From: a virus
Strand: one strand, 5' to 3'
Length of the DNA: 64,000 nt
Virus record (IMG/VR): IMGVR_UViG_3300032046_000016
Coordinates: 16,905-80,904 of that record
Shown: in pieces, positions 1 to 64,000 of the stretch
Position numbering within the stretch: position 1 is the first letter of the stretch
How the letters are laid out: each line of letters begins with the position of its first letter
Notes under the pieces: generated by a model
Told to the model about the DNA's origin: nothing
Database searches by the model: none
Seen by the model: the letters and a program-made list of their open reading frames with translations, nothing else
Position numbers and translations under genes: made by a program

Positions 1-353
1 GGATCGTCGGCGTAGTCGGGTATCACGAACGGACCGCTGTCATGGATCGCGCCCAGGAAGCCCGGAGCACGCTCGGCGTAGGCGCCGTTCACCTGAAGCT
101 CCAGCCTCAGGATCTCCACCAGCTCTTGAGCCACCAGGAGCGTACCGCCAAGGCAGCGGAAGCCGATTCTCATCCAGTGCATCGGCGCCTGCTCTTCCAT
201 GGGCCCCGGCTCCGGTGCGAACCAGATGCAGGGCACCTGATCGACGCCGCCCTCCATCTTCCCGGCGAAGACCCGCTGGCCGACCACACCGGTCAGGTCG
301 CCGCTGCCCAGCAGATAGTCGCGGACGATGTGCATCGGGTCCTTGAAGGTCAT
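1..353 (-). CDS. Tail-terminator/DUF3168-like protein (runs off window)
   Basis: Manual translation MTFKDPMHIVRDYLLGSGDLTGVVGQRVF...; ATGA overlap with the gp10-like gene; position in head-tail module. Confidence 0.6.
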   Translation of the reverse strand, partial: MTFKDPMHIVRDYLLGSGDLTGVVGQRVFAGKMEGGVDQVPCIWFAPEPGPMEEQAPMHWMRIGFRCLGGTLLVAQELVEILRLELQVNGAYAERAPGFLGAIHDSGPFVIPDYADD

Positions 354-745
354 CGCCGCCGCACCCCCAGATGCTCGCCGATGCGCGACGTCTCGTAGTC
401 AAACGCGGGCCGGAGGAAGGGCCGGCCGTGCATGAACTTGGTGCCCATCTCCACGTAGCCCCCGTACCCGCACTCCGCCTCCATGCCGCTGGCGACCACC
501 ACGACGGGCCCCTTGCCACCGCCGGCGAACCTGCCCTGAAAGCTACGCAGCATCGCGTCAGTCCCCACGCGGTAGCCGATCGAGAACCGGAGCCGGCCGG
601 TCCGCACCGGCGCCCTCGCCTTCGCCCCGTCGCGCACGGCCCGGCCGAAGCTGTGCAGCCCGGCCTCGACCTGGTGCAGGGTCGTGGAGTAGGCCATCTG
701 GCCCCTCCAGTTCAGCTTCACGCGGCAATCGAATCCGCGAGCCAC
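350..745 (-). CDS. HK97 gp10-like tail-completion protein
   Basis: APVRTGRLRFSI and YVEMGTKFMHGRPFLRPAF motifs; GTG start with AGGAGG. Confidence 0.85.
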   Translation of the reverse strand: MARGFDCRVKLNWRGQMAYSTTLHQVEAGLHSFGRAVRDGAKARAPVRTGRLRFSIGYRVGTDAMLRSFQGRFAGGGKGPVVVVASGMEAECGYGGYVEMGTKFMHGRPFLRPAFDYETSRIGEHLGVRRR

Positions 746-1101
746 TAGCCTCCTCCTGAACGAGTCCGGCGCAGGTCGACCTCCAGGTGGTGGTCGATAC
801 CGCCGGCGTCGATGACGCCGGTCACCTGATACTCGACGCCGTCCACCGTCACGCGGTCCGCCTCCAGGACGTCCGTCCCGGCCTTCAGAAACAGGCGGTA
901 GTCGGCGGCCGTGATGTCCCCCGACTGCGCCATCCGTTCCTTGGCTGACAAGGGCTGGAGCCAGCAGGGAACGTCGCTGCCCCATTCCTGCCAGTCGGCG
1001 ATTAGGTGGCCGTTGGCGTCATGCGTGCTGCCTACGTTGCGCACGACGGTGCACGTCTGACCCAGCAGGGACTCGTAGAAGGCGGTCGGCAGGCTTACCA
1101 T
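745..1101 (-). CDS. Head-closure protein (SPP1 gp16-like)
   Basis: Size, DRVTVDGVEYQV...HHLEV pattern, synteny. Confidence 0.8.
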   Translation of the reverse strand: MVSLPTAFYESLLGQTCTVVRNVGSTHDANGHLIADWQEWGSDVPCWLQPLSAKERMAQSGDITAADYRLFLKAGTDVLEADRVTVDGVEYQVTGVIDAGGIDHHLEVDLRRTRSGGG

Positions 1102-1700
1102 GTCGGTGCCGCCTTGAAGCCGCCCAACTTGGCCTTGCCAGGGCCGAGCATCGACTTCATGATGTCGACCAGCTCCGAGTGCAGCTTCGCCTGCGCCTGG
1201 TTGGTCACGGACACCTGGCCCACGCTATAGCTGACCCCGCCCGTGCCCACCAGTCCCGCCTTGGCAGCCCGGGCGATGTGGGCGACCATCTGCGTCGCAC
1301 AGGCCTCCACCCGCGGCGCGACGGTCTTCTCGTACGTGTACTGCACCTCGACGTTCTGGACGCCAGCCGGAAAGACCATCGGGGGCAGGTTGGACTGCAC
1401 GACGTAGGGCAGCGACGACAGCATTCGGACATAGCCCTCGTTGCCGTAGAGCTTGTAGGCGTTGGCGTCCAGGGCAACGCCCGACACCTTCACGCTCGTC
1501 AGGGCCGTCACCGGACGGTACTTCAGGAACACCACGTCCCTGTCCTTGCCGTCCAGGGTCTCGGTCACGTCAGCCGTACCGAACGGCGTGCCGAGGCGGT
1601 TCTCAATCAGGTCCTGCACCCAGGCGATCCAGTCGTCCTGGATCTCCGCCTGGGCGAGGCCGGTCAGCGCGGCCACCTTCGCCTTATCTGTAACGGCCAT
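1095..1700 (-). CDS. Head-tail adaptor/connector protein
   Basis: ETLDG..LKYRPV..LTSVKV..FPAGVQNVEVQY pattern; synteny. Confidence 0.75.
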   Translation of the reverse strand: MAVTDKAKVAALTGLAQAEIQDDWIAWVQDLIENRLGTPFGTADVTETLDGKDRDVVFLKYRPVTALTSVKVSGVALDANAYKLYGNEGYVRMLSSLPYVVQSNLPPMVFPAGVQNVEVQYTYEKTVAPRVEACATQMVAHIARAAKAGLVGTGGVSYSVGQVSVTNQAQAKLHSELVDIMKSMLGPGKAKLGGFKAAPTW

Positions 1701-1706
1701 CGTCGC

Positions 1707-2018
1707 TCAGCTATAGCAGACCGTCAGGTCCACCGCCCCGCTGCACAGCACCCTGATGCCATCCTTGAACGACAGCCCGATGGGGATGGCGGGGTAGCTC
1801 AGGGCGGCCGGCACGACGACGACCGTCACGATGGGATCGCCGTCGGCGTCGCCGTCTCGCAGGGTGACGGTCCGGTCGGCGGCCGGCACCGCTTCAACCA
1901 GAATGCGGTGCACGACCCCGCCCTTCTCCTTCACCTGCGTGGTGGCGCCAGCGGCCACCCTCTTGGACTGCCCGGAGAGAGCGCCGTACTGCAGGTCGGG
2001 AAGCGTCAACGGTTCCAT
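1707..2018 (-). CDS. Hypothetical virion protein
   Basis: Beta-rich ORF with GGGAGG RBS in head module. Confidence 0.55.
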   Translation of the reverse strand: MEPLTLPDLQYGALSGQSKRVAAGATTQVKEKGGVVHRILVEAVPAADRTVTLRDGDADGDPIVTVVVVPAALSYPAIPIGLSFKDGIRVLCSGAVDLTVCYS

Positions 2019-2110
2019 CAAGACCTCCCGCGCCTAGTGCTGGGCGGAGACGCCGCTGGTGGCCGAGGAAAACGACCCCGCCCAGCAGCTTGAGGCGCCA
2101 AGCGTTACCG

Positions 2111-2827
2111 CTACTCGACCGCCACCACCACGATCACGTCCGTGGCCGCGATGTGCGTGGCGCCGTTCGTAGCCACCTTGATGCGGTTCGGGCCGGTCTG
2201 CACCGTGGCCCGGTCCGTGACCGCCTTCTCGCCGCCGTTGGCGTCGCGCACCACCCACGTCCAGCTCGACGGAGCGAACGGGAGCGGTATGTGCGCCTCG
2301 ACCAACGTGCCCTCCTCGGTGGTCACGGTATGGCTGACGACGACGGTCTGCTTGACCGCCGCGTCAGCGCCGCCGACCAGGTTCTCGACCGTTGCCGGCT
2401 GGGCACCGCCGACCCGCGCCACCGCCACGTTCCCGGCTGCGCCAACAGCCAGCGCGAAGATGAAGACCGTGGCGGTACTGACGATGGCCGCGTAGTACGG
2501 CCCGCCAGCGTTTCGCTGGTCGCCGTTGATGGCGGCGGCAAGGTTAGTGGCTGAGGCGCCCTGGTTCGCGCCCGCACCCCAGATGCCCTTCGGATTGTCC
2601 TGGGTGCCACGGGTGTACGTCACCGTGCCCACGGTAACGCTCGTGCAGTCGCCCTGGGCCGCGAAGTTCACCAGGCCGACGGACTTGCGGCCCGGGTCCT
2701 CGAGCGACACCACGATGTCGTCGAGGAACTCCTGCAAGTCGGGGATCAGCGGCTGGCCACCGCCGCCGTAACCGTACTGCTCGACCATCGCCGCCACGCG
2801 AGCGGCGGTAAGCTTCTGTCCTGTCAT
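2111..2827 (-). CDS. Putative head decoration/virion protein
   Basis: A/G/T/V-rich ORF directly after capsid gene, GAGGAG RBS. Confidence 0.55.
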   Translation of the reverse strand: MTGQKLTAARVAAMVEQYGYGGGGQPLIPDLQEFLDDIVVSLEDPGRKSVGLVNFAAQGDCTSVTVGTVTYTRGTQDNPKGIWGAGANQGASATNLAAAINGDQRNAGGPYYAAIVSTATVFIFALAVGAAGNVAVARVGGAQPATVENLVGGADAAVKQTVVVSHTVTTEEGTLVEAHIPLPFAPSSWTWVVRDANGGEKAVTDRATVQTGPNRIKVATNGATHIAATDVIVVVAVE

Positions 2828-2938
2828 GGCTCCTCACTTTCCCGTCGGAAGGGGCGGGCGACCGCCTACCCGCCAGCAGCGGTCGCCGGCCCTCTTCCCG
2901 CGGAGGGAGTTATCCCTTTCGTTCCGCTCGACCAGCCG

Positions 2939-4294
2939 CTACGCCACGCTCACGCGGCGAGCGTTCGCGTGCAGCTTCTCCCACGGAATCTGGAGCGCCA
3001 CCAGGCAGCGCATCAAGAAGTCGTACGTCCCGCGGGTGATCGCCAGCGGAATGTAGGCCATGAAGTTCGCCTGGGGCTGCCCCAACGGGTCGAGCATGCC
3101 GACCAGCGATGCCCCGCGAGCCGGATTGCGATTGATCAGGAAGATCACCTCATCGCCGGCGTCGAGCGGCTTCTGGTTGGCGGCGTGCGGAGGCGCCGTG
3201 TACCCGCCGGTGTCGTCGAACGTGACCACCCGCGCCAACGGGTTGCCGTCCGCGTCGTAGGTGTTGGCGGGAATGACCGCCAGCAGCGTCTCCGTGCCGC
3301 TGGCCGTGCCCCGGAACACCTTGTAGAGGATGGCATCCGCGTCGTCGTCCCACGTGAGGCGGATGGTCTTGTTCGGGTTGGCGGTCGTGGCGTCGTCCTC
3401 GACCGCGGCCACCTGCTCGCCCCTCTGCGTGACCGACGCCACGCGATAGAAGAACTGCGTCGCGTCGGGCAGCGTGCCGCCGGCGACGGCTGCGGCGGAG
3501 AGGTTCCCCGGCTTCGCCACGCCGGTCGGCTTCACGTAGCTCGTTTCCAGAATGACCACGCCGCGATATGTTGACATGCGCATTCCGCCCTCGAACTCCA
3601 CGTCGGGCGTCTCCCGGCGGGCGAGGGTCTGAAGGCCGCTCACCTTCGAGTGCATGCCGATGCTCATCATGAACATCAGCGGGTCCTTCGCCGTGCCCCT
3701 GTACGGCGTGGCCGCGTCGATCAGCTCGTCCAGGACGCTGAGCGCGACGACCCCGTTCACGTCGAAGACGTTGGTCTGGGACAGGCGGTCGAACCCGTTG
3801 TACTGGTACGGGTCGCCGGACGCCGCGCCACCACCCGAGACGTCCTTCTCACCCGTGCTCCCGGAGGCGCCCCAGATGGTGCAGAACTCCAGCATCTCGC
3901 TGATGCTCTCCACGCCGGCGCCCTGCTCCAGGAGCAGAGAGTCGAAGAACTTCTTGCTCGCGCCCATCTGGAAGCCCGAAACCGAGCCCCAGTAGTCGTC
4001 GATCTTCAGGGTGACGGTGGGGCGATCGAAGGTCGACGCGCCAGGGCTGGTCTCCTTCGCCAGCTCGCCCTCGAAACGGGCCTGCTGACGCGCCGTGCGC
4101 CGCACGATCTCGTGCACCCGGGCCGTGGCCTGCGTCCTCTCAAGCAGGGCTACCAGCGGATTCTGGCTCAGAAGGTCCTCCACGAGGACCTTCTCCAGGT
4201 CTTCCGCCTGGAGAGCGGCACCAGAGCCGGAAGCCGCCGTCAGCGCCTTGATGAGCTCGCTGGTGGCCCCTTGAACCTGCGCGCTGGGGGGCAT
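2939..4294 (-). CDS. Major capsid protein (HK97 fold) with inserted Ig/FN3-like domain
   Basis: 451 aa after scaffold; N-arm KALTA..GAALQAEDL; EFCTIWG, YNGFDRL, YRGVVI motifs; strong AAGGAGG RBS. Confidence 0.85.
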   Translation of the reverse strand: MPPSAQVQGATSELIKALTAASGSGAALQAEDLEKVLVEDLLSQNPLVALLERTQATARVHEIVRRTARQQARFEGELAKETSPGASTFDRPTVTLKIDDYWGSVSGFQMGASKKFFDSLLLEQGAGVESISEMLEFCTIWGASGSTGEKDVSGGGAASGDPYQYNGFDRLSQTNVFDVNGVVALSVLDELIDAATPYRGTAKDPLMFMMSIGMHSKVSGLQTLARRETPDVEFEGGMRMSTYRGVVILETSYVKPTGVAKPGNLSAAAVAGGTLPDATQFFYRVASVTQRGEQVAAVEDDATTANPNKTIRLTWDDDADAILYKVFRGTASGTETLLAVIPANTYDADGNPLARVVTFDDTGGYTAPPHAANQKPLDAGDEVIFLINRNPARGASLVGMLDPLGQPQANFMAYIPLAITRGTYDFLMRCLVALQIPWEKLHANARRVSVA

Positions 4295-4373
4295 GATTCA
4301 TACCTCCTTCAACCGAAACCGCCACGCAGAACGATCCGGTCGCTATCGTCCGTCTGCAGGTAGGTTCGGAGCG

Positions 4374-5924
4374 CTACTCGACCCGCACCCCGAACATGAT
4401 GCGGTTCAGCGCGCCCAGCCTCTCACGCGGGGGCAGGGCGTCCAAGCGCTTGCGCAGGGCGGTCTCGGCCTCGCTACCCTCGGCCTCCGAGCCCTCCCCT
4501 TCGGGAGGGCTACCGCCGAGGCTCTTGTAGACCGGCCGGCGGGCCTTCGCAATCTCGCTACGGACGACCTTCGCCACGTCCACGAGGGTGAGCGGCGCGT
4601 CTCCGTTCTGACCAGTGTCACCAGCCGCGGCGGCGGGAGCCTTCTCCCCGGCATCCTTGGGCACCAGGCCGGTCCCCTTCGCCACGTCCACGATGGCGCC
4701 CTGAAGGTCCTGCACCCAGGCAACCAGCTCCTTCATGGCGTCGCGGATGCCCGTCGCGTCGACAGCGCCATCGGCGCGCTTCTCCACGGCGGGAGCCGGC
4801 GTACCGTCGCCATCGGCCTTCTGGGTAGAGCCCTCCTCGAGCAGGGCGAGCATGGCCTTCACGCCCTCCTCGATCTTGTCCATGGCGCTCTTGATCTCGA
4901 TCTGGGACTGCTTCGAGAAGCGGGCTCCCCGCTTCTCGATGTCGCCCAGCGTGAGACCGCTCATGGCGACGACGGCTTCCAGAGCCCGCTTCGAGGTGTC
5001 GGTCAGCTCCTCGCTGCCGGCCGCCTTCTCCGGCTTGTAGACGGTGGCCGCGTTCTCGAAGGCGGCCAGCCACCTGGAGTTGAAGTCGCCCAGCGCCTTC
5101 TTCATGAGGTTGCCGCGCTCGTCCGTCTTGACCTCCGCGGCCTTCAGGATATTGAGCGAGACCTGGTGCAGAGCGTCGCTCAGCCGCCAGAACTGGCTCG
5201 TCGCCTCCTGGCCAGCGATCAGCCCGGCGAAGTCGGTCTGCTTCGCCACGCCACCAGCCGGCGCCTCGGCCGCAGCCTTCTGGACCGCGGCTCCCTCACC
5301 AGCCGGCGCGCCCTCACCAGCCGGCGCTCCCTCACCGGTCGGCGCGCCCTCAGCGGCCGGAGCGGCAGCGGGAGCGCCCTCGCCGGCCGGAGCGCCCTCA
5401 GCACCCTTGGCCGCTTCGCCCTCGCCCTCGCCCTCACCTTCGCCGTCGCCACCCTTCTTGGTGGGCTCCGGATAGCCGTACTTCGGCTTCTCCTTCGGCT
5501 TCTTCGCCTTGCCCGCGATGGCGGCGCGCAGCGCCTTAACCGCCTCCTGGAGGGGAGCCGGCAGGGAGTCGAAGACCTTGTCGAGCTGCTCGACAGCAGC
5601 CTTCACGGCCTTCACCTCGTCGTCCCCGAGGTCGCCGGCGGCCTTGCTCACCAGCACATCGAGGGCATTGGTGATCTCCACGGCCGCTTCCTTGCTTAGC
5701 TGGTCACCCTCGACCAGCACCGCCAACCCGCGGCCAATGGAGGCGACCTGGCCAGCCAGGTCCTTGGGGTCGGTGTCCAAGTCCGACATTCTCGCGCCTC
5801 CTTCTTGTCTGCGCTTCACGACCCACCAGTCCTCACCCAGGGCTGGCACGTCTACTAGGTCCACCCCACTGACGTGGAGATCGACCAGCTCTCCGACTTC
5901 ATCGGGCTTCTTCGCGTCAGGCAT
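4374..5924 (-). CDS. Capsid scaffold protein with N-terminal protease-type strand (ELVDLHVSGVDLVDVPA)
   Basis: Acidic, Ala-rich, low-complexity; immediately upstream of MCP; many KA motifs. Confidence 0.7.
   Translation of the reverse strand: MPDAKKPDEVGELVDLHVSGVDLVDVPALGEDWWVVKRRQEGGARMSDLDTDPKDLAGQVASIGRGLAVLVEGDQLSKEAAVEITNALDVLVSKAAGDLGDDEVKAVKAAVEQLDKVFDSLPAPLQEAVKALRAAIAGKAKKPKEKPKYGYPEPTKKGGDGEGEGEGEGEAAKGAEGAPAGEGAPAAAPAAEGAPTGEGAPAGEGAPAGEGAAVQKAAAEAPAGGVAKQTDFAGLIAGQEATSQFWRLSDALHQVSLNILKAAEVKTDERGNLMKKALGDFNSRWLAAFENAATVYKPEKAAGSEELTDTSKRALEAVVAMSGLTLGDIEKRGARFSKQSQIEIKSAMDKIEEGVKAMLALLEEGSTQKADGDGTPAPAVEKRADGAVDATGIRDAMKELVAWVQDLQGAIVDVAKGTGLVPKDAGEKAPAAAAGDTGQNGDAPLTLVDVAKVVRSEIAKARRPVYKSLGGSPPEGEGSEAEGSEAETALRKRLDALPPRERLGALNRIMFGVRVE
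5290..5450 (-). repeat. 18-nt tandem repeats encoding APAGEG plus (EG)n tract in scaffold
   Basis: ccctcaccagccggcgc-type units repeated about 5 times. Confidence 0.8.
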
Positions 5925-5932
5925 ATCCGCTC

Positions 5933-6310
5933 CTAACGCTTCTTGCGCTTGCCGTTGTTCTCGACGAGCGCCACATGGACCTCATGTATGCTGGCGGCAA
6001 TCTCTCGCAGGGCCGGCATCTCGGCATCGGAGTGCGCCTTCAGCGCCGCGATGAGCTCGGTATGCTGCACTTCTGTTGCCTCCAGCCTTCTCAACAGCTC
6101 GGTGATGAACGCCTCTCTGATCTCGGCCTGGCGCCTGGCCTCCGCCATCTGTTCCTTGACGAACTCCTCGAACGCCAGGCGCTGGCGTTCTGTGACGACC
6201 TGATTGTTGCGCACCACCCACGTGAACACCCCCGCGAGCACCAGGGCGGAGAGGAGCGTGCCGCCTTCCTTCAGCGCCTCGTACCCGAAATCGAGCATGA
6301 CCAATGTCAC
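5933..6310 (-). CDS. Single-TM coiled-coil protein, BhlA/UviB holin-like
   Basis: N-terminal TM (LLSALVLAGVFTWVV) then coiled coil with RE motif. Confidence 0.45.
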   Translation of the reverse strand: MTLVMLDFGYEALKEGGTLLSALVLAGVFTWVVRNNQVVTERQRLAFEEFVKEQMAEARRQAEIREAFITELLRRLEATEVQHTELIAALKAHSDAEMPALREIAASIHEVHVALVENNGKRKKR

Positions 6311-9300
6311 TTGATCTCGGACCGCTTTCTGGGTATGCGGCGCGCCCGGCCCTCAATGCTGAACCCGGTCCGCTCACCCTTCTTCACGCGCTCCCACTCG
6401 CGCGGATCGTTCACTCGCACGCCCATGATCCAGGTGCCCTTGACTACCTTATGCAGCTTGCCATCGGTTCCCTCCAGCTCGAAGTCTGTCGGTGCCAGGT
6501 AGCTCTCGACGACCCGGAGCCTCGGGTCGTCGTACACGTGCATAACGCCGATCTGCTGGAAGCGCTCCATAAAGCCGTGCGCCGCCTTGCGGATCTCCTC
6601 GGCCTTGACCACCTCGTCCTGGAGGTCGATGTACGGCCACGGCTTGAGCACGGGCCCGTAGACCAGGTGCTCCTCCTCGACCGCCTTGATGATCAGCATC
6701 TTCAGGACGATGCGGCTCTCGACGGCCTTCGCCTTCAGATCGACGAGCTTCGGCTTCTCCCCAGGCTTTGCCCACACCAGCCAGTGATCCCCGCGCTTCC
6801 GCCTCTCGTCTGCCACCTCGTCGAGCGTCTTCGTATCGGCGACTGGCGTTTCATCCTCAGGCCACTGAGCCAGCCAGAAGCGCTCGCCGGTGGGTCGGGG
6901 GACGGAGCTGATCACCAGCCGGCCCTTCATGTCGCCCTTCTCGTCCTTCAAGAAGAGCTCGAAGCTGTGGCGGTGCCACACGCCCATGTCCCAGGTGCCG
7001 TAGGCGACGGCGAACAGCATGCCGTAGGTCTTGGAGCTGGCGCCGGCCTCGCCAGGCTTGAAGACGGCGGGCTTGCCTCGCCCGACCTTCAGCCACTCGA
7101 CGGGCGGCGGGCCGTACCAGGTGCATTGGAAGCTGGGCGCGTGGTCGGCGGCGAGGAACTCGTCGGTCCCGTCGTCGTCGGTGTCCGGCTTGAAGATGAC
7201 GGGGTGAAACATGAGCTTGGGGCTGAACTGGCAGCGCAGGTCGCCGTGGTAGCGGTAGCCGGCCTTGCGCAGGTCGGCCTCGCTCTTGCCGGCGTCCTCT
7301 TCCTTGATGCCCATGTAGTGGTGGTGATAGACGAACTGGCCCGTGCCGCTGGGCGGCCACATTCTCTGCCAGTCGGTCTCCCAGAGGCGCAGGAAGCGCT
7401 CACCCCGCGACTCGCCCTCGCCCTGCTTCAGGAGGTGGATCAGCCCGATGTCGGGGACCTCGAGCAGCTCGAAGTCGGCGTCGGCGATCTCCGGGCAGGT
7501 CACTTGTCCAGACGTCTGGACTTTCTGCTTGGGCTCCTGGAGGACGTGGGCCCGGCGGGCGATATCGACCGCTTGGTTCGCGTAGTAGGCGTCCTTCCGG
7601 CTGATGTCCCGGTCGATCACGGTCGGCACGACCCAGTACAGGATCGGCTTCCCGTCCTTATCGGGACCGCTCACCAGCTCCTGGACCTGGACGGTCAGGA
7701 CGGCGCCCAGGGGATAGGTGCCGTTGTCGCTGACGCCGCCGACGTCGATGTACTCCCGGCCGTCGTACTCCTGGAGGTTCGTGTAGCTGTCGCGTCCGTG
7801 GAGCAGCCCGCAGGTGTAGGTCTTCGAGCCGCCGGCGTTGTCCTTGCTGTCGATCACCGTCACCTTCAGCTCGGTGACGTGCTTCACCTTCGACCACTCG
7901 TTCGTCGACCCGCCGATGCCATAGGGACCGTCGAGGGTCTTCACCATGGCGCCCTCGGACATGGCGACGGCGCTCGCCTTGAGGATCGCCGCGTTCATCT
8001 GCGCGCGGTCGTGAACGATGGTGGTGCTGGTGATAGCGAAGGCGGCCTTCCCCTTCAGGTTCTTGGCGTAGAACTCCTCCAGGGCGGTGCGCCGCTCGGT
8101 CCACGGCTTCTCGTGCAGGTCCTCTTCCCGGTAGGGCAGGTCGAAGACGGTCAGCACGACGGTGGCGCCGGCCAGGTCGGGCTCGTCGGCCAGGAGCGGG
8201 TCGAGCTCGGTGCGAGGCAGCCGCTTGCCATCCCGTACCATGCCCATATCGCAGTCGAGAATGTAGTCGCCAGGGATGGCGAGCAGCATCTTCGCCAGGT
8301 CGGGGAAGACCTTGGCCCGGTCGCGGATATTCTCGAAGGCGATCTCGACGCGGCCGCCCGCCTTCTGCACCACCGTACGGTAGCCGTTGAACTTCACCTC
8401 GACGTCGAGGCCGCCGGCGATGCGGTCCTTTGCCCAGTGATCCCAGAGCTCCGAGCTGGACAGGAACTCCGTGTACTCGGCGACCGCCGGCTTGGGCGGT
8501 ATCCACTTGCCGAAGGGCTTCAGGGCGACCTTCTCCAGGTCTTCGGCCTGCAGCGCCATCCCAGAGGGCGAGTCGGCGGTCAGCGCCTTCGTCGTGGGCT
8601 TCACGGCCCGGAGGCGCCCGCGGACGTGAACCGTCTCCCAAAGGCCCGGCTCCTCGAACGTCTCCTCCTCAAGGTCCAGGATCTCGAACTCGGCAGTAGT
8701 GCCAGCCTCCTCCCGGAGCTTGGGGTCGGCGTAGAACTGGAAGCTCAGCTTGTTCCAGTAGCTCTTGTGGGTCGGGTCGGCGAAGGCGCCCTCGCCCTGC
8801 GTGCTCGGTACCTCGAAGGCCAGGACGCCGCCGGACTTCAGCACCCGCCAGATCTCGCCCATGATGGCGACCTGGTCCTCCAGGTGCTCCAGGAAGTGCC
8901 AGGCCCGTACCTCGTCCACGCTGCCGTCGGGCCAGGGGATGCCCTGGCTCAGGTCGTGGACGACGTCCGGCTTGACGTCGGCCCGGGCGTCGATATTCAC
9001 GTAGCCGTCCAGCTTCTCCTTCCCGCAGCCCAGGTTCAGGCGCACGGGCCCAGCCTTCTTCAGCGTGACCACCGCGCGCTCTTCCACGGGACGCAGCACC
9101 AGGTCGTACAGGGGAACGTAGTCGGAGTGGGGGCCGGAGGCGCTGAACACGTGATGCAGCTCGGGCTTGCCGCTCTTGCCTGGGTCAACCTCCTTCCGCA
9201 TCAGGATGGTCAACCCTTCTATCAGGCCGGCGTTGTGGTCGCACGCCTCAAGCCGGTAAAGCAGGTCTACGTCTCCGGGCTTCGAGCCGTTGCCGCCGGC

Positions 9301-9630
9301 CTTGATCGCCAGGACCTCGTCGGCCGACTGCACCGCCGAGCCGACTATGCTCACGAAGTGAGGGACGACCAGGACGGGATCGGTCAGCCGCTTCAGCACG
9401 CTGTCGTGCTTCATGCCCCGCTTGTCCATCTCGGCGACGATCCCAGCGTGGAGGGCGCGGCAGCGCTTCTGGCTCAGCGGCTTCTCGTGGACAAGGACCT
9501 CGTTGCCCTTCTTCAGCTCGGCCCACCAGATATGCGTCAGGCGGTGGTCAGCGACAAGCCCGCCATCCGATACCTTCGACGGGTCGAACGTGTCGATGTC
9601 CTTGATCTTGGCGATGTCCACAGCATTCAT
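6307..9630 (-). CDS. Head polyprotein: Pol-beta-type NTase-like + SAM methyltransferase + ATP-dependent DNA ligase + LigD phosphoesterase-like + XkdF-like prohead serine protease
   Basis: IVGS..DVDLL; LNLGCG..HFLEHL..RVLKSGG; EVKFNGYR, EGAMVK, WSKVK; FVYHHH..HGDLR; LVYGPVL..D.QDE..GVMH..VVESY..KGTW..GFSIEG. Confidence 0.85.
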   Translation of the reverse strand: MNAVDIAKIKDIDTFDPSKVSDGGLVADHRLTHIWWAELKKGNEVLVHEKPLSQKRCRALHAGIVAEMDKRGMKHDSVLKRLTDPVLVVPHFVSIVGSAVQSADEVLAIKAGGNGSKPGDVDLLYRLEACDHNAGLIEGLTILMRKEVDPGKSGKPELHHVFSASGPHSDYVPLYDLVLRPVEERAVVTLKKAGPVRLNLGCGKEKLDGYVNIDARADVKPDVVHDLSQGIPWPDGSVDEVRAWHFLEHLEDQVAIMGEIWRVLKSGGVLAFEVPSTQGEGAFADPTHKSYWNKLSFQFYADPKLREEAGTTAEFEILDLEEETFEEPGLWETVHVRGRLRAVKPTTKALTADSPSGMALQAEDLEKVALKPFGKWIPPKPAVAEYTEFLSSSELWDHWAKDRIAGGLDVEVKFNGYRTVVQKAGGRVEIAFENIRDRAKVFPDLAKMLLAIPGDYILDCDMGMVRDGKRLPRTELDPLLADEPDLAGATVVLTVFDLPYREEDLHEKPWTERRTALEEFYAKNLKGKAAFAITSTTIVHDRAQMNAAILKASAVAMSEGAMVKTLDGPYGIGGSTNEWSKVKHVTELKVTVIDSKDNAGGSKTYTCGLLHGRDSYTNLQEYDGREYIDVGGVSDNGTYPLGAVLTVQVQELVSGPDKDGKPILYWVVPTVIDRDISRKDAYYANQAVDIARRAHVLQEPKQKVQTSGQVTCPEIADADFELLEVPDIGLIHLLKQGEGESRGERFLRLWETDWQRMWPPSGTGQFVYHHHYMGIKEEDAGKSEADLRKAGYRYHGDLRCQFSPKLMFHPVIFKPDTDDDGTDEFLAADHAPSFQCTWYGPPPVEWLKVGRGKPAVFKPGEAGASSKTYGMLFAVAYGTWDMGVWHRHSFELFLKDEKGDMKGRLVISSVPRPTGERFWLAQWPEDETPVADTKTLDEVADERRKRGDHWLVWAKPGEKPKLVDLKAKAVESRIVLKMLIIKAVEEEHLVYGPVLKPWPYIDLQDEVVKAEEIRKAAHGFMERFQQIGVMHVYDDPRLRVVESYLAPTDFELEGTDGKLHKVVKGTWIMGVRVNDPREWERVKKGERTGFSIEGRARRIPRKRSEIK
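7506..7521. repeat. 16-bp palindrome GTCCAGACGTCTGGAC, copy 1
   Basis: Perfect palindrome, identical to 25659-25674. Confidence 0.8.
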
Positions 9631-9638
9631 GACGACAA

Positions 9639-9677
9639 AGACCCCACCGAAAGACGGTGGGGTCTCCAAGGGACCTC
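9639..9677 (-). promoter_or_regulatory. 11-bp hairpin occluding the polyprotein RBS, with two GAGNNCC motifs
   Basis: AGACCCCACCG-TCTTT-CGGTGGGGTCT ends 8 nt before ATG 9630; GAGGTCC (9677-9671) and GAGACCC (9666-9660). Confidence 0.6.
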
Positions 9678-9712
9678 TTCGTTAAGTGCTGGGGATCAGA
9701 TTCAGCGCCAGG

Positions 9713-9931
9713 TCATTGCAGGCGGGCGGCCGTCCTGTTGATCTCGGCTACCAGCTCGTCAAGGGGCACCTCCCAGTAGTGCCAGGCCCCGTGGTGCTTC
9801 TGGCGCATTCGCACCACGATCACGTCACGTCTAAGGCATACCATAAACCAGGGCGCTCCGCAAGCACAATACTGAGCGCGCTCGGCACCCTCTGCCGGCG
9901 GCGTCTCATGGGCCTGCAGCTCCCGCGTCAT
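9713..9931 (-). CDS. Small Zn-ribbon protein, Com-like translational regulator candidate
   Basis: YCACG...KHHGAWH; directly upstream of the hairpin and polyprotein. Confidence 0.5.
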   Translation of the reverse strand: MTRELQAHETPPAEGAERAQYCACGAPWFMVCLRRDVIVVRMRQKHHGAWHYWEVPLDELVAEINRTAARLQ

Positions 9932-9933
9932 TG

Positions 9934-10221
9934 TCAACGATAGGATTCCTGCCCTACCGCTGCCCGCGCGGCCCGGCGTACCTCGCCGACTTCCCGGGCC
10001 GTCAGGCCCCATTCCTGGAGCTGCTCGTCGGACACGCCGTCAAGCTGCTCCCTGGTCAAGGTTGTCAGGCCACCGCCCAGCTCCACCACGTCGCCCTTCC
10101 AGCAGTCCATCAGGCGCTGCCGCAGGCGGGGCCGGATGCCCATCTCTTCCAGAAACGACGTGTCGTCCCGCCGGCTGACGGGATACGTCTTGACGATCTT
10201 CGCAGCGCTACCATCAGGCAC
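9934..10221 (-). CDS. Hypothetical protein
   Basis: GTG start with GAGGAGG RBS; packed in operon. Confidence 0.5.
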   Translation of the reverse strand: MPDGSAAKIVKTYPVSRRDDTSFLEEMGIRPRLRQRLMDCWKGDVVELGGGLTTLTREQLDGVSDEQLQEWGLTAREVGEVRRAARAAVGQESYR

Positions 10222-10486
10222 GGCTGGCCTCCTCTGCCGGTTCTCTACCGCCACCGCCGCTCTCACCCTTCTCAAGGCGCGGGCCCCAATCCTCCGCGCG
10301 CTCTTCGACAGGCACGGCCATGAGCACGCGGCAGCGAAGGCAGGGCACCACGTAGAAGGTCGATGGCTCCCCCGCCGTCGGGCCGAAGTCCAGCAGATGG
10401 AACTCCGACTCGCCCTCGACCTGGACGCTATGCAGGTTCGGCCGGTGGCCGATCAGGACGCACAGCAAGCGCTTAAACAGATTCAT
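10214..10486 (-). CDS. Hypothetical protein (LLC..IGH..CLRC)
   Basis: Overlapping start/stop with neighbours. Confidence 0.5.
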   Translation of the reverse strand: MNLFKRLLCVLIGHRPNLHSVQVEGESEFHLLDFGPTAGEPSTFYVVPCLRCRVLMAVPVEERAEDWGPRLEKGESGGGGREPAEEASRA

Positions 10487-10803
10487 GGCCTCGCTCCCTC
10501 TGCGGCCAGCTCCTCGGGCTCGTCGGCGGTGACGTGCAGGGCGGCGGCCGGCAGTGGTGGAAGCATCTGGACGTCAGCCGCCTCTGCGGGCGCGGCATGG
10601 AGCATCACCGCCGTCATGGCGTCGATCTGCGGGTTCCGGGCGCCATCGAGCAGACCGAGCAACGTCATGCCCGTGACGGTCCAGCCGGACGGCCAGCAGC
10701 CGCGGATGATGCGCTCTGCCGCCTCCGCGTCGTGGACGATGAAGGGTGCCTCCGCCACGACACTACCGTCCTGGTCGAGAACCTTGAGCACATGCAGCTC
10801 CAC
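10483..10803 (-). CDS. Hypothetical protein
   Basis: GGAGGT RBS; follows promoter at 10831-10858. Confidence 0.55.
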   Translation of the reverse strand: MELHVLKVLDQDGSVVAEAPFIVHDAEAAERIIRGCWPSGWTVTGMTLLGLLDGARNPQIDAMTAVMLHAAPAEAADVQMLPPLPAAALHVTADEPEELAAEGARP

Positions 10804-10830
10804 GCTTCACCTCCGACAACTATCGCGCAG

Positions 10831-10858
10831 ATGATAACACAACGACTAAGCCCGTCAA
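10831..10858 (-). promoter_or_regulatory. Sigma70-type promoter (leftward)
   Basis: TTGACG-16-TATCAT with extended TG. Confidence 0.5.
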
Positions 10859-10864
10859 TCGACC

Positions 10865-10892
10865 TTGACAGCACGGACAGGCGTGCTACACT
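10865..10892 (+). promoter_or_regulatory. Sigma70-type promoter (rightward) for candidate sRNA
   Basis: TTGACA-16-TACACT with extended TG; AGCACG-N6-CGTGCT palindrome spanning the spacer. Confidence 0.6.
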
Positions 10893-10895
10893 CAA

Positions 10896-10960
10896 GGTGC
10901 CCCTAAACAGGTGCCCTCCTGTGACGGAGCACAAGAGCGTCGGCGCCAGCCGGCGTTCTT
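10896..10960 (+). ncRNA. Candidate trans-acting antisense sRNA (anti-RBS GGUGCCCUCCUGU)
   Basis: Own promoter, 13-nt complement of shared early-gene RBS, 12-bp terminal hairpin with G.U pairs on + strand. Confidence 0.5.
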
Positions 10961-10966
10961 GATGTC

Positions 10967-11983
10967 TCAGGCAGAGCGCCTCTGGCCGCTCCAAGGAACC
11001 TCCGGGCGGTCCCAGGCACAAGGATCGGCAGCGGCCTTTCGCAGCAGCTTGCCCACGCCAACCCAGCAGCGACGCGAGAACGGCGACACCCTGCAGCGGC
11101 AGCGTGGGTGTAGGGGAGGATGATCGTGGCCGCTCGGAAACATGCCCCCGAAATGGGCGCTGGGAGGCGACGGCGCCAGGAGGCCGGACCGGAGAGGCAC
11201 CGCGCCGGCCGCCTCGTTGTCCCGGCAGCGTGAGCAGGCGCCAAACTGGCAGATCCACTCGACGTACTCCACGCCGTTCTGCTGGAAGGTCATCAGGCGG
11301 CCGATCTGCCGCGTGCGCTTCAGCTCGGTCCTGGCGATCAGCTCGGCGCGGTCCCGGTTCTGAACGATCTTGTCTATCTGGCCAGTCATGCGCTCCGGCC
11401 CGAAGTTGCCGGACAACCCGCGGAGGATGGAGTTGGCGATGGAGCGGCGGGTCTGCTCACGGATTCCCTTGATGCTGGAGCCCACGGTCAGCGACAGCAT
11501 GCGCCGGATCGCTGGGTCGCGGAGAACGAAGCGCTCGGGCGGGAAGCCCTCGCCCTTCGGGCCCGCCTTCTTGACGTCCTGAGCGGTGTAGCCCAGCTCG
11601 GTCAGGGCGTCGGCGCCGCCCCGCTGGAAGCCCAGGATCGCGTCCAGCGCCAGGACCGTTCCCATCTTGGCCCACAGACGCTGCGCCTCCTCGCTATCGT
11701 CCCAGGCTGCCAGCAGCCCCTCGATGCGGCTGCGCGTCGAGTTGGGCGACAGGCGCACCCATTCCTCGACCGGCATCGAACGGCGCAGCTCCGCGAACAG
11801 GCGGAGGACACCGAGGCCGGCCTTTACCTCGTGGGGCTCAATCAGGTCGCGGGGTTTCGGGCGTGTGGGGAGCGGAAGACGGTAGCGTTGCTGGGGCGTC
11901 GCCGCCTTGAGGATGTCAGTCGCCGGAGGGCTGAGAGTCGTGGTCCTGTGCCTCCCTTCGGCGATAGCCGTTACGCTCTCCAA
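10967..11983 (-). CDS. MuF/SPP1 gp7-like minor head protein
   Basis: RAELIARTE, CSRC, PPLHPRCRC motifs; start uncertain. Confidence 0.88.
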   Translation of the reverse strand: MESVTAIAEGRHRTTTLSPPATDILKAATPQQRYRLPLPTRPKPRDLIEPHEVKAGLGVLRLFAELRRSMPVEEWVRLSPNSTRSRIEGLLAAWDDSEEAQRLWAKMGTVLALDAILGFQRGGADALTELGYTAQDVKKAGPKGEGFPPERFVLRDPAIRRMLSLTVGSSIKGIREQTRRSIANSILRGLSGNFGPERMTGQIDKIVQNRDRAELIARTELKRTRQIGRLMTFQQNGVEYVEWICQFGACSRCRDNEAAGAVPLRSGLLAPSPPSAHFGGMFPSGHDHPPLHPRCRCRVSPFSRRCWVGVGKLLRKAAADPCAWDRPEVPWSGQRRSA

Positions 11984-12218
11984 TCGCCGCCATCAGCGCC
12001 TGCAGGAGAAGGTCCCAAGGTCCGAGGCGCCGGCGCGGAAAGCCGGTTACCCGGCCGTGGCGCCAGGCCACACGCGGTCGCCGCCGCTTCGACAGGAACA
12101 CCACGTAGTTGCCCATCGTCGGGCTTCCCGTGCAGTCGTTGGCGATCAGCGCCGTCCCCAGGTGCTCCCGCGGGGCGGCGCCGGCCGCAGGCACGGACTC
12201 GACCGTCACCCTCAACAT
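11916..12218 (-). CDS. Phage hypothetical protein
   Basis: MLRVTVE..IAND.TG...GNY..GFPR..W.LL pattern. Confidence 0.55.
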   Translation of the reverse strand: MLRVTVESVPAAGAAPREHLGTALIANDCTGSPTMGNYVVFLSKRRRPRVAWRHGRVTGFPRRRLGPWDLLLQALMAAIGERNGYRRREAQDHDSQPSGD

Positions 12219-12364
12219 ACCGCCACCGCCTCGGGAGACCGGTTCCTCTTTATCTGTTGCAGGAGAAGCCGTAGCGCGCATTGCAGGCACACGTACTCTT
12301 CCTCAAGAGGGTCGAAGTGCAGATCGCCGCCGCACTTCGGGCAGGCCTTCAGTACGAGCCTCAC
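12212..12364 (-). CDS. Small zinc-finger protein
   Basis: CPKCGGDL...CLQC; GTGA overlap with portal stop. Confidence 0.55.
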   Translation of the reverse strand: MRLVLKACPKCGGDLHFDPLEEEYVCLQCALRLLLQQIKRNRSPEAVAVC

Positions 12365-14004
12365 ACCGCTAGCTGAAACAGCTCCTGCAGGTCCGCGCTC
12401 GCCGCCTTCTTCGTAGCCGCATCCACGCCGGCGTCCCGGAGGTCCTGGATCACGCTGTCGAAGTACCAGCGGATCTCGCCCTCGGTGTCCAGCTCCTGCA
12501 TCGCCTTCTCGACCGCCACCTTCAGCGGGTCGGGAACCTGCGAGCTCAGGAACTTGCGCCGGCGGCCCCGCTCGCAGTCCTTGAGCGCGGCCCTCTTCCA
12601 GCGCCGCATCTCGTCCAGGACAGGCTGAGCGGCGTCGGCCTTCTGCGCCTTGCCTGCGCCCTCGGGCTGCACGAAGAGCGGAGTGGCCGCCTCGCCAGCC
12701 GGCACGAGGCCCTGATTCATCAGGAACGTATCGCCGCCCTCGTAGGGCTCCATGCCGCGCTTGGCGCGCCACTCGTTGCGGGTCTGCAGGCCGGAGCCGA
12801 CCGCGCTCACGCCGACCGCCACCTCGTCGCTTTCCTTGGCGAAGTCCGGAACCTTGAACTGGATGCGCCAGCCCTTGATGCCCTTCCGCCAGAGGCGCCA
12901 CATGTTCAGCGTCGTCTGCACGATCTCCTGCATGGGCTTGGCTTCCATCCAGTACAGGATCTGCTCCAGGCCCTCCAGGTTCGCGCGGTTGACGTCCTCG
13001 ACCATGCCAAGCACGCCCGCCGATGCGCCCACGACGGACAGCATCTCGTTGCGGCTGAACGTCCGGCCCTTCAGGTACTCCGAGTCGCGGCCCGGACCTG
13101 GACCGCTCACGAAGCTCTTGTAGTCGACGCCACCCTTCACGACAACGGCGTCGCGGTTGGCGTTCTCGACCCCCGCATACCAGGCCTCGATCTTAGCCTC
13201 CAGCGCTGCGAAATCGTCGTCCTCGATGTCCTCGGGCGCTGCCCACATGCCTGGTGGGGTGCGCTGATTGCGGAACGAGTTCTTGTTCCACGCCTGGGCG
13301 TACAGATCGGTGATAGCGGCGATGCGCAGCGACTCCAGGTCGGAGGCGGTCCACCGTCCCTCGATGTCGGGCACCTGGAAGTTCAGCACCTCGTCGATGG
13401 CAAACTCGGCGGCTTTGCCCTCGAAGTACTGGATGTACGCCTTCTCCAGGTTGGGGAAGTAGCCCTTGGCGTCCACCATCGGCACCACCCGCCCCGGCAT
13501 GACCACGAAGTCGATCTCGTCGCCGAAGCCGTTCTTGACGATCTCCCACGAGCAGAGGTTAAAGAGCTTCAGCCGGGCGAACGTCAGCCAGAGCTTGTGC
13601 ACGGTGAGCTGCCACTGGCGGACGTTAATCACGGGCCCCTGGAGGTCGGGGTTAAAGAAGGTCCGCAGGTAGGCGCCAGCGTCGGGGTCGGGGTCTTCAC
13701 CCTCTTCCAGCTCGTCGCGGGCCTCGACGATCTCCAGCGGCTGCGCCACGCAGATCAGGGCGATGCGCCGAATGGCGGCGCGCACCCAGGGTAGCGACCG
13801 CCACAGGGCGACGAGCTCGAAGTGGCTGATCTGGGCGCTGCCCTCATACATGGCAGCCATCCCAGCGCCAAGCCCGTACAGGAAAGGTGGCCGCATGAAG
13901 CTGCGCGGCTGCGGCGCGGACTTCGGCGATGGCGTCGCCGCCTTAATGACGCGCCGCTCGTGGCCAGGAGGAAGCCAGAGCTCAACCTCAGTCCCTGTCG
14001 TCAT
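12361..14004 (-). CDS. Portal protein (HK97 family)
   Basis: WVRAAIRRIA, NKNSFRN..PPG, NRAN, TRNEWRA..GMEP..GGD motifs; after terminase. Confidence 0.92.
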   Translation of the reverse strand: MTTGTEVELWLPPGHERRVIKAATPSPKSAPQPRSFMRPPFLYGLGAGMAAMYEGSAQISHFELVALWRSLPWVRAAIRRIALICVAQPLEIVEARDELEEGEDPDPDAGAYLRTFFNPDLQGPVINVRQWQLTVHKLWLTFARLKLFNLCSWEIVKNGFGDEIDFVVMPGRVVPMVDAKGYFPNLEKAYIQYFEGKAAEFAIDEVLNFQVPDIEGRWTASDLESLRIAAITDLYAQAWNKNSFRNQRTPPGMWAAPEDIEDDDFAALEAKIEAWYAGVENANRDAVVVKGGVDYKSFVSGPGPGRDSEYLKGRTFSRNEMLSVVGASAGVLGMVEDVNRANLEGLEQILYWMEAKPMQEIVQTTLNMWRLWRKGIKGWRIQFKVPDFAKESDEVAVGVSAVGSGLQTRNEWRAKRGMEPYEGGDTFLMNQGLVPAGEAATPLFVQPEGAGKAQKADAAQPVLDEMRRWKRAALKDCERGRRRKFLSSQVPDPLKVAVEKAMQELDTEGEIRWYFDSVIQDLRDAGVDAATKKAASADLQELFQLAV

Positions 14005-14153
14005 CTCTTGCTCCTTCGGCGGGCACTAACCGAGCCAGGGAGGATCACGGCGGAGGCGACGCTCTTCCGCGCCTGCTTCCTCGCCTGATGCTTAGCTATC
14101 TCATTCGCCCTGTGCGCGGACGCGGCCCTGCGCTTCCTGGCGTTATGGCTCAC
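14001..14153 (-). CDS. Small very basic peptide (50 aa)
   Basis: MSHNARKRRAASAHRANEIAKHQARKQARKS...; 4-nt overlaps at both ends. Confidence 0.45.
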   Translation of the reverse strand: MSHNARKRRAASAHRANEIAKHQARKQARKSVASAVILPGSVSARRRSKR

Positions 14154-14383
14154 CCGCCGCCACCGTTCCGCTTTCCCTGTTGCTGTGCCTTCTCAGCGAC
14201 CTCGGCCGCCAGCCGGCGATAGGTCGGTCGGGCGGCCACGACGTCCTGGCAGTGGCGCAGGGAGAACATGAAGTGAACCGGATCGCTCGGGGATTGCTGG
14301 GGCAGTTGGGAGAAGGCGGTCCAGGCGGCCGTTAGGTGCTCAAGAAGTGCCTTCTCAGCGTCGGTCAGGCCAGTCTCGCTCAC
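14150..14383 (-). CDS. Hypothetical protein
   Basis: Coupled to terminase stop. Confidence 0.55.
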   Translation of the reverse strand: MSETGLTDAEKALLEHLTAAWTAFSQLPQQSPSDPVHFMFSLRHCQDVVAARPTYRRLAAEVAEKAQQQGKRNGGGG

Positions 14384-15963
14384 CTTTTCCCTCCCAAGAC
14401 CCGGAACTCGGCCTCAGCGGGGAACCCCTTATCTACCCCCACACAGCCGTATGATACAGCATCACAACCGTGATCGGGATTGCTTCCGGCAACATTCTCC
14501 GCAGGCTGCTCGCCGTAGGTCCCATCGGGAAGCTGTACCCTGTGCCACACCTCCATCTCTTCGGCCAGGCCCGGCACTCTCGGGTGCACCTTGAACCGGC
14601 GGTAACCGCTGTTGTCGCGGACGAAGCGCCGATAGACCGACACGCGATCGAGGATTCTCACCGGCTTGCTGAGGTCCCGGACCCGGCAGCGCTTTCGGAT
14701 ACGGTAGGCCGTCTCGGGTGAGCTGGGGTCGCCGTAGGAGACCCGCGGCTTCCTGTACGGGCCCCGCCGCTCGCCGCTGCGCGGGTCGCGGCAGAAGAAG
14801 CGTTCCTCCTTCTCGAGCGAGCCGTCGTGCACGTAGTCGAGGACCTCGTCGATGTCGTGCTGGGTGACGTAGACGCCGTCGAACACGTGGACGTCGCCGT
14901 TCTTGCAGAACTGGCACCAGTAGAGGACAAACGGGTCGGTGAAGCCGTAGTCCCAGCACCAGAACGTGGGGCCGGCCTCCGCGTCGTACTCGGCCTCCTC
15001 CGTCACGTTGCCGTCGGGCAGGACCGACCAGTTGGGCACCACCAGCCCCTGCCGCGACCCTCTTCGCACAAGGTACTGGACGATCCAGGTCTCCTCGTCA
15101 ACCTCCTGGTGCCTGTGCAGGATATCTTCAAGCCTCAGGTGCCCACGGCTGTTTCGAACCCGGCCGCCGCACTCGCTCGGCTCGCGCCACAACGGGCAGC
15201 TCGGCGGCTCCAGGACAATCCCCCGCTTCACCCTCTCGGCGTCCTCACACATCGGGCAGGGCCGCATCGCCTCGTACACACACCAGCGGTAGACCCGGCG
15301 CCCACGCGCCGGCGCCTCATTGATGATCCGCTGCATCGTCCCGTGGACGGTCCGCAGGGCGCTCGTGATGATCTCCTGGAGCGGCACCTCGTCGCTGCTC
15401 AAGGGCATCCCCAGGAACTGCTGATAGACGTCCCACGGGCAGAAGTCGGCCTCGTCCAGCAGGCCGCGCTGCGGGTGCGGGCCCGACACACCGGTTATGG
15501 TCCCGGGCAGGATCGCCACGAACGAGCCGTTGCGATACGTCGTCTTCCTCATCGTCGGCAGGGTCAGCGGGTCGCGGCGGAACGGCTTCATCTGGAAGTA
15601 CTCAAGCAGATAGCCGTAGCCGAGCTGCGCCTGAGCCAGGATCGAGCCAACGTGGTTCGTCCCGCAGCGTTCGCGGAACCGGCTGTTCAGGTGGTCGAGG
15701 ATCGACAGGTTCCTGGTCTTGCCGCCACCGCGCGGGCCCACGACGGCCGCGGATCGGAAGCGGTCGAAGATGGCGTCGGCCATGAAGTCGAGGGGCGCGA
15801 CGTGGTCCTCGCAGACGGCCGCGTAGTCGATGTCAAACCCGAGGTGCTGGCTGACGTAGTGGAAGAGGTGCTCTCTATTCCTCGGCCGGATCTCGGGCAG
15901 GTGGTGCAGCCAGTCTGGGGGCCGACCGCCCTGTGCGGTTCTCGTAGAGGGCGCGGTAGGCAA
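14380..15963 (-). CDS. Terminase large subunit
   Basis: Walker A GPRGGGKT, LLDEAD, nuclease WDYGFTDP, YGDPS, DHGCDAVSY; TTG start inferred. Confidence 0.92.
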   Translation of the reverse strand: MPTAPSTRTAQGGRPPDWLHHLPEIRPRNREHLFHYVSQHLGFDIDYAAVCEDHVAPLDFMADAIFDRFRSAAVVGPRGGGKTRNLSILDHLNSRFRERCGTNHVGSILAQAQLGYGYLLEYFQMKPFRRDPLTLPTMRKTTYRNGSFVAILPGTITGVSGPHPQRGLLDEADFCPWDVYQQFLGMPLSSDEVPLQEIITSALRTVHGTMQRIINEAPARGRRVYRWCVYEAMRPCPMCEDAERVKRGIVLEPPSCPLWREPSECGGRVRNSRGHLRLEDILHRHQEVDEETWIVQYLVRRGSRQGLVVPNWSVLPDGNVTEEAEYDAEAGPTFWCWDYGFTDPFVLYWCQFCKNGDVHVFDGVYVTQHDIDEVLDYVHDGSLEKEERFFCRDPRSGERRGPYRKPRVSYGDPSSPETAYRIRKRCRVRDLSKPVRILDRVSVYRRFVRDNSGYRRFKVHPRVPGLAEEMEVWHRVQLPDGTYGEQPAENVAGSNPDHGCDAVSYGCVGVDKGFPAEAEFRVLGGKR

Positions 15964-16534
15964 CCAGCACCTCTTCCTCGACCTCAGGGGTGGCGCCAGT
16001 CCCAACGAAGACGTTGGTCTGGCTCTGCAGGAAGGTCGGCGGGACCGGGCGCGACGGGTACATTCCCACGTCCTGCCCGATCTCCCATATCTTACCAAGG
16101 ACGGTGACCAGGGTTCGCGTGGCGCCGTCTATCTCTTCCATCAAGAAGCCCCCGCGCGCCCCTTCTTCCACCTCCATCGCCCGACCTATCCGGTCGATCA
16201 AGGACGGCACCAGGCCGCTCAGCACTTCGAGGACGTTGATCTTGACGTCGATGCCGGCGAGCTTCTTCTGGATGAAGCTCTCGGGCAGCATCGCCGCGTC
16301 CGGAACGTGGGCCTCTCGGTAACGCTGGATGCAGCTTCGCCCTGGAATGGCGGCGAGCAGGTCGGGATAGTCGGCGTAGAGCGTGCGCAGGTAGCGTTCG
16401 ACGCTGCCCGGCGACCAGCGCGACTGCAGCAGGTCAACGATGTCGTCGCAGAAGGGCGACGCCTCGACGCGGGACACGTGCCGCCCGCCCAACCGCTGCG
16501 GAGCTTTAACGGGTTCTTCGGGGTTCTCTCTCAT
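15875..16534 (-). CDS. Putative terminase small subunit
   Basis: Helical protein directly upstream of and overlapping TerL. Confidence 0.5.
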   Translation of the reverse strand: MRENPEEPVKAPQRLGGRHVSRVEASPFCDDIVDLLQSRWSPGSVERYLRTLYADYPDLLAAIPGRSCIQRYREAHVPDAAMLPESFIQKKLAGIDVKINVLEVLSGLVPSLIDRIGRAMEVEEGARGGFLMEEIDGATRTLVTVLGKIWEIGQDVGMYPSRPVPPTFLQSQTNVFVGTGATPEVEEEVLVAYRALYENRTGRSAPRLAAPPARDPAEE

Positions 16535-17268
16535 GCCGCCCCCTTCAGCGGCGCGTAGACCTCCAGCAGCTCGTTCAGACGCTCGTTGATGTCCACGCCA
16601 GCGCGCTCGCACTCCTCGGCGATGCGCGTGAGGTTCTTCATCGTACGCTCGCTCGCCCTCACCATCAAGTGCGTCCGGCCAGCGTACTTGAACACGATGA
16701 AGCCCCAGTGCAACTGCTGGCCGTGCTCGGCCGTGATCTGCTTCAGCACCGACGCCAGGTCCTCGACGGTGGTGATTTCCCTCTTCGTCGCATCGAGCCG
16801 CTTGCGGATCTCGGGCGCAAGCTTGGCGCGCACGTCCCGAAACAGGCGCTTGAATTCGCTGTCCTCAGTAACGGCCATCAGCCGCCGTGTGGCGTCGGGC
16901 CCGTACTTGTTCGACAGCTCGAGAAAGACCCTGGTGAAGCCGACTCCGCTCATGCGCCCCTTCAGCATGTTGTCGCGGACCGTCTCGAACTTCCGCTTGT
17001 CCTCGTCGTAGTCGGCGAAGACGATGCAGGGAAGCTCCGGCATCTCCAGGAGCTTGGCGGCGCGCCAGCGATGCTCGCCAGCGATGATCTGGTATCTCCC
17101 GTCCGGCGTCGGCGCCACGCGCAGGGGCATCGTGAAGCCGTCCGCCTTGATGCTCTCCACCAGGGCGGCGAACGCGGCGTCGCTCTCCACGTTCGGGTTC
17201 CACTCGACCGGGTCCAGGAGGTCGACGGCGATCCTCTGCGGCTCCCGGATAGGAGGCGGTTTAGCCAT
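16531..17268 (-). CDS. ParB/Srx-domain protein
   Basis: WNPN..LVESIKADGF..IIAGEHRWRAA. Confidence 0.88.
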   Translation of the reverse strand: MAKPPPIREPQRIAVDLLDPVEWNPNVESDAAFAALVESIKADGFTMPLRVAPTPDGRYQIIAGEHRWRAAKLLEMPELPCIVFADYDEDKRKFETVRDNMLKGRMSGVGFTRVFLELSNKYGPDATRRLMAVTEDSEFKRLFRDVRAKLAPEIRKRLDATKREITTVEDLASVLKQITAEHGQQLHWGFIVFKYAGRTHLMVRASERTMKNLTRIAEECERAGVDINERLNELLEVYAPLKGAA

Positions 17269-17455
17269 CGGCAGGCGGCTCCAGCAATTCGTTGCGCTTC
17301 GCCCGCGGATCGTAGCGTTCCAGGGCCTCATCCACCAGGCGCCGGAGCGCCTCCGTGCGGTTCGTTTCCCAATCGACGGCCAGGTAGTCGATCATCTTCA
17401 CCTGCCTGGTCGGGAGCCAGACATGAACGGCCTTGTCACCTTTACGCGGACTCAT
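17261..17455 (-). CDS. Ribbon-helix-helix DNA-binding protein
   Basis: VHVWLP..ID.LA...NRTEALRRLVDEAL. Confidence 0.7.
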   Translation of the reverse strand: MSPRKGDKAVHVWLPTRQVKMIDYLAVDWETNRTEALRRLVDEALERYDPRAKRNELLEPPADG

Positions 17456-18851
17456 GTTCAGCCTCCATGTAGGACGGCTCGGGCTGCAGGCAGTTGTCGA
17501 CGAAGCCCGCCGGCAGCATGTTCTGGGTGAGGCAGGCGAGCATCTGCCCGCGCGAATTGAGCCCTTGTCGGAGTAGATTCGGCCTCATGTGCACAAGTGC
17601 ACGGCCTAGGTCGCGGTATGAGCAGGGCGTCCCAACGCCGCGCAGGGCATTCTCCACCAGGTCCTCCGTCGCCTCGAGATCTCGGGCGGCGCGTTCGCGG
17701 GCCCGCTCTCTCCTATCGGCTACCCGGGCCTCCACGATGTCCAGGAGCGCGCCGATATTGGCGGTTCGATCGTAGCGCTCCCTAATCAGGGCCGGCACGT
17801 GGGCGATGCGCCGCTTCGCCTCATCGTAGTTCTCGGCCACCCATCGCAGCATAGCGGCGCACTCCACGTCGTTCCGGAAGTAGAAGGGGTAGTCGGGCAG
17901 GAACTCGCCCTCGTTCCCCGTCCAGCGGACGAGCACCACGAGCCCGGCGTAGAGCTGCTCGAAGCAGGCGGCCGGAAACAGCTTCAGCGACTGCCAGTAG
18001 ATGCTGGCGTGGCAGCGGCTCATGAGCGCCAGGGCGTCCTCCCAGGACAGGTTGGACATGGCGCGCACGACGCGCTGGGCGCCCATCCTCTTGACGACGT
18101 CGTGCAGCCGCTTCCCTGTGTCAACGTAGGTCACGTAGACATCGGCCTCCCGGCCGCCGGCGACGTACTGGACGTAGTGCCCAACGGCCTTCTCGCCGCC
18201 CTTCGTCGCCGTGAAGCGCCCGCCGAAGTAGAAGCTGAACCGGTCGAACTTCGGGCCCCGCAGTCGGTCCAGCAGGTCGCAGTCGGGACCGATGGGCAGC
18301 ACCGTGGTCCGCCGGTCGTAGTCGGCAATCAGGGGAGCTCCGCAGAGCGCCGCCACGACGTCCCGGGCCCGCTCCAGGGAGAAACGGCTCGGCATCACGT
18401 TCACGTTCAGGGCGTAGCCCAAGGCCCAGGTCGCCAGGTCATCCCGCGACAGCGGCGTGACCTCGTCCGAGTCGAAGAACTTGGCGCTCACGTTCCAGAT
18501 GACGACAGGCACCTCGTACATCGCCTTGTTCACGCCCTCCAGGAAGCGGCTCAGCACCAGGCCCTGGACGGGATTGTTCGTCAGCACGGCGTCGATGGGA
18601 TAGGCGAGCGGCTCGCGCCAGCGCTCCCACACCGAGGTCGGTATCAGCGCCTCGGCCTGCCGGCCGATCTTTGGCGTAGGCAGAAGGCGCTCGACGCGGT
18701 CGGTCAGGCCGTCAGCGGTGGCGCTGGGAGTGACGTAGTAGGAGAACCAGCCGCGCTCAGCGGCCAGGCGGACCCAGTCCCGGCTCAGGAGCCAGGAGCT
18801 GTCGGCGCCGAAGTGGCCGGCCTCGTAGACCGGGCAGACCAGGAGCCTCAT
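17442..18851 (-). CDS. Glycosyltransferase (GT-B fold, divergent)
   Basis: PSRF, FYFGGRFTATKG, FPAACFEQLYAGLVVL. Confidence 0.72.
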   Translation of the reverse strand: MRLLVCPVYEAGHFGADSSWLLSRDWVRLAAERGWFSYYVTPSATADGLTDRVERLLPTPKIGRQAEALIPTSVWERWREPLAYPIDAVLTNNPVQGLVLSRFLEGVNKAMYEVPVVIWNVSAKFFDSDEVTPLSRDDLATWALGYALNVNVMPSRFSLERARDVVAALCGAPLIADYDRRTTVLPIGPDCDLLDRLRGPKFDRFSFYFGGRFTATKGGEKAVGHYVQYVAGGREADVYVTYVDTGKRLHDVVKRMGAQRVVRAMSNLSWEDALALMSRCHASIYWQSLKLFPAACFEQLYAGLVVLVRWTGNEGEFLPDYPFYFRNDVECAAMLRWVAENYDEAKRRIAHVPALIRERYDRTANIGALLDIVEARVADRRERARERAARDLEATEDLVENALRGVGTPCSYRDLGRALVHMRPNLLRQGLNSRGQMLACLTQNMLPAGFVDNCLQPEPSYMEAEHESA

Positions 18852-19819
18852 ACCAGGATTTCACCCGCGGCGGCCCTATCGACGTCAGCGGCGAGCATCA
18901 TCTCAATGAGCTCGTCGAAAGAGGTACGCGGCCGCCAGCCAAGCTCCTCGAAGGCGCGCGTGGGGTCGGCGATCAGATTGGCGGTCTCCAGAGGGCGCTC
19001 CCGGGCCTCGTCGTGCTTGACTACCTTCTCGGGGTCGAGGCCCGCCAGGCTGCAGGCCAGCGATACCAGCTCGCCGACCGTTCGACCGACGCCGGTCCCG
19101 ATCACCAGGTCCGCCGGCGTGGGCTGCTGGAGCATCAGGTGCACCGCCTCCATGTAGTCGGCGGCGTACCCCCAATCCCGGACGGCCGTCAGCCGGCCGA
19201 TGGGCAGGTAGTCGCGGCGGCCGGCCTTAATCTCGGCCAGCCCCTTCGTCACGTGCCTGGTGACGAACTCCGCACCCCGCCAGGGCGACTCGTGGTTAAA
19301 GAGGATGCCCGACACCACGTACATGCCATAGGACCGCCGATAGACGTCGCACATCTGGTGGGCGAACACCTTCGCGCAGGCGTAGGGGCTCACCGGATGG
19401 AAGGGCGTCGTTTCGCTCTGAGGCGGTGGTGAGTGGCCGAACATCTCAGACGAGCAGGCCTGGTAGACGCGGACCTTGCTCGCCCCCGACTGCCTCACCG
19501 CTTCCAGCACCCTGACGGGCCCGAGACCGGTCAGCAGCGCCGTCAGCTCGACGTGATCCCAGGAAGCCGGCACGAAGGTCAACGCGGCCAGATTGTAGAT
19601 CTCGTCGGGCCCGACCTTCTCAAGGGCGGCGCAGATCGACCACGGGTCGAGTAGGTCGGCGGCCACGAGCTTCATGCCCGGCGCCCGCTGCCGCGCCAGG
19701 GGCTCCCCGTAGCGATCATGGCTGGCCAGCGTACCGAACACCTCGTAGCCCATCTTCTCCAGGTGAACGGCGAGGTACGGCCCGTCCTGGCCGGTGATCC
19801 CCGTGATCAGCGCGCGCAC
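18848..19819 (-). CDS. gmd: GDP-mannose 4,6-dehydratase
   Basis: ALITGITGQDG, EIYNLAA, SSEMFG, SPYACAK, ILFNHES, RDWG. Confidence 0.95.
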   Translation of the reverse strand: MRALITGITGQDGPYLAVHLEKMGYEVFGTLASHDRYGEPLARQRAPGMKLVAADLLDPWSICAALEKVGPDEIYNLAALTFVPASWDHVELTALLTGLGPVRVLEAVRQSGASKVRVYQACSSEMFGHSPPPQSETTPFHPVSPYACAKVFAHQMCDVYRRSYGMYVVSGILFNHESPWRGAEFVTRHVTKGLAEIKAGRRDYLPIGRLTAVRDWGYAADYMEAVHLMLQQPTPADLVIGTGVGRTVGELVSLACSLAGLDPEKVVKHDEARERPLETANLIADPTRAFEELGWRPRTSFDELIEMMLAADVDRAAAGEILV

Positions 19820-20952
19820 ATTACCCTCTCAAGAGCGTCGGCTACTCTCATCACGTCCCGAGCGGATACGTTCGGGCCGATTGGCAGGCAGATGCCCGTC
19901 TTCCAGATGGAGCTCGCGCAGGGCATAGCGTGCACAACGCCGGCGCCGTGGTCCTTATGGAAGGGGAGGAGGTGCATCGGCGTGAAGGCGGCGATGGTCT
20001 CGATGCCGCGCTCGCTGAGGGCGACCGCGACGTCAGCAGGCTGATGGGCAGACTTCAGCGAGACGCAGAGTCGGTAGTAGACGTGACCACGAACGTCGAC
20101 CGGCACGGCGATAGGTAGGTCGCGGAGCGCGGACCTGTAGACCTCGGCTATCCGTTGCCGGTGTGCCACCAGCGACTGCACCCTGCCGATCTGCGGGATG
20201 CCGAAGGCGGCCTGGAGGTTCGACATCTGGCATCCGAAGCCAAGGCCGGCGGCGTCGTAACGGGCCCACTCCCCGACGTGGAGAAACAGATCCCGGCGGG
20301 ATCGGACCGCGATCGCCAGCTCCTCGTCGTCCGTTATGACTGCGCCGCCGGCTCCCCCCGTCGTGATGATCTTGTCGCCACGGAAGCTGAAACAACCGGC
20401 GAGGCCGCTATGCCCGACGAGCCTGCCATCCTCGTACCAGGCGCCGGCCGCCTCGCAAGCGTCCTCGATGATAGGCACCCCGACCTCCTCGCACACCTGA
20501 AAGACGTCGGGATGCACGGGCGCGCCGTAGACGTGAACGGGCACCACGGCCAGGACGTTCGCCGGCCCCAGCTCGGCCAGCAGCTCGGACAGCCGATCGG
20601 GAGCCATCCCAAGGCGCTCAGGCTCGGCGTCTACCACCGCCACCTTGCAGCCGGCATGAACCGCCGCGGCGTAGGTCGGGGCGCAGGTGTAGGTTGCCGT
20701 CACGACGATGGAGCCGGATCTGCGCTCGCGCAGAGCATCCAGGACGGTCAGCAGGGCGGCAGTGCCCGAGCTGACAGCCACGCAGTGCTGGGCGTGGAGG
20801 AAGGCTGACCACATGCGCTCGAAGACCTGCACGTAGTCGCCTGGGGAGAGCCACCCGCTATCGAGGCAGGAGAGAACGCTGGACCGCTCGGGTTCGCCGA
20901 ACTCGGGCGATGTCAGGGCAAGCGGCGGGGACGGCATTGCCATTTGCGCCAA
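19807..20952 (-). CDS. DegT/DnrJ/EryC1/StrS aminotransferase (perosamine synthase-like)
   Basis: SSGTAAL, VHVYG, IIEDACEA, FSFRGDKIITTGG. Confidence 0.9.
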   Translation of the reverse strand: MAQMAMPSPPLALTSPEFGEPERSSVLSCLDSGWLSPGDYVQVFERMWSAFLHAQHCVAVSSGTAALLTVLDALRERRSGSIVVTATYTCAPTYAAAVHAGCKVAVVDAEPERLGMAPDRLSELLAELGPANVLAVVPVHVYGAPVHPDVFQVCEEVGVPIIEDACEAAGAWYEDGRLVGHSGLAGCFSFRGDKIITTGGAGGAVITDDEELAIAVRSRRDLFLHVGEWARYDAAGLGFGCQMSNLQAAFGIPQIGRVQSLVAHRQRIAEVYRSALRDLPIAVPVDVRGHVYYRLCVSLKSAHQPADVAVALSERGIETIAAFTPMHLLPFHKDHGAGVVHAMPCASSIWKTGICLPIGPNVSARDVMRVADALERVMCAR

Positions 20953-20985
20953 TGATACTCGAAGGGTCGGGGGCTGAAAAGAGGG

Positions 20986-21738
20986 CTACGGCACTCGCTG
21001 GAACAGAACGGCGGCATACCGCCAGCGGTGCGCTCGCACCAGGCGGGCCAGCACGATGTCGAGGGGCAGAGTGATCGCGAAAGCGAGCGGCGCCAGCAGG
21101 TGGCGGAACAAGGCCCGGTCCAGGACGTTGACGCCCACGCCACGCTCGACCATGAAGCCGTTACTAGCGAACTCGCACACCAGGGGCGCCAGCTCCACAG
21201 GTTCCTTATACGGCAGGCCCCGTTGCCAGGGCGGTGACGGCGTCTGCAGATTGTCCAGGACGAGGACGCGGTCGGCCAGGCGGCACATCTCGCTCACGAC
21301 CAGGCGCCAATCGTTCGAGAACGGCAGGCTGGTTATCGCCACGGCCAAGTGCGGCCGCACTTCCCGCAGCCAGGGAATCTCGCTCATAGTCTCGGCATCG
21401 GCGACGGCGAAGTGGCCGAACGGACCGATCTCTCGCTGGTCTCTAACGTCGCGCAGGTGCTTTCTGAGCTGCGACATGCGGTGCGCCGCTCCTGGCCAGT
21501 CTACGGCGTCTATCCCCCACACCTCGCAGTGGAAGCGCCGCGCCATCCACGCGCTCAGTTTGGCGTCGCCGCACCCAACGTCAAGCACGCGCGGCAGGCC
21601 GGGCAAGCGGGGAAAGATGCGCACCAACGCTGCCTTGCGCACCAGGTCGGCGTAGGCGTCCAGCCAGCGATCACGATAGTGACACGGCGACGAATCACCT
21701 TGCCGGCGGGACCAGAAGGCTCTATCCCGGAGCGGCAT
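20986..21738 (-). CDS. Class I SAM-dependent methyltransferase
   Basis: VLDVGCGDA..WGID. Confidence 0.8.
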   Translation of the reverse strand: MPLRDRAFWSRRQGDSSPCHYRDRWLDAYADLVRKAALVRIFPRLPGLPRVLDVGCGDAKLSAWMARRFHCEVWGIDAVDWPGAAHRMSQLRKHLRDVRDQREIGPFGHFAVADAETMSEIPWLREVRPHLAVAITSLPFSNDWRLVVSEMCRLADRVLVLDNLQTPSPPWQRGLPYKEPVELAPLVCEFASNGFMVERGVGVNVLDRALFRHLLAPLAFAITLPLDIVLARLVRAHRWRYAAVLFQRVP

Positions 21739-22096
21739 GGCCACCTTCTCGGAACACCACGTCAAACGCCCGCTGCAGGTCGAGGCAGCGCCCTTCCCGG
21801 TGAAAGCGCGCCTTGCCGAGTTTCTCGGCGGCCATCACCGCCGCCATGCGACCCTGTTCCTCGCTAAACGGCTCTGCCCCCGACGACATGACGTGCTGAT
21901 CCCCGCATGGGCAACTGAGGCGATACAAGACCACCGGCATCGCACCCGGGTCGTCGGGGTGCGCCATCTCCAGATGTCTCTCCGCTCGTCTGAACCACTC
22001 AAACCGTCGCTCCTCGACTTTGGCGCCCAGGGCGATGGCTGCCCGCTCGAAGGCCAGGCAGTAGGCGTCGATCTCGTCCAGGTCGCGCGCCGGCAT
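21722..22096 (-). CDS. Hypothetical protein
   Basis: ORF in operon, CPCG motif. Confidence 0.45.
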   Translation of the reverse strand: MPARDLDEIDAYCLAFERAAIALGAKVEERRFEWFRRAERHLEMAHPDDPGAMPVVLYRLSCPCGDQHVMSSGAEPFSEEQGRMAAVMAAEKLGKARFHREGRCLDLQRAFDVVFREGGHAAPG

Positions 22097-22098
22097 CG

Positions 22099-22482
22099 TC
22101 AGCACCTGAGGGGGATCACAAGCCGCTCGGACCAAAGCGGCAACGGCGAGTCGGGGAAGGCGTCGCGGCCCTCGCCACACCACTCGAAGATGTAGAAGGA
22201 TGCGGGAGCGTACCCGCGCGGCATTGCCAGGCCGCCCCAATAGCTGTGCCCGGGCACCTTGATCGCCAGGAAGCGCCCTCCCTTCGCCACGACCCGGAAG
22301 CGGTTCTTTCCGCTGATCGTGGACATGCCGGTGTCGAGCCAGAGCTGCTCGTCCTCTTCGACCAGTCGTGCTCCGATGATCATGTGCGAACCCCTAACAA
22401 ATGCGCTCTGTAGCCCCTGGAGCGCCTCGTAGCGCCTTCTAAGCAGAACGGCAGGGTGGGTGGTTTGGGGGTTGCTCCTCAT
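22099..22482 (-). CDS. Hypothetical protein
   Basis: ORF in operon. Confidence 0.5.
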   Translation of the reverse strand: MRSNPQTTHPAVLLRRRYEALQGLQSAFVRGSHMIIGARLVEEDEQLWLDTGMSTISGKNRFRVVAKGGRFLAIKVPGHSYWGGLAMPRGYAPASFYIFEWCGEGRDAFPDSPLPLWSERLVIPLRC

Positions 22483-22713
22483 GCCTCGCTAGGTCGGTAT
22501 CTTGTGGCGCTGGCCCGTAGAGGCCAGGGCAGCGCGCCGAAGGCCCTCGTCGTAGTCACCGTGGCGACCAGGATAACGCCGGCACTTGGCCTCGCCTACC
22601 GCCGCCAGCATCATGCCCAGGACCGCCGGATGCCACGTCTCCATCTCAGACGCTACTGCGCCTATATCCATCCGGTTAAGGTGCTCGTGGGCTTCCTAAA
22701 GGTCATGACCATT

Positions 22714-22935
22714 CTACAACTCCGACCACCAGGGCGGTGGCCAACTCGTGCCGGCCAGGGCGTAGTCTAACCTCTCAGACGCCCTCTCTGTTCGGCGACG
22801 CGAGGCGCCGGCGCACTCATGCTCGGCTGCGCAGCCGTCGCAGAGAACGTCGCCGCAGACCGGGCAGGTGGCCGCGTTATCAGACATCATGGTGCGCTGG
22901 CAGCTCTGGCAGGTCTCCGTCTGTGGCTCCGTCAT
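22714..22935 (-). CDS. Small Zn-finger protein
   Basis: CQSC..CPVC..CDGC..HEC. Confidence 0.55.
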   Translation of the reverse strand: MTEPQTETCQSCQRTMMSDNAATCPVCGDVLCDGCAAEHECAGASRRRTERASERLDYALAGTSWPPPWWSEL

Positions 22936-23525
22936 ATCGCCTTCAGCCGCGAGGGAGAGCCCTCGTAGCGGTTCGGGCCTCCCCTGTTCTCCAGGTGGGC
23001 CCCGTCTTCAAACCAGTTGGCAAGGTCGCGGCCCATCGCGCGGCCGCGGTTCGTGTGCATGTCGAGGGCGTAGTCGGGAACCTCAGGGTGCCAGCCCTCG
23101 TTCTTCCGCCCCTCGACGTGCAGCTTGAAGTCGTCGACCTCGCGGTTCTTAGTCGCGCGCGCCAGGTACAGGACCGCGAACGCCAGCAGGTCGCCCTCGA
23201 CCACGGGCGACTGCTGGAACTTCTTGATCTGCAGGAACGTGGCCCACAGGCTGCCGACCAGGACGGCGGCGTGAGGGTCGGCCATGCCCACGTCCTCGCA
23301 AGCGATGATGCCCAGCCGCTTCCACACGTAGTTGAAGTAGCCGGACTCCATCATCTCCTGCGCCCAGAAGAGCGCCTCTTCCTCATGGCCGCGCCGGATC
23401 TCCTTCTGGAGCGTCGACACGACCTCGTCGAGCTGATAACCCCGCTTCGTCAGGACCGGCCGCGGATTCGGCGGCATCCCTGGAAGTGGGGCCTGGTCAG
23501 TTGGTCTCGCCATCTCTGCCTCCAA
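22932..23525 (-). CDS. Stand-alone MgsA/RarA C-terminal-like domain protein
   Basis: STLQKEIRRG..ALFW..RL.IIACEDVGMAD..YLARATK..VPDYALDMHT; no Walker A. Confidence 0.8.
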   Translation of the reverse strand: MEAEMARPTDQAPLPGMPPNPRPVLTKRGYQLDEVVSTLQKEIRRGHEEEALFWAQEMMESGYFNYVWKRLGIIACEDVGMADPHAAVLVGSLWATFLQIKKFQQSPVVEGDLLAFAVLYLARATKNREVDDFKLHVEGRKNEGWHPEVPDYALDMHTNRGRAMGRDLANWFEDGAHLENRGGPNRYEGSPSRLKAI

Positions 23526-24369
23526 TCGTCTGCATCCGGGTGCGTCTCTTCTTCAGGTCTCGCCGCAGGGCGGCGAAGCCGCGGATCACATACCCTATCT
23601 TCTCGTCAGCCACGTCCAGCTCGTGGGCCAGCGCCTCACCAAGGACGCCCTCACCGGCGGCCTGTGCCTTGTCGAGGGCGGTCACGGCTCGATCGAGCGC
23701 GGCCCGCCAGGCAGCGGCGGCCTTGATCGCCTCCGGCGTGAGCTTGGTCTCGGGAAACATCTGGCCCTGCGTCTCCTCGGCATAGATCACGCCAGCCATG
23801 GCCGCGACCTGGTCGGTGTCCATGGCGGTGGTGGCGAGCTGGCGCGCCGCCCGTAGCTGGCCGTTCAGAGACAACTTCGCCAGATACCAGCCGGCCGTGG
23901 GCGCGAGCTGGCCTCTGGCAATCAGGTGCTGGAGCTCCGGGCGCAGTTGCAGCAGCTCGATGCGCCACGTGACCTGGCTCGGCGGGAGGCCGGCTATGAT
24001 GCCGATATCGCTGGTCGAGAAGCCGCGCTCCTGGAGTGCTGCCAGCGCCTTGGCCTCTTCCATCGGGTTCAGATCCTCGCGGGCCGCGTTCTCGGCCACC
24101 GCCATCACCAGGGCACGGTCGTCATCCGTCTCTGCGACCACGGCCTCGAGGTCGGGCCACTGCAGTTTCTGAGCGGCCCGCCAACGGCGCTCGCCGGCGA
24201 CGATCTGATAGCCGCCGTTCACCGGTCTCACGACGATGGGCTGGAGCTGGCCGACCTCCCGCATATTCGCGGCCAGGTCCGCCAGGGCGCCCTCGTCGAA
24301 GGTCTGCCGAGGTTGCGAGCCGTTAGGTCGAAGCTGGTCAAGGGGGATGCGGACGATGAACCGTCCCAC
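23497..24369 (-). CDS. ParB/Spo0J family protein
   Basis: QPRQTF, GQLQPIVVR, IVAGERRWRAA, ENAAREDLNPMEEA, HTH. Confidence 0.93.
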   Translation of the reverse strand: MGRFIVRIPLDQLRPNGSQPRQTFDEGALADLAANMREVGQLQPIVVRPVNGGYQIVAGERRWRAAQKLQWPDLEAVVAETDDDRALVMAVAENAAREDLNPMEEAKALAALQERGFSTSDIGIIAGLPPSQVTWRIELLQLRPELQHLIARGQLAPTAGWYLAKLSLNGQLRAARQLATTAMDTDQVAAMAGVIYAEETQGQMFPETKLTPEAIKAAAAWRAALDRAVTALDKAQAAGEGVLGEALAHELDVADEKIGYVIRGFAALRRDLKKRRTRMQTIGGRDGETN

Positions 24370-24395
24370 GGTGCCCTCCTGTTGTCCGTGAGTAT

Positions 24396-24424
24396 AGTGT
24401 AGCACCCGACATCGCTGACGGCAA
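24396..24424 (-). promoter_or_regulatory. Sigma70-type promoter
   Basis: TTGCCG-17-TACACT, extended TG. Confidence 0.6.
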
Positions 24425-24432
24425 ATTACTCG

Positions 24433-26265
24433 TCAGCGAGTGCCTCGGCCAGCCATGTCCCGGCAAAGCGGGCACTTGGCTACGTGGGTCGTGTGGCTAG
24501 CCGTGTAGAAGTGCTCTAGGGCTTGCTGCACCTCGGCCAGAGTGGAGGCCTTGACCGGCCTGCCGTCTCCAGTCGAGATATGGTAGCTGATCCCATCATG
24601 ATCGACCCTGAACATGGCTCCCTTCTCCTATCTGCAGCGCCTCGAACGCTGCCACCGCCTCGGGCTTCAGGTACTCGCGGACGCACGGCCCGCAGATCGG
24701 CACCGTCCTACGTCCGGCGCGGAGGCCAGCGTAGGCGGCGCCACCGCAGATCGCACAGGGCGAAGGCGCCCGCAGAAGCTCAGCCTTCGGTTTCCCTGCC
24801 ATCAGCGCATCCTCTCGTCCCAGCAGCCGTCGCACACGGGCCGGTTGTCGCGGTCCCGGTGGAAGTCCTTGCCGGCAGCCATGCCGCAGATCGAGCAGGT
24901 CACCTGGTGCAGCTCACAGGGCTCCACGAAGGGGCGTCCGCCTATTCTCTCGACCACCTTGCACCCGCACATGGCCTCGGCCAGTACCCTCTCCCCGGGC
25001 TCCTTCTCGAAGAGGTCCACCGGCACGTCCCATATCTCCAGGCAAGTCTCGTTCGTGCAGGCGAGCCGGCCGGGCACTCCAGGCGGGCGAACCTCGTCGG
25101 GTGTGTCGTACAGGTAGTCGCCGAGCTCGCCGTCAATCACCGGAAAGGAGTGGTAGCGTAAGCACGGCTCCATGAACTCCAACGAAGTGCGGCCGCACTT
25201 CGGGCAACGCAGCCCTTCTAGCCACGGCTTCATCGTCACGCCTCCTCTCGCCGAATGGACCGCGCCACCTCGCGGGGAAACTTGAACGTCTTCCCATCCG
25301 CTACCCGCTCGGCCAGGATGGGATACGACGGCGCATTCGGATTGATCCCCGTCAACCGGAATCTCTCGCCCCGCCAGGTGAACTCGCGGCCCAGGTCGCC
25401 AGGGTATAAGCCGTATGCCGTCGCGTACCGACCGAAGTCGCGGGCCTCGCGGGTGGCGGCCATACCGTCTTCGTCAATTTCCGCGACCTCTACAGTGAAG
25501 CGAGCGAAGCCGGAGTCAGCGGAAGGGTCGAAGGTCCCGCCAGCTATCCGGGCCCTGACGTTGAACTCCCCCTCCAGCGGCGCCAGGAGCTCCTCGACCC
25601 GTTTCGAGATCGTCCGCGCCTTAGCCTTGTCCATCGTCCTCGCTTCTCCTTCTTAATCGTCCAGACGTCTGGACATTCCGGCTCACATCTCTTCCACCGG
25701 CAGCTCGGGATCTACTTGCCAGCTGCCTTCCACAACCTCGCTCTGGCCGGCACCAGGCAGGGCGGTGTCGGAACCGAGGGCGATGGTCTTCGCTTGCTCC
25801 GCGTCCTCGGCATCAACCTCCACAGTGCCCGACATCTGCCAGAGCAGAGGCACCCTAAACGTCGGCATCACGCACCCTCCTAACCGCCGCCGGCCGCTGC
25901 TGCTGCTGCCACGATCAGGACAATGAGCCCCGGCACCAACGCCGCGACGCCCACTCCCAGCATGAACCCGAACCCGATGATGAACGCCCGCCCCAGCGTC
26001 ACCTGGAGCTGTATCCCGCGTCTGCCCGCCCCCGTAATCTCCACTGTCCTGCCTCTTTCTCGCTACCGCAGCGGCCACTTCTGGGCAACAAGGACAACCC
26101 TCGCCTGCCCGGAATCGTTGCCGCTCCTCGTCGGTCATGTCGCCGTGCTCCACGCCGTAGGCGTCCCATGGCTCGCCGCAGCGATTGCACACCAGGTCGC
26201 CATCGAACCGGACCGGGCGACCCAGCTCCCGTGCTCTCTTCCCGGCTTCCACAAGCGTTGTCATT
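24433..26265 (-). other. Cluster of small hypothetical ORFs, several Cys-rich (24433-24615, 24596-24802, 24802-25239, 25236-25634, 25683-26265)
   Basis: Tightly packed ORFs with RBSs; no recognised family. Confidence 0.5.
25659..25674. repeat. 16-bp palindrome GTCCAGACGTCTGGAC, copy 2
   Basis: Intergenic perfect palindrome. Confidence 0.8.
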
Positions 26266-26356
26266 GCTCGGCCTTCTGCCTCGGGGGCGGAACGTCCTGG
26301 TGGCATGGGGCAATTTCCGTTCCCGCCCCCAGGCGCAGCGGGCCGAGCGACCCGCC

Positions 26357-27562
26357 TTAGCGCACTCTCACGGGCACCAACTCCTTGGCGCCCAGCTCCA
26401 GAATGACGTTGCCGGCCCGCTCGTATTCGATTCTCCTGTCGTACTCGTCGTCGAAAGCCTTCCCTCGAGCGGTCACCGCCTGCACGAGGCCGTACAGATT
26501 ACGGCCTGGATCGACCTCCCTGGTGGGAGCGACGAACTCGTTAAGGATCGCCTCGCGGTCGGCGTCGCTCCAGCCGAACCGCTCTACCACGGCATCGACC
26601 GCCTTCACCGGCTCGTCGATCTTCTCCTCCTGCGCTCCGCGCAGGCGAGCGACCATCTTCTGGAAGCGCTCGCGGTCGAAGCCGGCCTCGATGACGTCGC
26701 GCACCTTGCTCCACGTCGCCTTGGCCTCAAGGGACAGCGTCTCGGTGCTCCAATCGATCAGGCCGTCGCCCTTGCGACTGCCGACGTGAACCTCGGCTAT
26801 GCCGGTCTCGCCGACCAGCCGGTTGTCGCAGACGACGCTGAAGACCAGCAGCTCGGCGCGCAGGCTTCCCAGGCCGACCTCGCTGTTGCTGACGATGACA
26901 CCTGGAACGAGGATGTCGTCGCCTCGGCGGTAGTGCCCGCCTAGGTCGCCAGGCGGTGCGGCGTCGCGGCGGACATCGAACCTCTCGCCTCCCACGTGGC
27001 TGGGCTCCAGGACCTCCTGCCAGCCTTGGTGCAGCGCCTGCAGGTAGAAGCGCTCCTCGGTCAGGTCGGCCCTCACGATCTCGGCGCCGACTCGCTGCAC
27101 CACATCGATCGCCTGGTAGAAGAGGTCGACGTTGTCGAGGGCTCTGTACCACTCGCTGAGAAAGGCGCGCGCTCTGCCGCCTAGCGTGCGGACCATGAAG
27201 CGGCGCTCGCCGGACCGCTGCAGCCAGCTATTCACGTTGACGGCCAGGAGCCCAGGAATCTCGGCGGCGCAACGCTGATAGTAAGCCCCAGGAATCTGCA
27301 GCTTCTCGGCTATCTGGCGGTGGGCCACCGGCCCCACGTCAAAGGTGGGCGACGCGCCACCGATCCCGGCGCCCTGGAAGCTCAGCCGCGGCACCATTCG
27401 CGGAGCCCCTCCGTCTGCCGGCGGCCCTTCCATGGCCACCATCACCAGCTTGTCAGCCAGCACCACGAAGTCCTGCTTCGTGTGGGCCTGCTGATCCAGC
27501 TCCCTGACCAGGTCGGCGATCGCCTCTTTGGTCAGTGCCTTCCTGTGAAACTCGTCGATCAT
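26357..27562 (-). CDS. DUF932-like phage/plasmid protein
   Basis: RAFLSE.Y..LDN, G.IVSNSEVGLGSL, VCDNRL, YGLVQAVT. Confidence 0.75.
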   Translation of the reverse strand: MIDEFHRKALTKEAIADLVRELDQQAHTKQDFVVLADKLVMVAMEGPPADGGAPRMVPRLSFQGAGIGGASPTFDVGPVAHRQIAEKLQIPGAYYQRCAAEIPGLLAVNVNSWLQRSGERRFMVRTLGGRARAFLSEWYRALDNVDLFYQAIDVVQRVGAEIVRADLTEERFYLQALHQGWQEVLEPSHVGGERFDVRRDAAPPGDLGGHYRRGDDILVPGVIVSNSEVGLGSLRAELLVFSVVCDNRLVGETGIAEVHVGSRKGDGLIDWSTETLSLEAKATWSKVRDVIEAGFDRERFQKMVARLRGAQEEKIDEPVKAVDAVVERFGWSDADREAILNEFVAPTREVDPGRNLYGLVQAVTARGKAFDDEYDRRIEYERAGNVILELGAKELVPVRVR

Positions 27563-27617
27563 GTCACCTTCCTTCCCCAGCCGGTATATCACCGGCTACT
27601 ATGCTACCCGCCAATCT

Positions 27618-28478
27618 TTACCGGCCAATCATTCTGACGGGAACGAACTCGCACTCCTCCGGCAACTTGTCATCGCGCAGCCTCAAGAGCTGCGGGTGCC
27701 GAAGGGCGCCACTGGTGGGGCTCTGGCCATACGCCTTGACCACGCCGACCTTGCCGATGTAGGAGGCGAGCTGCTCGGGCGGGCCGGTGATGCCGAGCGA
27801 GCTCACCACGACCAATCGACCGTCAACGTAGAACCCGTAGCGCAGGTTCCGGTAGCCCAGCTTCTTCCGGTCCTCGGAAGTCGGCAGGCCCTCCATGTCT
27901 ACGATCACGACGTCGAACTCCTGGGTTCGCTTCACCTTCAGCCAGTCCCAGGAGCGCTTGCCGGCCTGGTAGGTCGAGGCCCGTCGCTTGAGCATCACGC
28001 CCTCGATCCCGTTGTTCATGAGGCACTCGGCCTCGTCCAGGTCAGGCACTCCGAGTACCCGCGACGCCTGCACCAGCAGCGGCTGGTTGGCTTCCCCTAC
28101 GATCATCTCGACCACTTGCCGGCGCGTGTCGAGGGGCTGGCTCTGCAGGTCGTGGCCTCCAAGCCGCGGCACGTCGAAGACGACATACCGCAGCGCCCGG
28201 CGCCAGTCGCCGCTGGCATACGCGGACGCCTCGCCCACAGGAACCATCTCGCCGTCGAGGATGGTCCCGGCGGGCAGCACCATGGCGTCGAGCCAGGCGT
28301 GCTCGCCGGTGTGCTCCATCCCCGAGCGGGCGTATTGCCTGGGGCGGTCGGCCATCACCCACACGAGGCGAAAGCCGTCGTACTTGACCTCCATCGTCCA
28401 GCTATCGTCGCCCCAGGGAACCCGTGGCGCCTTCTCCGCCTGCTGCGCGAGCATCGGTCGGAGCGGCAGTCCTGTCAT
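27618..28478 (-). CDS. ATP-dependent DNA ligase
   Basis: PMLA, EVKYDGFR, LDGEM, VFDV, EGVMLK, WLKVK, LRHP..RDDK. Confidence 0.95.
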   Translation of the reverse strand: MTGLPLRPMLAQQAEKAPRVPWGDDSWTMEVKYDGFRLVWVMADRPRQYARSGMEHTGEHAWLDAMVLPAGTILDGEMVPVGEASAYASGDWRRALRYVVFDVPRLGGHDLQSQPLDTRRQVVEMIVGEANQPLLVQASRVLGVPDLDEAECLMNNGIEGVMLKRRASTYQAGKRSWDWLKVKRTQEFDVVIVDMEGLPTSEDRKKLGYRNLRYGFYVDGRLVVVSSLGITGPPEQLASYIGKVGVVKAYGQSPTSGALRHPQLLRLRDDKLPEECEFVPVRMIGR

Positions 28479-29281
28479 GCGGCTTTCGCCTTCGCCTGTT
28501 GGACGCTCGCGGTCAGGACGCTCATCAGGTCGGCCTCGGCCGTCTCTTCCCGAGCAGCCACCTTGGTGGGCATCGGCTGGCCCATCAACTTGGCGTCGAT
28601 CAGGGCGGTCAGGGCCTCACGATACTCGTCCTGCAGACCGTCTATCACATCGCCGTCCTGGGACAAGGCGCCAATAAGCTGCTCGGCAAGCTGTGTCTCC
28701 GCATCGCTGACAGCCACTTGCTCGACCAGGGAATCCAGCTCCGCGACGTTCGCCGCCTCGTCCGCCCAAAAGAGCAGGGAGACGGCCAGGAGCCGGCCTG
28801 CGGGCTCCACCACGCATAGGCTTTCCTTGCCCGTGCCGAAGGCCACCTTGCCCAGGCCCAGGAGCTTCGACCGCGCCATGGCGTCTCGGAGCAGGGCGAA
28901 GGGCTTCTGGCCAGCCTTACCGTTCGCTCCGGGCACCGCGAAGTAGGTCTTCTCGCGCCGCCCGATGGGAACTGAGTCGGCAGGGACGAAGGCGGTGAGA
29001 TCGAGGCCGGCACCGCTGGCCAGCGGCAGGGCCTCCAGCTCTTCCGGCTCGAACAAGACCATCTGCTCCTTCGAGACCGGATAGCCCTTGATGATTTCCG
29101 TCTTGTCGGTGATCTCGCGGTCACAGGTCCGGCAGACCGTCGCGGAGTTTACTCGCTGGCCGCAGGGGCGGTGCACCATGTGGAACTTGGCGTCGTTATC
29201 GCGACCAGCTCCATACAGCTTCACCGGCACCGTGACCAGCCCAAACGTGATGGGCAGCGACCGCGTCGCTCTCATGGTCAT
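28475..29281 (-). CDS. ku: Ku protein (NHEJ end-binding)
   Basis: ITFGLVTVPVKLY, IIKGY, FALLRDAM, DEYREAL..LIDAK, DLMSVL.AS. Confidence 0.95.
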   Translation of the reverse strand: MTMRATRSLPITFGLVTVPVKLYGAGRDNDAKFHMVHRPCGQRVNSATVCRTCDREITDKTEIIKGYPVSKEQMVLFEPEELEALPLASGAGLDLTAFVPADSVPIGRREKTYFAVPGANGKAGQKPFALLRDAMARSKLLGLGKVAFGTGKESLCVVEPAGRLLAVSLLFWADEAANVAELDSLVEQVAVSDAETQLAEQLIGALSQDGDVIDGLQDEYREALTALIDAKLMGQPMPTKVAAREETAEADLMSVLTASVQQAKAKAA

Positions 29282-29469
29282 GGCTTACCTCTCGTTCGAT
29301 AGGCGACCTTCCTTGTCGATCTCTTCCTCGTGCCGATCAGACAGTCCGCTGGCGCCTCGCTGATTCGGACGGGCAAGCGGCCTGGCACTAGCTGATACGG
29401 CTCGACTACCGGACAGCCAGGGCAAGACCGGCACAGACAAACGGGACATGGCGTAGCAGATACAAGCAA
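29278..29469 (-). CDS. Cys-rich leader peptide coupled to ku
   Basis: TTG after AGGAGGGCACC; CPVCLCRSCPGC; ATGA overlap with ku. Confidence 0.45.
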   Translation of the reverse strand: MLVSATPCPVCLCRSCPGCPVVEPYQLVPGRLPVRISEAPADCLIGTRKRSTRKVAYRTRGKP

Positions 29470-29499
29470 ACTCGGTGCCCTCCTGTTGTCGTTAAGTAA

Positions 29500-29528
29500 A
29501 GTGTAGCAGAGTGGTACAGCGTCGTCAA
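29500..29528 (-). promoter_or_regulatory. Sigma70-type promoter of ku-ligase operon
   Basis: TTGACG-17-TACACT, extended TG. Confidence 0.75.
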
Positions 29529-29545
29529 TAGGTTCGGGAGCGAGC

Positions 29546-31204
29546 CTACTGACTGGTTGCGCCTTTCCTTCTGCTCTTTCCCTTCTTCTCCTTCGCCGCC
29601 TCGACGCTGGCCTGGAGCTGCTCGGCCAGGGTAGGCCCGAACAGCAGCTCCAGGGTGCCGGCCAGACGGTTCGGCATCCATCGCCGGTCATAGGTCTCGT
29701 AGGCGCGATCCAGGTTCCTCACGATCATCAGGGCATGGACGTGGAGCAACGCCTCCTCGCCAAGCGCCTTGAGAGCGTGAATGACCGAGTCGCTCGTGCC
29801 GCCGAAGGGCGGGAGGTTGATCGCCAGCTCCCGCAGGACCTCATCGACGTTGTACTCAAGATGCGCCTCCTGCTTGACCCCATCGCGCCGCACGAGGAGC
29901 GCGGCCAGGAGCAGGAGCCTGTCGCCGGCCAGCCTATCCATCGCCGCCCTAGCGGAGAGCCCCAGCTCGCCCTGCGCCTCCTCGATTTGCTGCTTGCGGG
30001 TCTGATCCTTCACATCCTGGGCGCTGCGGCCCTCCCGCTGCTTCTTCTTCCGGCACTTGGCGTTCATGCAGAGGATCGTGACCCGTCGCTCGCCGCCATA
30101 CATGTAGCGCGCCGGCGGCGTGACCAGGAGCGCCCTACCGGGCCCCTTGCCGCACCAGGCGGGACAGGCTCGGCAGCCGTCCTTGTCGGCCACCTGGGAG
30201 ATATGGTCATCCCACTTAAGCGCCTCGCCCTTGTCGTCGTAGCTCCCCCGCGACATGCTCACCGGCAGGGATGGGAAGCCCTCGACCTCGCCAACCTCGA
30301 CTCGGTATCCGGGCTGGAGACCATGCAGGTCGTAGAAGACGGGGAACGTGTCGTCGACGCCTTGCTTCTTCCCGGGCCCGGCGACGTACTCGGCCACCTT
30401 CTCGACCATCTCTTCGCGGTGGACGTCCACCACGCTGGCCACGTAGTTGGTCGGGCTCGTGCAGACCGGTCTGCCATCAGGGGCCGTGCCAAGGCAGCCC
30501 TTCTCCGCGCAGATTTCCTTCCAGGCGAACGGCGTCTGATCGTCCAGTCTCACCGTTCGCTGCTCGAAGGCTTGCTCGACCATGCGGCCCACACTCTCAT
30601 CGGTCACTTCGCCGGTGGCAGCGGCGATCGACCGAAGGCCATCGGGCACCAGCCCGAGCTGCTTCAGCGGCTCCAGGATAACGGCCTGGGCCGGCGTGAC
30701 CGCCCGCTCCCTGAGAGCGACCTGCAGCTCGTCGGAGAGCTGGAGCAACAGCAGCCGCTCGCTGATGTAGCTCCGCGACCGGCCTACGGCCTCGGCTAGG
30801 CGCTTCTGCGTCCAGCCGAGCGTCTCCAGGGCCGTCTGAAACTGCAGCGCCTCCTCCAACGGGTGCAGGGAGGCGCGCTTCAGGTTCTCCGTCAGGGCCA
30901 CCCGCAGGGCGTCCCCGTCGTCCACCTCGACCACCTGGACGGCCACCTGCTCCCAGGCCAGGCGTCGAGCCGCCTCAAGGCGACGGTGGCCGCACACCAC
31001 CTGATAGCGCCCATCGATCGGCCGGACCTTGATGGGGTACAGGAGCCCGTCGCGCCGCATGGACTCGACCAGCTCCTCCATCGCCCCCTCGTCGGCCACG
31101 ACCCGGCTGGTGTGTGGCGAGGGGTCTATCGCTTCGACGGCCACCAGGCCCTCGAAGGTCGGGGCTGGCAAGGGCCCCATTTCCTCGGTCTTGGCTTTCG
31201 CCAT
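29546..31204 (-). CDS. ParB/Spo0J family protein with long Cys-containing C-terminal extension
   Basis: GLLYPIKVR, VVCGHRRLEAA, ENLKRASLHPLEEA, HTH. Confidence 0.9.
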   Translation of the reverse strand: MAKAKTEEMGPLPAPTFEGLVAVEAIDPSPHTSRVVADEGAMEELVESMRRDGLLYPIKVRPIDGRYQVVCGHRRLEAARRLAWEQVAVQVVEVDDGDALRVALTENLKRASLHPLEEALQFQTALETLGWTQKRLAEAVGRSRSYISERLLLLQLSDELQVALRERAVTPAQAVILEPLKQLGLVPDGLRSIAAATGEVTDESVGRMVEQAFEQRTVRLDDQTPFAWKEICAEKGCLGTAPDGRPVCTSPTNYVASVVDVHREEMVEKVAEYVAGPGKKQGVDDTFPVFYDLHGLQPGYRVEVGEVEGFPSLPVSMSRGSYDDKGEALKWDDHISQVADKDGCRACPAWCGKGPGRALLVTPPARYMYGGERRVTILCMNAKCRKKKQREGRSAQDVKDQTRKQQIEEAQGELGLSARAAMDRLAGDRLLLLAALLVRRDGVKQEAHLEYNVDEVLRELAINLPPFGGTSDSVIHALKALGEEALLHVHALMIVRNLDRAYETYDRRWMPNRLAGTLELLFGPTLAEQLQASVEAAKEKKGKSRRKGATSQ

Positions 31205-31223
31205 ACTCCTCTCCTTCTGCCCG

Positions 31224-33310
31224 TTACTGGTCGGGCGTCTCTACCGCAGTCACTATGTCCCGCAGGACACCGATGAGCGTATCGGAGCGCTCCCGCAGGT
31301 TCTCCAGCTCGGGACCTTGCCCGCCTTCTTCCTCGTCCCACCACCTAACCTGCTCCTTCGCCCGCTGTAGGACGTGGGACAGCCCGCGGGTCAGGTCGAC
31401 GCGGCCGTGGCCAATGCAGGCGGGACACCGCTCCGTCGTCTCCTCATGGACGCCGTACACCGTGAACAGATCGACATCGCTCACCCAGAAGGCCACGTGG
31501 CCACCCTGGAGCACCAGCTCCACGGCGTCCGCGGCGGCCATCACCGGCTCGGCGTCCTCGCCGAGAGCCGTCACCGCCGACTCAAACGAGATCTCCTCGC
31601 CATCGTCGACGTCGCAGCACTCTCGGAAGTAGGCCAACAGGACGGCCTCCGGGCTCTCGCCCTCGACGTCGTGCTGCGGTTCGTCCCACGTGTCCTCCAG
31701 GTGGGTACACTTGATGTCGATCTCGTACTTGGGCATGGTCAACCTCTCAGTCTGGCAGCGCGGCGAGGTTCACGTGGACCGCAACCCAGGCCAGCGCATC
31801 ATCAACATCATCGTGGTCGGTCGAGCAATAGCGACGCTCCGAAGTGCCGGCATTCGCCATCGTCCGGTCGAGCAGCACTTCAACAGCGAGGAAGGACGAC
31901 ACATGCAGCTCTGTACCGCCGCGGTAGCCCACGTTGATGCCCAGGGAGCACGAGCCCTCGAACCTCGGCCGGCTATCCTTCAACCAGGCGCCGCCGGATC
32001 GACGATCGCTATTGAACCGGATCTCGACATCCTGGCAGAACTCCCGCTCCAGGAGCCGCGCCGCCTTTAGCACGAGACCGTCCAGCTCGTCAGTCGCGCC
32101 GTTGTAGCCGCCACCGACCACAAAGCCGCCAACGGCTATGCCGCGACTGCGCTCAATCGCCATCGCAACCTCCTCCTTCATCGAACAGACGCGGCTGGTA
32201 GCCGTCCTTGTGCTTCCCGACATCTGCCGCAAACGCACGCATGGCGTCCAGGAGCGGGTGCTGGATGCGGCCTCCCCGAGCCTGCCAGATCTGCCGGCGG
32301 AGCTCGGCCAGCTCGTCCATCTCGCCAGGACGAAGATCGTCCTCGCTCACATCGATGTCAGGCGGGACTTCCATGCCTCGCTTCTTCATCAGCTTCGAGG
32401 CCAGGTGAAGGTAAATCTGGACGTGTTCCGACAGCATCGGCGCCCGCAGGCTCGCCGTGTAGAGGTACACGCATACCTCAGCGTCGCCGACCTCACCGTC
32501 CAGGCCGGGCTTCAGGATCGAAGCGAGGCCGAGCACCATACGCTCGGCCTCGACCTCCTTCAGCAGCCACTCGGGGATCGTGTCAGCCCAGGCAGCGGAC
32601 CCGACCACTAACCTGTTACCGTCTCGCCTCGCCACCACCCACCTAGAGCAACTTCTCGGCGATCGTCTGCGTCAGCTCGTCCAAGAAGACCTCGATGGGA
32701 TTCTCGACCTCGGCGTTCCGCCTGTTGAAGTCGTCCTCGTCGATGCCAAGACCGTGCTCGCTCCACATCCTGTGCGTCTCGCCGATCACCCACGTGTGAA
32801 GCCTCTTCGGGCCCCGCCGCTCGGTGGTTCCCAAGAAGAGGACTCCATGCAGGTCGAACGGGTCGCCTGGCAACTTCCTCTCCTGCCAATGCTGGCGGAC
32901 CTTCTCGCTGGGTGTCGTTACATCTACCATCACGGCTCCTATCTTCCGCTGCCCGGCGGCCTCGACGCCGGACCAACCTCGCGGTAGCAGTCCGAGCAGA
33001 CCTCCAGGTCGCGGTGAATCCACCTTCTTCGGCAGCGTGGGCACGGCTTCAAGTTAGCCCGCGGAGGCTTGGCGCCCCTCGGAATCCTCTTCCTCTCAGC
33101 GTCACCCTGAAGGACGCTTTCGTTCGTTTCGTCGGTCACTGGTCTAGTCATCTTTCCGCCACAGGTTACGGCGGCTGGCTTGGGGCCGCCCGTTCGCCGC
33201 CTGGTCCGCCCGCGCCTTGTCGTAGGCAGCATTGATGTGTTGCTCGTAGAGGGGCGTCCCGAGAGCGGGGATGATACGGGCCATTCGCTCCCCGTTCTCG
33301 TCCTCACTCC
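31224..33310 (-). other. Cluster of hypothetical ORFs (31224-31742, 31747-32163, 32153-32638, 32643-~32930 and small ORFs)
   Basis: Packed ORFs, no recognised family. Confidence 0.5.
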
Positions 33311-33334
33311 AGTGCCAGCGCAATCCTAACTTGG

Positions 33335-33868
33335 TCACTGAAGGTGCTCCTGCGCCCAGGCCGACCGCACAGGGTCGAGGCCGGTCAGCCCCTGCGGGTC
33401 CACCAGGAACCGCGAGCAGGTGTTGGCGAAGTCCTCGATCGGGTTGGCGTTCGACAGGTACGACCAAGGATGGCTCCCCGTCCAGGTCGGCGGCTGGCCG
33501 CTGACCGACGTCGACTTCCAGCCTGTCGTCTCGACGAAGCTCTTGCCTTCGGCCGTCTCGTACCAATCCCGAAGGTCCACGTTGCTGGGCTCGTGCCCGA
33601 GGTCCTCCAGAATCATCTCGTGTTGGTGGGCGTGACAGGCCTCGTGGGCCAGCGTCGACTTGCCCTGGTTTGGGGCCGCGACGATAGTCCGGGTCGGCGC
33701 CCAATAGAAGGTGGCTGGCGCCTTCCCACCATAGGGGCAGGTCCCATCGGGAAGGCACCCGTTCTCGCTGACGTGGATGGTCAGCCCTTCGGGGAGCGCC
33801 AGGCAGCCGGTCAAGAGCACTAGGCTTGCCAGGCAAAAGAGAGCTGCTATACCGAATCTGCGTCCCAT
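33335..33868 (-). CDS. Secreted lipoprotein, zincin-type metallopeptidase
   Basis: Lipobox LLTGC; HEACH (HExxH); NPIEDFA. Confidence 0.7.
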   Translation of the reverse strand: MGRRFGIAALFCLASLVLLTGCLALPEGLTIHVSENGCLPDGTCPYGGKAPATFYWAPTRTIVAAPNQGKSTLAHEACHAHQHEMILEDLGHEPSNVDLRDWYETAEGKSFVETTGWKSTSVSGQPPTWTGSHPWSYLSNANPIEDFANTCSRFLVDPQGLTGLDPVRSAWAQEHLQ

Positions 33869-33900
33869 TTGTGCGTCCCCGTGTGTTGCTTCCTGATATT

Positions 33901-33929
33901 ATCGTAGCACACGGGCACGCTGTTGTCGA
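33901..33929 (-). promoter_or_regulatory. Sigma70-type promoter
   Basis: TCGACA-17-TACGAT, extended TG. Confidence 0.55.
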
Positions 33930-33972
33930 GTGGTACGCCGTCCCTAAGGTGAAGGTTTGGTGAAGGTCTCTC

Positions 33973-36470
33973 TCAGCCAACACGCACCCGAAGCCCCTGG
34001 CGACCGGCCTCACTCCTTACCCTGGCTTTGATCTCCGCAAGCTTGACATCCACGTTGACCCGCGCGCCGCGGAGCCCGAACACCTCTCTACCCCAGAAGC
34101 GGCAGGCCCACAGGAGCCGGTTGCCGAGAACGGGCGATCTCACCCAGGTGCCGGCCGTGACGCTGAAGAAGCGGTCACTATCGAGGGCACCCAGGACGGC
34201 AGCCGCGAATTCTGCGTAGACGTGGGGCTCCCGATAGTGCCCTGGCAGGTTCAGCATCATCAATCCGTGGGCGCCCTTGCGGTACGCGGACACGTAGATC
34301 GTCCGAGCCTCCACGGGCTCTTCCAGCGCCATCTGTCTCGCCAGCTCACGGAACGTCTCCGGGCTCAGGCCCGAGTTGTCCAGGAGCGGGCAGGAGTGCC
34401 CGCTGCCATCTTCACGAAGCACCACGTCCTCGTAGCAGAACGGGCAGATCATCTTCTCTTTCATCGCACGTCAGTCCTCCTCGGCGGTGAGCGACCAAGC
34501 GTCGTGCTGCGGGAGCCGGGCGACCCATTCGCGCGCCACCTGGAAGGTCGGGAAGCGCCCGGGCATGGCGTCGGCCAGGACCGCCGCCAATCCGGTCGGC
34601 CCCTCCCCGAGATACCCCCAGGCGAATCCCAGGAACTTCACCGTCTTGCCGTTCTCGCCCACCAGCTCCACGGCACCCCAGACGTCATCCTCGTAGGGCC
34701 GGCTGCGGGCCATGCGCACAGGACCGAACGCTTCGCGCAGCCGCCACCACTTCGCCTTGCTGAACACCGTGATACCTGGGCGGCTGGCGTCGTCACCGTC
34801 CCAATCGGGCTGGTTGCCCCTCACCCACTTGTCAGCGTCTCTCAGCTTCATCACCGCCATGATGACGATGCCTTCCCCATGGCAGACGGTACACTGCACG
34901 GCCGGGCCACAGCCCGTGCCCTGGCAGGCCGCGCAATCTTCATCCGCGGGCTGTTGGCCGCCCTGGGTGCAATCGCAAGGCGTCTCGACCTGCCCCTCGA
35001 AGCAATCGGGGCAGTACGCCTCGTCTTTCTCAGCGTTTGGCATTCTCGCCATGGTCAGTCTCCTTCAGGTCAATACGACCCTCTTTGTCATACCGCAGGA
35101 TGCTCTCCGTCTTCAGTCCAAGCAGCGGCTCGTCAAGCCAGAGCACGGCGGCAGCGCGAATCTCCAAGTCGCCAGCGGACACCGATTCGCCTGAGCGCCG
35201 GATCTTCCACATCACGAACCGCGATCTTCCATCCTGGTGGCGTGCCGAGAGCAGCAGGACCTCGCGCCGGTTCGGATTCAGCGCCGGCCTCAACTGGCCG
35301 AGCATGTCGTCCAGTGGCAGGTCCGGCAATATCCAGGCCTCCGAGACCTCGATGTACCAGTCGGCTCGGCCAGCATACCGCCGAGCCAGGACCTGTCTCA
35401 TTACCTCTCTCTCGGCATTATCTCGATAGACCAGGCCGCCGATTGTCACCTCGCCCCCGTAGAACACCATGACCAGGTGCGTGTGCCGGCCGTCCTTCGC
35501 CAGGATGAGGGGAGCCTGGACCTCAGCGTAGGCCACCAGGCGGTCGAACTCGTCCATCTCAGCTCTCGACGTTCACGTTCTTCTCGCACAGATCCTGGGC
35601 CGCCTGAACGTGGGTCAGGATCGCGTCGAGCGTCTTGTTCCTACGCGGGTGACGCCCCTCATTGCTGTGCCAGTCCTTCTCGTCTCGCACTCGGTCGTAC
35701 AGGGCGTCTAGCACGACCCATAGGCTGCTCCACGGTTCAGTCAATTCCGACGGGGCATGGCTGGCAAAGGCGTTCAGCTCGTCGATAGCCGGAACCCGGC
35801 GCTCCACCCGCATCCGACTGGAGCGTTCCTTCGCTTGTCGTTGGAGCTCTTCCCCCACGGCCGCCTGGACGTCAAACGCCCATTTGGCGAGCGGTGGGGC
35901 ATCAGGGTCTTCGCTCGTGAGACCTGGGACGAGCTCGTGCTCGTCAACGTATACCTGCACTAGCAATTCGACCTCCTCCCTCAGCCCTTGAACTGAGGCT
36001 CCGTCATGAGCGAGCCGTGGCCGGCCACTGCCTGGCAGCGGTTGGTGGCATGAAGGCCGGTCGTGTAACCGACCGGACAGGTGGGGCTCATGGCCACCGT
36101 CACCGTGAAGTCGCGGTAGCCGAGGTCTCCAAGCCGCCCGGCAATGAGCTCGGCCGCTCGCCGCTCATCGAGGACGTTGTCATTGATGACGATGGTGACT
36201 TCCATCAGGGTGCCCTCCTTCGGCCTGCCTCATTCAGCGCCGGTCGGCCAGCTCCGGCGGACGGGCCCGCGGCCCGTTTCGGCTTCAGTCGGGGCTCAGC
36301 TCGACGACGAGATCGTTGGCCTGGGTCAGATGCCGACAGGCTTGGCTCAACGTATCCCGTTCGGTGGTGGGCGCCTCCTGGCCACCGTCACACCGCCTCA
36401 GTGCGGTGTTGGCCGCGCGCACCGCCTCGTCTACCGCCTGGGCCAATTGCTCGTAGTCTGTCCGTCTCAT
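33973..36470 (-). other. Cluster of hypothetical ORFs (33973-34464, 34471-35052, 35030-35557, 35559-35966, 35981-36205, 36285-36470)
   Basis: Packed ORFs with RBSs; 34471-35052 has DnaJ-like CxxCxGxG repeats. Confidence 0.5.
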
Positions 36471-36614
36471 GTGGTGCCCTCCTGTCTTTTCAGGCTGCCT
36501 ATTAGTCGCACCTTGGGCAGTGGAGCCAGGGAATCTTGCCGCCGATCATGGCGAGCAGGATCGGTCCACCGCACTTGCCGCATCGTCTCGACTTCATGAT
36601 TGCTCCTTCCGCTC

Positions 36615-36830
36615 TTACGCTAGGACTACCTGGAAGATGGCGGGGAAGCCGGCCGCCCTCATGTGCTTGCAGGCGAACGGCCTCTCTTCCTTCTTGGCAA
36701 AACGCCATGACGGACACGAACAACTCAGCACCCCACTGGCGTGTAGCCGGATCTGATAGACGTCCGGCCGGCCGCTGAAGCTGGCCACCTCTCTGAGGAC
36801 TATCGCTTTCGTTCCGTTGCTGCTTACCAC
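36615..36830 (-). CDS. SWIM zinc-finger protein
   Basis: CSCPSW...CKH. Confidence 0.7.
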   Translation of the reverse strand: MVSSNGTKAIVLREVASFSGRPDVYQIRLHASGVLSCSCPSWRFAKKEERPFACKHMRAAGFPAIFQVVLA

Positions 36831-36867
36831 TGCCGTCTCCTTCGGGTTGTGTGTTCCATCTGAGTAT

Positions 36868-36896
36868 AGCGTAGCAGAAGACAACAATGTTGTCAA
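36868..36896 (-). promoter_or_regulatory. Promoter with operator palindrome GACAAC-N3-GTTGTC (36880-36894)
   Basis: TTGACA-17-TACGCT, extended TG. Confidence 0.75.
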
Positions 36897-37812
36897 TAAA
36901 TTCGGACAGGAAAAATGGACGAGGTTAGTGAAGATTGGGTGAAGGTCGAAGCGGCGGTGGCAGGGCGTCGAGCTCTTCCAGCTCCAGGAAGTCGCCGCCA
37001 CAGACGTCGCAGCTCTGCTGGTGCTCGTACCAGGGCTCGAAGGCGCCGCGCCTTAGGTCGAGCTTAGCGGAGTCGACGACGAACCGGAGATAGAGGTAGT
37101 GGCCCTTCCGACAGCGTCTGAAGGCCCTCAGATAGAACCCGCGGAAGAGGTAGTGGGACATTCGCTCAGTACCCTGTAGCCCTCGGTGCTGAGAACGTAC
37201 TGGATCGGCATGGTCCAGTTCGGCGGCGTGATCAGATCCTCGCGCCGCAGCTTCCCTAGGAAGCCGCCGGCGGCGTAGGCCATCGCAATACCTCGGCTGG
37301 AGGCCTGGTTCCCACACTTGTAGACCTTCTTCCAGCATGGACTGTCGGGCCACATGTAGACGGCGAAGACGCCAGGACCGATGGGGCCGTGGTCCCGGAT
37401 GATCTCGAGCGCCCGCCGACGCGCGGCGGTTAGCTGTGGCGTTCGCGCAGCCAAGCGGCTGCCTCCAGGCTCGGCCCGGAATAACCCGCCTCGACAATGG
37501 CGGCGGGGGTCGGGAACGTCTTCGTCTCCCGCTGGCGCATCGAACGCCGGCCGGTAGGACCGTGGGAGGGGATGGCGTGGATCAGCATCACGGGAGTCTC
37601 CTCGTAGGGAACCCCGTCACGCCAGCGCAACTGGACTCTCACGATGCAGCCGAGCGTCTCGCAGGGCAACCCACGGAGCGGATGCTGGTGAGCGGCGAGC
37701 GCCAGCTTGAGGCCATCTTCGAACGATTGAGGCAGGCGGCCCGCGAAGTCGGTGAGTGACAAAGTATCCCTCCCGTCCCATTTATCCCGCAGACCGCCTA
37801 ATAAATGGTACA

Positions 37813-37849
37813 GGGGCTAGCAACGGCACGGGAACCCGCCGCTAGCCCC
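37813..37849. terminator. GC-rich hairpin after protease gene
   Basis: GGGGCTAGC...GCTAGCCCC inverted repeat. Confidence 0.45.
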
Positions 37850-37859
37850 CGCCGACGAC

Positions 37860-38882
37860 TCAGCGTCTTCTCGCGTAGAGTATGCCCGTGCCCATGACGA
37901 ACAGCGCCCCGGCAGCCAGCGCGCCGGCCAGCGCCACGTATCGGATAGCCGGCCCACTCTCCTCGGTCAGGGCGGCGCTCTCAAGGACCGGAAGCTCGGC
38001 GATTCCTCCGACGGAGCCACCGGGACTGAGGCTCCGCCAGTAGTTGAAGTTGCCGATAACGCTGCTCTCCACCCTCACTCCGCAGTTGTCGTTCGGGTAA
38101 CACGCGGCATCACCGACGCCGCGCGTGTGGACAGCAACAACGTCGGGGCTGGTGCTGGCAGCCGGGTACCAGACAGGAGAACCGCTCTGGCCGCCGGCCG
38201 TGTCGATCTCATAACTGACGATGTGGGGGCTTACATCGGTCACGAGGTCGTCGTCCCACCATTGCTGCTGCGGATGGTCCCCTGGGTATCCGCTGATCCG
38301 CGACGCTTGACCCACCGCTGCAAGATCGTCAAACCCCAGGAAACCCGAAAGCCCCGCGAAGCCACTGCCTAGGATAACGGCCCCATAGTCGTATTGGGCA
38401 TCGCCGCCCAAGACCCAGCCGGCGACGCTCCACAGCGAGTCGGTTGGCTGCACCTGCGCGCCGAAGGGTTCGGCTACACCATCCTTGCCGGGGGCCACTC
38501 GAACAGTCGCAGCCCACCCACCGAGGTCGCTGTCATACACGCAGTGACCAGCCGTCGCAACGGTCGCGGGGTAAATGAGGAACCCCGTACACTGGCATCC
38601 GCTCGCGCAAACGCTGCCGGGCTGACCCGTGATCGTCAGGTAGGCGACCCACCGCCAGGGAGCGGCTACGTTGTTACCAGCACCAATGTACGCGCGGCCG
38701 TCCGGCGGAATAACCGACTCCGGGACCGCCACCGGCTGGAGCGCAACGCGCGCGAGACTCGTACCAGGGGTTCCACCCCGAACGGGCGCAGCAGCGTCGA
38801 ACGGCTGAGCGTCGAGAGCCCCGCCGCCAGCGCCTACCAGCATGGCCACGCCAAAGGCGAGACCCACTAGGATTCTCTTCAT
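37860..38882 (-). CDS. Secreted V8/glutamyl-endopeptidase-like serine protease with C-terminal membrane sorting signal
   Basis: Signal peptide; TAGHC, DYG, GQSGSPV triad; VGGIAELP-linker-TM-YARRR tail. Confidence 0.88.
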   Translation of the reverse strand: MKRILVGLAFGVAMLVGAGGGALDAQPFDAAAPVRGGTPGTSLARVALQPVAVPESVIPPDGRAYIGAGNNVAAPWRWVAYLTITGQPGSVCASGCQCTGFLIYPATVATAGHCVYDSDLGGWAATVRVAPGKDGVAEPFGAQVQPTDSLWSVAGWVLGGDAQYDYGAVILGSGFAGLSGFLGFDDLAAVGQASRISGYPGDHPQQQWWDDDLVTDVSPHIVSYEIDTAGGQSGSPVWYPAASTSPDVVAVHTRGVGDAACYPNDNCGVRVESSVIGNFNYWRSLSPGGSVGGIAELPVLESAALTEESGPAIRYVALAGALAAGALFVMGTGILYARRR

Positions 38883-38893
38883 AGACCAGCTCC

Positions 38894-39148
38894 TTAGGGG
38901 CCCTGCTGTGTTTCCGGTTCGGCGATGAATCCGTCAGATCGGTCAGTCGCCATGAACATCGCAAGAGCAGCAACCATCAGGATCGCGAAGACCATGATTG
39001 CGGATGCTGCCCCAGCAGTGACACCTCTACGCTTGTAGACATAGAGACCTACCAGCAGCGGTGGCACCGCCAGCAAAGCGAGGGGACCAAGGCCGATCAG
39101 ATACATTACCGCCGCCGCTGCCAGCAGACCCAGGATCAAGCCTCTCAT
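38894..39148 (-). CDS. Small membrane protein
   Basis: 2-3 hydrophobic segments. Confidence 0.6.
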   Translation of the reverse strand: MRGLILGLLAAAAVMYLIGLGPLALLAVPPLLVGLYVYKRRGVTAGAASAIMVFAILMVAALAMFMATDRSDGFIAEPETQQGP

Positions 39149-39166
39149 CTCGGGATTGCCCCCTTC

Positions 39167-39868
39167 CTAGCCCCCTGTGTACCCGGTGTCACTACCGTAC
39201 TGGTTGACGGTGTGCGACACCCAGGGATGCACCTCCTGGAAGCACCAGGAGAAGCAGAGCTTGAACTTGCCCTGCTTCCACACGTAGTACTTGTACGGGT
39301 AAGACTGCCAGTACTGGACGGCGCCGATCTGCCCGGCGTACTGCCAGCCCAAGGCAACGTTAGAGGGCCACACCCACGACACTGGCGTTCCCGTGATTCT
39401 GGAGGAATTGTAGCACCAGTAGACCGAGTGATTGAACCTCCAGAGCCGTATGCCCAGCACGTTTCGCGCTTCCCGGTACCGGGTATATGTCCTGCAGTAG
39501 GTGATAGCCGACTCCTTGACCTGACTGGGGGTCGGGGTAGCTTTGACGGCGGGAGCTCTACGCCCCCAGATTGTCGGGCGCGCTAGCTCCTGGCTACTAG
39601 AACCCGACGCCTGTGCCACAGCCCTCGCTACGTCGCCCGTGAACCCCGCAGGGTTGAACCCCTCGGTCACTATCGACCCTTCGTCGTAGTAGCTGATGTT
39701 AGGATCGTCGCCACCAGGATCGACGGCCGTGGGGGTAGGCATCGGCGTCGGCGTCGTTCCGCCCCGTATGGGGTCAGTAGGGTCATAAGCCACAACCGTT
39801 CGGCCGAGCAGAACAACCCCGAGCAGAACGGCGGCGACCAAGACCACGAGCCTGGACTTCATATCCAT
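39167..39868 (-). CDS. Secreted protein, aromatic beta-rich C-terminal domain
   Basis: Signal peptide, PT linker, AAGGGAG RBS. Confidence 0.65.
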   Translation of the reverse strand: MDMKSRLVVLVAAVLLGVVLLGRTVVAYDPTDPIRGGTTPTPMPTPTAVDPGGDDPNISYYDEGSIVTEGFNPAGFTGDVARAVAQASGSSSQELARPTIWGRRAPAVKATPTPSQVKESAITYCRTYTRYREARNVLGIRLWRFNHSVYWCYNSSRITGTPVSWVWPSNVALGWQYAGQIGAVQYWQSYPYKYYVWKQGKFKLCFSWCFQEVHPWVSHTVNQYGSDTGYTGG

Positions 39869-39931
39869 ATCTCCCTTAGGAAAGGCGGGGCTACCCGGAC
39901 ATTATGCCATATACTTCGCCTCCTTTCTACG

Positions 39932-40531
39932 CTAGTGCGGTGGGAACGGGTTAGCGCACGTGCTGCCCATCCGTCCATACACGTACTGGAGATCGCAGAT
40001 GTCGATATCCTCGTCGCCTCCGGGCGGCTCCAGGTCATAGGCGGGGCTGTAGCACAGGAGCCCGAAGACGCACCCGAAGCGGGGCTCGATGATCTGCCAG
40101 TCCAGCACGTCGACCGAACAGTCGCCGTTCAGGTCGCCCTGCAGGTGCGTGGGCGTGGGTCTCGGCGTCGGGGAAGGCGGGGCAATCGTGGGCGTGGCGG
40201 TGGGAGTAGCGATCGCCGTGGGAGTCGCGGTAGGCGACGACGTCCACGTTGGTGAGCTAGTTGCGGTAGGTGATTTCGTCGAGGTAGGGAAGCTCGTTGC
40301 GGTGGCTGAGCTCGTGGCGGTAGGTGTCTTCGTTACCCTCGGCGTCCTCGTGGCGGTAGGCGTCCTAGTCGGTCTAGGTGTGCGCGTGGGAGTCGGGGAG
40401 CGACAGAAGCGCGGGAAGCGCTGGCAGAAGGTCGGACGCGGTGTAGGTGTCGCCCGCGGTGTAGATGCCGCCAGGACCGGCACCGCCATTGGCATGAGCG
40501 CCAGCAGCAGGATCAATACGATACGAGTCAT
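39932..40531 (-). CDS. Secreted Pro/Thr-rich protein with dockerin-like domain
   Basis: Signal peptide, (TP)n, GDLNGDCSVDVLD..DIDICDLQ. Confidence 0.72.
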   Translation of the reverse strand: MTRIVLILLLALMPMAVPVLAASTPRATPTPRPTFCQRFPRFCRSPTPTRTPRPTRTPTATRTPRVTKTPTATSSATATSFPTSTKSPTATSSPTWTSSPTATPTAIATPTATPTIAPPSPTPRPTPTHLQGDLNGDCSVDVLDWQIIEPRFGCVFGLLCYSPAYDLEPPGGDEDIDICDLQYVYGRMGSTCANPFPPH

Positions 40532-40544
40532 TCCCCCGCCCCGA

Positions 40545-40686
40545 TGCCAAGAAGAAGGCCCCGGCAGCCTGACGCTACCGAGGCCATGCTGTAAACTCTG
40601 TGCAGCCGTTGGCCTGGTCACGCAGGCTGACGGTTAGGGCGCTCGTCGTGGTCACTTCACGGCGGGCGTCCGCCTTCTCCTTGGCA
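40545..40686. ncRNA. Candidate structured RNA (three-way junction)
   Basis: 15-bp closing stem enclosing two long hairpins. Confidence 0.4.
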
Positions 40687-40738
40687 GTATCTTTGTACTC
40701 GCCCCTTCACACTATGTCAAGGCCTTAGGCCAACGTCA

Positions 40739-42829
40739 TTATCTTCGCGTCACCGATGGTCCATCGGGCCCGGCAGCCACGGTCAAGACGCGCTGGAAGC
40801 TGTCGGCCATCTCCTCGATATGCGTCACGACCAGTACCAGGTCGAAGTCGTCCTGCACCCCGCGGATAGCCTCCAGGAGGCGCTTACGGCCTTCCGTGTC
40901 CTGCGTACCGAACCCCTCGTCGATGGCGAGCAGCGGCATGGCGGCGTCGGCCCGGCGCGCCAGCAGGCGCGCCAGCGCCAGCCGGACGGCGAAGTCGACG
41001 CGGAACTTCTGCCCGCCGCTGCAATTCTCGTACGGTAGCTCGCCGGCCTCGTTCGTCGTCAGGACGTCCAGCGTCTCTATCGGCTGAGCGCCATCCTTCT
41101 TCGAGGCGCGTTGCGTCCTCAGCTCGACCCGGGCTCCCGACCACAGCCGATCCAGCAGCTCGTTCGCCATGCTCTCCAGCTCGGGCAGCGCTCGATCCAC
41201 GAGTAGCGCCTGTACCCCTCGTTTCCCGAACGCGTCGCCGAGCTCCTGATAGTCGGCCTGTTCCTCGGTCTGTGCCGCGACGCGCAGCCTCAATTGCCGG
41301 AGTTGCTCCTCCGCCTCCTGCGCCAGCCTTACCTCTGTCTCCAGCGCAGCAGCCTGGTCGCGGGCAGCCGTGTGCGCTTCCTCGCACTCCCTCTTCTTGG
41401 CATCGGCAGCGGTCAGCCGGTCCTGGAGGCTGCGCCGCGCCCCTTCCAGGTCGCCTATCGCGTCCAGTTGCTCGCGCGCGACACCCAAGATGTTGCTCGC
41501 CGCCAACAGGCCCTTGCGCAGGTCTTCGAGCAACCTCTCCAGGTCGGGAACCTTCGCCGCCGCCTCCCGGGCCGCCTTGACCTGCGCGCGCAGCTCGGGC
41601 ACCCCGGACGCCCTTCGCCGCAGGTCCTGCAGAGTGGTGACGAGCCCCTCTTTGGCGGCTATCTGCTGCTCAAGCTCAGAGACGAACTCGGCAGCCTCGA
41701 CTTCCCTATCCAGTTGCGAGCCCTGCTCAAACAGCGCCTTCGCTGCCGCCGGCGTCAGGGGCTGCAGGCAGGTCGGGCAAGGCATGTTCTCCTCGCCCTC
41801 GGCGAGCGTCGCCAGGCCCAGGTATCGCTTGGCCTGTTGCTGTTTGGCGTCAACCTCCGCCTGCCAGCGCCCGCGGGCTTCACCGTATCGTTGCCTGAGC
41901 TCAGGGAGATCACGGATCTCCTCCTCCAGAGCGGCGACCTCTTCCTCCACGTTCTCGTTCGGCTCCAGCCTGGCTTCCAGGCCGGGCAGCGCCGCCGCCT
42001 TCTCCTGGAGGTCCGCCAGCTCCTTCTTCTTCTCCTCGCGGTCTGTCTCAAACCTGTCGTACTCGTGCTGATAGACGTCCACCTGGCTGCGCAGCGCAGA
42101 CTGCTCGGCGGCCTTCGCCACCGCGTCGGCCAACTGCTGAGCGAGAGCGGACTGAGCCTCGCTCGCGGCGAGCAGCTCGTCGGCGGCCCGGGCAACCTCT
42201 TCCCTGGCGGTGAGAAGCCGGGCTCGGCAATGGCCCAGCTTGGACGCCTGCGCCTCAAGCGTCTCCTCGGCCCCCCTGGCAGCGGCCAGCTCGGTCGTCA
42301 GGTCGAGGGCGCGCCGGCGGCAGACGTCAGACAGCTCCTGGTAGCGCTCCAATCCCAGGATGGCGGCCAGGACCTCCTGCCGGTGGGCCGGCTGAGCCTG
42401 GGTGAAGACGTCGGCCTTGCCTTGGGCGAAGAACGCCGTGTTCACGAACGTGTCGTAGTCCATCCGGAGCAGGGCGCAGATGAACGCTTCCGTGCTGGCG
42501 ATGGACGCGCCGGTGAGGATCTCGCCGCCCGGTCCGAACAGGAGCAGGTAGGACCTCTTCCCGCGAACGCGGCGGCGCTCGACGCGATACTCCTTCTCCT
42601 GCGCCTTGAACGTCACCTCCACGATCATGTCCTCGGCGCCTTGCCGGATCAGCTCGTCGTCGGACCTAGAGCGCGCCTGGCCCCACAGCGCCCACGTCAG
42701 CGCCTCCAGGATGCTAGACTTCCCCGCTCCGTTCGGGCCCACCAGCGCGGCGACGTGCAGATCTCGCAGATCTACCTCGGTGTCCTGGTAAGGCAGGAAG
42801 TTACGCAGTCTCAGTGTCAGCGGTATCAT
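40739..42829 (-). CDS. sbcC: SbcC/Rad50 SMC-family ATPase
   Basis: GPNGAGKS, coiled coil with CPTC hook, SGGQ, LAIDEGFGTQD, VTH. Confidence 0.93.
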   Translation of the reverse strand: MIPLTLRLRNFLPYQDTEVDLRDLHVAALVGPNGAGKSSILEALTWALWGQARSRSDDELIRQGAEDMIVEVTFKAQEKEYRVERRRVRGKRSYLLLFGPGGEILTGASIASTEAFICALLRMDYDTFVNTAFFAQGKADVFTQAQPAHRQEVLAAILGLERYQELSDVCRRRALDLTTELAAARGAEETLEAQASKLGHCRARLLTAREEVARAADELLAASEAQSALAQQLADAVAKAAEQSALRSQVDVYQHEYDRFETDREEKKKELADLQEKAAALPGLEARLEPNENVEEEVAALEEEIRDLPELRQRYGEARGRWQAEVDAKQQQAKRYLGLATLAEGEENMPCPTCLQPLTPAAAKALFEQGSQLDREVEAAEFVSELEQQIAAKEGLVTTLQDLRRRASGVPELRAQVKAAREAAAKVPDLERLLEDLRKGLLAASNILGVAREQLDAIGDLEGARRSLQDRLTAADAKKRECEEAHTAARDQAAALETEVRLAQEAEEQLRQLRLRVAAQTEEQADYQELGDAFGKRGVQALLVDRALPELESMANELLDRLWSGARVELRTQRASKKDGAQPIETLDVLTTNEAGELPYENCSGGQKFRVDFAVRLALARLLARRADAAMPLLAIDEGFGTQDTEGRKRLLEAIRGVQDDFDLVLVVTHIEEMADSFQRVLTVAAGPDGPSVTRR

Positions 42830-44016
42830 GGCTCTGCCATCACCGTCTCGGCCCGCCGCAGCAGGCGTTCCCGTCGTTTCGGCTCCTCGACCTTGTCAGC
42901 CAGGTATACCCGCAGGGCGTCCAGCGGCGTCATGCTTTCCACGGCCTCCTCAGTCCGACGTCGGACCTCGCCCTCGAGATCGAGCTTGATGCCCTGCACC
43001 GAGAACGCGGGCGCCAGGGCGCGCTGCAGGGCCGGCATGTCCAACTGACTGGCCACCGAGCGAGGCCCGGACACGATCACCCTCACGATGGCGTCCTCGA
43101 TGCCGGCCGTTTCGATGGCGCCCACGACGAAGACGGTAGGCATGTCGCACTCGGCCGGCACCTCAACCTTGACGGTGACGAGCCGCCGGTTCCACACCGG
43201 AAGCGGCTTCACCTGCACTTTCTGGCTGATAATATCAACCAAAAGCGCCACCTTCTCCTGGCCCTCCTCGCTGAAGTCGACGGACTGCAGGCTGCCGCTG
43301 TACCAGGCGGGCAGTGGGGCGCTCACCTGCTGGCACTCGTGTATGTGGCCTAGGGCGGCGTAGGTGACCCCGGAGAGCGCCAGGTGCAGGGCGCTGATGG
43401 CAATCTCGTCGCCGACCGACAGGAGCCTCTCGCTGCCGTAGCGGGCCCCGACGATCGGCAGGTGGCCGGCGATGATGCGGACGCCCTCACACTTCTCGGC
43501 CGCCGCCGCCATCATCGCCTTGACGATGCGCTCGGCGACGATCAGCATCGGGTCGCCACGGCCCAGGTCGCCCTCTTCCAGCCATTGGCGCGCGCTCGGC
43601 GCCGGCACACCCAGGATCTCCAACGGGCCGCTATTCGTCTCTACCCGGTACAGGCCCACTCGGTCGATGATCACAAGCGGAAGGCCGGCCGCCTTCAGCG
43701 CGTCGTAGGCGGTGTCCCTGGAGGTCAACCTCAGGGCATCGTGGTTGCCTAAGACCACGACGATCGGGATCGCTTTCTTGTCAGCCAGTCGGCGCAGCGG
43801 CTCCGCGAAGGCTCGCAGCACGATCGGGCTCGGCCGGCGCACCGCGAAGGCGTCGCCGCAGAACACGAACGCGTCAACGCCGTGCAGAACGGCGAGGTCA
43901 GTCGTCTCCTCCCAGGCGCGCACGTAGTCAGCCATGCGCAGGGAGCTGCCATCGGGGGCAAGAGGCGCGTCTGGCGCCAGGTCGAGGTGAAGGTCCGCAC
44001 AGTGCAACAGGCGCAT
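42826..44016 (-). CDS. sbcD: SbcD/Mre11 nuclease
   Basis: ADLHL, CGD, GNHD, GH, ALGHIH, YSGS..DFSE. Confidence 0.93.
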   Translation of the reverse strand: MRLLHCADLHLDLAPDAPLAPDGSSLRMADYVRAWEETTDLAVLHGVDAFVFCGDAFAVRRPSPIVLRAFAEPLRRLADKKAIPIVVVLGNHDALRLTSRDTAYDALKAAGLPLVIIDRVGLYRVETNSGPLEILGVPAPSARQWLEEGDLGRGDPMLIVAERIVKAMMAAAAEKCEGVRIIAGHLPIVGARYGSERLLSVGDEIAISALHLALSGVTYAALGHIHECQQVSAPLPAWYSGSLQSVDFSEEGQEKVALLVDIISQKVQVKPLPVWNRRLVTVKVEVPAECDMPTVFVVGAIETAGIEDAIVRVIVSGPRSVASQLDMPALQRALAPAFSVQGIKLDLEGEVRRRTEEAVESMTPLDALRVYLADKVEEPKRRERLLRRAETVMAEP

Positions 44017-44041
44017 TCAGATGCCCTCCTATGCTGTGTAC

Positions 44042-44070
44042 AGAGTAGCAGACGGGAACGCAAGTGTCAA
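44042..44070 (-). promoter_or_regulatory. Promoter of sbcDC
   Basis: TTGACA-17-TACTCT, extended TG. Confidence 0.7.
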
Positions 44071-44356
44071 TTGGTACGCCGTGGCGCGAGGCATCCCTCG
44101 GCCTCGGCTGTGGCGGCAAGCCGAACGAACGCAGCCTGCCGAGCGCTGCGCCGCCGTTCTAGCTCGGCCAGGTGAGCCCGCCGGAGCTGGGCACCCCGTC
44201 GCTGAAGATACCGCCGGCCAGTCGGAGAAACGACGTCGGTCGACCAATGATGGCGGCGGGCCCAAGCAACCGCTGGCGGATAGCCTCCCGGCGCCTCAGT
44301 AAAGAGGTGCTGCGGCTTCCCGTAGGTCGGTCCCTCCCACGGCGTCCAATCGTTCA

Positions 44357-44776
44357 TCACACAGGCTGGACGACGTAGCCTAGCCTCCCCGTCCGCGTGT
44401 GAGCCCGGCCCCGCAGCTCATTCTCCACGTACGCGGCCTTGTCACCGTCCAGCTCACCGTCAGCGAAGATCATCCCCTCGGGATCATGGCGGTAGTCCCA
44501 TATCCCGCTCAGCGTCTCGAAGCCGTCGGGCGAGCGGGTTACCTCGAGGGCGAGGCCAAGCGGGTGCAGGAGCCGGCGGTTCACCTCCTGGAGATACCCC
44601 AGGCGCCTGAACTCCTCGACGGGCATCCGATGCCCGGTCCCACCGTCCGCCACATCGGTAGGTGGCTCAAGCCCGACGCAGCGAGAGCACAGGCCGGGCT
44701 TCACCCAGGTACAGCCTCCATCACAGGCGCGGCTGTCCGTACAGCCGCAGACGCGGCATCGCTGCTCGTCAGTCAT
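44357..44776 (-). CDS. Zn-finger phage protein
   Basis: CRVCGCT..AC.GGC.WV..LCSRC. Confidence 0.6.
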   Translation of the reverse strand: MTDEQRCRVCGCTDSRACDGGCTWVKPGLCSRCVGLEPPTDVADGGTGHRMPVEEFRRLGYLQEVNRRLLHPLGLALEVTRSPDGFETLSGIWDYRHDPEGMIFADGELDGDKAAYVENELRGRAHTRTGRLGYVVQPV

Positions 44777-44879
44777 GTGGTTCTCCTTCCATTTACGCTC
44801 GACGGGGTCTCGGAACTCCTCGTGGCCAACGGTTCTTACCCGCCACGATGCAACGCGCTATCTGAGCCGCGGAGGCTCT

Positions 44880-45803
44880 TCATCTGCCCTCCATCACCGG
44901 AAACTCTTCCCAGGCCCTCCCCTGCAGGACGTTGCCGCCCCAGGTCCCGCCCTTCTTGGCCGAACCGCCCCACTGCTTGAAATAGAAGGGCACGTTGGCG
45001 CCCACACACTGATCGCGCAGCGCCAGCACCAATCGCAGCCCTCTCAGGCTCGGCTTGTAGCCGGTGCCGTCGCAGGCCAGGCAGGTCGGCACCGCCCGCC
45101 CGCGTACCTGCATACAGCCACACGGTTGCACCAGGGCGCGATAGATCGGCCCCAGGCTCTCGCCGCCAACGACCACCCAGCCAAGCGTCGGCAGCCAGGC
45201 GCTCAGGTCCACAGCCTCAAGCAGCGGCTCCAGGCACACCCAATACAGCGCCGCCTCGACGCTCAGGAGCTTCGGGATGCGGATCTCCGCGAAGCGCTGG
45301 TTCTCGACCGACACGCCAAGCTGGACATTCGGCAGAGGCCACGTAGGACGGAAGGGGATCGGCGTCTCCAGTACAGGCTGAAGCGCTCGAGAGTTCAGAT
45401 ACCGGCCGCCGTAGGCGGTGGACTGGCGCCAGACATCGTCAGCGAAGCCTGGACGCGACAGCATCCTCACCATGATCTCCGGGCGCTTGGTCAGGAGCAG
45501 GTACGTGTGCTGAGGCGTCGCGGCCATGACCGCGAAGGTCTGCAGGACGAAGTCTTCCGGCATCTCCTCGTGGAAGAGGTCCGACATCGAGCAGACGAAC
45601 ACCCGACGCGGCCGGCGCCATTTGACCGGCTCCATCAGCCGCTCAGGGTGCAGGACCAGGCGCGCCTCGCCACGGACGAAGCGAGGACCGCCCCGGCGCA
45701 GGACGATCCGCTCAGCCCAACAGAAGGCGCAGCCCGGCGACGTCTTCCAACAGTTGTCCGCCAGGTTCAGGGTCTCGTCGGCCCACTCAATACCAGTCGG
45801 CAT
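44880..45803 (-). CDS. DUF5131 (phage Gp37/Gp68) protein
   Basis: TGIEW, C..SPGC..C, FVCSMSDLFH, LLTKRP, GVSVENQ, WVVVGGES, FYFKQWG. Confidence 0.9.
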   Translation of the reverse strand: MPTGIEWADETLNLADNCWKTSPGCAFCWAERIVLRRGGPRFVRGEARLVLHPERLMEPVKWRRPRRVFVCSMSDLFHEEMPEDFVLQTFAVMAATPQHTYLLLTKRPEIMVRMLSRPGFADDVWRQSTAYGGRYLNSRALQPVLETPIPFRPTWPLPNVQLGVSVENQRFAEIRIPKLLSVEAALYWVCLEPLLEAVDLSAWLPTLGWVVVGGESLGPIYRALVQPCGCMQVRGRAVPTCLACDGTGYKPSLRGLRLVLALRDQCVGANVPFYFKQWGGSAKKGGTWGGNVLQGRAWEEFPVMEGR

Positions 45804-46763
45804 CACAGGTCTCGCGGGGCCGGATCGCCCATCTTCAGCTCGTGGCCCATTACCGCGTGACCATCGTCGGCGAAGACGAAGCGGACGGCGGCACCATCCT
45901 TCAGGATCTCTCTGCCGGCGTCGCCTTCCTTGCTCCTCCACGTGAGCTCGATCGCGCCGTGCGACCAGGACAGGGAGAGCTGCAAGGACGGCGTGCTGGT
46001 GATAGGCACCTCAGTCCCGAAGATGTCGATGCGCGCCAGGCGCAGCGGCCTCAGGCACGGCAACAAGCGCCGCATCCACGCCGGCCATTCCCAGCGCGCG
46101 CCGGGGATGCCAAGGCCCTTGTGCACGACCTGTGGCGGATTGTCGGGCGGTCCTTCCATCGCTCACGCTCCCTCGCTCGTGAAGAGTGGCTCCCGCGGAT
46201 TGTCAGCTCGGGCCTCCCACTCGACCTTCAGCGGGCGTGGATCAAGACGATCACCGTCGCTGTTGAACACGCCTACCGCGGCGAAGATGGCGTGCAGGGA
46301 TTCCAGGTACGCCTTCGCCGCTTCCTGGAGCTTTCTCCGCAGGTCGCCCTCAGGAGCGAGCATGGAGTAGAAAGGCAGCGCGTCGCCACCGACCGCGCGG
46401 TACACCTCCTCCACCAGGTTCGCACCTTCGTACAGTTGCTGCGCGACCCGGTCCGGACTGAAGTTTCGAGGCGGATAAGCGTAGGCCATGTCACGTCTCC
46501 TCTCTCGGGGCTGCGGGAGCGGCGGGTTCGGGGCGGACCTCCCTGGGCTCGAACTCAGGCGGAGGCGGCTCGACGTGTTCAACGTCCTTCGTCCGACCCA
46601 TCGAGTAGGTGATACCCCGCCGCATCACCCACTGTTCATTGCCGGCCCTGCTCCGCTCCTGCCAGGTGGTGCCGGTCACAGCCAACAGGCGGTAACCATG
46701 CTCCAGATACCAGTTGGCGTAGCGCAAGCGACCCTGCACCACCTCCACTATGTCATCGAACAT
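45803..46763 (-). other. Three hypothetical ORFs (45803-46159, 46163-46489, 46491-46763)
   Basis: Packed ORFs with RBSs. Confidence 0.5.
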
Positions 46764-46776
46764 GGACGCGCTCCTT

Positions 46777-48504
46777 TCAACTCAGTCCCGCTGGCCACAG
46801 GATCTCGGCCGCCCTGACCATGCCTCGGCCCGGGTACTCGATGGCGCCCAGGGTTCGCAGGCGGCCCAGGTTGTTAAAGTAGCCACCGCTGGTGGGCGAC
46901 ACCCCCAACTGGACGGCCAGATCGTCTTTCTGCGCGGCCTCGGGGTACATCTCGATCAAGGCTCTGAGGATGGCACTCTGTGCACGGGGCAGGATTCGAT
47001 ACCAGGACTCGTGGAGCTCGGCGACGCCAGTGATCGGTTCCACGGGCCCGGCCGCCTCACGGCCGGCGTCGGTCAGGGAGACGTAGCTGGGCTGGGGATA
47101 GTCGAGCAGGCCAAGGCTGCGGAGCCGGCCGAGGTTATTGAAGTAGCCGCCGCTGGTCGGGGACGCGCGGGCGTGCACCGCCACCATGTTCTTGTGGACC
47201 TGGCTGATGCCGAGCGGCTCGAAGGCGGCCAGCACGTCCAGGATGCGCTGCTGCGGGCGCGAAAGGGCGCCCTCCTGATTCGAGAACGGAGCCGGAGCCG
47301 GCGACCTGGCCACCGAGGGCTGCGGTGGCGCTGAGACGGGCGCAGGGCGGGCCGGCGCTGCTGCCTCGGAGGGCTCGGCCAGCTTACCAAGGCCGGACAA
47401 GATGCGCTCAGCCTGTTGGGTGAGCAGCCCGGCGGTCTGTCGCAACACTCCCTCCAGCCTCTCGGCCTCTCGATTCACGCGCCGAAGTGCCACCTCCTGT
47501 TCCCGAGCCGCCGCCGCCACCGCCGCCTTCACCCTCTTCTCAATCGCCGTCTCGTCCACCACCGGCCCTTCCCTGGAGGCCAGGGTCAGCCGGCGCTTCA
47601 GGTCGGCGATCTCCCGCCGCATCGCATCCGCCGTCCTCACCTGTTCCTCGGCTTCCGCCGGCAGGTCCGCAAGGCGCGGTAGCAGGCCGCGCACCTTCTC
47701 GGTCGGCGGCGGTGCCTTGAACGCCAGCCGGGCGCCAGCCTTCGGGTGTGTAGTGAGGATGCCGCCAACCTTCACGCGGGAGACGGCGCGGGTGAGAGCG
47801 GGCCCAAAGGCGTAGAACTCGCCGGGCTCCAGATCCCGGAGCGTCTGCTGCTCCTCCCGCCCGACGAAGCCCAGCTCTTCAGAGGCGCGGCGCATATCGA
47901 CGTCGAGGGCGCTGCGCCCGATCAGCTTGTTGTTGCACTCGGCGGCGGCGTCCTTGTGGAGCTTCGACAGGCGCTGCGTGGCGAGCACGGCGCAGAAGCC
48001 ACGCTTCCGACCCCGCGTCGCTAGGTCGATCACGGCGCTGGCGCTTTCGGCCTCGCCTCGCTGCGGGCAATAGACGTGCGCCTCGTCGACCACCACGAGC
48101 GTCGGATGCCAGAGCGTCTTCGGCGCGTCGATCAGCGCCTCCAGGAATAGCCGGACGAAGCGCACCCGCTCGTGCGCCTTCAGCTCGTAGATGTCCAGGA
48201 CGGCGGAGGCGCCCAGCTCCAGGAGGCGGTGTGCCAGGAGCTTCGCCGACCGCGGGTCGGCGGCCGTGTCCCCGCCGGACCTGGCGGCCAGGACGTAGTC
48301 GAACCGCTCCCGCAGGCTGGCGAATTCGCCCTCGGGATCGATCACCAGATGCTGGACCTGGCCGAAGGTCTGCTCCAAGATGCGGCGCAGGCACCAGGAC
48401 TTGCCGGCACCGCTGTTCGCCTGCACCAGCAAGCGCGTATCGACCAGCACGTTCAGCTCGCAGAACTGCTCGGTGCCATCGTGGGTGCCAATGACGAATC
48501 TCAT
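46777..48504 (-). CDS. HerA/FtsK-family (DUF87) ATPase with duplicated C-terminal wHTH
   Basis: ANSGAGKS, IDPEGEF, VVDEAH, GRKRG..ATQR; SPTSGGYFNNLGRLR twice. Confidence 0.85.
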   Translation of the reverse strand: MRFVIGTHDGTEQFCELNVLVDTRLLVQANSGAGKSWCLRRILEQTFGQVQHLVIDPEGEFASLRERFDYVLAARSGGDTAADPRSAKLLAHRLLELGASAVLDIYELKAHERVRFVRLFLEALIDAPKTLWHPTLVVVDEAHVYCPQRGEAESASAVIDLATRGRKRGFCAVLATQRLSKLHKDAAAECNNKLIGRSALDVDMRRASEELGFVGREEQQTLRDLEPGEFYAFGPALTRAVSRVKVGGILTTHPKAGARLAFKAPPPTEKVRGLLPRLADLPAEAEEQVRTADAMRREIADLKRRLTLASREGPVVDETAIEKRVKAAVAAAAREQEVALRRVNREAERLEGVLRQTAGLLTQQAERILSGLGKLAEPSEAAAPARPAPVSAPPQPSVARSPAPAPFSNQEGALSRPQQRILDVLAAFEPLGISQVHKNMVAVHARASPTSGGYFNNLGRLRSLGLLDYPQPSYVSLTDAGREAAGPVEPITGVAELHESWYRILPRAQSAILRALIEMYPEAAQKDDLAVQLGVSPTSGGYFNNLGRLRTLGAIEYPGRGMVRAAEILWPAGLS

Positions 48505-48894
48505 GGCAGCAGCGCCAGATTCATGCCGTCAGCCCGCCACACGCCAGCTCTATCGTCGTAATCGAGGTGGCCATCCCACACCAACACGTGGGTCGGATTG
48601 CGCTTCGGACATCGCGCCAAGAAGAGCAGGTCTCCATGCCCGCCCTTTCCCCGCAGGCGATACTTCTCCCCATCAATCACGATGGCGTCGCCGATCTTCG
48701 GTCCCTCGCTCGTCACTCGCCCTCCTCGACGTCGCGCAGGATCGTCTTCATCTCCTCGATCAGCCTGGACATCTCAGCGCGGCTCTCGCACCTCACTACC
48801 TTCCGACCATAGCCATCGGCCTCGAACAGGTTGGCCTCGCGCAGCCGCCGTACCAGGGCTGCCGCGTAGTCCTCCTGGGCGAACGTCGGCGTCG

Positions 48895-49482
48895 TCACGA
48901 GATCGTCCAGACGTCTGGATTTTCCCCAGCCTCGAGCTCGCCGAACCATCGCTCGCCCAACGCCAGCGCCTCCGCCATGCTGCCAACCGTCACTTTGTCG
49001 AACAGGAGGCTCTTATTCCGGTAGGCGCCCACGTAGTACCCATCCGTCCGCGGCGGCGTCAGCATGGTGCAGCGCGGCTCCAAGCAGATCTCCACCTCGT
49101 CGACCGTCTTGCTCCACGGCCGCCATATCGAGTCGAGCTCATCCCGGAGGCACAGCCCCCGCCAGCCTCGACGCCAGGCACGGGAACAGGGCGAGCAGAA
49201 ACAGCGAATGGCGACCGGGCGCTCGTCGGCCACGGCGGTGCGTTTCCAGAACGTCAGCAGGAGCTGCCGGTAGGGATCAAGGGACTCGCCGCGCCGACGC
49301 GCGGCGGCCTTCATCGCCACCTCGACCCGGAACTTGCGCCAATGGCACGACCAGCAGAGCGTCTCGACGTTCTCCTCGGAGTCATCACCGCCCCAGGACC
49401 TGGGCACGAGATGGTCGATCGTCAGGTGCTCCTCGAACCCGCACAGGGCGCAGGACGCGGCCACCTTATGCTTGGCGCTCAC
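48895..49482 (-). CDS. HNH endonuclease-domain protein
   Basis: CALCG..TIDHLVPRSWGG..N..LCWSCH. Confidence 0.8.
   Translation of the reverse strand: MSAKHKVAASCALCGFEEHLTIDHLVPRSWGGDDSEENVETLCWSCHWRKFRVEVAMKAAARRRGESLDPYRQLLLTFWKRTAVADERPVAIRCFCSPCSRAWRRGWRGLCLRDELDSIWRPWSKTVDEVEICLEPRCTMLTPPRTDGYYVGAYRNKSLLFDKVTVGSMAEALALGERWFGELEAGENPDVWTIS
48905..48920. repeat. 16-bp palindrome copy 3 (15/16)
   Basis: GTCCAGACGTCTGGAT. Confidence 0.75.
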
Positions 49483-49487
49483 GGCGC

Positions 49488-49934
49488 TTAGACCCTTCTG
49501 CAGACGTTGTCCTCAAGGCTCGCCGCCAGCCGGATCAGCATGGCCCGCTGCCCCTCGTTCAGTCTTTCCACGGCCTTCGGGAGCGCCGCCTCCACGATAG
49601 GCATTGCTTGCTCGAGCGCCTTCTCGCCGGCGGGCAGGAGCCGCACGAGGATCGCCCGGCGGTCCTTCGGATGCCGCTCGCGGCGAGCGTACTTCTTGCC
49701 CTCCAAGCGATCGATGATGCCCGTCAGCGTCTGAGCCTGACGGACCAGATTGTGCGCCAGGTCCGTATTGCGGCAGGGGCTCGCCTCCTTCAAGAAGAGG
49801 AGCGCCTGGAACTGGGCGATCGACAAATCGAGGTCTACCATCAGCGCGCGGTCCACGACAGCGCAGACGGCGTTGAACCCACGATAGACTGCCACCCAGT
49901 TCTCCAGGGTCGTTGACTTGGTTGCTGTGGTCAT
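49488..49934 (-). CDS. MarR-family transcriptional regulator
   Basis: LSIAQFQAL, IIDRLE.K, DRRAILVRL..AG. Confidence 0.88.
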   Translation of the reverse strand: MTTATKSTTLENWVAVYRGFNAVCAVVDRALMVDLDLSIAQFQALLFLKEASPCRNTDLAHNLVRQAQTLTGIIDRLEGKKYARRERHPKDRRAILVRLLPAGEKALEQAMPIVEAALPKAVERLNEGQRAMLIRLAASLEDNVCRRV

Positions 49935-50218
49935 ACCTTCCTCCGATTCGGCGGGGCATTTGCGGCGGCTCTCTCCGCTTCCTTCTCCCTTTCGGTCAGC
50001 GGCCTACTCGGGACAATCCGAACGTCTGGCGGTCGATTCGGGTGAAACGTGACCAGGATCATCGGTCGACCTCCGGTTGCTCACCCGCCGCCAGGAACGG
50101 AGAGGAGGCCCGTACAGGCTGCCGGTGGGCGCTGCGGGCAGACCCACGGACGCAGGACAGCGACGTAACCGCGTCTCTGTTCAACAACCCTTTCTCCTCT
50201 CCTGGCGAAGGGCAAGCA

Positions 50219-50617
50219 TCATAGATGGCGCACGGCCAGCTCAGGCAGGCGCCGGCGCACCTCCTCGGCGATCTGCACCCGATGGCACCCTACCGTGGCC
50301 TCGCAAGCGCATATCACCACTACTCTCTTGCCGTGGGCCAAGGCGTACTCAAGCATGGCCAGCTCGCGCTCGTCCCGGACGCCGCCGACCGCGTTGGCCG
50401 GGTGCCGCGCCGCCGCGAGGCCAGGCCGGTGAAGGTAGGGCGTCGCCGTCTCCTCGACGAGGCGCGCCATCGCCTCTTCCCGGAAGGGAGCCATCACCGA
50501 ATCGCGGACGAGCCGAATGTCCACGGCGGCGTCGGCCTGGGCCTCGTTCAGCATCTGCCAGACCTGGGGCGGTTGCCGGCGGCCCAGGCCCATGGTCAGG
50601 AGCTCACCACTTGACAC
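50219..50617 (-). CDS. DUF488-like protein
   Basis: VDIR, YLH..GL, CACE....CHR..IA. Confidence 0.6.
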   Translation of the reverse strand: MSSGELLTMGLGRRQPPQVWQMLNEAQADAAVDIRLVRDSVMAPFREEAMARLVEETATPYLHRPGLAAARHPANAVGGVRDERELAMLEYALAHGKRVVVICACEATVGCHRVQIAEEVRRRLPELAVRHL

Positions 50618-50710
50618 CGTTCAACCTCCGACTACAATCACCTCAGCCGTGCCTAACCGCACAGGCTGGATCGGACGCCGGCGTGTCGTTGGCACGGCGG
50701 CGTCGGTCTT

Positions 50711-50962
50711 TCACTGGTAGCTTGACCCCACCGGCGGCGGGCTGTGGGAAGGCAGAGCAGGCTGGGTGGCGTTTTTCCTCACACCGCGCTCCCACTCTTC
50801 CCTGAACATACCCCGTATCTGCTGCGCCAGCTCACGCTGCGCGGCCGGAACGTCCTCGCCTTCTTCCACGCTGGCCTCTGCACCCATCTCCAGGGTGCGC
50901 CAGCCGCCGTTGCTGAGTGGGGCGCTGTAGCGTTGCGTAAAGGAGATTCTATCGACCTTCAT
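50711..50962 (-). CDS. Hypothetical protein
   Basis: AGGAGGGCACC RBS, own promoter. Confidence 0.55.
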   Translation of the reverse strand: MKVDRISFTQRYSAPLSNGGWRTLEMGAEASVEEGEDVPAAQRELAQQIRGMFREEWERGVRKNATQPALPSHSPPPVGSSYQ

Positions 50963-50997
50963 TGGTGCCCTCCTGATTCATTGTGGTCGGCGGGTAT

Positions 50998-51026
50998 AAT
51001 GTACCACCCGACATCATCTGCGTCAA
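50998..51026 (-). promoter_or_regulatory. Sigma70-type promoter
   Basis: TTGACG-17-TACATT, extended TG. Confidence 0.7.
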
Positions 51027-51474
51027 TTCGGCATCCGCGTGATTCGGGAGACCCGGACGGCGGGTCACGGCAGGATCGAGAACGTGCGCACACGTGCGGG
51101 GTCGTCCCGCTACCGCCGCCCGGGTCATGGTAACTCCATCGGTTTCACTGTCCATTCGCCATCGTCGTAGACGAGGTCCAGCGCCTCGTTCACGCGGGAC
51201 AGGACGTCTACCTCCGGCGCCTTCTCGAACTTCGGCCGTTGCTCGACGAACACCGCCTTGCCGTCGTGCCGGTAACACTTCCAGCCGCCAGGCCGCGGCA
51301 CCATCGGCCAACGGCACAACGGACATCGAGGCGCTGCCTGGCCGCGCAGGAGGGCGGTCGGCGTCTGCGCCACCAGCTCCGGCGCATGCCGCATGAGCCA
51401 GAGCGTCCATGGCCCGAACCCGTAGGCGCCCAGGTAGCTGGCGCCGGCGTCGGGCGGTGGTGGCCCGCGGAGGT

Positions 51475-52071
51475 TCATCGACTGACCACAACGGTTCGGC
51501 CATTTCTTACCGACCGTCTCAGGCCGTAGCGCTCATAGTAGTCACCGACATCGGGCGGGCTCTGCGTGTAGCTGTGGGTCTTCGGCGCCCGCAGCAGCGC
51601 CTCGACCGGCTTGAGGTCCGCCGGATCGACGCACCAGCGATTGCGCACGACGTCGAACCTGCCCGGCAGGGTGCCGGCCTTCAGGAGCTCGCGCACTCGA
51701 TGGTACGGACAGCGATACTGCTGGGCGATCTCGGCCGCCGAGAGGAAGCCCTGATTCGCCCGCGCGCTCACGCCCAACCCCTTGCCTCCGAGCTTGGTCC
51801 GGGCGGCGCCTGTCGAACGGCCCAAGGCGCGCGCTATCGCCTTCAGCGTCATGACGCCGGCGTGCTCCAGGAGGAACGTGGTCTCTTCCTCCGTCCAGTC
51901 GAGGTTCCTCAGGCTCACGCGCGAAGCGTCGGCGCCGGCCGCTAGCCATCCACGGCCCATGGCGTGGAAGAACTCCAGCACCCGCGATGATGGCGGCCAG
52001 CTCATGCGGCCTTTCTTCAGGACGTTGTACGCCGAGTCGCAACATGGCAACCGACCATCCAGCTCGGCCAT
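51475..52071 (-). CDS. HTH DNA-binding protein (Myb-like + excisionase-like HTH)
   Basis: WTEEET.FL..IARALGRS; LSAAEIA..G.LPG..W.V. Confidence 0.6.
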   Translation of the reverse strand: MAELDGRLPCCDSAYNVLKKGRMSWPPSSRVLEFFHAMGRGWLAAGADASRVSLRNLDWTEEETTFLLEHAGVMTLKAIARALGRSTGAARTKLGGKGLGVSARANQGFLSAAEIAQQYRCPYHRVRELLKAGTLPGRFDVVRNRWCVDPADLKPVEALLRAPKTHSYTQSPPDVGDYYERYGLRRSVRNGRTVVVSR

Positions 52072-52154
52072 CGCCTCTCGAAGCCCTTCGAGGACGCGGT
52101 CACGCGTCCAGTAGCGCCGATTCCCAAAGGGGGAGGCTTGCCAACGTGGAGCGG

Positions 52155-52709
52155 TCAGCGCTTCCTCTCTCTTTCCTCAGGCTCCAGCCATGTCATGCCG
52201 AGGGCGTCGTACACCTCGCGCTCGGTCTTGCCGGCGATCTTCACCATCCGACCAGGCGGGTCGCTGTCCTTCTCGACGCGGTAGAGCCCGTACTGGTTCA
52301 GCTTCAGCCCCAGGGCGTCGGCGTGGCAGCGTTGGGCGATGTTCAGGCGGGCCGGGCCCGTCGCGTACATCATGGCCGCGCCGAGCGATTCGGCGGGCAC
52401 CACCCACACGTCCACCTTCACCTCGAAGCCCAGGGCGTCGAGCACCACCTGGTTGTGGCGGTTGCCCTTGCCGACCTCGCGCGCACCGGTCACGGACTCC
52501 AGGAGCAGGGGCAGGTTCGCGGCGAAGTCCTCGGCAACCTCAGGCTTCGCCACCACCACGAGATCGGCGTCGCCCACATAATGGACGCCGCGTCGAATCG
52601 ACCCGCAGAGAGCGGCGCTCTCCAGCCACCTGTCTCCCAGGACGGAGATCACCATGCCGGCTCCGTAGGCGGCGACGTAGGCCGGCACCGGCTCACGGTT
52701 CGTCGTCAT
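52155..52709 (-). CDS. Minimal family X DNA polymerase (palm+thumb only)
   Basis: GSIRRG..GDADLVV, KVDVW, YATG, GLKLNQYGL, E..VY..LG..W..PE.R. Confidence 0.85.
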   Translation of the reverse strand: MTTNREPVPAYVAAYGAGMVISVLGDRWLESAALCGSIRRGVHYVGDADLVVVAKPEVAEDFAANLPLLLESVTGAREVGKGNRHNQVVLDALGFEVKVDVWVVPAESLGAAMMYATGPARLNIAQRCHADALGLKLNQYGLYRVEKDSDPPGRMVKIAGKTEREVYDALGMTWLEPEERERKR

Positions 52710-52857
52710 AGAGCCCTCCCTTCCAGCCGGTCCCTGAGACGCTGCAAGACGTTGATCGCCTTGCCGATGTGGGGGTCGTGGTTAACGTGTTCGTCCTCAC
52801 AGGCGGCGCTCAGCTCTGCTATCGCCCCTTTGACCGCGCCGAGAATCTCGACTCGTC

Positions 52858-53598
52858 TCATCGCTCACCTCCCTCTTCCGGCGGCTCCAGACCGTCGCCA
52901 GCAACGCCTTCGAAGACCCGCAGGCGGGCTATCTTCTCGGCCACCCTAGCCGCGACGTCCTTCGTCAACTGCCGGAGATCGCTCGGAGTGATAAACACGA
53001 CGCCCGGCGCGCCCCAGCGCTCGGCGTCCTCTCTTCGCTTCTGTTCGACGAAGGTCTCAAGCGCGTACTGCAGGCACCTATCTACCTCTACCGCCACCGC
53101 CTTCACGCCGTCCTGGTGGCCTCGAACGTAGAGCCAGGCCAACCAGAAAGGCGTCTGTCGCTGGTAGCCTTCCCAGCCCTCGAACGGCCGGTAGCCTCTC
53201 TGCCGTAACGCAATCTCTAGGAGCGGCCCTTGGGGGAAGGGGATCGCCACATCCCAGGTCGCCGTCGGCGTGACGCGAGCGGCCCAGCGCCTGCGGATCT
53301 GCCGGAATGTCTCCTCGTCAGCGTCGGCCAGTGAAGCGTTGGCCCATTCAGTGAGCCGCGACCACCAGGCCAACCGCCGCCCGGCACGATCCCACCAGCG
53401 CCAGAGTAGAAGCGCGGCCTCGGCCTCCTGGTGATACTTCTTCGGCAGGTGGGGCCAGCAGTACAAGCGCTGAGTCCGACCGAGGCCGACAGCAAACCAA
53501 GGACGCGGACACGGACCGAGCCTCCATAGATTCGGGTAGCTGCAGTGCTTCCGCCACTCGTTCCCCTCGGCAAGTCGCACCCGGGCTTCAGTCACCAA
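52858..53598 (-). CDS. Hypothetical protein
   Basis: ORF in operon. Confidence 0.45.
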   Translation of the reverse strand: MVTEARVRLAEGNEWRKHCSYPNLWRLGPCPRPWFAVGLGRTQRLYCWPHLPKKYHQEAEAALLLWRWWDRAGRRLAWWSRLTEWANASLADADEETFRQIRRRWAARVTPTATWDVAIPFPQGPLLEIALRQRGYRPFEGWEGYQRQTPFWLAWLYVRGHQDGVKAVAVEVDRCLQYALETFVEQKRREDAERWGAPGVVFITPSDLRQLTKDVAARVAEKIARLRVFEGVAGDGLEPPEEGGER

Positions 53599-53914
53599 CG
53601 CTCACCTCACTGAACTCCAGGTCCGGCAAAGCGTTCGACCAGGCAGCGCGGATCTCCTCGGCCGTCGGTAGGTCTCGCATCGCCTCTCGCCGGCGTCGGT
53701 CGCTGTCCCGGCGCCGCCGGCGCTCCAGCGCCTTGGCGTGGGCGCATTCGTGACGGTACTGGTGACCCGGGCAGCCACAAGAGATTCCACCGTCTGAGCG
53801 CAGGGACAGCATCCAGTACCCCTCCTGGGTTCGGCTCTTACAGAGCCAGAGGTTGCTCCCCGCGATGCGGTAGATGACGAATCTTTCCTCGGGCACCATC
53901 TCAGGCTCCGTCAC
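53588..53914 (-). CDS. SWIM zinc-finger protein
   Basis: CGCPG...CAH. Confidence 0.65.
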   Translation of the reverse strand: MTEPEMVPEERFVIYRIAGSNLWLCKSRTQEGYWMLSLRSDGGISCGCPGHQYRHECAHAKALERRRRRDSDRRRREAMRDLPTAEEIRAAWSNALPDLEFSEVSVGD

Positions 53915-54830
53915 GGTCTAGCTCCTCCCTCATGGCGTCAACCGCGCGTTGGACCTTAGCCCGTTCGGTCGCTTCCTTGGCAGACATCTCCTGGTGCGCG
54001 GCCTCGTCGAACCATTCCTCCACGGCATCCCGGACGAGCTCTTCGAGGATCTCGGGCGGTAGGGCGTCAAGCTCAACGGCGGCGTCGCCGTGGGTATGGC
54101 GGAAGCCGAAGGACCGGCTGTCGCTGGCCTTCGTCGGAATCGGGGGCAGGTCATGCTCAACGACCAGCTCCGGCGTCAGGGCTACCTTCGTGATCTCGAA
54201 GTCCACGCCCACGAGCGCGAACATCTCCTCGCTAATGACCCTGAAGATGTCCTCGCCGGACGGGTCGAAGTCGCCGAAGTACAGCAGGTGGACCTCGCTA
54301 TCGAGACGGCCCTCAAGCTCCTCGTTGAACCGTTGCCCCGCCTCGACCAGGACGGTGTAGCTGGGATAGCCCTTGCACACGACCAGGTGGGCGCCATAAG
54401 GCCGGATCACGTCGCCGATGATGGCGCTCAACGCATCCTTCTCGGTCCAGACCTCGACGTAGTGCGGCTGGCCGTCGTTAGGCTTCCTGGCGTAGGACTC
54501 CCTCACCACGTCCAGGTAGTCGCTCAGGTCGGCGTAGCCTCTCGGTTTCGTGACGCTGCGGGCGCGGTCGACGAACTTGCTCGTGTCCAGGAGGTCTACC
54601 TTGCGCGCCTTCGTCAGCAGGTTCACGAGGTTCTGATAGCTCCGGGCGCTGTTCGGGATCACCAGCGCGGCCACCAGGCGATAGTAGAGCTGGCGGACGG
54701 TCATCGGCCGCGGCGAGGCTGTCAGGATCTCCCTGGCCTGGAGCAACAGCTCGAGGGATTGCAGCGTCGGCTGCCAAGAGAAGCCGTCGTACCGGCTATC
54801 GCTCGTGTAGCGTCCGCCTTCTTCAGACAT
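53901..54830 (-). CDS. Topo VI-A/Spo11-like wHTH-TOPRIM protein
   Basis: TVRQLYYRL, EVWTEKDAL, KGYPS, YFGDFDPSG, ELDAL. Confidence 0.82.
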   Translation of the reverse strand: MSEEGGRYTSDSRYDGFSWQPTLQSLELLLQAREILTASPRPMTVRQLYYRLVAALVIPNSARSYQNLVNLLTKARKVDLLDTSKFVDRARSVTKPRGYADLSDYLDVVRESYARKPNDGQPHYVEVWTEKDALSAIIGDVIRPYGAHLVVCKGYPSYTVLVEAGQRFNEELEGRLDSEVHLLYFGDFDPSGEDIFRVISEEMFALVGVDFEITKVALTPELVVEHDLPPIPTKASDSRSFGFRHTHGDAAVELDALPPEILEELVRDAVEEWFDEAAHQEMSAKEATERAKVQRAVDAMREELDRDGA

Positions 54831-55422
54831 CGACCAGGGCCTCCAACGCAGCCGGCCTCTTCTCGTTCTTCCCATTCCGGCCGTTCAGGACGAGGTCCAG
54901 GAACCATAGCTGGTCGACCTTCCTCAGGTCGAAGGCCAGCGGGTTCTGCCGGACGAACCTCAGCGCCGCATCGTCAGAGATGTAGTAGACGTCGCGCTCC
55001 AGCTCCGTCCCGCGCATGGTCGCTTCGAGCAGGCCGGCGCGTATCCAACCCGACACCTTGTGGTCGTCAACGCCGAACGCCTGGGCCAGGGCACGGGCGG
55101 TGTAGCCCTCGTCCGTCTTGCGCAGCCCGAGCCGCTTCTTCTTCACCGCGACCGCCGTCACCGTCCGACCCATCCTGCGCGCCAAGCGCTGGATGCTGTA
55201 GCGGGAGTAGTTCGCCTCCAAGTACGCGACCTCTTCCGCGCTCCATCGCAGCTCCTTCACGCGCGCCAGCCCCAGCTCCTGCGCCCTCTTTCTCACTACC
55301 CATCGAGGCCGTCGCAGCATCCGCGTCAGGTCCGTGATCGTCTCGGTCCGGCTGTCGTACCTTGCCCGGAGCAGGGCATCCTCGTCAGGCCGCCAGTACC
55401 ATCTCTTGGCGCCCACGGTCAC
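54823..55422 (-). CDS. Multi-HTH DNA-binding protein
   Basis: Two W..EE..L repeats plus excisionase-like HTH. Confidence 0.6.
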   Translation of the reverse strand: MTVGAKRWYWRPDEDALLRARYDSRTETITDLTRMLRRPRWVVRKRAQELGLARVKELRWSAEEVAYLEANYSRYSIQRLARRMGRTVTAVAVKKKRLGLRKTDEGYTARALAQAFGVDDHKVSGWIRAGLLEATMRGTELERDVYYISDDAALRFVRQNPLAFDLRKVDQLWFLDLVLNGRNGKNEKRPAALEALVDV

Positions 55423-55656
55423 TTGCCTCGCCGCAGGGCCAGCAGCTCTCGCAGGGAGTCGCGGAACTCGCGGGCCATGTCGCCGTAGACCACCTTCATG
55501 GCCTGGTACGGCTCCCGATCCCGCTTGACCCGGTACTCCTGCAGGTTGTGGTAGAGTGCTCGGCACTGGGCTTCAAGAGCGGTGACGACCTCTCTACCAG
55601 TTGCTGCGGGCATTTTCGCCTTCCTTCCTTCGTCGTTGTTATTCGCCTATGAGTAA

Positions 55657-55685
55657 AGTGTAGCAGGTGACAACAGTGTTGTCAA
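55657..55685 (-). promoter_or_regulatory. Promoter with operator TGACAAC-N3-GTTGTCA (55668-55684)
   Basis: TTGACA-17-TACACT, extended TG. Confidence 0.8.
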
Positions 55686-55703
55686 TGAGTTTGGCGCGCT
55701 GAG

Positions 55704-55732
55704 TTGCGCTCTGAAGTACCATCCGGTACACT
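55704..55732 (+). promoter_or_regulatory. Divergent promoter, probably leaderless transcript
   Basis: TTGCGC-17-TACACT, 7 nt before ATG 55740, no SD. Confidence 0.55.
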
Positions 55733-55739
55733 GCCGACG

Positions 55740-55937
55740 ATGCGCACTCAAAGGCCGCTGCCTGAAGGCTACGTGACCGTCCGCGAGGCGATGAAGATAC
55801 TCGGGCTCAGGTCCCGGCGCTGGGTGTACGCCCTCATCGAGAAGGGCAAGCTGACCCGGTACGTTCTGCCCATCAATGGTTTCACGGTCCTCAAGCGGGA
55901 CGAGGTGGAGAGCCTTCTTGCGGTGCGCCGGCCGTGA
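55740..55937 (+). CDS. Excisionase/MerR-like HTH protein
   Basis: YVTVREAMKILG..R.WVY.LI..GKL. Confidence 0.75.
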   Translation: MRTQRPLPEGYVTVREAMKILGLRSRRWVYALIEKGKLTRYVLPINGFTVLKRDEVESLLAVRRP

Positions 55938-56407
55938 CGCGCTTCCGCCGTCTCTGGACCTGGCGCAAGGACGAAGAGGACTTCTACCGCCGGCTGTGCA
56001 TCGGTAGGACGCTGCACGTCTGCTGCGGCAAGAGCTTCCTGGGAGACGTCCGCCTCGACATCGAGGCCACCGGCGCCGCCATGGTGATTGGCGACTACCG
56101 CCACCTGCCCTTCGCGGACAAGAGCTTCGATACGGTCATCTGCGATCCGCCGTGGGCGAAGCGGGAGCGGCTGGACGCTGGCCTGTCCTGGATCTTCGAG
56201 CTCAGGCGGGTGGCCCGCAAGCGCATCGTGATCGTCCACAACACGGTCTTCACCATCCCGGGGACCGAGCTGCAGCGCTCTTGGGCGGTGAGGTCGAGGG
56301 GCCTTCTCTACAAGACGGTGCACGTCCACCGCGTCATCCCGTCTTTCCGCATCCACTACCCCTACCCGGGCAGCGGAACGCGGGCCCGTCTCAAAGAGCC
56401 TAAGTGA
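55934..56407 (+). CDS. Small amino-methyltransferase (N6A/N4C type)
   Basis: LHVCCG, LPFADKSFDTVICDPPW. Confidence 0.7.
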   Translation: MTRFRRLWTWRKDEEDFYRRLCIGRTLHVCCGKSFLGDVRLDIEATGAAMVIGDYRHLPFADKSFDTVICDPPWAKRERLDAGLSWIFELRRVARKRIVIVHNTVFTIPGTELQRSWAVRSRGLLYKTVHVHRVIPSFRIHYPYPGSGTRARLKEPK

Positions 56408-56608
56408 CCGGCGCCCGCGGCCTGAGAATCCCGCGACGGGTCAGCTCGTCCTCGACAACCTGGTAGCTCTCCCAGGATCGATCCATGCTGTAGGCCGGGC
56501 TCTCCCCCATCAGACGTCGGTGATCATTGGCGCCCTGGACAAAGGCGACATCGGCCTGGAGAAGAGCGGCGGCAGCGGTCAACTCGGCGTCATTCACAAC
56601 TACCTCCC

Positions 56609-57196
56609 TCACAGACCAGCGAACCGTCGAGGCGCCGGTGGCCTTCTCTTGCGAGGCTGTCTCTTCTCAGGAGCCAGGGCGGTGTGCTGGGTGAGCTTGA
56701 GCTGGCCCCAGAGCGCCGCCATGATGGCGTCGGCGATGTCGTCGAGGGGCGTCCCATCCCTGTCAGGCACAGGAATCCCCAGGAGCTGCAGATAGCGCAG
56801 GACCGCCACCTTGCTCGGCGTGCCCTTCCGCTGCCGGAAGCTGATGATGCTGCGGATCGAGACGACGGCGATCTCGTACGTCGTGACCCGCTCGGCGGCG
56901 CACGCCAGCAGGCAGGCGGCCCGGGCCTGGGCCAGCACCTCGACGGTCTGCTGCATACTCGTCTCGGACGAGCGGGCCCAGCCGCCAGGCTTCTCCAGGA
57001 AGGCGGCCACCGGCCGGTGCTGCCGGATCACCTCCGCCGTCGCGTCGTAGAGCTGCAGGAGCCGCTGGGCGCGGTCCTCGCCCTTCGTCGTCACCAGGCG
57101 CCAGTGGACGACGGCGCGCTTCCGCATCACCACCAGGCCCGTGCTGGACAGGGACGGGTCGAGGCCCATCACCAGCGGCGCAGTCTCGTCACTCAC
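56609..57196 (-). CDS. RuvC-like Holliday junction resolvase
   Basis: MGLDPSLSSTG, FLE, K..V, DIADA. Confidence 0.82.
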   Translation of the reverse strand: MSDETAPLVMGLDPSLSSTGLVVMRKRAVVHWRLVTTKGEDRAQRLLQLYDATAEVIRQHRPVAAFLEKPGGWARSSETSMQQTVEVLAQARAACLLACAAERVTTYEIAVVSIRSIISFRQRKGTPSKVAVLRYLQLLGIPVPDRDGTPLDDIADAIMAALWGQLKLTQHTALAPEKRQPRKRRPPAPRRFAGL

Positions 57197-57569
57197 TCTC
57201 GCCCTCAATCAGCACGTGCCACACGCAGCGCGGCGCGTACCAGTCTGTCCCCGCCATCGACTTGCCGTAGGGAAACTGACTGCAAGGCAGCGGCCGTTCG
57301 TCGTATCGCGTGCAGGTCCCGGTGCCGTCAGCCTCGCGCCGAAAGCGCCGGCAGCGGTACAGGTGCGTCCCGTCACGCTCGCCTAGATAGGTCAGGTCGC
57401 GGAACCAGGCGGCCGTCGGCTCGTCCACCAGGACAGCCTGCCCGTCCCACTTCCTCTCGCGGACCGACAGCACAAGGTTCAGCGGTCGTGACAGGCAGAC
57501 CTGCTCGCAGCAGTCGCCACAGCGATTGCAGACGAGCTGGTCGAACTCAGCCCGGCTGATGCTCCTCAC
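57189..57569 (-). CDS. YkgJ-like CxxCxxCC protein
   Basis: CNRCGDCC..C..Y..RP..C..FP. Confidence 0.8.
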   Translation of the reverse strand: MRSISRAEFDQLVCNRCGDCCEQVCLSRPLNLVLSVRERKWDGQAVLVDEPTAAWFRDLTYLGERDGTHLYRCRRFRREADGTGTCTRYDERPLPCSQFPYGKSMAGTDWYAPRCVWHVLIEGESE

Positions 57570-58065
57570 CGCTCCCTCTCAGCGCTGCCTGGTCTTCCAT
57601 CCAGCCTCGAACCTTCTTGACAATACCGAGGGCTACCTGAAGCTCTGACAAGTCGGCGGACTCAGACGTAACCTGCACCGCGAAGGCGATCAGGCCGGCG
57701 GCGAACCGCAACGTCTGGATGCGCGCTTCGTCAAGGCCGAGAGGGACACGGACCTCGGACAGGTAGGCCAGAGAGGATAGGTCGGGGCCCACGCCGGTCA
57801 TCAGATCGCCCCGGCAGGCAAGCGACATGATCACCACCTCAGGCGGTAGCGGTAGCGGATGCTCAGGAGTGGCGCGCATCAGGTACGTCACCGTAGCGGC
57901 CAGCGCCCGACCTGTGTAGTCGTGCGTGCTCGGGTCCCATTCCCGGAGCTGGAGGACGTCGCCGACCTGGTAGCCGCGATCGTCGATGCGGGCCTCGAAC
58001 CGTTTCCGGCCGCTGGCGATGGCGTTGAAGGACTCGGGCCAGCATTTCAACTCGTGCGTCGTCAT
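57547..58065 (-). CDS. DUF3850 (ASCH/PUA-like) protein
   Basis: HELK.WP..F..I.SG.KRFE.R.DDRGYQVGD.L.LREW..YTGR. Confidence 0.85.
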   Translation of the reverse strand: MTTHELKCWPESFNAIASGRKRFEARIDDRGYQVGDVLQLREWDPSTHDYTGRALAATVTYLMRATPEHPLPLPPEVVIMSLACRGDLMTGVGPDLSSLAYLSEVRVPLGLDEARIQTLRFAAGLIAFAVQVTSESADLSELQVALGIVKKVRGWMEDQAALRGSGEEHQPG

Positions 58066-58545
58066 CAGGCGCTCTCCTCTCGTCGCCCATTTCTCGCAAA
58101 CCGCCGCAGCAGCAGAGCGGCGTTCATGGGCCCCTCAGTTCGTCTCTCAAGCTCTAACAGGCCCCGGCGAATGAAGTCGTACAGCTCCTCGACCGTTAGG
58201 GCGTCTAGCGGCTTCCTAACGGTGTACGGGCCAGGCCACTGCTCAAAGCAGACCTCGAGCCGCGTCCGCTCTGCTACAGGGATAGGGCGGAGCATCTCTT
58301 CCTCGAGAGCGCGCCAGTCGAAGCCGTCAGACATCGTCATGGCAACCGTTGCACCTCGATAGGCTCACACCAAAGCCTCCATATCGGCGGGCCCACCCAC
58401 TGCAAGCGCGCCTGGCCGTGAAACTCAAGACGCACCGGTCTGTCCATCAGGAAAGGCGCTCGGCTGTGGCGACAACCAGCGCAGAACAAGTAGTGCCAGC
58501 GAAGCCGCAGACGGCTCTTGTGCAGGGCTTCCCCACTCGGTCTGC

Positions 58546-58845
58546 TCACCCGCAACGTGGGCATGGCGCCTCTACCTTCACCTTCATCACCGCCAGCAGC
58601 AGGCCGTCGTCCCACGCCTCGGGCACGTCCCATTCCCCATGCGCTTTCAGGGCGCCCAGGGGCATGATTTCCAGCGTCTCTATGCGGATGTGCCCGACGT
58701 GCGGTGCGAACCGACCCGGCTGTAGCGGATAGACACCGCCAACGTGGTAAGCCATCATGCGGCCGTTCGGCCTCACCGCCGGCCTGCATACCTCGGCGGT
58801 CTCGCCAGCCAGGATCTGCTCGACGATGCGGGCAGGGAAGATCAT
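58546..58845 (-). CDS. ASCH-like protein
   Basis: MIF...V.QILAG..Y.VG..Y.LQPGR. Confidence 0.55.
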   Translation of the reverse strand: MIFPARIVEQILAGETAEVCRPAVRPNGRMMAYHVGGVYPLQPGRFAPHVGHIRIETLEIMPLGALKAHGEWDVPEAWDDGLLLAVMKVKVEAPCPRCG

Positions 58846-59019
58846 CAGACCGCTATCCGCCGTCTCGCCTCGTGAGGCATGTGGCCCACATGCCATCGGC
58901 GGCAGAACCGACAACGGTAGGGGGACAGCCAGGCCTTCCCCTTTCGACCCAACTGGCGGGCGGCCTCTTTCGCCGCGCTCTCGCTGGTGTAGGCCATCTT
59001 GTCGCCACAGGAGAGGTAC

Positions 59020-59214
59020 CTAACGTGGCGCTTGCTTGCCATCCTTTTTCCCCAGGTCCTCGATAGTGGCCTCTACACCTCTGCGCAGCAGACGGGCCAG
59101 CGCCTCGGGGCGGGAGATGCTCTTCTCTATGGCGTAGTGATCAACGGCCTTCACTAGCTCGACCGGCACCCTAACGTGCAGGACACGGACACGCCCGTCG
59201 TCATTGCTTGCCAT
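59020..59214 (-). CDS. Ribbon-helix-helix protein
   Basis: LHVRVP.EL...VD.YA....SR.EA...LL. Confidence 0.7.
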   Translation of the reverse strand: MASNDDGRVRVLHVRVPVELVKAVDHYAIEKSISRPEALARLLRRGVEATIEDLGKKDGKQAPR

Positions 59215-59439
59215 CGGCCTCTGCCCATGACACCTTCATGTCTACCTCGCGGCCACACTGGAAACAGACGTGCACGTACAGGAGATACCAGGTCGGCACG
59301 GACGCCGGCAGCTTCGAGAAGAGCGCCGACGCGACCCGTGGCCGTTTCTTCGGACCGTGCACGGGGCAGGACACCGCCTCGATCACCACGTCTCCGGGCA
59401 ACGCGCGGCGGGGCCTGCCCCTGCGCCGGAGTATGGACC

Positions 59440-59982
59440 TCACCAGGGGCGGGGCTGCTCTCCCGCCTCGGCCGGAGCCTCGGCAGCCGCCGTCTCAGCA
59501 GCCTCGGCGGTCTCGGCGATCTCCTCCACCGTGGCCGCCGGCGGCTCGGATGCCGTAGTCAGATCGCCCTCGGTCACGTTGGCGGGGCTCTCCGCACCAG
59601 CCTCAGCGAGCGCGGGCTCAGGCTCGGCCAGCGCGTCCTTCTGTTCGGCCTCGGCGTCCATTCCTGTGGGCTCGCCTTCAGCCGCCTCTGCGGGGGCCTC
59701 GGCAGCCGCCTCGGTAAGCGGGACCTCTTCGGCAGGGGCCCCAGTGGCGGCGTACACTGGCCTGCCGACGAGCCGGACCTTGATGAGCTGCACCTGGTTG
59801 CCAGCCACGGCCACGGCCCGCGGGTCGGAGCCTTCCACTGGTGGCCCTGATCTCGTCGCCCCCTCGTCCTCGAAGGCGGGCGAGACGTCCAGCACCATGT
59901 ACTCGACGTGGCCCACCTCCTCAACCCCAGCAGGCATCGGCCTGCCTACCCGCTGCAGCCGGTCTCCAATACGTAACGTCAC
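59440..59982 (-). CDS. Protein with acidic Ala/Glu-rich tail
   Basis: AAGGAG RBS; low-complexity C-terminus. Confidence 0.5.
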   Translation of the reverse strand: MTLRIGDRLQRVGRPMPAGVEEVGHVEYMVLDVSPAFEDEGATRSGPPVEGSDPRAVAVAGNQVQLIKVRLVGRPVYAATGAPAEEVPLTEAAAEAPAEAAEGEPTGMDAEAEQKDALAEPEPALAEAGAESPANVTEGDLTTASEPPAATVEEIAETAEAAETAAAEAPAEAGEQPRPW

Positions 59983-60004
59983 GACTTCGGACTCCTTCCT
60001 GCTG

Positions 60005-60565
60005 TCACCAGCAATTGGCCCACCCGCCTGTCCCGGCGGGATCGACGCCCATGTTCACCCAGGTGGCCGCGCACCACCCTTGCTCGAACGGGTCTAGGGG
60101 GTCGGCGTCCGGCGAGCGCCTACACTTCGCCCATGTGCCCGGATCGAACTGAAGCAGGCCGTAGTGACGTCCTTCGCCGCAGTCCCAAGAAGGGCACTCA
60201 CACGGGACGACCACCTCGACGAAGTGGCTCCCCCACTCAGGCGGACCGGCTGCGGCGCGGTACCCGGCCAGGAACGCCTCGGCGGTGCTGGGAAAGCGAG
60301 GTGGCGCTGGTGCCCCGGACACCACAACAGCAGCAACCGGAATGGGTATGGCCGGCGCAACCGGCTGCGGCGTCGGAGCCGGAACGACAACTGGTGAAGC
60401 CGCCGCAGGCACCACGAGCTCAGGCCGAGCCACAAGTAGGCTATCCACACTGCCACGGCCCCATAGACCAGCACCCTCAGGATCTCTGTCAGCGTAGTCA
60501 ACACCTCCTCTCGCAAATACAGCGACGGCGACCGTTATCAGAAGCAGCCAACCGGCCACCGCCAC
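60005..60565 (-). CDS. Membrane-anchored lysozyme-like/Rpf-type transglycosylase
   Basis: N-terminal TM; CE...HYGLLQFDPGTW...W..C. Confidence 0.6.
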   Translation of the reverse strand: MAVAGWLLLITVAVAVFARGGVDYADRDPEGAGLWGRGSVDSLLVARPELVVPAAASPVVVPAPTPQPVAPAIPIPVAAVVVSGAPAPPRFPSTAEAFLAGYRAAAGPPEWGSHFVEVVVPCECPSWDCGEGRHYGLLQFDPGTWAKCRRSPDADPLDPFEQGWCAATWVNMGVDPAGTGGWANCW

Positions 60566-60637
60566 TCGGCGGCTCAGCGTGTATCTCCTCCGCTACGCCT
60601 TGCCTCTCGCACGGTACACCTCCTTCGGCTAGGTGGC

Positions 60638-60874
60638 TCATGCCAACCCTCCCGCGCCTTCCGCTTCTTCCCGCTGGCGTGCCTCCAAGGCGACTATCTC
60701 TCGCTCGCCAGCCGCGATGATCGTGTCGAAGACGGCCGCGGCGATCCTCTTCCTGGCGGTAAAGCAGAGCCGGCCGACGTGACTACGAAGCACGTGGCCC
60801 ACAGCGTTAAAGAGCTCGCCAGCGGCGGCGTCCGCCATCTCGAACCTGCCGTCAGTCACGACCTCGCCGTCCAT
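60638..60874 (-). CDS. Hypothetical protein
   Basis: Coupled to DnaC-like gene. Confidence 0.45.
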   Translation of the reverse strand: MDGEVVTDGRFEMADAAAGELFNAVGHVLRSHVGRLCFTARKRIAAAVFDTIIAAGEREIVALEARQREEAEGAGGLA

Positions 60875-61890
60875 CACAACCCCACCGGCACCTGGGCGAC
60901 GCGCCGCAACGATGGTCCCTTCACCTCGACAATCAGCGCGTCCTCCTGCATCCGGCTGGCCAGGCGCGGGCCCACGTCTTCCGTCAGAGCGACGGGGTCG
61001 TAGTTCGTCGTGACGATTACCGGCAGGCCGGCGTTGTAGCGCGTCCCCACCAGGAGCGTCAGCTTCTCCAGCGCGAAATCGACCACCCACGAGTCGTCGC
61101 CTGTCCGCTCCGACGTCCTCACATCGTCCAGGACGAGCAGCGGCACGATCAGGCAGTTGCCTATCAACGCTTCCACGGCCGCCGCATCGCTGCGCTTCAG
61201 CCTCATCTTCTGCATAAGCAGTTGGCAGTCCACGAACCGGCCTGCCTGCCCCTGACCCAGCCGCCCCTTCAGCGCGGCCACGGCCAGCCCTGTCTTCCCG
61301 CCGCCGTAAGGCCCCCAGAGGAATAGGTTCGCGCCAGCCTTCCGCTCGATCCAGGCGCGGACCGCCTCACGCGCCTTGCGGTCGCCTGGAAAGGACGCCA
61401 GCGTGTGATCCAGGAACCGGCGCGGTATGCACGACTCGTCGAACATCCTCGCCACCTGCGCGCGCCGGTACACCTCAAGCCGCTCCGCATCCTGCGCCTG
61501 ACGCCTCTGCCCGGCAGCGCAGTCGCAGTACTCAGAGAACGTGATGGGACCGGGCCTGCCCCCAAAGCCTTCCACGATGATGCCGGCGCCCTCTGCCGGA
61601 TAGACCACATCGCCCATGCCGCCGATACCATGGCACTTCTCACAGCCGTTATCAGGGGCTCCACCCCATCTCTCGCATGACCCTTTCGGCAGTGCCGTGG
61701 TCAGGACGCCGGCGATGTGCCTGGGCCCCTCCTGCTGCTGCAGCAGGGCTTCGAGCTGGGCGATCGACGCGTTGTCGGCCACCTGAAGGCCGTACACCCC
61801 CCTCAGCGCCCGCAGCATCAGCCGCCGGCCCTTCTCCTTCCTCAGCCTGAAGGCCGTCGCTGTCTCCCCGGCGTTGCGCGTGATCGGCAT
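60874..61890 (-). CDS. DnaC/IstB-like helicase loader
   Basis: CEKC..C.C Zn site, IPRRF, GPYGGGKT, LLVLDD, RY..LP.IVTTN, SRM. Confidence 0.88.
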   Translation of the reverse strand: MPITRNAGETATAFRLRKEKGRRLMLRALRGVYGLQVADNASIAQLEALLQQQEGPRHIAGVLTTALPKGSCERWGGAPDNGCEKCHGIGGMGDVVYPAEGAGIIVEGFGGRPGPITFSEYCDCAAGQRRQAQDAERLEVYRRAQVARMFDESCIPRRFLDHTLASFPGDRKAREAVRAWIERKAGANLFLWGPYGGGKTGLAVAALKGRLGQGQAGRFVDCQLLMQKMRLKRSDAAAVEALIGNCLIVPLLVLDDVRTSERTGDDSWVVDFALEKLTLLVGTRYNAGLPVIVTTNYDPVALTEDVGPRLASRMQEDALIVEVKGPSLRRVAQVPVGL

Positions 61891-62395
61891 GGTGGTGGTC
61901 CCCCTCTGTTTCTTGTTTCCTATGGTTCGTGGCAGGATGGGATAGACCCTTCATCCCTATACGGATGGTAGGGGTTATCCCTTCTGGACAGGCCCCGTAT
62001 CCCGCCTGGGAATTTCCCGACACGATGTAAAGGCAGCCGGTCTCCAGCGCCATCTCGAGCTGCGGCGGGCCCACGCCTGGCCACTCGAAGATCAGCCGGT
62101 TGAACGACCACTGGCCGGCCTCAAGCAGGAGGACATGGGAGCGAACGAGTCGGTGGGCGGCGCGCCTTGCGTATGCCCAGTTGGGGCCGAACATCGCGCG
62201 CCATTGCTTCGGGGCTACCGCCGCGTGACCGTCGTCCCGGCGCCAGCTATAGACCTGGAGGGCGAGGAAGGCGCAGACACGGGTCTGCAGCGGCGTCAGG
62301 TCAGCCGCTGCGATGCCATACTGGATCAGCTTAGGGATTGCGGTGTAACCGTCTTCGATGGCGGCGACGCCGCGGCGGAAGTCCCCCTTCGCCAT
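61652..62395 (-). CDS. Lambda O-like replication initiator
   Basis: EDGYTAIP..I...LT..Q.RV...VYSW N-terminus; upstream of DnaC-like gene. Confidence 0.65.
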   Translation of the reverse strand: MAKGDFRRGVAAIEDGYTAIPKLIQYGIAAADLTPLQTRVCAFLALQVYSWRRDDGHAAVAPKQWRAMFGPNWAYARRAAHRLVRSHVLLLEAGQWSFNRLIFEWPGVGPPQLEMALETGCLYIVSGNSQAGYGACPEGITPTIRIGMKGLSHPATNHRKQETEGDHHHADHAQRRGDSDGLQAEEGEGPAADAAGAEGGVRPSGGRQRVDRPARSPAAAAGGAQAHRRRPDHGTAERVMREMGWSP

Positions 62396-62426
62396 GTGCC
62401 CTCCTGCTTCGTGTGACGGAACGTGT

Positions 62427-63407
62427 CTACAGACCCGCAGCCTCGGCAACCGGCTTGTCCGGATACGGATCGGACCCCTGCCTCTTGAGAACGTTCAGGT
62501 CCACGCGCTGCTGGTGGTCGCAGTGGGGGCAGAGGACCCATCTGATGGCGTGGGCGGTAAACGATACCTCCTCACCGCCCTCTGAGCTTGGCGCCTGGTC
62601 GAGGCCGAGATCGGCCTTGAGCTGCGCCAGCGAGTAGCCGCCCTTCTCGAAGTTGGTGATAGCGAGCTGCAGGGCGGCCTCGGGATCGGCTGCCTGGGCG
62701 ACCACTTCCAGGTAGCTCACAGGCAGTGGCGGGTGCTCCATCCGCTCAGCGTGCGGCAGAAACAGGATCTCGAACATCCGGGCCCGCGCGTACACCAGGC
62801 TGCGGCTGACGCTGAAGAACTTGGCGACGCCCTCGGCCCAGCCCTCGCCGTAGGTCGAGCGCTGCCGGCAGTAGAAGTAGAAGGCGGCGCGGACGACGTG
62901 CGACCAGCCCTCGTGCTCGACGAGGTTCTGATCGACGGCCTTCAGATCGTCCCAGCGCAGGGCGGCGACCGCCTTCACCTGGAGCGGTCCGGCGATGCTG
63001 GCGTGCTGACCGAGAGCCGTGTTCAGGACGTCCAGCGACCCCGACCAGGGCTGATACCAGCGCGAGATCACCCGCTGCTCTTCGGGCAGAGAGGGATCGA
63101 TCACCAGCCATTGGGGGAGATCGATCAGGTCGCCGGCCTCGGGCTCCACGTACTCCAGGTGCCAGCGTTCCTGGCTGACGTTCCCGTGGCAGCGGTCACA
63201 GAGCGTCATGATATTCTCGCGCTCGTCGCCACCGCCCCGGCTGCGGTAGATGATGTGGTGTTGCTCGAGGTTCTTGGTGGTGCCGCAGATCTCGCAGTAC
63301 TCCAGGAGCGGCGGCACCTCGACCTCGTAGGCGGCCGTCACGGGCGGCGTCTTGATCGCCCCCCTCGGCTTCTCCGCTGTGGCTGTGCTTCCTGCGTTCC
63401 TTGCCAC
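62427..63407 (-). CDS. HNH-domain protein
   Basis: CEICG..HHIIYRSRGG.D..N..LC..CH; AAGGAGG RBS. Confidence 0.78.
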   Translation of the reverse strand: MARNAGSTATAEKPRGAIKTPPVTAAYEVEVPPLLEYCEICGTTKNLEQHHIIYRSRGGGDERENIMTLCDRCHGNVSQERWHLEYVEPEAGDLIDLPQWLVIDPSLPEEQRVISRWYQPWSGSLDVLNTALGQHASIAGPLQVKAVAALRWDDLKAVDQNLVEHEGWSHVVRAAFYFYCRQRSTYGEGWAEGVAKFFSVSRSLVYARARMFEILFLPHAERMEHPPLPVSYLEVVAQAADPEAALQLAITNFEKGGYSLAQLKADLGLDQAPSSEGGEEVSFTAHAIRWVLCPHCDHQQRVDLNVLKRQGSDPYPDKPVAEAAGL

Positions 63408-63554
63408 CTGACGCCCTCCTTAGACGGCGAGACGGCACCCTGCGGATACAGGATGCCGTCTCTTCTCAGCGGGACAGACCGCCGTTGCCTACGCCGCTTT
63501 CACTGCCTTGACCAGCCATCGAGGCGACCCCGATTTTCGCCCCGTCTCACGTGA

Positions 63555-63603
63555 CACCCTGTCACGGTGGAGATCGAGGGTTCGAATCCCTTCGGGGTCG
63601 CCA
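63555..63603 (+). other. Prophage att site: 3' half of tRNA-Asp(GTC)
   Basis: CACC-CTGTCAC-GGTGG anticodon arm, GAGGGTTCGAATCCCTT T-arm, GGGGTCGCCA end; no 5' half upstream. Confidence 0.88.
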
Positions 63604-63816
63604 ATAGTCAAGTGATGGCCGCTGGCCAAATTGGTCAGCGGCTTTGCCATACCAGCCCCCAACACATGGCGAAACTCCGGCTGGGGAACCAGCTCCGGCA
63701 AATTCCCCATTCTGAAGTCTATTTAGAGACTTTCGATTATTGGGACCGGCAGTTGATATGACCCGGGCCCTTTGATGGAGGTGCGGTTTGGAGAGCGCGC
63801 CTGTCCAGCCTGAGGC

Positions 63817-64000
63817 CTAGAGCTCGCGGTAGTTCACGAGCTGATGGAGGTCGACGGTTCCGCTCTCGGAGATGTTCTCCGCCTCGATGCCCGCTTCCTC
63901 GGCGGCGGCCACGGGGTTCAGCCCGCCCAGCAGCACCATTCCGATCTTGTTCAGCCCAACGGGCATCTGGCAGAGAGGTTCACTGGCCTCGCCGATCAGG
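63817..64000 (-). CDS. Host NrpR/DUF128-domain regulator, 3' end
   Basis: Manual translation LIGEASEPLCQMPVGLNKIGMVLLGGLNPVAAAEEAGIEAENISESG..; GGLNPVAA motif. Confidence 0.72.
   Translation of the reverse strand, partial: LIGEASEPLCQMPVGLNKIGMVLLGGLNPVAAAEEAGIEAENISESGTVDLHQLVNYREL

Follow-up and report, generated by a model that had tools for sequence, protein, structure and literature searches.

T4 Alt and internal proteins, P1 Dar and the N4 virion RNA polymerase are capsid-targeted proteins that are injected, and the HK97 protease is reportedly a further example of capsid targeting (Duda et al. 2013). To our knowledge none of these carries a DNA ligase or a LigD-type phosphoesterase. 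The mycobacteriophages Omega and Corndog are said to borrow the LigD of their host. Both encode Ku, and end joining acts on their own genomes (Pitcher et al. 2006, as cited in PMC4351075). Polyvalent proteins, which occur in phages and conjugative elements, are predicted to be delivered with the DNA, and their 2H domains are described as never seen with RNA ligases (parts of Iyer, Burroughs, Anand, de Souza, Aravind 2017, PMC5512222).

The window, which is the whole stretch of 64,000 nucleotides analysed from the IMG/VR record IMGVR_UViG_3300032046_000016, encodes a polyprotein that is a variant of the polyvalent-protein theme (Table 1). Judged by the parts of PMC5512222 that describe polyvalent proteins, both have many unrelated enzyme domains in each chain, here five enzyme-type domains and a helical domain, and both are encoded beside MuF and portal. 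A processing peptidase is sometimes C-terminal in polyvalent proteins, as it is here, and their NTases, MTases, 2H phosphoesterases and ADP-ribosyltransferases recur in the polyprotein family. XkdF and LigD are not mentioned in the article, and its sections on peptidases, NTases and 2H domains describe no ligase-phosphoesterase-XkdF core, no split scaffold strand and no copy of the capsid N-arm.

Like bacterial LigD of non-homologous end joining (NHEJ), the polyprotein combines in one chain an ATP-dependent ligase, a 3'-phosphoesterase (PE) of the same fold and a nucleotidyl-transferring domain, and the Ku gene in the phage genome is a further parallel. Unlike LigD, it has a minimal Pol-beta nucleotidyltransferase (NTase) in place of the AEP-type polymerase. 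Pfam scans of the polyprotein showed no AEP/primase family, nor do the family listings of about 85 relatives. It also differs in a ligase closer to archaeal and eukaryotic enzymes, in an insert of about 23 residues between two His ligands of the PE, and in the fusion to a capsid protease within the head module. Unlike Omega and Corndog, the phage encodes a ligase of its own beside Ku and a second ligase, with a PE, in a structural polyprotein. The protease domain has a simpler counterpart in gp58 of Bacillus phage BMBtp14, which matches the same Pfam family (E 3e-48, against 1e-29 here), has the same place in the head module and a scaffold-like helical partner. In gp58 an N-terminal strand motif, the protease and a scaffold tail form one chain of 403 residues, whereas here the protease ends an enzyme train of 1107 residues and the strand lies at the start of a separate gene, that of the scaffold.

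Table 1. Coordinates of the polyprotein, its domains and the neighbouring head genes in the window.
Feature	Coordinates	Strand	Residues	Basis or remark
572-aa ORF	14380-16098	-	572 aa	No family match; terminase by position alone
MuF-like head morphogenesis gene, upstream	10967..11983	-		Phage_Mu_F and PHROG matches
Polyprotein gene	6307..9630	-	1107 aa	ATG start, stop included; ORF list, translation, Pfam and PHROG domains
N-terminal helical domain	9391..9630	-	1-80	Two long helices and a small hairpin; AF2 model md4790a4b2e50
Minimal Pol-beta-type NTase	9085..9381	-	84-182	Motifs and model topology
Class I SAM methyltransferase	8596..9063	-	190-345	Methyltransf_11, E 3.7e-8
21-residue copy of the MCP N-arm	8527..8589	-	348-368	MTase-ligase linker
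ATP-dependent DNA ligase, adenylation and OB domains	7531..8508	-	375-700	DNA_ligase_A_M
LigD-type 3'-phosphoesterase fold	6847..7344	-	763-928	AlphaFold2 model, Foldseek, VIA
PE module extension, helix and beta-hairpin	6736..6846	-	929-965	WLVWAKPG motif; high model pLDDT
XkdF-type prohead serine protease	6334..6696	-	979-1099	Peptidase_S78_2; ends just past GFSIEG serine motif
Scaffold N-terminal strand motif	5802..5891	-	12-41	Motif HMM; missing last conserved HK97-type protease segment
Scaffold-like protein, Ala/Glu/Gly-rich	4374..5924	-	516 aa	Translation; position between protease and capsid gene
MCP N-arm, original of the copied peptide	4187..4249	-	16-36	Pairwise match

The polyprotein gene and its family

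The minus strand reads in the order 572-aa ORF, portal, MuF, small ORFs, polyprotein, 125-aa ORF, scaffold-like protein and major capsid protein (MCP), the last identified by PHROG 752 and 212, and this is the head and packaging neighbourhood typical of polyvalent proteins. The initial annotation had placed a single ORF of about 1107 residues between MuF and scaffold, and this is confirmed. An alternative upstream start, TTG at 9669, would give 1120 residues. The GC3 of the gene is 0.91. An ORF of equal length on the plus strand (6304..9741) was rejected as a gene; it is read as an antisense shadow because its translation is rich in Leu, Gly, Ala and Arg and lacks any of the polyprotein domains, in DNA of 66% GC. 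An extra gene of 125 residues separates the polyprotein from the scaffold gene in the window.

That the fusion might be an assembly artefact had been named as a refuting outcome, and it is not one, with 351 cluster representatives matching the polyprotein at E<=1e-30 and the core order found in more than 100 independent metagenomic proteins. For the family comparison 80 IMG/VR loci were fetched. A survey of domain variation, proposed together with the annotation, found a core order, NTase-[MTase]-ligase-PE-XkdF, into which relatives exchange UDG (15 of 75 scanned members), Dam MTase (5 of 75), metallo-beta-lactamase, 2H/LigT, Acb1 or ADP-ribosyltransferase domains. Among 54 related loci, 30 have a MuF homologue no more than 8 kb upstream, typically abutting the polyprotein; on the downstream side a major head protein follows within the same distance in 55 of 73 loci. 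None of the relatives found is cultured, and phages in GenBank have only the XkdF or the MTase piece in common with the polyprotein.

Enzyme domains ahead of the protease

The model of the N-terminal domain has helices at residues 22-40 and 54-70, and its structural matches are generic helical hairpins only, with Z about 6. The motif that had suggested a weak likeness to DenV is present at residues 64-78, but the likeness itself stays sub-threshold: Pfam Pyr_excise does not match the polyprotein and reaches only sub-threshold scores in 5 of 42 relatives (best E 0.0024; in relative P0059 profile positions 8-76 of 81 are covered at E 0.19). T4 endonuclease V (DenV) uses the alpha-amino group at its extreme N-terminus for catalysis. 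Such a placement is not seen here, as the domain begins about 20 residues into the window protein and 70-130 residues into many relatives.

The NTase shows the pattern hG[GS], DxD and third acid as G97-S98, D120-x-D122 and D176, and the model has the fitting order strand-helix-strand-helix-strand-strand, with the GS after strand 1 and the DxD on strand 2. G97, D120, D122 and R126 are invariant in the family alignment, and S98, H159, H168 and D176 nearly so. The D120-V-D122 motif proposed earlier thus stands, but the GS pair is G97-S98 and not G114-S115, since the window protein carries an insert between GS and DxD. The NTase of the window has no Pfam match and gave nothing significant by Foldseek, and the VIA list was filled by a helical hairpin. 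In homologue P0016 the same motif is matched by NTP_transf_2 with 25.0 bits (cut-off 21), and the ESM Atlas neighbours are NTase clusters at 0.89-0.92. The domain calls behind the proposed four-enzyme cargo hold, with a slight overstatement for the NTase, where the Pfam cut-off is passed in a homologue only.

The class I MTase lies where the annotation had put it, with a Methyltransf_11 match of 34.3 bits against a Pfam cut-off of 21.2 and a LNLGCG loop corresponding to the GxG SAM loop. Its closest solved chains, all weak matches, are small-molecule O- and N-methyltransferases, and its likeness is to small-molecule enzymes rather than to DNA MTases. An ATP-dependent ligase with an OB fold had likewise been predicted and is borne out by DNA_ligase_A_M over residues 408-583 (E 3.5e-16; best in the family 1.6e-53) and by PHROG 114, which reaches residue 654 and takes in the OB domain. 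The family profile leads to archaeal and eukaryotic DNA ligases (3gde, E 5e-20). Invariant residues are K413, N415, G416, R418, D497, E559, G560, K564, W579, K581 and K583; motif I reads KxNG instead of the usual KxDG, with the lysine K413 invariant.

The motif FVYHHH...HGDLR at residues 766-799, earlier compared with the LigD PE, belongs to a domain for which the AlphaFold2 model finds LigD 3'-phosphoesterase structures as its only matches. The best six Foldseek matches all belong to the LigD-PE superfamily (3p43, E 4.5e-5). By VIA five LigD-PE structures are matched at Z 10-13, among them 3p43 (Z 13.0, rmsd 2.0 A, 123 aligned) and the PE of Pseudomonas LigD, 3n9b (Z 11.0), with others at 12.5 and 10.1 and rmsd values of 1.9-2.7 A, and the next unrelated fold is at Z 3.5. 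Pfam LigD_N does not reach its cut-off; the best E in relatives is 0.003-0.007. In the HMM alignment HGDLR stands opposite LHYDFRLE of 3p43, and H771, H795, D797, R799 and W846 are invariant in 115 sequences. The window PE departs from the family at about 15 positions where at least 60% of members agree, K839 among them. K839Y (K in 114 of 115), G809H, D876A and Q842P fall at near-invariant positions, and the domain is therefore perhaps weakened. The extension of the PE module is kept across the family (under the label 'link') and is followed in the model by a low-confidence stretch at residues 970-977.

Protease, scaffold strand and capsid N-arm copy

The C-terminal domain had been called an XkdF-like serine protease, and it matches Peptidase_S78_2 with E 1e-29 and 103.5 bits (cut-off 24; 108.1 bits in the genome search). 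D1002, H1031 and S1091, the last within GFSIEG, show no or almost no variation across 42 sequences and none across 15, and in BFVD the domain has XkdF and prohead proteases as structural matches. XkdF is the sole match among the four protease families searched, with no S78, ClpP or S49 protease elsewhere in the 81-kb record.

A complete HK97-type fold is not contained in the polyprotein chain, which stops 16 residues past S1091. The protease fold is split, with its last conserved strand at the N-terminus of the scaffold, where the strand-motif HMM gives E 6e-15 in the window. In 41 of 80 loci the ORF directly following the polyprotein opens with this motif, and several of these loci have stop-then-start junctions with the ribosome site within the polyprotein end. 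In a single locus (L035) the two are fused in cis, and there positions 95-158 of Pfam Peptidase_S78 span both the Ser motif and the strand (31 bits, cut-off 21).

A model of the polyprotein-scaffold complex predicts that scaffold residues 7-36 dock against polyprotein residues 990-1106, with a median ipSAE of 0.84 in three runs and 0.00 for the best of three controls; the runs have at least 77% of contacts in common, and partner pLDDT is at least 53. The ipSAE mark is reached by 58 of 80 solved complexes and by 2 of 110 mismatched pairs. The model used a custom alignment with the halves of a split gene as partners, and its passing may reflect likeness to solved HK97-type proteases.

The linker between MTase and ligase carries a peptide that is identical at 18 of 21 residues to the MCP N-arm (pairwise E 2e-5), the only such match among 15 head-module proteins. 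Different codons are used at 7 of the identical residues, so that 7 synonymous differences stand against 3 replacements. Analogous copies, each from the MCP of the locus itself, are found in linkers of four related loci (L068, L057, L054 and L008), where two further major-head-protein families are involved. The copy is compatible with a shared cleavage or assembly signal. About 45 of 55 related loci show no detectable copy, so that it is not a general loading or cleavage signal.

Proposed role and alternative readings

The polyprotein follows a widespread, previously undescribed design, by which repair and anti-defence enzymes are probably brought into the capsid and delivered together with the DNA. 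As a polyvalent head-assembly polyprotein, its enzymes would be loaded by docking of the protease to the scaffold, cut free and ejected with the DNA, a reading we hold at somewhat better than even odds (about 0.55). In this reading the XkdF domain is the prohead protease of the phage, with an incomplete HK97-type fold to which the scaffold N-terminus may give the last conserved strand in trans. Docking would then pull the whole 122-kDa polyprotein into the procapsid and probably also keep the protease inactive until assembly. There it could process the scaffold as well as the flexible linkers within its own chain, one of them bearing the capsid N-arm copy, and so free the NTase, MTase, ATP-dependent DNA ligase and PE. 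Once the enzymes have left with the DNA at infection, the PE might unblock 3' ends, nicks or ends in the incoming genome might be closed by the ligase, and the NTase and MTase might act on some further target. Loading by protease and scaffold into procapsids, trimming by a prohead protease and ejection with DNA resemble the T4, P1, N4 and HK97 examples, from which the proposal differs in its predicted loading signal, strand complementation of a split protease. Indirect support for capsid loading comes from XkdF as the only prohead-protease family, of the four searched, in the record, from the conserved split gene with a complex model that passes its controls, and from relatives with typical injected anti-defence cargo (Acb1, ADP-ribosyltransferase, Dam MTase). 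Weighing against the head-assembly reading are the 125-residue gene between polyprotein and scaffold, the scarcity of the N-arm copy among related loci, the substitutions in the window PE, the KxNG motif of the ligase, an NTase with no significant structural match, the small-molecule likeness of the MTase and the separate Ku and ligase pair of the phage.

It is unlikely, but the best placed of the alternatives, that the enzymes are not packaged, with XkdF cutting itself off or entering the procapsid alone and the enzymes working late in the producing cell, for instance in trimming and sealing nicks of replicated DNA before or during packaging. Co-expression with the late head genes and the flexible low-confidence linkers ahead of XkdF in the model would suit such a role, as would the indirect nature of the case for encapsidation, but it leaves without reason both an obligatory protease fusion across more than 100 lineages and Acb1 or ADP-ribosyltransferase cargo that is useful at entry, and the predicted scaffold docking would bring the whole chain inside. 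We consider it rather improbable that the same loading route carries an RNA-repair kit rescuing tRNAs cut by host anticodon nucleases at the onset of infection. The PE or 2H domain would then heal 2',3'-cyclic or 3'-phosphate ends, the ligase seal, the MTase cap the junction as Hen1 does, and the NTase restore 3' ends. LigD PE enzymes do act on ribonucleotide and cyclic-phosphate ends, some relatives have 2H/LigT domains, the MTase is of the small-molecule/RNA type and not the DNA type, and three relatives weakly touch Pfam RNA_ligase. The ligase nevertheless belongs to the DNA-ligase family and has an OB domain, DNA ligases are the solved structures closest to it, and the recurrent extra cargo, UDG and Dam MTase, is DNA-acting. 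Hallmarks of Pnkp/Hen1 or T4 RNA repair are also absent, as no Rnl-type or RtcB ligase and no kinase family was found in Pfam scans of the polyprotein and its relatives.

Partial decay of the enzyme-like domains in this phage, leaving a bulk internal head protein or modules that bind DNA ends, would agree with the substitutions in the window PE and with the insert in the NTase. However, the ligase, the PE metal site, the NTase and XkdF have lost none of their invariant residues, and the GC3 together with the intact frame argue for selection. Little credence is given to decay. Least credible, at the level of a few chances in a hundred, is an mRNA-capping-like set of a ligase-like guanylyltransferase, an MTase and a tunnel-type triphosphatase: Pfam mRNA_cap_enzyme is weak in several relatives (best E 0.0014) and triphosphate-tunnel enzymes stand low in the fold lists of the PE at Z 3.0-3.5, against the far stronger DNA_ligase_A_M and LigD-PE matches. 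For the polyvalent head-assembly polyprotein, circularising the incoming genome, the purpose first put forward, is just one option, and the same phage encodes a separate Ku and ligase pair.

Head module and enzyme domains of the polyprotein

The source record is a linear IMG/VR virus of 80.9 kb with a CheckV completeness of 84%, of which the window covers 64 kb, and in the window the GC content is about 66% and the minus strand carries nearly all genes. The head module reads, 5' to 3' on the minus strand, 572-aa ORF, portal, MuF, three small ORFs, polyprotein, 125-aa ORF, scaffold, major capsid protein (MCP) and adaptor genes, and the ORF of about 1107 aa that the initial annotation had placed between MuF and scaffold is found in that position. 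A plus-strand ORF of similar length (6304-9741) is regarded as an antisense shadow because its translation is rich in Leu, Gly, Ala and Arg and contains no domains. Polyprotein and scaffold, which adjoin in that order in most related loci, are separated here by the 125-aa ORF. A perfect GC-rich hairpin (9633-9668, minus strand, GAGACCCCACCG / CGGTGGGGTCTT) ends 7 bases ahead of the polyprotein ATG and holds the sole purine-rich stretch that resembles a ribosome site, and it may act in translation control or as a terminator. Three consecutive genes located upstream of the packaging genes (18848-21765, minus strand), coding for a GDP-mannose 4,6-dehydratase, a DegT-type aminotransferase and a methyltransferase, constitute a sugar-modification pathway in the phage.

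Head-module and end-joining genes, and the phosphoesterase (PE) domain of the polyprotein (window positions, or aa where stated)
Feature	Position	Strand	Remarks
572-aa ORF	14380-16098	-	no Pfam or PHROG match; terminase by position only
Portal	12361-14004	-	head module
MuF	10967-11983	-	head module
Three small ORFs	between MuF and polyprotein	-	head module
Polyprotein gene	6307-9630	-	ATG start, 1107 aa
PE domain	aa 763-928	-	AlphaFold2 model and structure matches
125-aa ORF	5933-6310	-	hydrophobic N-terminal segment and coiled coil; no family match
Scaffold-like protein	4374-5924	-	head module; 516 aa, Ala/Glu/Gly-rich
MCP	2939-4294	-	head module
Head-tail adaptor and gp10-like genes	after MCP	-	head module
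Ku homologue	28475-29281	-	Pfam Ku, E 2.5e-31; directly upstream of ligase
Stand-alone ATP-dependent DNA ligase	27618-28478	-	286 aa, E 5.7e-22

Three of the domains read earlier from the sequence are matched directly by Pfam or PHROGs, namely the XkdF-like serine protease (aa 980-1099, E 1e-29), the class I MTase (Methyltransf_11 type) and the ATP-dependent DNA ligase (aa 408-583, with PHROG 114 carrying the match into the OB part, to aa 654). Against the PDB the ligase family profile matches archaeal and eukaryotic DNA ligases (3gde, E 5e-20), and the motifs K413-x-N-G-x-R, D497, E559-G560...K564 and W579-x-K-x-K are invariant in nine relatives, motif I having Asn in place of the usual Asp of ligases. 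The linker between ligase and PE contains, at 7506-7521, the first of three copies of a 16-bp palindrome, GTCCAGACGTCTGGAC, the others being located at 25659-25674 and 48905-48920; two copies are exact and one matches at 15 of 16 positions, with none expected by chance.

The LigD 3'-phosphoesterase-like motif is borne out by the AlphaFold2 model of aa 725-1107 (mean pLDDT 86), for which all six significant Foldseek matches belong to the LigD 3'-phosphoesterase superfamily (3p43, 3n9b, 3n9d, 3p4h, 5dmp), and VIA-align scores the same structures at Z 13.0, 12.5, 11.0, 10.7 and 10.1 (rmsd 1.9-2.7 Å over 117-128 residues) against only 3.5 for the next fold. Residues H771, H795, D797, R799 and W846 are invariant in 115 family sequences, and the HGDLR stretch is aligned by HMMER with LHYDFRLE of 3p43. 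Compared with LigD, about 23 additional residues are inserted between the two histidines. The PE of the window is an outlier at positions that are near-invariant in the family: K839Y (K in 114 of 115), G809H, Q842P and D876A. LigD_N (PF13298) has no match anywhere in the record, even at E<=1, and single-sequence PDB searches with the PE and N-terminal segments yielded no genuine match; the PE assignment is based on fold, motifs and sub-threshold matches in relatives.

For the proposed Pol-beta NTase the residues G97, D120, D122 and R126 are invariant, and S98, H159, H168 and D176 nearly so, in 42 relatives, and in the model of aa 1-195 (pLDDT 87) the elements are arranged as expected, with GS after the first strand and DxD on the second. 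The homologue P0016 passes NTP_transf_2 with the same motif (25.0 bits, cut-off 21), matches to this profile at E<1 are found in 8 of the 42 relatives, and the ESM Atlas neighbours are NTase clusters (0.89-0.92). The NTase of the window protein itself has no Pfam match. In the structure searches Foldseek with aa 1-195 found nothing significant, and matches to the helical hairpin of aa 6-74 took up the VIA wide list, which therefore says little about the NTase part alone. The N-domain (first 80 residues) is a helical hairpin as described before, and its suggested likeness to DenV is a sub-threshold Pfam Pyr_excise signal, present in 5 of 42 relatives. The mechanism of endonuclease V requires a domain at the extreme N-terminus, a position that the N-domain does not occupy.

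A protease shared between polyprotein and scaffold

The polyprotein terminates 16 residues past the serine of GFSIEG, and other prohead protease families (S78, ClpP, S49) are absent from the record. A strand profile derived from ten N-terminal motifs (EVSLVD-PAN-RKFL type) matches the window scaffold at aa 12-41 (E 6e-15) and also, in 41 of 80 loci, the start of the ORF that immediately follows the polyprotein. One related locus, L035, has a cis fusion with the strand motif about 30 residues past the Ser motif, and there Pfam Peptidase_S78 (HK97-type protease) matches positions 95-158 of 165, including both Ser motif and strand, with 31 bits against a cut-off of 21. This match makes the strand a part of the protease fold, and in most of the family the strand is carried by the scaffold gene. 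Bacillus phage BMBtp14 gp58, a standard XkdF protease-scaffold, unites protease, scaffold tail and a similar strand motif in a single chain. Several polyprotein/scaffold junctions are of the stop-then-start type with the ribosome site within the polyprotein end, and in L003, L004, L007, L010 and L020 the polyprotein ends GAGGTGG-NN-TAA and an in-frame GTG three bases later starts the scaffold. This conserved junction is the exact point of the L035 fusion.

Modelled as a complex, polyprotein aa 960-1107 and scaffold aa 1-70 reached ipSAE values of 0.84, 0.85 and 0.83 in three runs, the best control 0.00, a pass that may reflect likeness to solved proteases, the pair being halves of a split gene. 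Of solved complexes 58 of 80 attain the ipSAE mark, as do 2 of 110 mismatched pairs; the three runs have at least 77% of the contacts in common, and the partner pLDDT is at least 53. The model pairs residues 11-21 of the scaffold with residues 1090-1101 of the polyprotein and supports a predicted binding between the two.

Family, cargo variation and capsid peptide

An exhaustive HMMER search yields 351 cluster representatives at E<=1e-30, and scores above 200 bits are reached by all of the best 150. The recurrent order is NTase-[MTase]-ligase-PE-extension-XkdF (n=26 without and n=20 with the MTase), where the extension is a conserved addition to the PE module (aa 929-965), and short forms consist of PE-extension-XkdF only. 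The polyprotein constitutes a family, and the assembly artefact considered in the initial annotation is ruled out by these numbers and the recurrent core order. The survey of homologues proposed there also reveals other cargo in the gaps between core domains: UDG (6/42 members in one set, 9/33 in another), metallo-beta-lactamase (9/33), D12 Dam MTase (5/33), 2H/LigT (3/33), Acb1 anti-CBASS (2/33, E 2e-29), an ADP-ribosyltransferase (E 1.6e-40), and HNH, GNAT, ChaB and rhodanese domains. Five proteins of 1944-2445 aa (P0110, P0118, P0123, P0129, P0145) match only the ligase part (~aa 790-1090) and the MTase part (~aa 1400-1550), in reversed order and without PE and XkdF, and may belong to a different family.

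The sequence clusters number in the hundreds and come almost all from viral metagenomes; 185,579 species genomes contain a single match, on a Dehalococcoidales MAG contig. Phages in GenBank include no near relative of the window at the DNA level, and their protein matches are confined to the XkdF or the MTase piece and cover no more than 13% of the query, the ligase-PE part being absent from the cultured phages there. Among the 80 IMG/VR loci fetched, MuF is located upstream of the polyprotein, typically abutting, in 30 of 54 related loci, and 55 of 73 have a PHROG-verified major head protein family no more than 8 kb downstream. None of the downstream ORFs in the 80 loci is a homologue of the window MCP.

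Between MTase and ligase, polyprotein aa 348-368 are identical in 18 of 21 residues to the MCP N-arm (aa 16-36; E 2e-5), the sole such match among 15 head proteins. The peptide is kept at the protein level, since 7 identical residues use different codons, against 3 replacements. Polyproteins of other loci copy the N-terminal peptide of their own MCP, always between mapped domains and involving two further major-head-protein families: L068 (13/16 identical, z 10.5), L054 (z 4.4) and, more weakly, L057 (two copies) and L008 and L009 (8/8 identical). A general loading or cleavage signal was rejected because the copy is significant in few loci, being undetectable in about 45 of 55, and a short DVHV-type motif is no commoner in polyproteins (2/43) than in reversed controls (3/43); the peptide would rather be an occasional shared signal for cleavage or assembly.

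Possible role of the cargo

It is possible, with a probability of roughly 0.3, that a phage-encoded apparatus for healing and sealing ends, analogous to LigD and based on a Pol-beta-type NTase, is injected by many uncultured phages. It would be loaded into the capsid via a split protease made whole by the scaffold N-strand, so that loading, protease activation and assembly would be one coupled event, and the cargo would be a swappable cassette for DNA-repair and anti-defence enzymes. We infer the packaging, cleavage and ejection of the cargo, as well as its substrates. If packaged and ejected, a DNA ligase and a 3'-end-cleaning enzyme would reach the cell before any gene expression, which would directly counter host nucleases or nicking defences, or deal with short cohesive ends, and would widen the list of virion-borne activities. 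The split-protease dock would offer a concrete, testable rule for loading large foreign proteins into HK97-type capsids, of importance for the understanding of assembly and for the use of engineered phage capsids to carry proteins, and the family offers unexplored ligases, phosphoesterases and anti-defence domains. A full-text literature search found no description of a fusion of a capsid protease with a ligase or a LigD-type phosphoesterase, and nothing relevant on LigD PE in phage capsids. Polyvalent head-module proteins that are injected have been a published concept since 2017 (PMC5512222); a term search of that article found neither XkdF nor LigD, and the article states that its 2H domains never accompany RNA ligases.

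The evidence leans towards DNA as the target of the cargo, because the ligase belongs to the DNA-ligase family, the PE is to our knowledge known only from NHEJ-type enzymes, relatives repeatedly carry UDG and Dam MTase, and the phage also has Ku, adjoining a second ligase, and SbcCD. As a rival the cargo might be an RNA-repair kit, which would agree with the 2H domains in some relatives and with the type of MTase. A capping-enzyme reading was considered and set aside. The minimal NTase could equally be of the protein-AMPylating anti-toxin type, a role suggested for polyvalent proteins in PMC5512222.

Ku and the 286-aa ligase (27618-29281) form a self-contained end-joining pair. The Ku-adjoining ligase and the polyprotein ligase are not recent duplicates, being no more than 27% identical over 105 residues. 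The SbcC/Rad50-like ATPase and the SbcD/Mre11-like phosphoesterase adjoin each other at 40739-44016 (minus strand), and the window further encodes a RuvC-like resolvase (56609-57208), two HNH genes and three ParB-like proteins (16531-17331, 23497-24405 and 29546-31204).

Follow-up and report, generated by a model that had tools for sequence, protein, structure and literature searches.

A copy of the capsid N-terminal arm in a head-module polyprotein of a sediment phage and its possible role as a cargo tag

Head genes and the copied peptide

The window, a stretch of 64,000 nucleotides from an 80.9-kb record of a phage found in sediment metagenomes only, carries head genes in the order TerL, portal, MuF, polyprotein, scaffold and major capsid protein (MCP). 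The polyprotein consists of a Pol-beta-type NTase-like region, a class I SAM methyltransferase (MTase), an ATP-dependent DNA ligase, a domain of about 235 aa and an XkdF protease, in this order. The linker between MTase and ligase holds a 21-residue peptide that is also found close to the N-terminus of the capsid protein. The relevant features are given below, with polyprotein residues numbered from the TTG at 9669 and putative cuts marked by a slash.

13930..13950, minus strand: portal residues 19-25, VIK/AATP, candidate Lys-type processing site
11894..11914, minus strand: MuF-like protein residues 24-30, ILK/AATP, candidate Lys-type processing site
6307..9669, minus strand: head-module polyprotein, 1120 aa from TTG 9669, with an in-frame ATG at 9630
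9052..9081, minus strand: linker between NTase-like region and MTase, residues 197-206, ERAVVTLKK/A, with an h-x-K/A site (K205/A206); pLDDT below 50
8593..9051, minus strand: methyltransferase domain, residues ~207-359 (Pfam Methyltransf_11; limits from the AlphaFold2 model)
8527..8589, minus strand: copy of the capsid N-arm, polyprotein residues 361-381, KALTADSPSGMALQAEDLEKV, putative cleavage at K361/A362 and a second h-x-K site at K380/V381
7528..8526, minus strand: ATP-dependent DNA ligase domain, residues 382-714 (Pfam DNA_ligase_A_M; Foldseek)
6325..6717, minus strand: XkdF-type prohead protease domain, residues 985-1115 (Pfam Peptidase_S78_2, E 1e-29; PHROG head maturation protease)
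4374..5924, minus strand: scaffold-like protein, 516 aa, with a basic C-terminus ending in LRKRLDALPPRERLGALNRIMFGVRVE and homologous blocks in the scaffolds of capsid relatives
2939..4294, minus strand: major capsid protein, 451 aa, with an Fn3-like insertion; start fixed by an AAGGAGG ribosome site and an in-frame stop one codon upstream
4187..4249, minus strand: capsid original of the peptide, residues 16-36, KALTAASGSGAALQAEDLEKV, putative maturation cut at K16/A17

Translation of both genes bore out the match described in the initial annotation: polyprotein residues 361-381 and capsid residues 16-36 are identical at 18 of 21 residues and 49 of 63 bases. The match is highly significant by tblastn (E 2e-7 in 20 kb), by blastp-short against all other ORFs of the locus (E 1.2e-8) and against shuffled queries (z 13.6), while the sequences flanking the two copies are unrelated (30-43% nucleotide identity). 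A six-frame scan of the window found no third copy, the next best 21-mer having 8-9 identities, and across the whole record the capsid protein matched only itself and the polyprotein site. Contigs from four sediment runs span both copies without listed differences, which speaks to the presence of the copies only and offers no informative polymorphism.

The two copies differ by 8.7 synonymous and 5.3 non-synonymous changes (Fisher p 0.001), corresponding to a dS of 0.85, a dN of 0.13 and a dN/dS of 0.15; the "several synonymous differences" reported earlier were thus an understatement. The same codons are used at 11 of the 18 identical residues, against 10.0 +/- 1.9 expected from codon usage alone. 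The three replacements fall on capsid positions 21, 23 and 26, all of which are variable among capsid relatives too. Since synonymous sites have been randomised while 18 of 21 residues were kept, the peptide is maintained by selection and not by recent duplication.

The location of the peptide between MTase and ligase, also claimed from the start, agrees with Pfam, with the alignment of homologues and with the AlphaFold2 (AF2) model of the polyprotein (mean pLDDT 84). Foldseek matched the ligase domain to archaeal, human and T4 DNA ligases, with E-values down to 4e-17. Even at E 5, Pfam left residues 720-985 and the first 200 residues without a match; a possible resemblance of residues 745-980 to the LigD phosphoesterase is unsupported. 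Four low-confidence stretches in the AF2 model lie at domain boundaries (197-206, 360-374, 715-743 and 981-990), and HLLKQ (745-749) and IIK/A (993-996) are found a few residues past the last two. Residues 360-374, which include most of the peptide, have a pLDDT below 50 between two confidently folded domains, and residues 375-380 form a short helix; the context is predicted to be a disordered, flexible linker.

Within the polyprotein family, the peptide is a 20-aa insertion in a short native linker of consensus h-x-K-A-x-L-x-P-F, in which 37 of 54 sequences have a Lys 4-5 residues before an invariant Pro. The inserted columns are occupied in only 3 of 53 homologues, by unrelated larger modules, and the motif is absent from about 165 homologous polyproteins, which pair with other capsid families. 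Such an absence had been put forward as grounds for refuting the capsid-mimic idea. Formally this is what was found, yet those homologues occur with capsids of other families, which makes the test ill-posed.

The family is large (351 representatives at E <= 1e-30) and its architectures are shuffled, including UDG and ART domains. The protease domain shows 41-48% identity with its counterparts both in other polyproteins (XkdF domains) and in capsid relatives (stand-alone proteases), and this comparison gave no signal of a chimeric origin. A scan with the capsid protein found no close relatives in viral or genome contigs, and neither a metagenome scan with polyprotein residues 200-620 nor a degenerate DNA pattern for the motif-ligase junction gave a match. 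In viral contigs, a DNA pattern for the motif matched nothing but four capsid genes that were already known, and members of the polyprotein cluster were 99.8-100% identical or did not span the linker. Those scans yielded no relative at 60-90% identity covering the linker; the protein search returned polyproteins 36-45% identical and a capsid (P0004) 80% identical, which belongs with P0046 to a lineage at 80-85% identity.

Candidate Lys-type processing sites and copies of other capsid N-termini

Maturation of A511-like capsids by a cut after Lys, which the initial annotation had put down as established, agrees with the record of Listeria phage A511, where mature Cps is annotated as starting after Lys23 (EDALK/SFTTGYG). 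HK97 gp5 is likewise matured by a Lys-directed cut, at K103/S104. A511 Cps passes the Pfam threshold for SU10_MCP (PF17236); the capsid of the window has no Pfam match itself, and 4 of 14 aligned relatives match this family. The capsid-family profile also matches PDB 9vel 'Gp6.1' (E 4e-8), and comparison with A511 Cps by hhalign gave a collinear alignment with weak scores (probability 7%, E 0.005). In the MAFFT alignment, A511 K23, capsid K16 and polyprotein K361 share one invariant column, and the Lys before the motif is invariant in all 51 capsid relatives, following N-terminal extensions of 5-24 aa.

Similar sites are found in other head proteins. The portal and the MuF-like protein share [IL]K-AATP only, and the 15 residues that follow are common to capsid and polyprotein alone; the portals of relatives have a Lys at the equivalent place (TVEK/SEKD). 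Because portal and MuF share only this short site, the cut seems to need less than the full copy. Residues P2-P5 are not the same in capsid and polyprotein, one having KPTT and the other SELI, so the protease context was not fully copied. K361 follows hydrophobic or beta-branched residues, precedes a small one and lies at a position homologous to the A511 cut and in a context predicted to be flexible, with a protease of the S78 clan encoded and comparable sites present in other head proteins. Because A511 K23 aligns with K16 and K361, the K/A cleavage proposed earlier is reasonable by homology, and on sequence grounds we infer cleavage after both K361 and K16. The XkdF domain of the polyprotein is the candidate enzyme for these cuts.

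Beyond this phage, we found at least two further sequence forms in which a polyprotein carries, at a domain boundary, a copy of the N-terminus of its own, Phage_cap_E-type capsid. In one (L086/L088), a Mu-like_Pro domain is followed by K-LTTIQTPGIHTPQY, and the capsid begins with M-GITVQTPGIHTNVY (z 10.5). In the contig behind L104 and L096 the copies change together, with QTADIHT in the polyprotein and QTGNIHT in the capsid. Meanwhile, L067, L102, P0029, P0070 and P0088 display K-x-QPT.GDVH[VI] against M-x-QPTRGDVHV in the capsid. In 7 of 8 sequences, the position of capsid Met1 is taken by Lys in the polyprotein, and the starts of these capsids are fixed by ribosome sites and upstream stops. 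Capsids of this type with N-terminal extensions end them in Lys, in the same register (MRIRK/AQPT, MSAGLFRK/AQPT and ..SAIAK/GQPT).

Most polyproteins with an identified capsid have no copy (z below 2.2 in all but four loci), so the copying device is optional. Otherwise, no second copy of a capsid N-terminus was found in 90 Phage_cap_E-family loci or in 57 loci of the window's own capsid family. Two further candidates, L144 and L197, were rejected as weak (E 0.07-0.12). The recurrence of the principle with unrelated capsid N-termini points to a reusable tag for processing enzymes and loading them into heads.

Possible roles of the copied arm

We give about an even chance to the reading that the 21-mer is a selected, lineage-specific insertion which combines the capsid's Lys site with an arm of ~20 residues acting as an assembly or retention tag on cargo. 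The polyprotein would enter the procapsid together with its own C-terminal XkdF protease, which would cut it after K361 and the capsid after K16; portal and MuF would probably be cut too, after [IL]K. The cut at K361 would separate an NTase-MTase fragment from a fragment containing the ligase. The latter would then begin with ALTADSPSGMALQAEDLEKV, near-identical to the mature capsid N-terminus, and the ligase domain would bear a capsid-like arm. This arm could engage the partner of the capsid N-arm, be it the procapsid scaffold or the N-arm socket on neighbouring capsid subunits, and so keep or position the ligase inside the head for delivery with the DNA.

The capsid-mimic tag of the initial annotation has gained comparative support from the Lys-preceded copies of unrelated capsid N-termini; its docking role we infer only, and the partner may be the inner capsid surface, the scaffold or the protease. 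The capsid's AF2 model is of too low quality (mean pLDDT 53, with the N-terminal 170 residues below 50) for its N-arm to be located, and a complex prediction of scaffold residues 425-516 with linker residues 350-400 scored 0.00, which is uninformative either way.

A broader version of this reading is tentative, and we consider it possible rather than probable. It holds that a Lys cut followed by the cognate capsid N-terminus, placed before a cargo, is a general, portable code; after trimming, the cargo would plug into N-arm sockets (for example, vacant ones near the portal vertex) or into the N-arm site of the scaffold. Such a code would have evolved for capsids of two or more unrelated families (SU10_MCP-like, Phage_cap_E-like), in combination with XkdF-type as well as Mu-I-type protease domains.

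The strongest alternative, which we regard as somewhat unlikely, is that the copy is a substrate and nothing else: the protease would read an extended stretch C-terminal to the cut, having evolved to recognise it on the capsid, and the arm would be idle after cleavage. In favour of this, the copy begins exactly at the conserved Lys and lies in a predicted disordered linker where two domains meet, and the polyprotein may need no tag for entry into the head because it carries the protease domain itself. Substrate mimicry has a precedent in the staphylococcal phage 80alpha, whose capsid and scaffold proteins copy the N-terminal motif of ribosomal protein L27 that is cut by the host protease Prp. 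Against this stands the native linker, which already has a conserved Lys, so that the cut site probably predates the insertion, as well as the short site that seems to be enough in portal and MuF. Moreover, the motif of the Phage_cap_E capsids is not a substrate, since these proteins start there with Met at the Lys position, and yet their polyproteins copy it.

A second cut at K380/V381 might take the arm off again, and this leads to another alternative, clearly less credible, in which the 19-mer from K361/A to K380/V is a transient targeting peptide of the T4 type. It would bind the assembling core or shell, bring the polyprotein to the procapsid or hold it there, and be excised at both ends, with capsid residues 17-35 as a removable mini-propeptide. 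Both copies are flanked by h-x-K sites (TTK/A or LIK/A on one side and LEK/V on the other), and K35-V36 is peculiar to this capsid lineage, relatives having P-A, R-A or S-A. T4 capsid-targeting sequences are themselves propeptides of 10-20 residues cut off by gp21 (PMC5694885). However, across capsid relatives no part of the N-terminal third is better conserved than residues 17-45, and position 35 is Pro in most of these proteins, which fits a retained structural arm; in A511 Cps, too, only one cut is annotated, and it lies at the first Lys.

It is highly improbable that the peptide is a functionless relic, left when illegitimate recombination at a K-A-L microhomology placed part of the capsid gene in a linker that tolerates it. 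Only this lineage has the insertion, and its 5' junction, K-A-L, matches the native linker consensus; nevertheless, 18 of 21 residues persist over saturated synonymous sites, with replacements only at positions variable in the family, and comparable copies are seen again in polyproteins that go with another capsid family. A nucleic-acid repeat (a regulatory RNA or DNA site or a recombination hotspot, coding by chance) is hardly credible: two same-strand copies do lie 4.3 kb apart in one late operon, but 14 of 63 bases differ, mainly at synonymous positions, a pattern of protein-level constraint.

Comparison with known systems

How phages choose the enzymes that are packed into the head and injected is understood for few models (T4 and P1), where the signals are short, idiosyncratic N-terminal peptides. 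The copied arms suggest a rule that can be read from genomes: the N-terminus of the phage's own capsid protein is copied, right behind a Lys, where two domains meet. Should this rule hold, packaged cargo and processing sites would become predictable in uncultured phages. It would also explain how polyvalent enzyme trains pass between phages whose capsids differ: nothing but the tag would have to be rewritten. If true, the tag would provide a simple, rewritable handle to load foreign proteins into phage capsids. The payload in our phage (NTase-like region, methyltransferase, DNA ligase and ~235-aa domain) looks like a nucleic-acid modification or repair kit delivered at infection.

A511 Cps, which belongs to the Pfam family matched by some relatives of the window's capsid, shares with that capsid the clan of the protease, the aligned Lys at P1 and a hydrophobic residue before and a small one after it. 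It differs in that only the capsid cut is known, re-use of site and arm in a cargo polyprotein not being annotated there. Encapsulin cargo-loading peptides, which are short and C-terminal, dock their cargo on the inside of an HK97-fold shell; unlike the arm copied here, they are unrelated in sequence to the shell protein and involve no protease step.

The polyprotein resembles the polyvalent proteins, which combine several nucleic-acid enzyme domains, have their genes among those for the head and are predicted to be packaged, processed by a built-in peptidase and injected (Iyer et al. 2017, PMC5512222). Like them, it has several unrelated enzyme domains, a packaging and head gene setting and a processing peptidase. 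That survey (PMC5512222) makes no mention of XkdF or DNA ligase, nor of linkers that copy a capsid N-terminus.

In T4, capsid-targeting sequences are 10-20-residue propeptides removed by gp21, and a propeptide of the same class, 10 residues long, is found on the vertex capsid protein gp24 (PMC5694885). The likeness to T4 and P1 is that short peptides tie head-packaged, host-directed proteins, including enzymes delivered with the DNA, to the prohead and its protease. The signals of these phages lie at the primary N-terminus, and that of T4 is removed; here the motif is internal (361-381 of 1120), would become N-terminal only after the putative cut and, being C-terminal to it, would stay on the cargo. 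In P1, no consensus with the capsid protein has been described, whereas the peptide found here is a near-exact paralogue of the capsid's mature N-arm.

Head module and polyprotein

The IMG/VR record that holds the window is 80.9 kb long, with a G+C content of 66%, and the window is present in contigs from at least four sediment metagenome runs. Its minus strand encodes a standard head module, which also includes the head-tail adaptor and neck proteins.

Features of the head module in the window
16098-14380, minus strand, large terminase
14004-12361, minus strand, portal
11983-10967, minus strand, MuF-like protein
9669-6307, minus strand, polyprotein of 1120 aa
5924-4374, minus strand, scaffold-like protein
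4294-2939, minus strand, major capsid protein (MCP)

The polyprotein, numbered here from TTG 9669 (the ATG at 9630 would lower each residue number by 13), comprises a Pol-beta-type nucleotidyltransferase-like region, a class I SAM methyltransferase (MTase), an ATP-dependent DNA ligase (Foldseek against solved ligases, E down to 4e-17), an unassigned domain of about 235 aa and a C-terminal XkdF-type prohead protease (Peptidase_S78_2, E 1e-29). Its family is large and heavily shuffled, with 351 cluster representatives at E <= 1e-30. The domains found are nucleotidyltransferase, MTase, ATP-dependent ligase, uracil-DNA-glycosylase-like (PF03167), ADP-ribosyltransferase (PF03496, PF01129) and metallo-beta-lactamase, and the XkdF protease is usually the last. 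The polyprotein has the look of a toolkit, carried in the capsid, that modifies or repairs nucleic acids.

Residues of about 268-361 of the MCP form an inserted Fn3-like domain, with weak profile matches to PDB 3mpc and 5g56. The AlphaFold2 model of the MCP is confident only in this part (about 268-361) and is too poor for use as a whole. Scaffold N-termini are conserved, with VDLHVSGVDLVDVPALGED in the window (4374-5924, minus) and LEELTVTIVSMVDSPAIGRE in the relatives at loci L003, L004, L058 and L060. The Gly/Glu/Ala/Pro-rich low-complexity part of the scaffold gene (5397-5623) shows summed contig depths of 370-2050-fold across the sediment runs, which is a repeat artefact and no measure of abundance.

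A capsid peptide in the MTase-ligase linker

The initial annotation described a copy of the MCP N-terminal arm between MTase and ligase. Both peptides lie exactly where it placed them, at polyprotein residues 361-381 (8589-8527, minus) and MCP residues 16-36 (4249-4187, minus), and are identical at 18 of 21 residues and 49 of 63 bases. The match far exceeds chance (E 1e-8 when every ORF of the locus is searched, z 13.6 against shuffles), the flanking sequences are unrelated, and no third copy was found in the window or the whole 80.9-kb record. Same-residue pairs share a codon in 11 of 18 cases against 10.0 +/- 1.9 expected from codon usage alone; synonymous positions therefore bear no trace of common descent, while dN is low (dS 0.85, dN 0.13, omega 0.15, Fisher p 0.001). 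This excludes both recent duplication and gene conversion, and the peptide has been kept by selection acting on both genes. The three replacements (A21D, G23P and A26M in capsid numbering) all fall at positions variable among MCP relatives, and residues kept throughout the MCP family are also kept in the copy. We consider it very probable that the peptide is functional.

Homologous polyproteins have a short MTase-ligase linker with the consensus h-x-K-A-x-L-x-P-F (alignments of 11 and of 54 sequences). In the same alignments the window polyprotein carries a 20-residue insertion, whose columns are filled in only 3/53 homologues, by unrelated larger modules. An AlphaFold2 model built from the 54-sequence alignment (mean pLDDT 84) falls below pLDDT 50 at four domain boundaries (197-206, 360-374, 715-743 and 981-990). 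The motif sits in the second, where AEDLEK forms a short helix. A hydrophobic-x-Lys|small site (K205|A206) is also present in the first, and similar Lys sites, HLLKQ (745-749) and IIK|A (993-996), follow a few residues after the third and fourth.

The initial annotation would have counted absence of the motif from homologous polyproteins against its reading. The motif is indeed absent from all of about 165 homologues, including representatives from an all-against-all HMMER scan of 1.8 billion clusters, but this says nothing, since homologues in viral contigs were never found alongside the window's MCP family. The closest MCP relatives are accompanied instead by a stand-alone protein of about 350-390 aa with an XkdF domain at its end. 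Pattern scans found no intermediate relatives of the window phage.

Copies of other capsid N-termini

Each polyprotein was compared with the N-termini of proteins encoded downstream at its own locus, which gave three further matches, every one to the capsid protein. At L086 and L088, the polyproteins have an N-terminal Mu-like_Pro domain (E 2e-13) followed by K-LTTIQTPGIHTPQYIKNFRVDY, and the Phage_cap_E-type MCP of L086 begins M-GITVQTPGIHTNVYLSKIAVNY (z 10.5). A 79.6-kb contig (L104 and L096) pairs K-ALISAQTADIHTPQY in the polyprotein with M-AITVQTGNIHTNVY in the MCP, both altered at the same two positions. A separate group comprises TTK-AQPTVGDVHVGGPL against M-TQPTRGDVHVSRAL at L067 and EK-SQPTLGDVHIGGSLT against M-PQPTRGDVHVVRSLT at L102; this module recurs in the polyproteins P0029, P0070 and P0088, each time after Lys and at differing domain boundaries. 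AGGAGG ribosome sites fixed the MCP starts, as did in-frame stops lying 0-7 codons upstream. Lys stands in place of MCP Met1 in 7/8 sequences, and where MCPs of this second, Phage_cap_E-type family have an N-terminal extension, Lys ends it in the same register (MRIRK|AQPT, MSAGLFRK|AQPT, ..SAIAK|GQPT). Not all polyproteins do this: most of those whose MCP was identified have no copy of its N-terminus, and among 90 second-family MCP loci a convincing one occurred only at L142 (same contig as L067), where a polyprotein is present.

L096 and L104 are the two ends of IMGVR_UViG_3300005099_000065 (79.6 kb), and the polyprotein gene is split between them, which suggests a complete genome, circularly permuted or circular. 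A small Cys-rich, Zn-ribbon-like module (C..C...LWAGG....C..H) occurs in the MTase-ligase linker of P0028 and at the N-terminus of P0029 (residues 1-84), where it directly precedes the Lys-plus-capsid-N-terminus module. The 1800-aa polyprotein of L098 (9764-15181), with ADP-ribosyltransferase repeats, contains the motif EDIEFEG(Q/E)KFNPxHGAGGRFA four times. The motif recurs near the N-termini of two other L098 ORFs (298-1101, 5565-6191), and an L144 ORF has a related FNQNHDELGQF; these sequences may represent another type of linker or targeting module shared between proteins.

Probable cleavage after lysine, a proposed role and known systems

The background claim that A511-like capsids mature by cleavage after this Lys holds: the GenBank record of Listeria phage A511 has mature Cps from residue 24, after EDALK. 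Cps scores above the Pfam threshold for SU10_MCP, also matched by 4 of 14 relatives of the window's MCP, and the A511 protease is a Peptidase_S78, clan-mate of XkdF. A511 K23, MCP K16 and polyprotein K361 share one invariant column (MAFFT). This Lys is unchanged in 51 MCP relatives of only 32-50% overall identity, after a leading stretch of 5 to 24 residues. Portal VIK-AATP (13930-13950, minus) and MuF-like ILK-AATP (11894-11914, minus) lie about 20-26 residues from their N-termini, and portals of relatives keep Lys at the equivalent place, which fits short propeptides removed by a Lys-directed protease. Cleavage after Lys is thus a sound inference by homology, and cleavage after K361 itself is likely.

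Substrate mimicry alone, with the copy serving only as a cut site, is possible but rather unlikely. The short site h-x-K|A..T is common to four head proteins, whereas the next 15 residues are common to MCP and polyprotein only; a Lys site was probably present in the native linker beforehand (Lys in 37/54 homologues); and MCPs of the Phage_cap_E groups are copied although they are no substrate at the motif position. Taken together, this argues for a function of the copy beyond creating a cut. A transient signal as in T4, excised at K361 and K380, is less probable still. A neutral relic is highly improbable given the selection on both genes, and an element acting as nucleic acid, which the divergent synonymous positions do not favour, is the least credible.

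We propose instead that the copy would give the released cargo fragment the same N-arm as the capsid subunit, in line with the docking tag suggested initially for the ligase. In P22, T7 and 80alpha the MCP N-arm is where the scaffold binds. In HK97-fold phages (JBD30, PMC11445458) it is helical in the procapsid and refolds at maturation, and its contacts include neighbouring capsomers as well as the portal. By analogy, arm-bearing cargo could travel on the scaffold or fill an N-arm socket. The whole chain, including a role as tag after cleavage, has in our judgement about even odds.

We found no description of such a capsid-arm copy in cargo in the literature searched. The closest known counterparts are the capsid-targeting sequences of T4 internal proteins, Alt and gp24 (PMC5694885), P1 DarB, whose capsid-targeting N-terminus yielded no consensus with other head proteins, Lys-directed capsid maturation as in A511, and the polyvalent proteins (Iyer et al. 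2017, PMC5512222), a paper that mentions neither XkdF nor DNA ligase. The window peptide would likewise act as a targeting and processing peptide. Unlike these, it is internal, lies on the retained side of the predicted cut, and is a paralogue of the arm of the capsid itself, which would be rewritten each time the cargo module enters a phage with another capsid.

Follow-up and report, generated by a model that had tools for sequence, protein, structure and literature searches.

A predicted small RNA with complementarity to a ribosome-binding tag shared by early genes of an uncultured temperate phage

A number of phages maintain immunity by means of small antisense RNAs, as exemplified by C4 of P1 and P7 and by CI of P4, which are processed from the operon transcript that they regulate and which act at one or two sites. 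In Gram-positive bacteria, RNAs such as RsaE/RoxS and RNAIII contain C-rich loops (UCCC) that pair with the generic Shine-Dalgarno (SD) sequence together with a short variable flank. The late regions of phages can also harbour morons, which are autonomous inserts consisting of a promoter, a gene and a terminator that are typically expressed from the prophage.

The closest known phenomenon to the system described here, and one that was absent from the original prediction made for this DNA, is the start-associated sequence (SAS) of the Cluster K mycobacteriophages. The SAS is a 13-nt asymmetric sequence with an SD core, which is found in one orientation and only within the non-structural half of the genome (Pope et al. 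2011; PMC3203893). As to its partner, the authors allowed for 'either RNA or protein', and the K1 phages contain one odd-oriented SAS that lies away from any gene start (PMC3203893). The role of the SAS was still called unknown in 2024 (PMC11373665) and in 2025 (PMC12699233), and no small RNA matching it is described for Cluster K in these three papers. The stoperators of L5 and the Cluster A phages, on the other hand, are DNA sites for the repressor and are untied to either an SD sequence or a start codon (PMC3203893).

The phage considered here is uncultured and is represented by a single virus record of 80,904 bp with a G+C content of 65.8%, which IMG/VR classifies as linear and ~84% complete. 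The window, meaning the whole 64,000-nucleotide stretch that was analysed, corresponds to bases 16905-80904 of this record. The phage sequence is present in several sediment metagenomes, no sequencing run on record as RNA contains it, and searches with blastn and tblastn gave no nucleotide or close protein match to deposited phages. A gene map based upon codon-position G+C places nearly all of the genes on the minus strand, and at least 76% of the genome is coding. Read in the minus direction, the gene order proceeds from an HNH-like gene, a replication-initiator-like gene, a DnaC-like loader, SbcCD, Ku-ligase and the ParBs through a sugar pathway to the terminase, the portal and a MuF-like head protein, after which come the head and tail genes and, at the far end, a tyrosine integrase. 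The presence of this integrase at the far end of the record indicates that the phage is temperate.

The early genes share an extended ribosome-binding site (RBS) in the form of a 13-nt tag, ACAGGAGGGCACC. The window contains four exact and seven near copies (two or fewer mismatches), when only 2.59 +/- 1.5 are expected, and none of 100 shuffles reached 11 matches. Every copy, including the one at position 10910, is found on the minus strand, which is also the strand of nearly all of the genes. Within the window the minus strand bears 11 occurrences of the core of the tag, GGAGGGCA, and the plus strand none. Genome-wide the minus-strand count rises to 12, of which nine are located at translation starts or in leaders, and the plus strand again has none. 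At six early genes (tags at 24370, 36473, 36209, 44020, 50964 and 62395) the distance from the end of the tag to the start codon is -1 to 3 nt. The copies that are linked to a start are all found between 24 and 63 kb of the window, and the late region contains no copy besides the 10910 orphan. As had been claimed when the extended site was proposed to be limited to early genes, the late and structural genes are instead preceded by GGAGGT-type sites, which fit canonical 16S rRNA. The three exact copies that were reported at 24370, 29474 and 36473 are all present, as are the near copies at 50964, 36209 and 62395, whereas the copy before sbcD has 11 of 13 matches and attains 12 only in the shifted register that was used originally (Table 1).

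The tag always includes GGAGG, and several of the tagged genes are found inside operons, far from any promoter. Copies also occur 9-21 bp after the -10 element at five promoters, one of these being the + strand promoter at 10865. At the replication-initiator site there is an extra TCCGTCA(CA) match to the RNA locus, located 5-7 nt upstream of the 62395 tag, but this is taken as a hint only because its p value of ~0.02, calculated before correction for eight comparisons, fails that correction. A further tag-like site, ACAGGAGGGACCA, is found before a 417-aa gene at L002 3282-4535.

The Ku-ligase leader (29282-29493, minus strand) is ~210 nt long and carries its tag ~6 nt from the predicted 5' end. 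No start codon is found at RBS distance from this copy, the nearest ones being either too far away or opening frames of non-coding composition, and in this leader the tag may act as a 5' stabiliser or as a standby site. The leader also contains a 54-codon frame, of non-coding composition, whose end is 1 nt short of the Ku start codon. An Rfam Hammerhead_II match (36219-36284, minus strand; 41.1 bits against a gathering score of 37, E 6e-05) occupies the spacer that separates the 61-aa and 74-aa open reading frames (ORFs) and extends exactly to the tag of the 74-aa ORF. The GAAA and GUC elements of the hammerhead are present and its CUGAUGA core contains a 1-nt insertion (CUGAaUGA). Cleavage is predicted after C36260, such that the downstream message would begin 38 nt before its tag. 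Apart from the hammerhead the window gave no Rfam match. A weak tRNA-like hit at 63538-63600 (+), at 27.4 bits, is under the gathering score of 29, and ARAGORN identified no tRNA in the window.

The GCACC part of the tag mismatches the canonical 16S tail, GAUCACCUCCUUUCU. The earlier statement that this extension is not anti-16S holds for that canonical 3' end only. Homologues of Ribosomal_S21, CsrA and Hfq, the only three families that were tested, are not encoded by the phage, which weakly disfavours a known protein as the reader of the tag. Recognition by CsrA was considered and dropped, since the motif, on our reading, misfits the ACARGGA register and a CsrA gene is lacking.

Table 1. Coordinates of the tag copies, of the elements at the 10910 locus and of selected genes (positions are those of the window unless L002 is given)
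Feature	Position	Strand	Details
Exact tag	24370..24382	-	Directly before GTG of ParB (290 aa), 13 nt after -10 of TGCTACACT promoter
Exact tag	29474..29486	-	5' end of Ku-ligase leader, 13 nt after TGCTACACT promoter
Exact tag	36473..36485	-	2 nt before ATG of 61-aa ORF
Tag, 11/13	36209..36221	-	3 nt before ATG of 74-aa ORF, directly after hammerhead-II match
Tag, 11/13	44020..44032	-	3 nt before ATG of SbcD (396 aa), 9 nt after promoter
Tag, 12/13	50964..50976	-	1 nt before ATG of 83-aa ORF, 21 nt after promoter
Tag, 11 contiguous matches	62395..62407	-	Overlaps ATG of replication-initiator-like gene
Promoter TTGACA-16-(TGc)TACACT, sigma-70-type	10865..10892	+	One of the four best-scoring promoter-like sites of the 81-kb genome
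Divergent promoter TTGACG-16-(TGt)TATCAT	10831..10858	-	Drives 106-aa gene and head genes
Predicted transcription start	10896..10899	+	G residues, 4-7 nt after -10; inferred from sequence
GGTGCCCCT motif	10896-10904	+	
Anti-tag 13-mer GGTGCCCTCCTGT	10910..10922	+	Minus strand is the orphan tag copy
5' stem-loop (predicted)	10897..10932	+	-12.3 kcal/mol, z -2.35
3' hairpin (predicted), 13-bp, GC-rich, GCCA loop	10932..10961	+	Presumed RNA 3' end or terminator
106-aa gene, no assigned function	10483-10803		Other side of spacer from MuF
MuF-like head protein	10967-11983		Minus-strand order
Portal	12361-14004		Minus-strand order
Tyrosine integrase	L002 594-1559	-	PHROG 1, E 3e-41

The MuF gene and the 106-aa gene are separated by 163 nt, and it is in this spacer that the orphan copy is located. 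On the minus strand there is no ATG, GTG or TTG within the 18 nt behind it, and the lone open frame (CTG/TTG), which was rejected as a translated product, has GC1/2/3 values of 0.49/0.72/0.64 and overlaps the next gene. The 10910 copy therefore cannot be an RBS. On the opposite strand, and as originally predicted, there is a promoter with a TTGACA -35 element, a 16-nt spacer and a TACACT -10 element extended by TG. The original placement of GGTGCCCCT and GGTGCCCTCCTGT behind this promoter was likewise accurate. A genome-wide search for TTGACA-16/18-TAnnnT sites gave a bonus for TGn and employed a cut-off score of at least 10. In it this promoter, with its extended -10, scores 12 on a 14-point scale and ties for first place; a separate promoter call counted 10 of 12 hexamer matches. 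The scan returned 17 sites, 16 of which are intergenic, and for a genome that is at least 76% coding this shows that the calls are not noise. The -10 element (TGCTACACT) is identical to those of the early promoters at 24396 (parB), 29500 (Ku) and 55657.

The promoter is arranged back-to-back with an equally strong promoter on the minus strand, their -35 elements being 6 bp apart. The spacer of the + strand promoter is taken up by a perfect inverted repeat, AGCACG-N6-CGTGCT (10870-10887), which occurs nowhere else in the genome and may represent an operator for this promoter. The orphan copy lies 17 nt downstream of the promoter; given that both are confined to intergenic DNA, the probability of such an adjacency by chance is estimated at p ~0.05. 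It is this promoter that renders the 10910 copy antisense, as had been proposed, although in terms of the DNA strand the copy is no different from the others. The original contention that no convincing ORF follows the promoter is also borne out, as the + strand frame at 10911-11123 was rejected on account of GC1/2/3 values of 0.70/0.64/0.71, which reflect a non-coding composition.

Transcription from this promoter would generate an RNA of ~65 nt that is predicted to adopt the same fold whichever start within 10896-10899 is chosen. The 5' stem-loop is composed of an apical stem, ACAGG/CCUGU, and an outer stem, GUGC.CC/GG.GCAC. The private part of the tag, AGGGCA, has its complement in the 6-nt loop, UGCCCU (10912-10917), and the 13-nt anti-tag spans the loop and the 3' arm, with part of it held inside the 5-bp stem. 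The 10910 copy is the only one to be followed by TGT, and it is this TGT that forms the ACAGG/CCUGU stem in which UGCCCU is displayed. The GGTGCCCCT motif had been put forward as a second seed but is not one; it forms the base of the 5' stem, where it pairs with GGAGCAC.

The 3' hairpin was originally described as a 12-bp structure at 10933-10960; it is in fact one base pair longer and occupies 10932-10961, though its two G.U pairs do exist on the + strand only. On the minus strand the corresponding positions are A.C and C.A mismatches, and the hairpin is therefore more stable on the + strand (-26.0 kcal/mol, z -5.65) than on the minus strand (-14.7 kcal/mol, z -2.0). The values for the whole RNA are -36.2 kcal/mol (z -5.2) on the + strand versus -27.8 kcal/mol (z -1.5) on the minus strand. 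Among 42 intergenic hairpins 26 favour the minus strand, and the 10932 hairpin belongs to the four that are most strongly + strand-favoured. It is followed by AUGUCUC, which is weak, rather than by a canonical U-tract, and the terminator scan called nothing here. Rfam gave no match at the 10865-10961 locus even at E values of up to 10.

Seed duplexes with the eight tagged translation-initiation regions (TIRs) are predicted to have energies of -27 to -35 kcal/mol, in comparison to a median of -16.8 kcal/mol over 76 TIRs and of ~-11 kcal/mol for canonical anti-SD pairing, and the duplex with the Ku leader is predicted at -32.6 kcal/mol. Whole-length duplex scans of the genome yielded mainly GC-rich noise and were set aside.

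A second + strand unit with the same design is found at 50611-50712. It consists of a TTGACA-16-TACAAT promoter, a 5' hairpin with the loop CUAACC and a 3' hairpin (-29.3 kcal/mol on the + strand versus -18.7 kcal/mol on the minus strand) with a UCUUUC tail, which is also among the four most + strand-favoured of the 42. The anti-tag is absent from this unit, which is antisense to the spacer before a 132-aa gene. Both units reside in a spacer just downstream of a minus-strand gene and adjoin the start of the next gene. Two other intergenic hairpins also differ between strands, one at 40632-40675 (-30.3 kcal/mol on + versus -14.6 kcal/mol on minus), which adjoins the gene-poor stretches 37763-39176 and 39288-40738, and the other at 26271-26314 (-25.8 kcal/mol on + versus -11.3 kcal/mol on minus).

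The phage may also possess a protein-based means of control. A palindrome, TTGACAACAnTGTTGTC(A/T), covers the -35 element of two early promoters (55657-55685 and 36868-36896, both on the minus strand), and the tags at 24370 and 29474 directly adjoin its half-site, GACAACA. Moreover, a gene encoding an HTH_17 protein (55704-55937, + strand) diverges from the 55657 promoter. The gene and the palindromic operators together look like a protein-based switch region, which makes doubtful the original remark that no repressor was recognised. A separate palindrome of 14-16 bp, with the core TCCAGACGTCTGGA, is present in four copies (window 7506, 25659 and 48905; L002 ~3195) and, of all words in the genome, only the tag is repeated more often.

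The best single explanation for the locus is that 10865-10961 encodes a trans-acting anti-tag small RNA (sRNA), since there is a real shared RBS, an orphan copy of it, a strong promoter, a + strand hairpin and strong predicted pairing. We hold this reading tentatively, at slightly below an even chance. From the sequence features we infer that the RNA is made and where its 3' end lies, that it pairs in vivo, and the direction and timing of its effect. The locus would thus be an autonomous moron-like transcription unit on the opposite strand to nearly all of the phage genes, whose host-type promoter makes an RNA that starts at ~10896-10899 and ends just past the 10932-10961 hairpin. The 5' stem-loop would present UGCCCU, permitting the RNA to nucleate on the AGGGCA part of the tag, from where the pairing would zip to 11-13 bp, and to ~18 bp at the replication-initiator gene. 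The duplex would cover the RBS of ~8 early messages, comprising parB, two small ORFs, sbcD, the 83-aa ORF, the replication initiator, the HNH-like gene (weakly) and the 5' end of the Ku-ligase leader. The tagged set would consequently be turned down together in translation, or the messages would become exposed to RNases.

Expression of the RNA in the lysogen, or from the start of infection, is favoured because the unit has its own consensus promoter inside a silent late region, and expression from the prophage is plausible given a moron-like build that points against that region. The sRNA would in this way provide a second, RNA-based layer that holds the replication and repair genes down. The original proposal, namely that one RNA silences the early operons, is partly supported by the motif set, the promoter, the + strand hairpin and the strong predicted pairing, and weakened by the absence of a canonical U-tract and by the enclosure of part of the anti-tag in a stem.

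The same observations can be assembled in other ways. All of the tag copies, that at 10910 included, are on the same strand, which would be in keeping with a tag that is read by a protein or by the ribosome, the 10910 copy being a relic or a spare sense copy in the MuF-to-head spacer and the + strand unit being real but only local in its effect. It would act as a cis-antisense RNA or as a transcriptional insulator at the late-operon junction, where it would stop or modulate read-through from MuF, with the complementarity to the tag as a by-product. The 50611-50712 unit demonstrates that such units exist in this phage without an anti-tag, both units have the same placement downstream of one minus-strand gene and beside the start of the next, and, judging by the 29474 copy, a tag need not be near a start codon to function. 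However, an exact 13-mer that lacks a start is not expected to survive without selection, and no copy other than that at 10910 is flanked by the TGT needed for the hairpin in which the private tag segment is exposed. Neither was a candidate RNA-binding protein found among the S21, CsrA and Hfq families. This local role, although the main rival, is considered rather unlikely. The trans-acting sRNA, although it too falls short of being probable, accounts for the exact startless tag, its unique flanks, the early-class promoter and a strand-specific hairpin at the right distance, which is more than is achieved by any other single reading.

The placement of the tag behind promoters raises the improbable alternative of a stoperator-like DNA operator, at which a bound protein would block the elongating polymerase just downstream of the early promoters and, at 10910, would likewise block both the + strand promoter and read-through from MuF. 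A 13-bp, asymmetric, intergenic motif in one orientation would suit such a function, as would copies set 9-21 bp downstream of the -10 element in five promoters, including that on the + strand, and the operator half-sites that abut the tag at 24370 and 29474. The constant GGAGG and, at six genes of which several lie inside operons and far from promoters, the close spacing to the start (-1 to 3 nt) point instead towards translation, and the 10910 site is oriented opposite to the others relative to its promoter. Indeed, the same contrast between SAS and stoperators was drawn by Pope et al. (PMC3203893). It is also conceivable, if very improbable, that nothing functional arises from the + strand, with the promoter-like site being a by-product of the minus promoter region, the hairpin the terminator of MuF and the orphan the decaying RBS of a lost gene. 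The lack of a U-tract on the + strand and the position of the hairpin, 6 nt after the MuF stop codon, are both in agreement with this. Yet on the minus strand the hairpin, with its two mismatches, folds no better than many shuffles (z -2.0), the promoter reaches 12 out of 14 with an extended -10 and an exact early -10 element, and the tag copy is exact rather than decayed.

Four relatives, with portal proteins 41-44% identical, were found from searches of deposited phages, IMG/VR, JGI metagenome records and GTDB genomes. They contain ~2 tag-like RBSs each, including CAGGAGGGCA at the homologous replication-initiator start, and the promoter design of these distant relatives is also TTGACA-17-TGCTACNNT. 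No anti-tag unit is recognisable in these four, which are too distant for covariation. A repeat, TGTGACGGAG, in the relative L003 was considered as a tag and rejected as a local tandem duplication. Closer relatives exist on contigs of 1.9-6.4 kb, with portal and MuF proteins that are 75-81% and ~60% identical, respectively; the MuF matches are on contigs of 5.7 and 6.4 kb, the latter of which also carries a portal that is 75% identical. Scans of IMG/VR with the MuF protein, the 106-aa protein, P0002 and two DNA patterns returned nothing or an unrelated low-GC jumbo phage, two metagenome scans found no relatives, and a portal profile gave no match to bacterial and archaeal genomes. The promoter-plus-tag pattern gave seven single hits in bacterial and archaeal genomes, three of them in Chloroflexota, and none of the seven genomes has similarity to the phage. 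The contigs of four sediment DNA runs over 10400-30399 were short and mixed.

With respect to the known systems, the candidate sRNA gene is well formed and is akin to both the phage antisense RNAs and the multi-target sRNAs with C-rich loops. As with C4 and CI, a small phage RNA would expose a sequence that pairs with RBS or leader sequences to hold lytic functions down, so that the analogy drawn originally with P1 C4 and P4 CI is sound at the level of mechanism. It does not extend to homology with these RNA families, as there is no Rfam match at the locus, nor to organisation, since the candidate has its own promoter, is far from its targets and would act through a shared tag at ~8 dispersed sites. 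In the manner of RsaE/RoxS and RNAIII, a C-rich hairpin loop (UGCCCU here) would be directed against the G-rich SD regions of several messages, but the targets in the phage carry an identical private 13-mer, which places the specificity in the tag and makes for a regulon that is wholly phage-encoded. The consensus promoter, the short product and the hairpin between two late genes are reminiscent of a moron, except that here an RNA would be produced and the direction of the unit is opposite to that of the late operon. With stoperators the tag shares a 13-bp asymmetric form, many copies, one orientation and a location in short intergenic spaces, and it differs from them in its link to the SD sequence and start codon.

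The tag motif set is real, and its resemblance to the SAS of Cluster K, as judged from the sequence, extends to several features. Both are 13-nt asymmetric motifs with an SD core, found in many copies and in one orientation a few nt before the starts (mostly ATG) of non-structural genes. The conserved flanks of the SAS cannot pair with 16S rRNA, and the GCACC flank of the tag would be their counterpart if the host has the canonical 16S tail. As with the ESAS, a subset lies behind promoters with inverted repeats. The sequence itself is unrelated (ACAGGAGGGCACC here and GGGATAGGAGCCC in Cluster K), and the tag is therefore an analogue of the SAS and not a member. There are also fewer copies (four exact and ~5 near) in what is a different, uncultured lineage, and the odd copy is on the same DNA strand as the others, being made antisense by a dedicated opposing promoter. 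The phage thus adds a SAS-like instance in a lineage unrelated to the mycobacteriophages, and one that has a mirror copy with a very clear promoter. If the partner of such tags were a small phage RNA, then a single RNA could govern how a whole class of early genes is translated. It is possible, if somewhat doubtful, that a master RNA encoded by the phage uses SAS-type tags as its addresses, and that one RNA of ~65 nt switches ~8 replication, partition and repair messages together. This would represent the first mechanism for a class of motif that has been unexplained since 2011, it would define a regulon by its tag rather than by operon structure, and it would introduce a new layer to the lysis-lysogeny or early-late decision. 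The candidate anti-tag sRNA resembles, by analogy, an answer to the unsolved SAS of the Cluster K mycobacteriophages.
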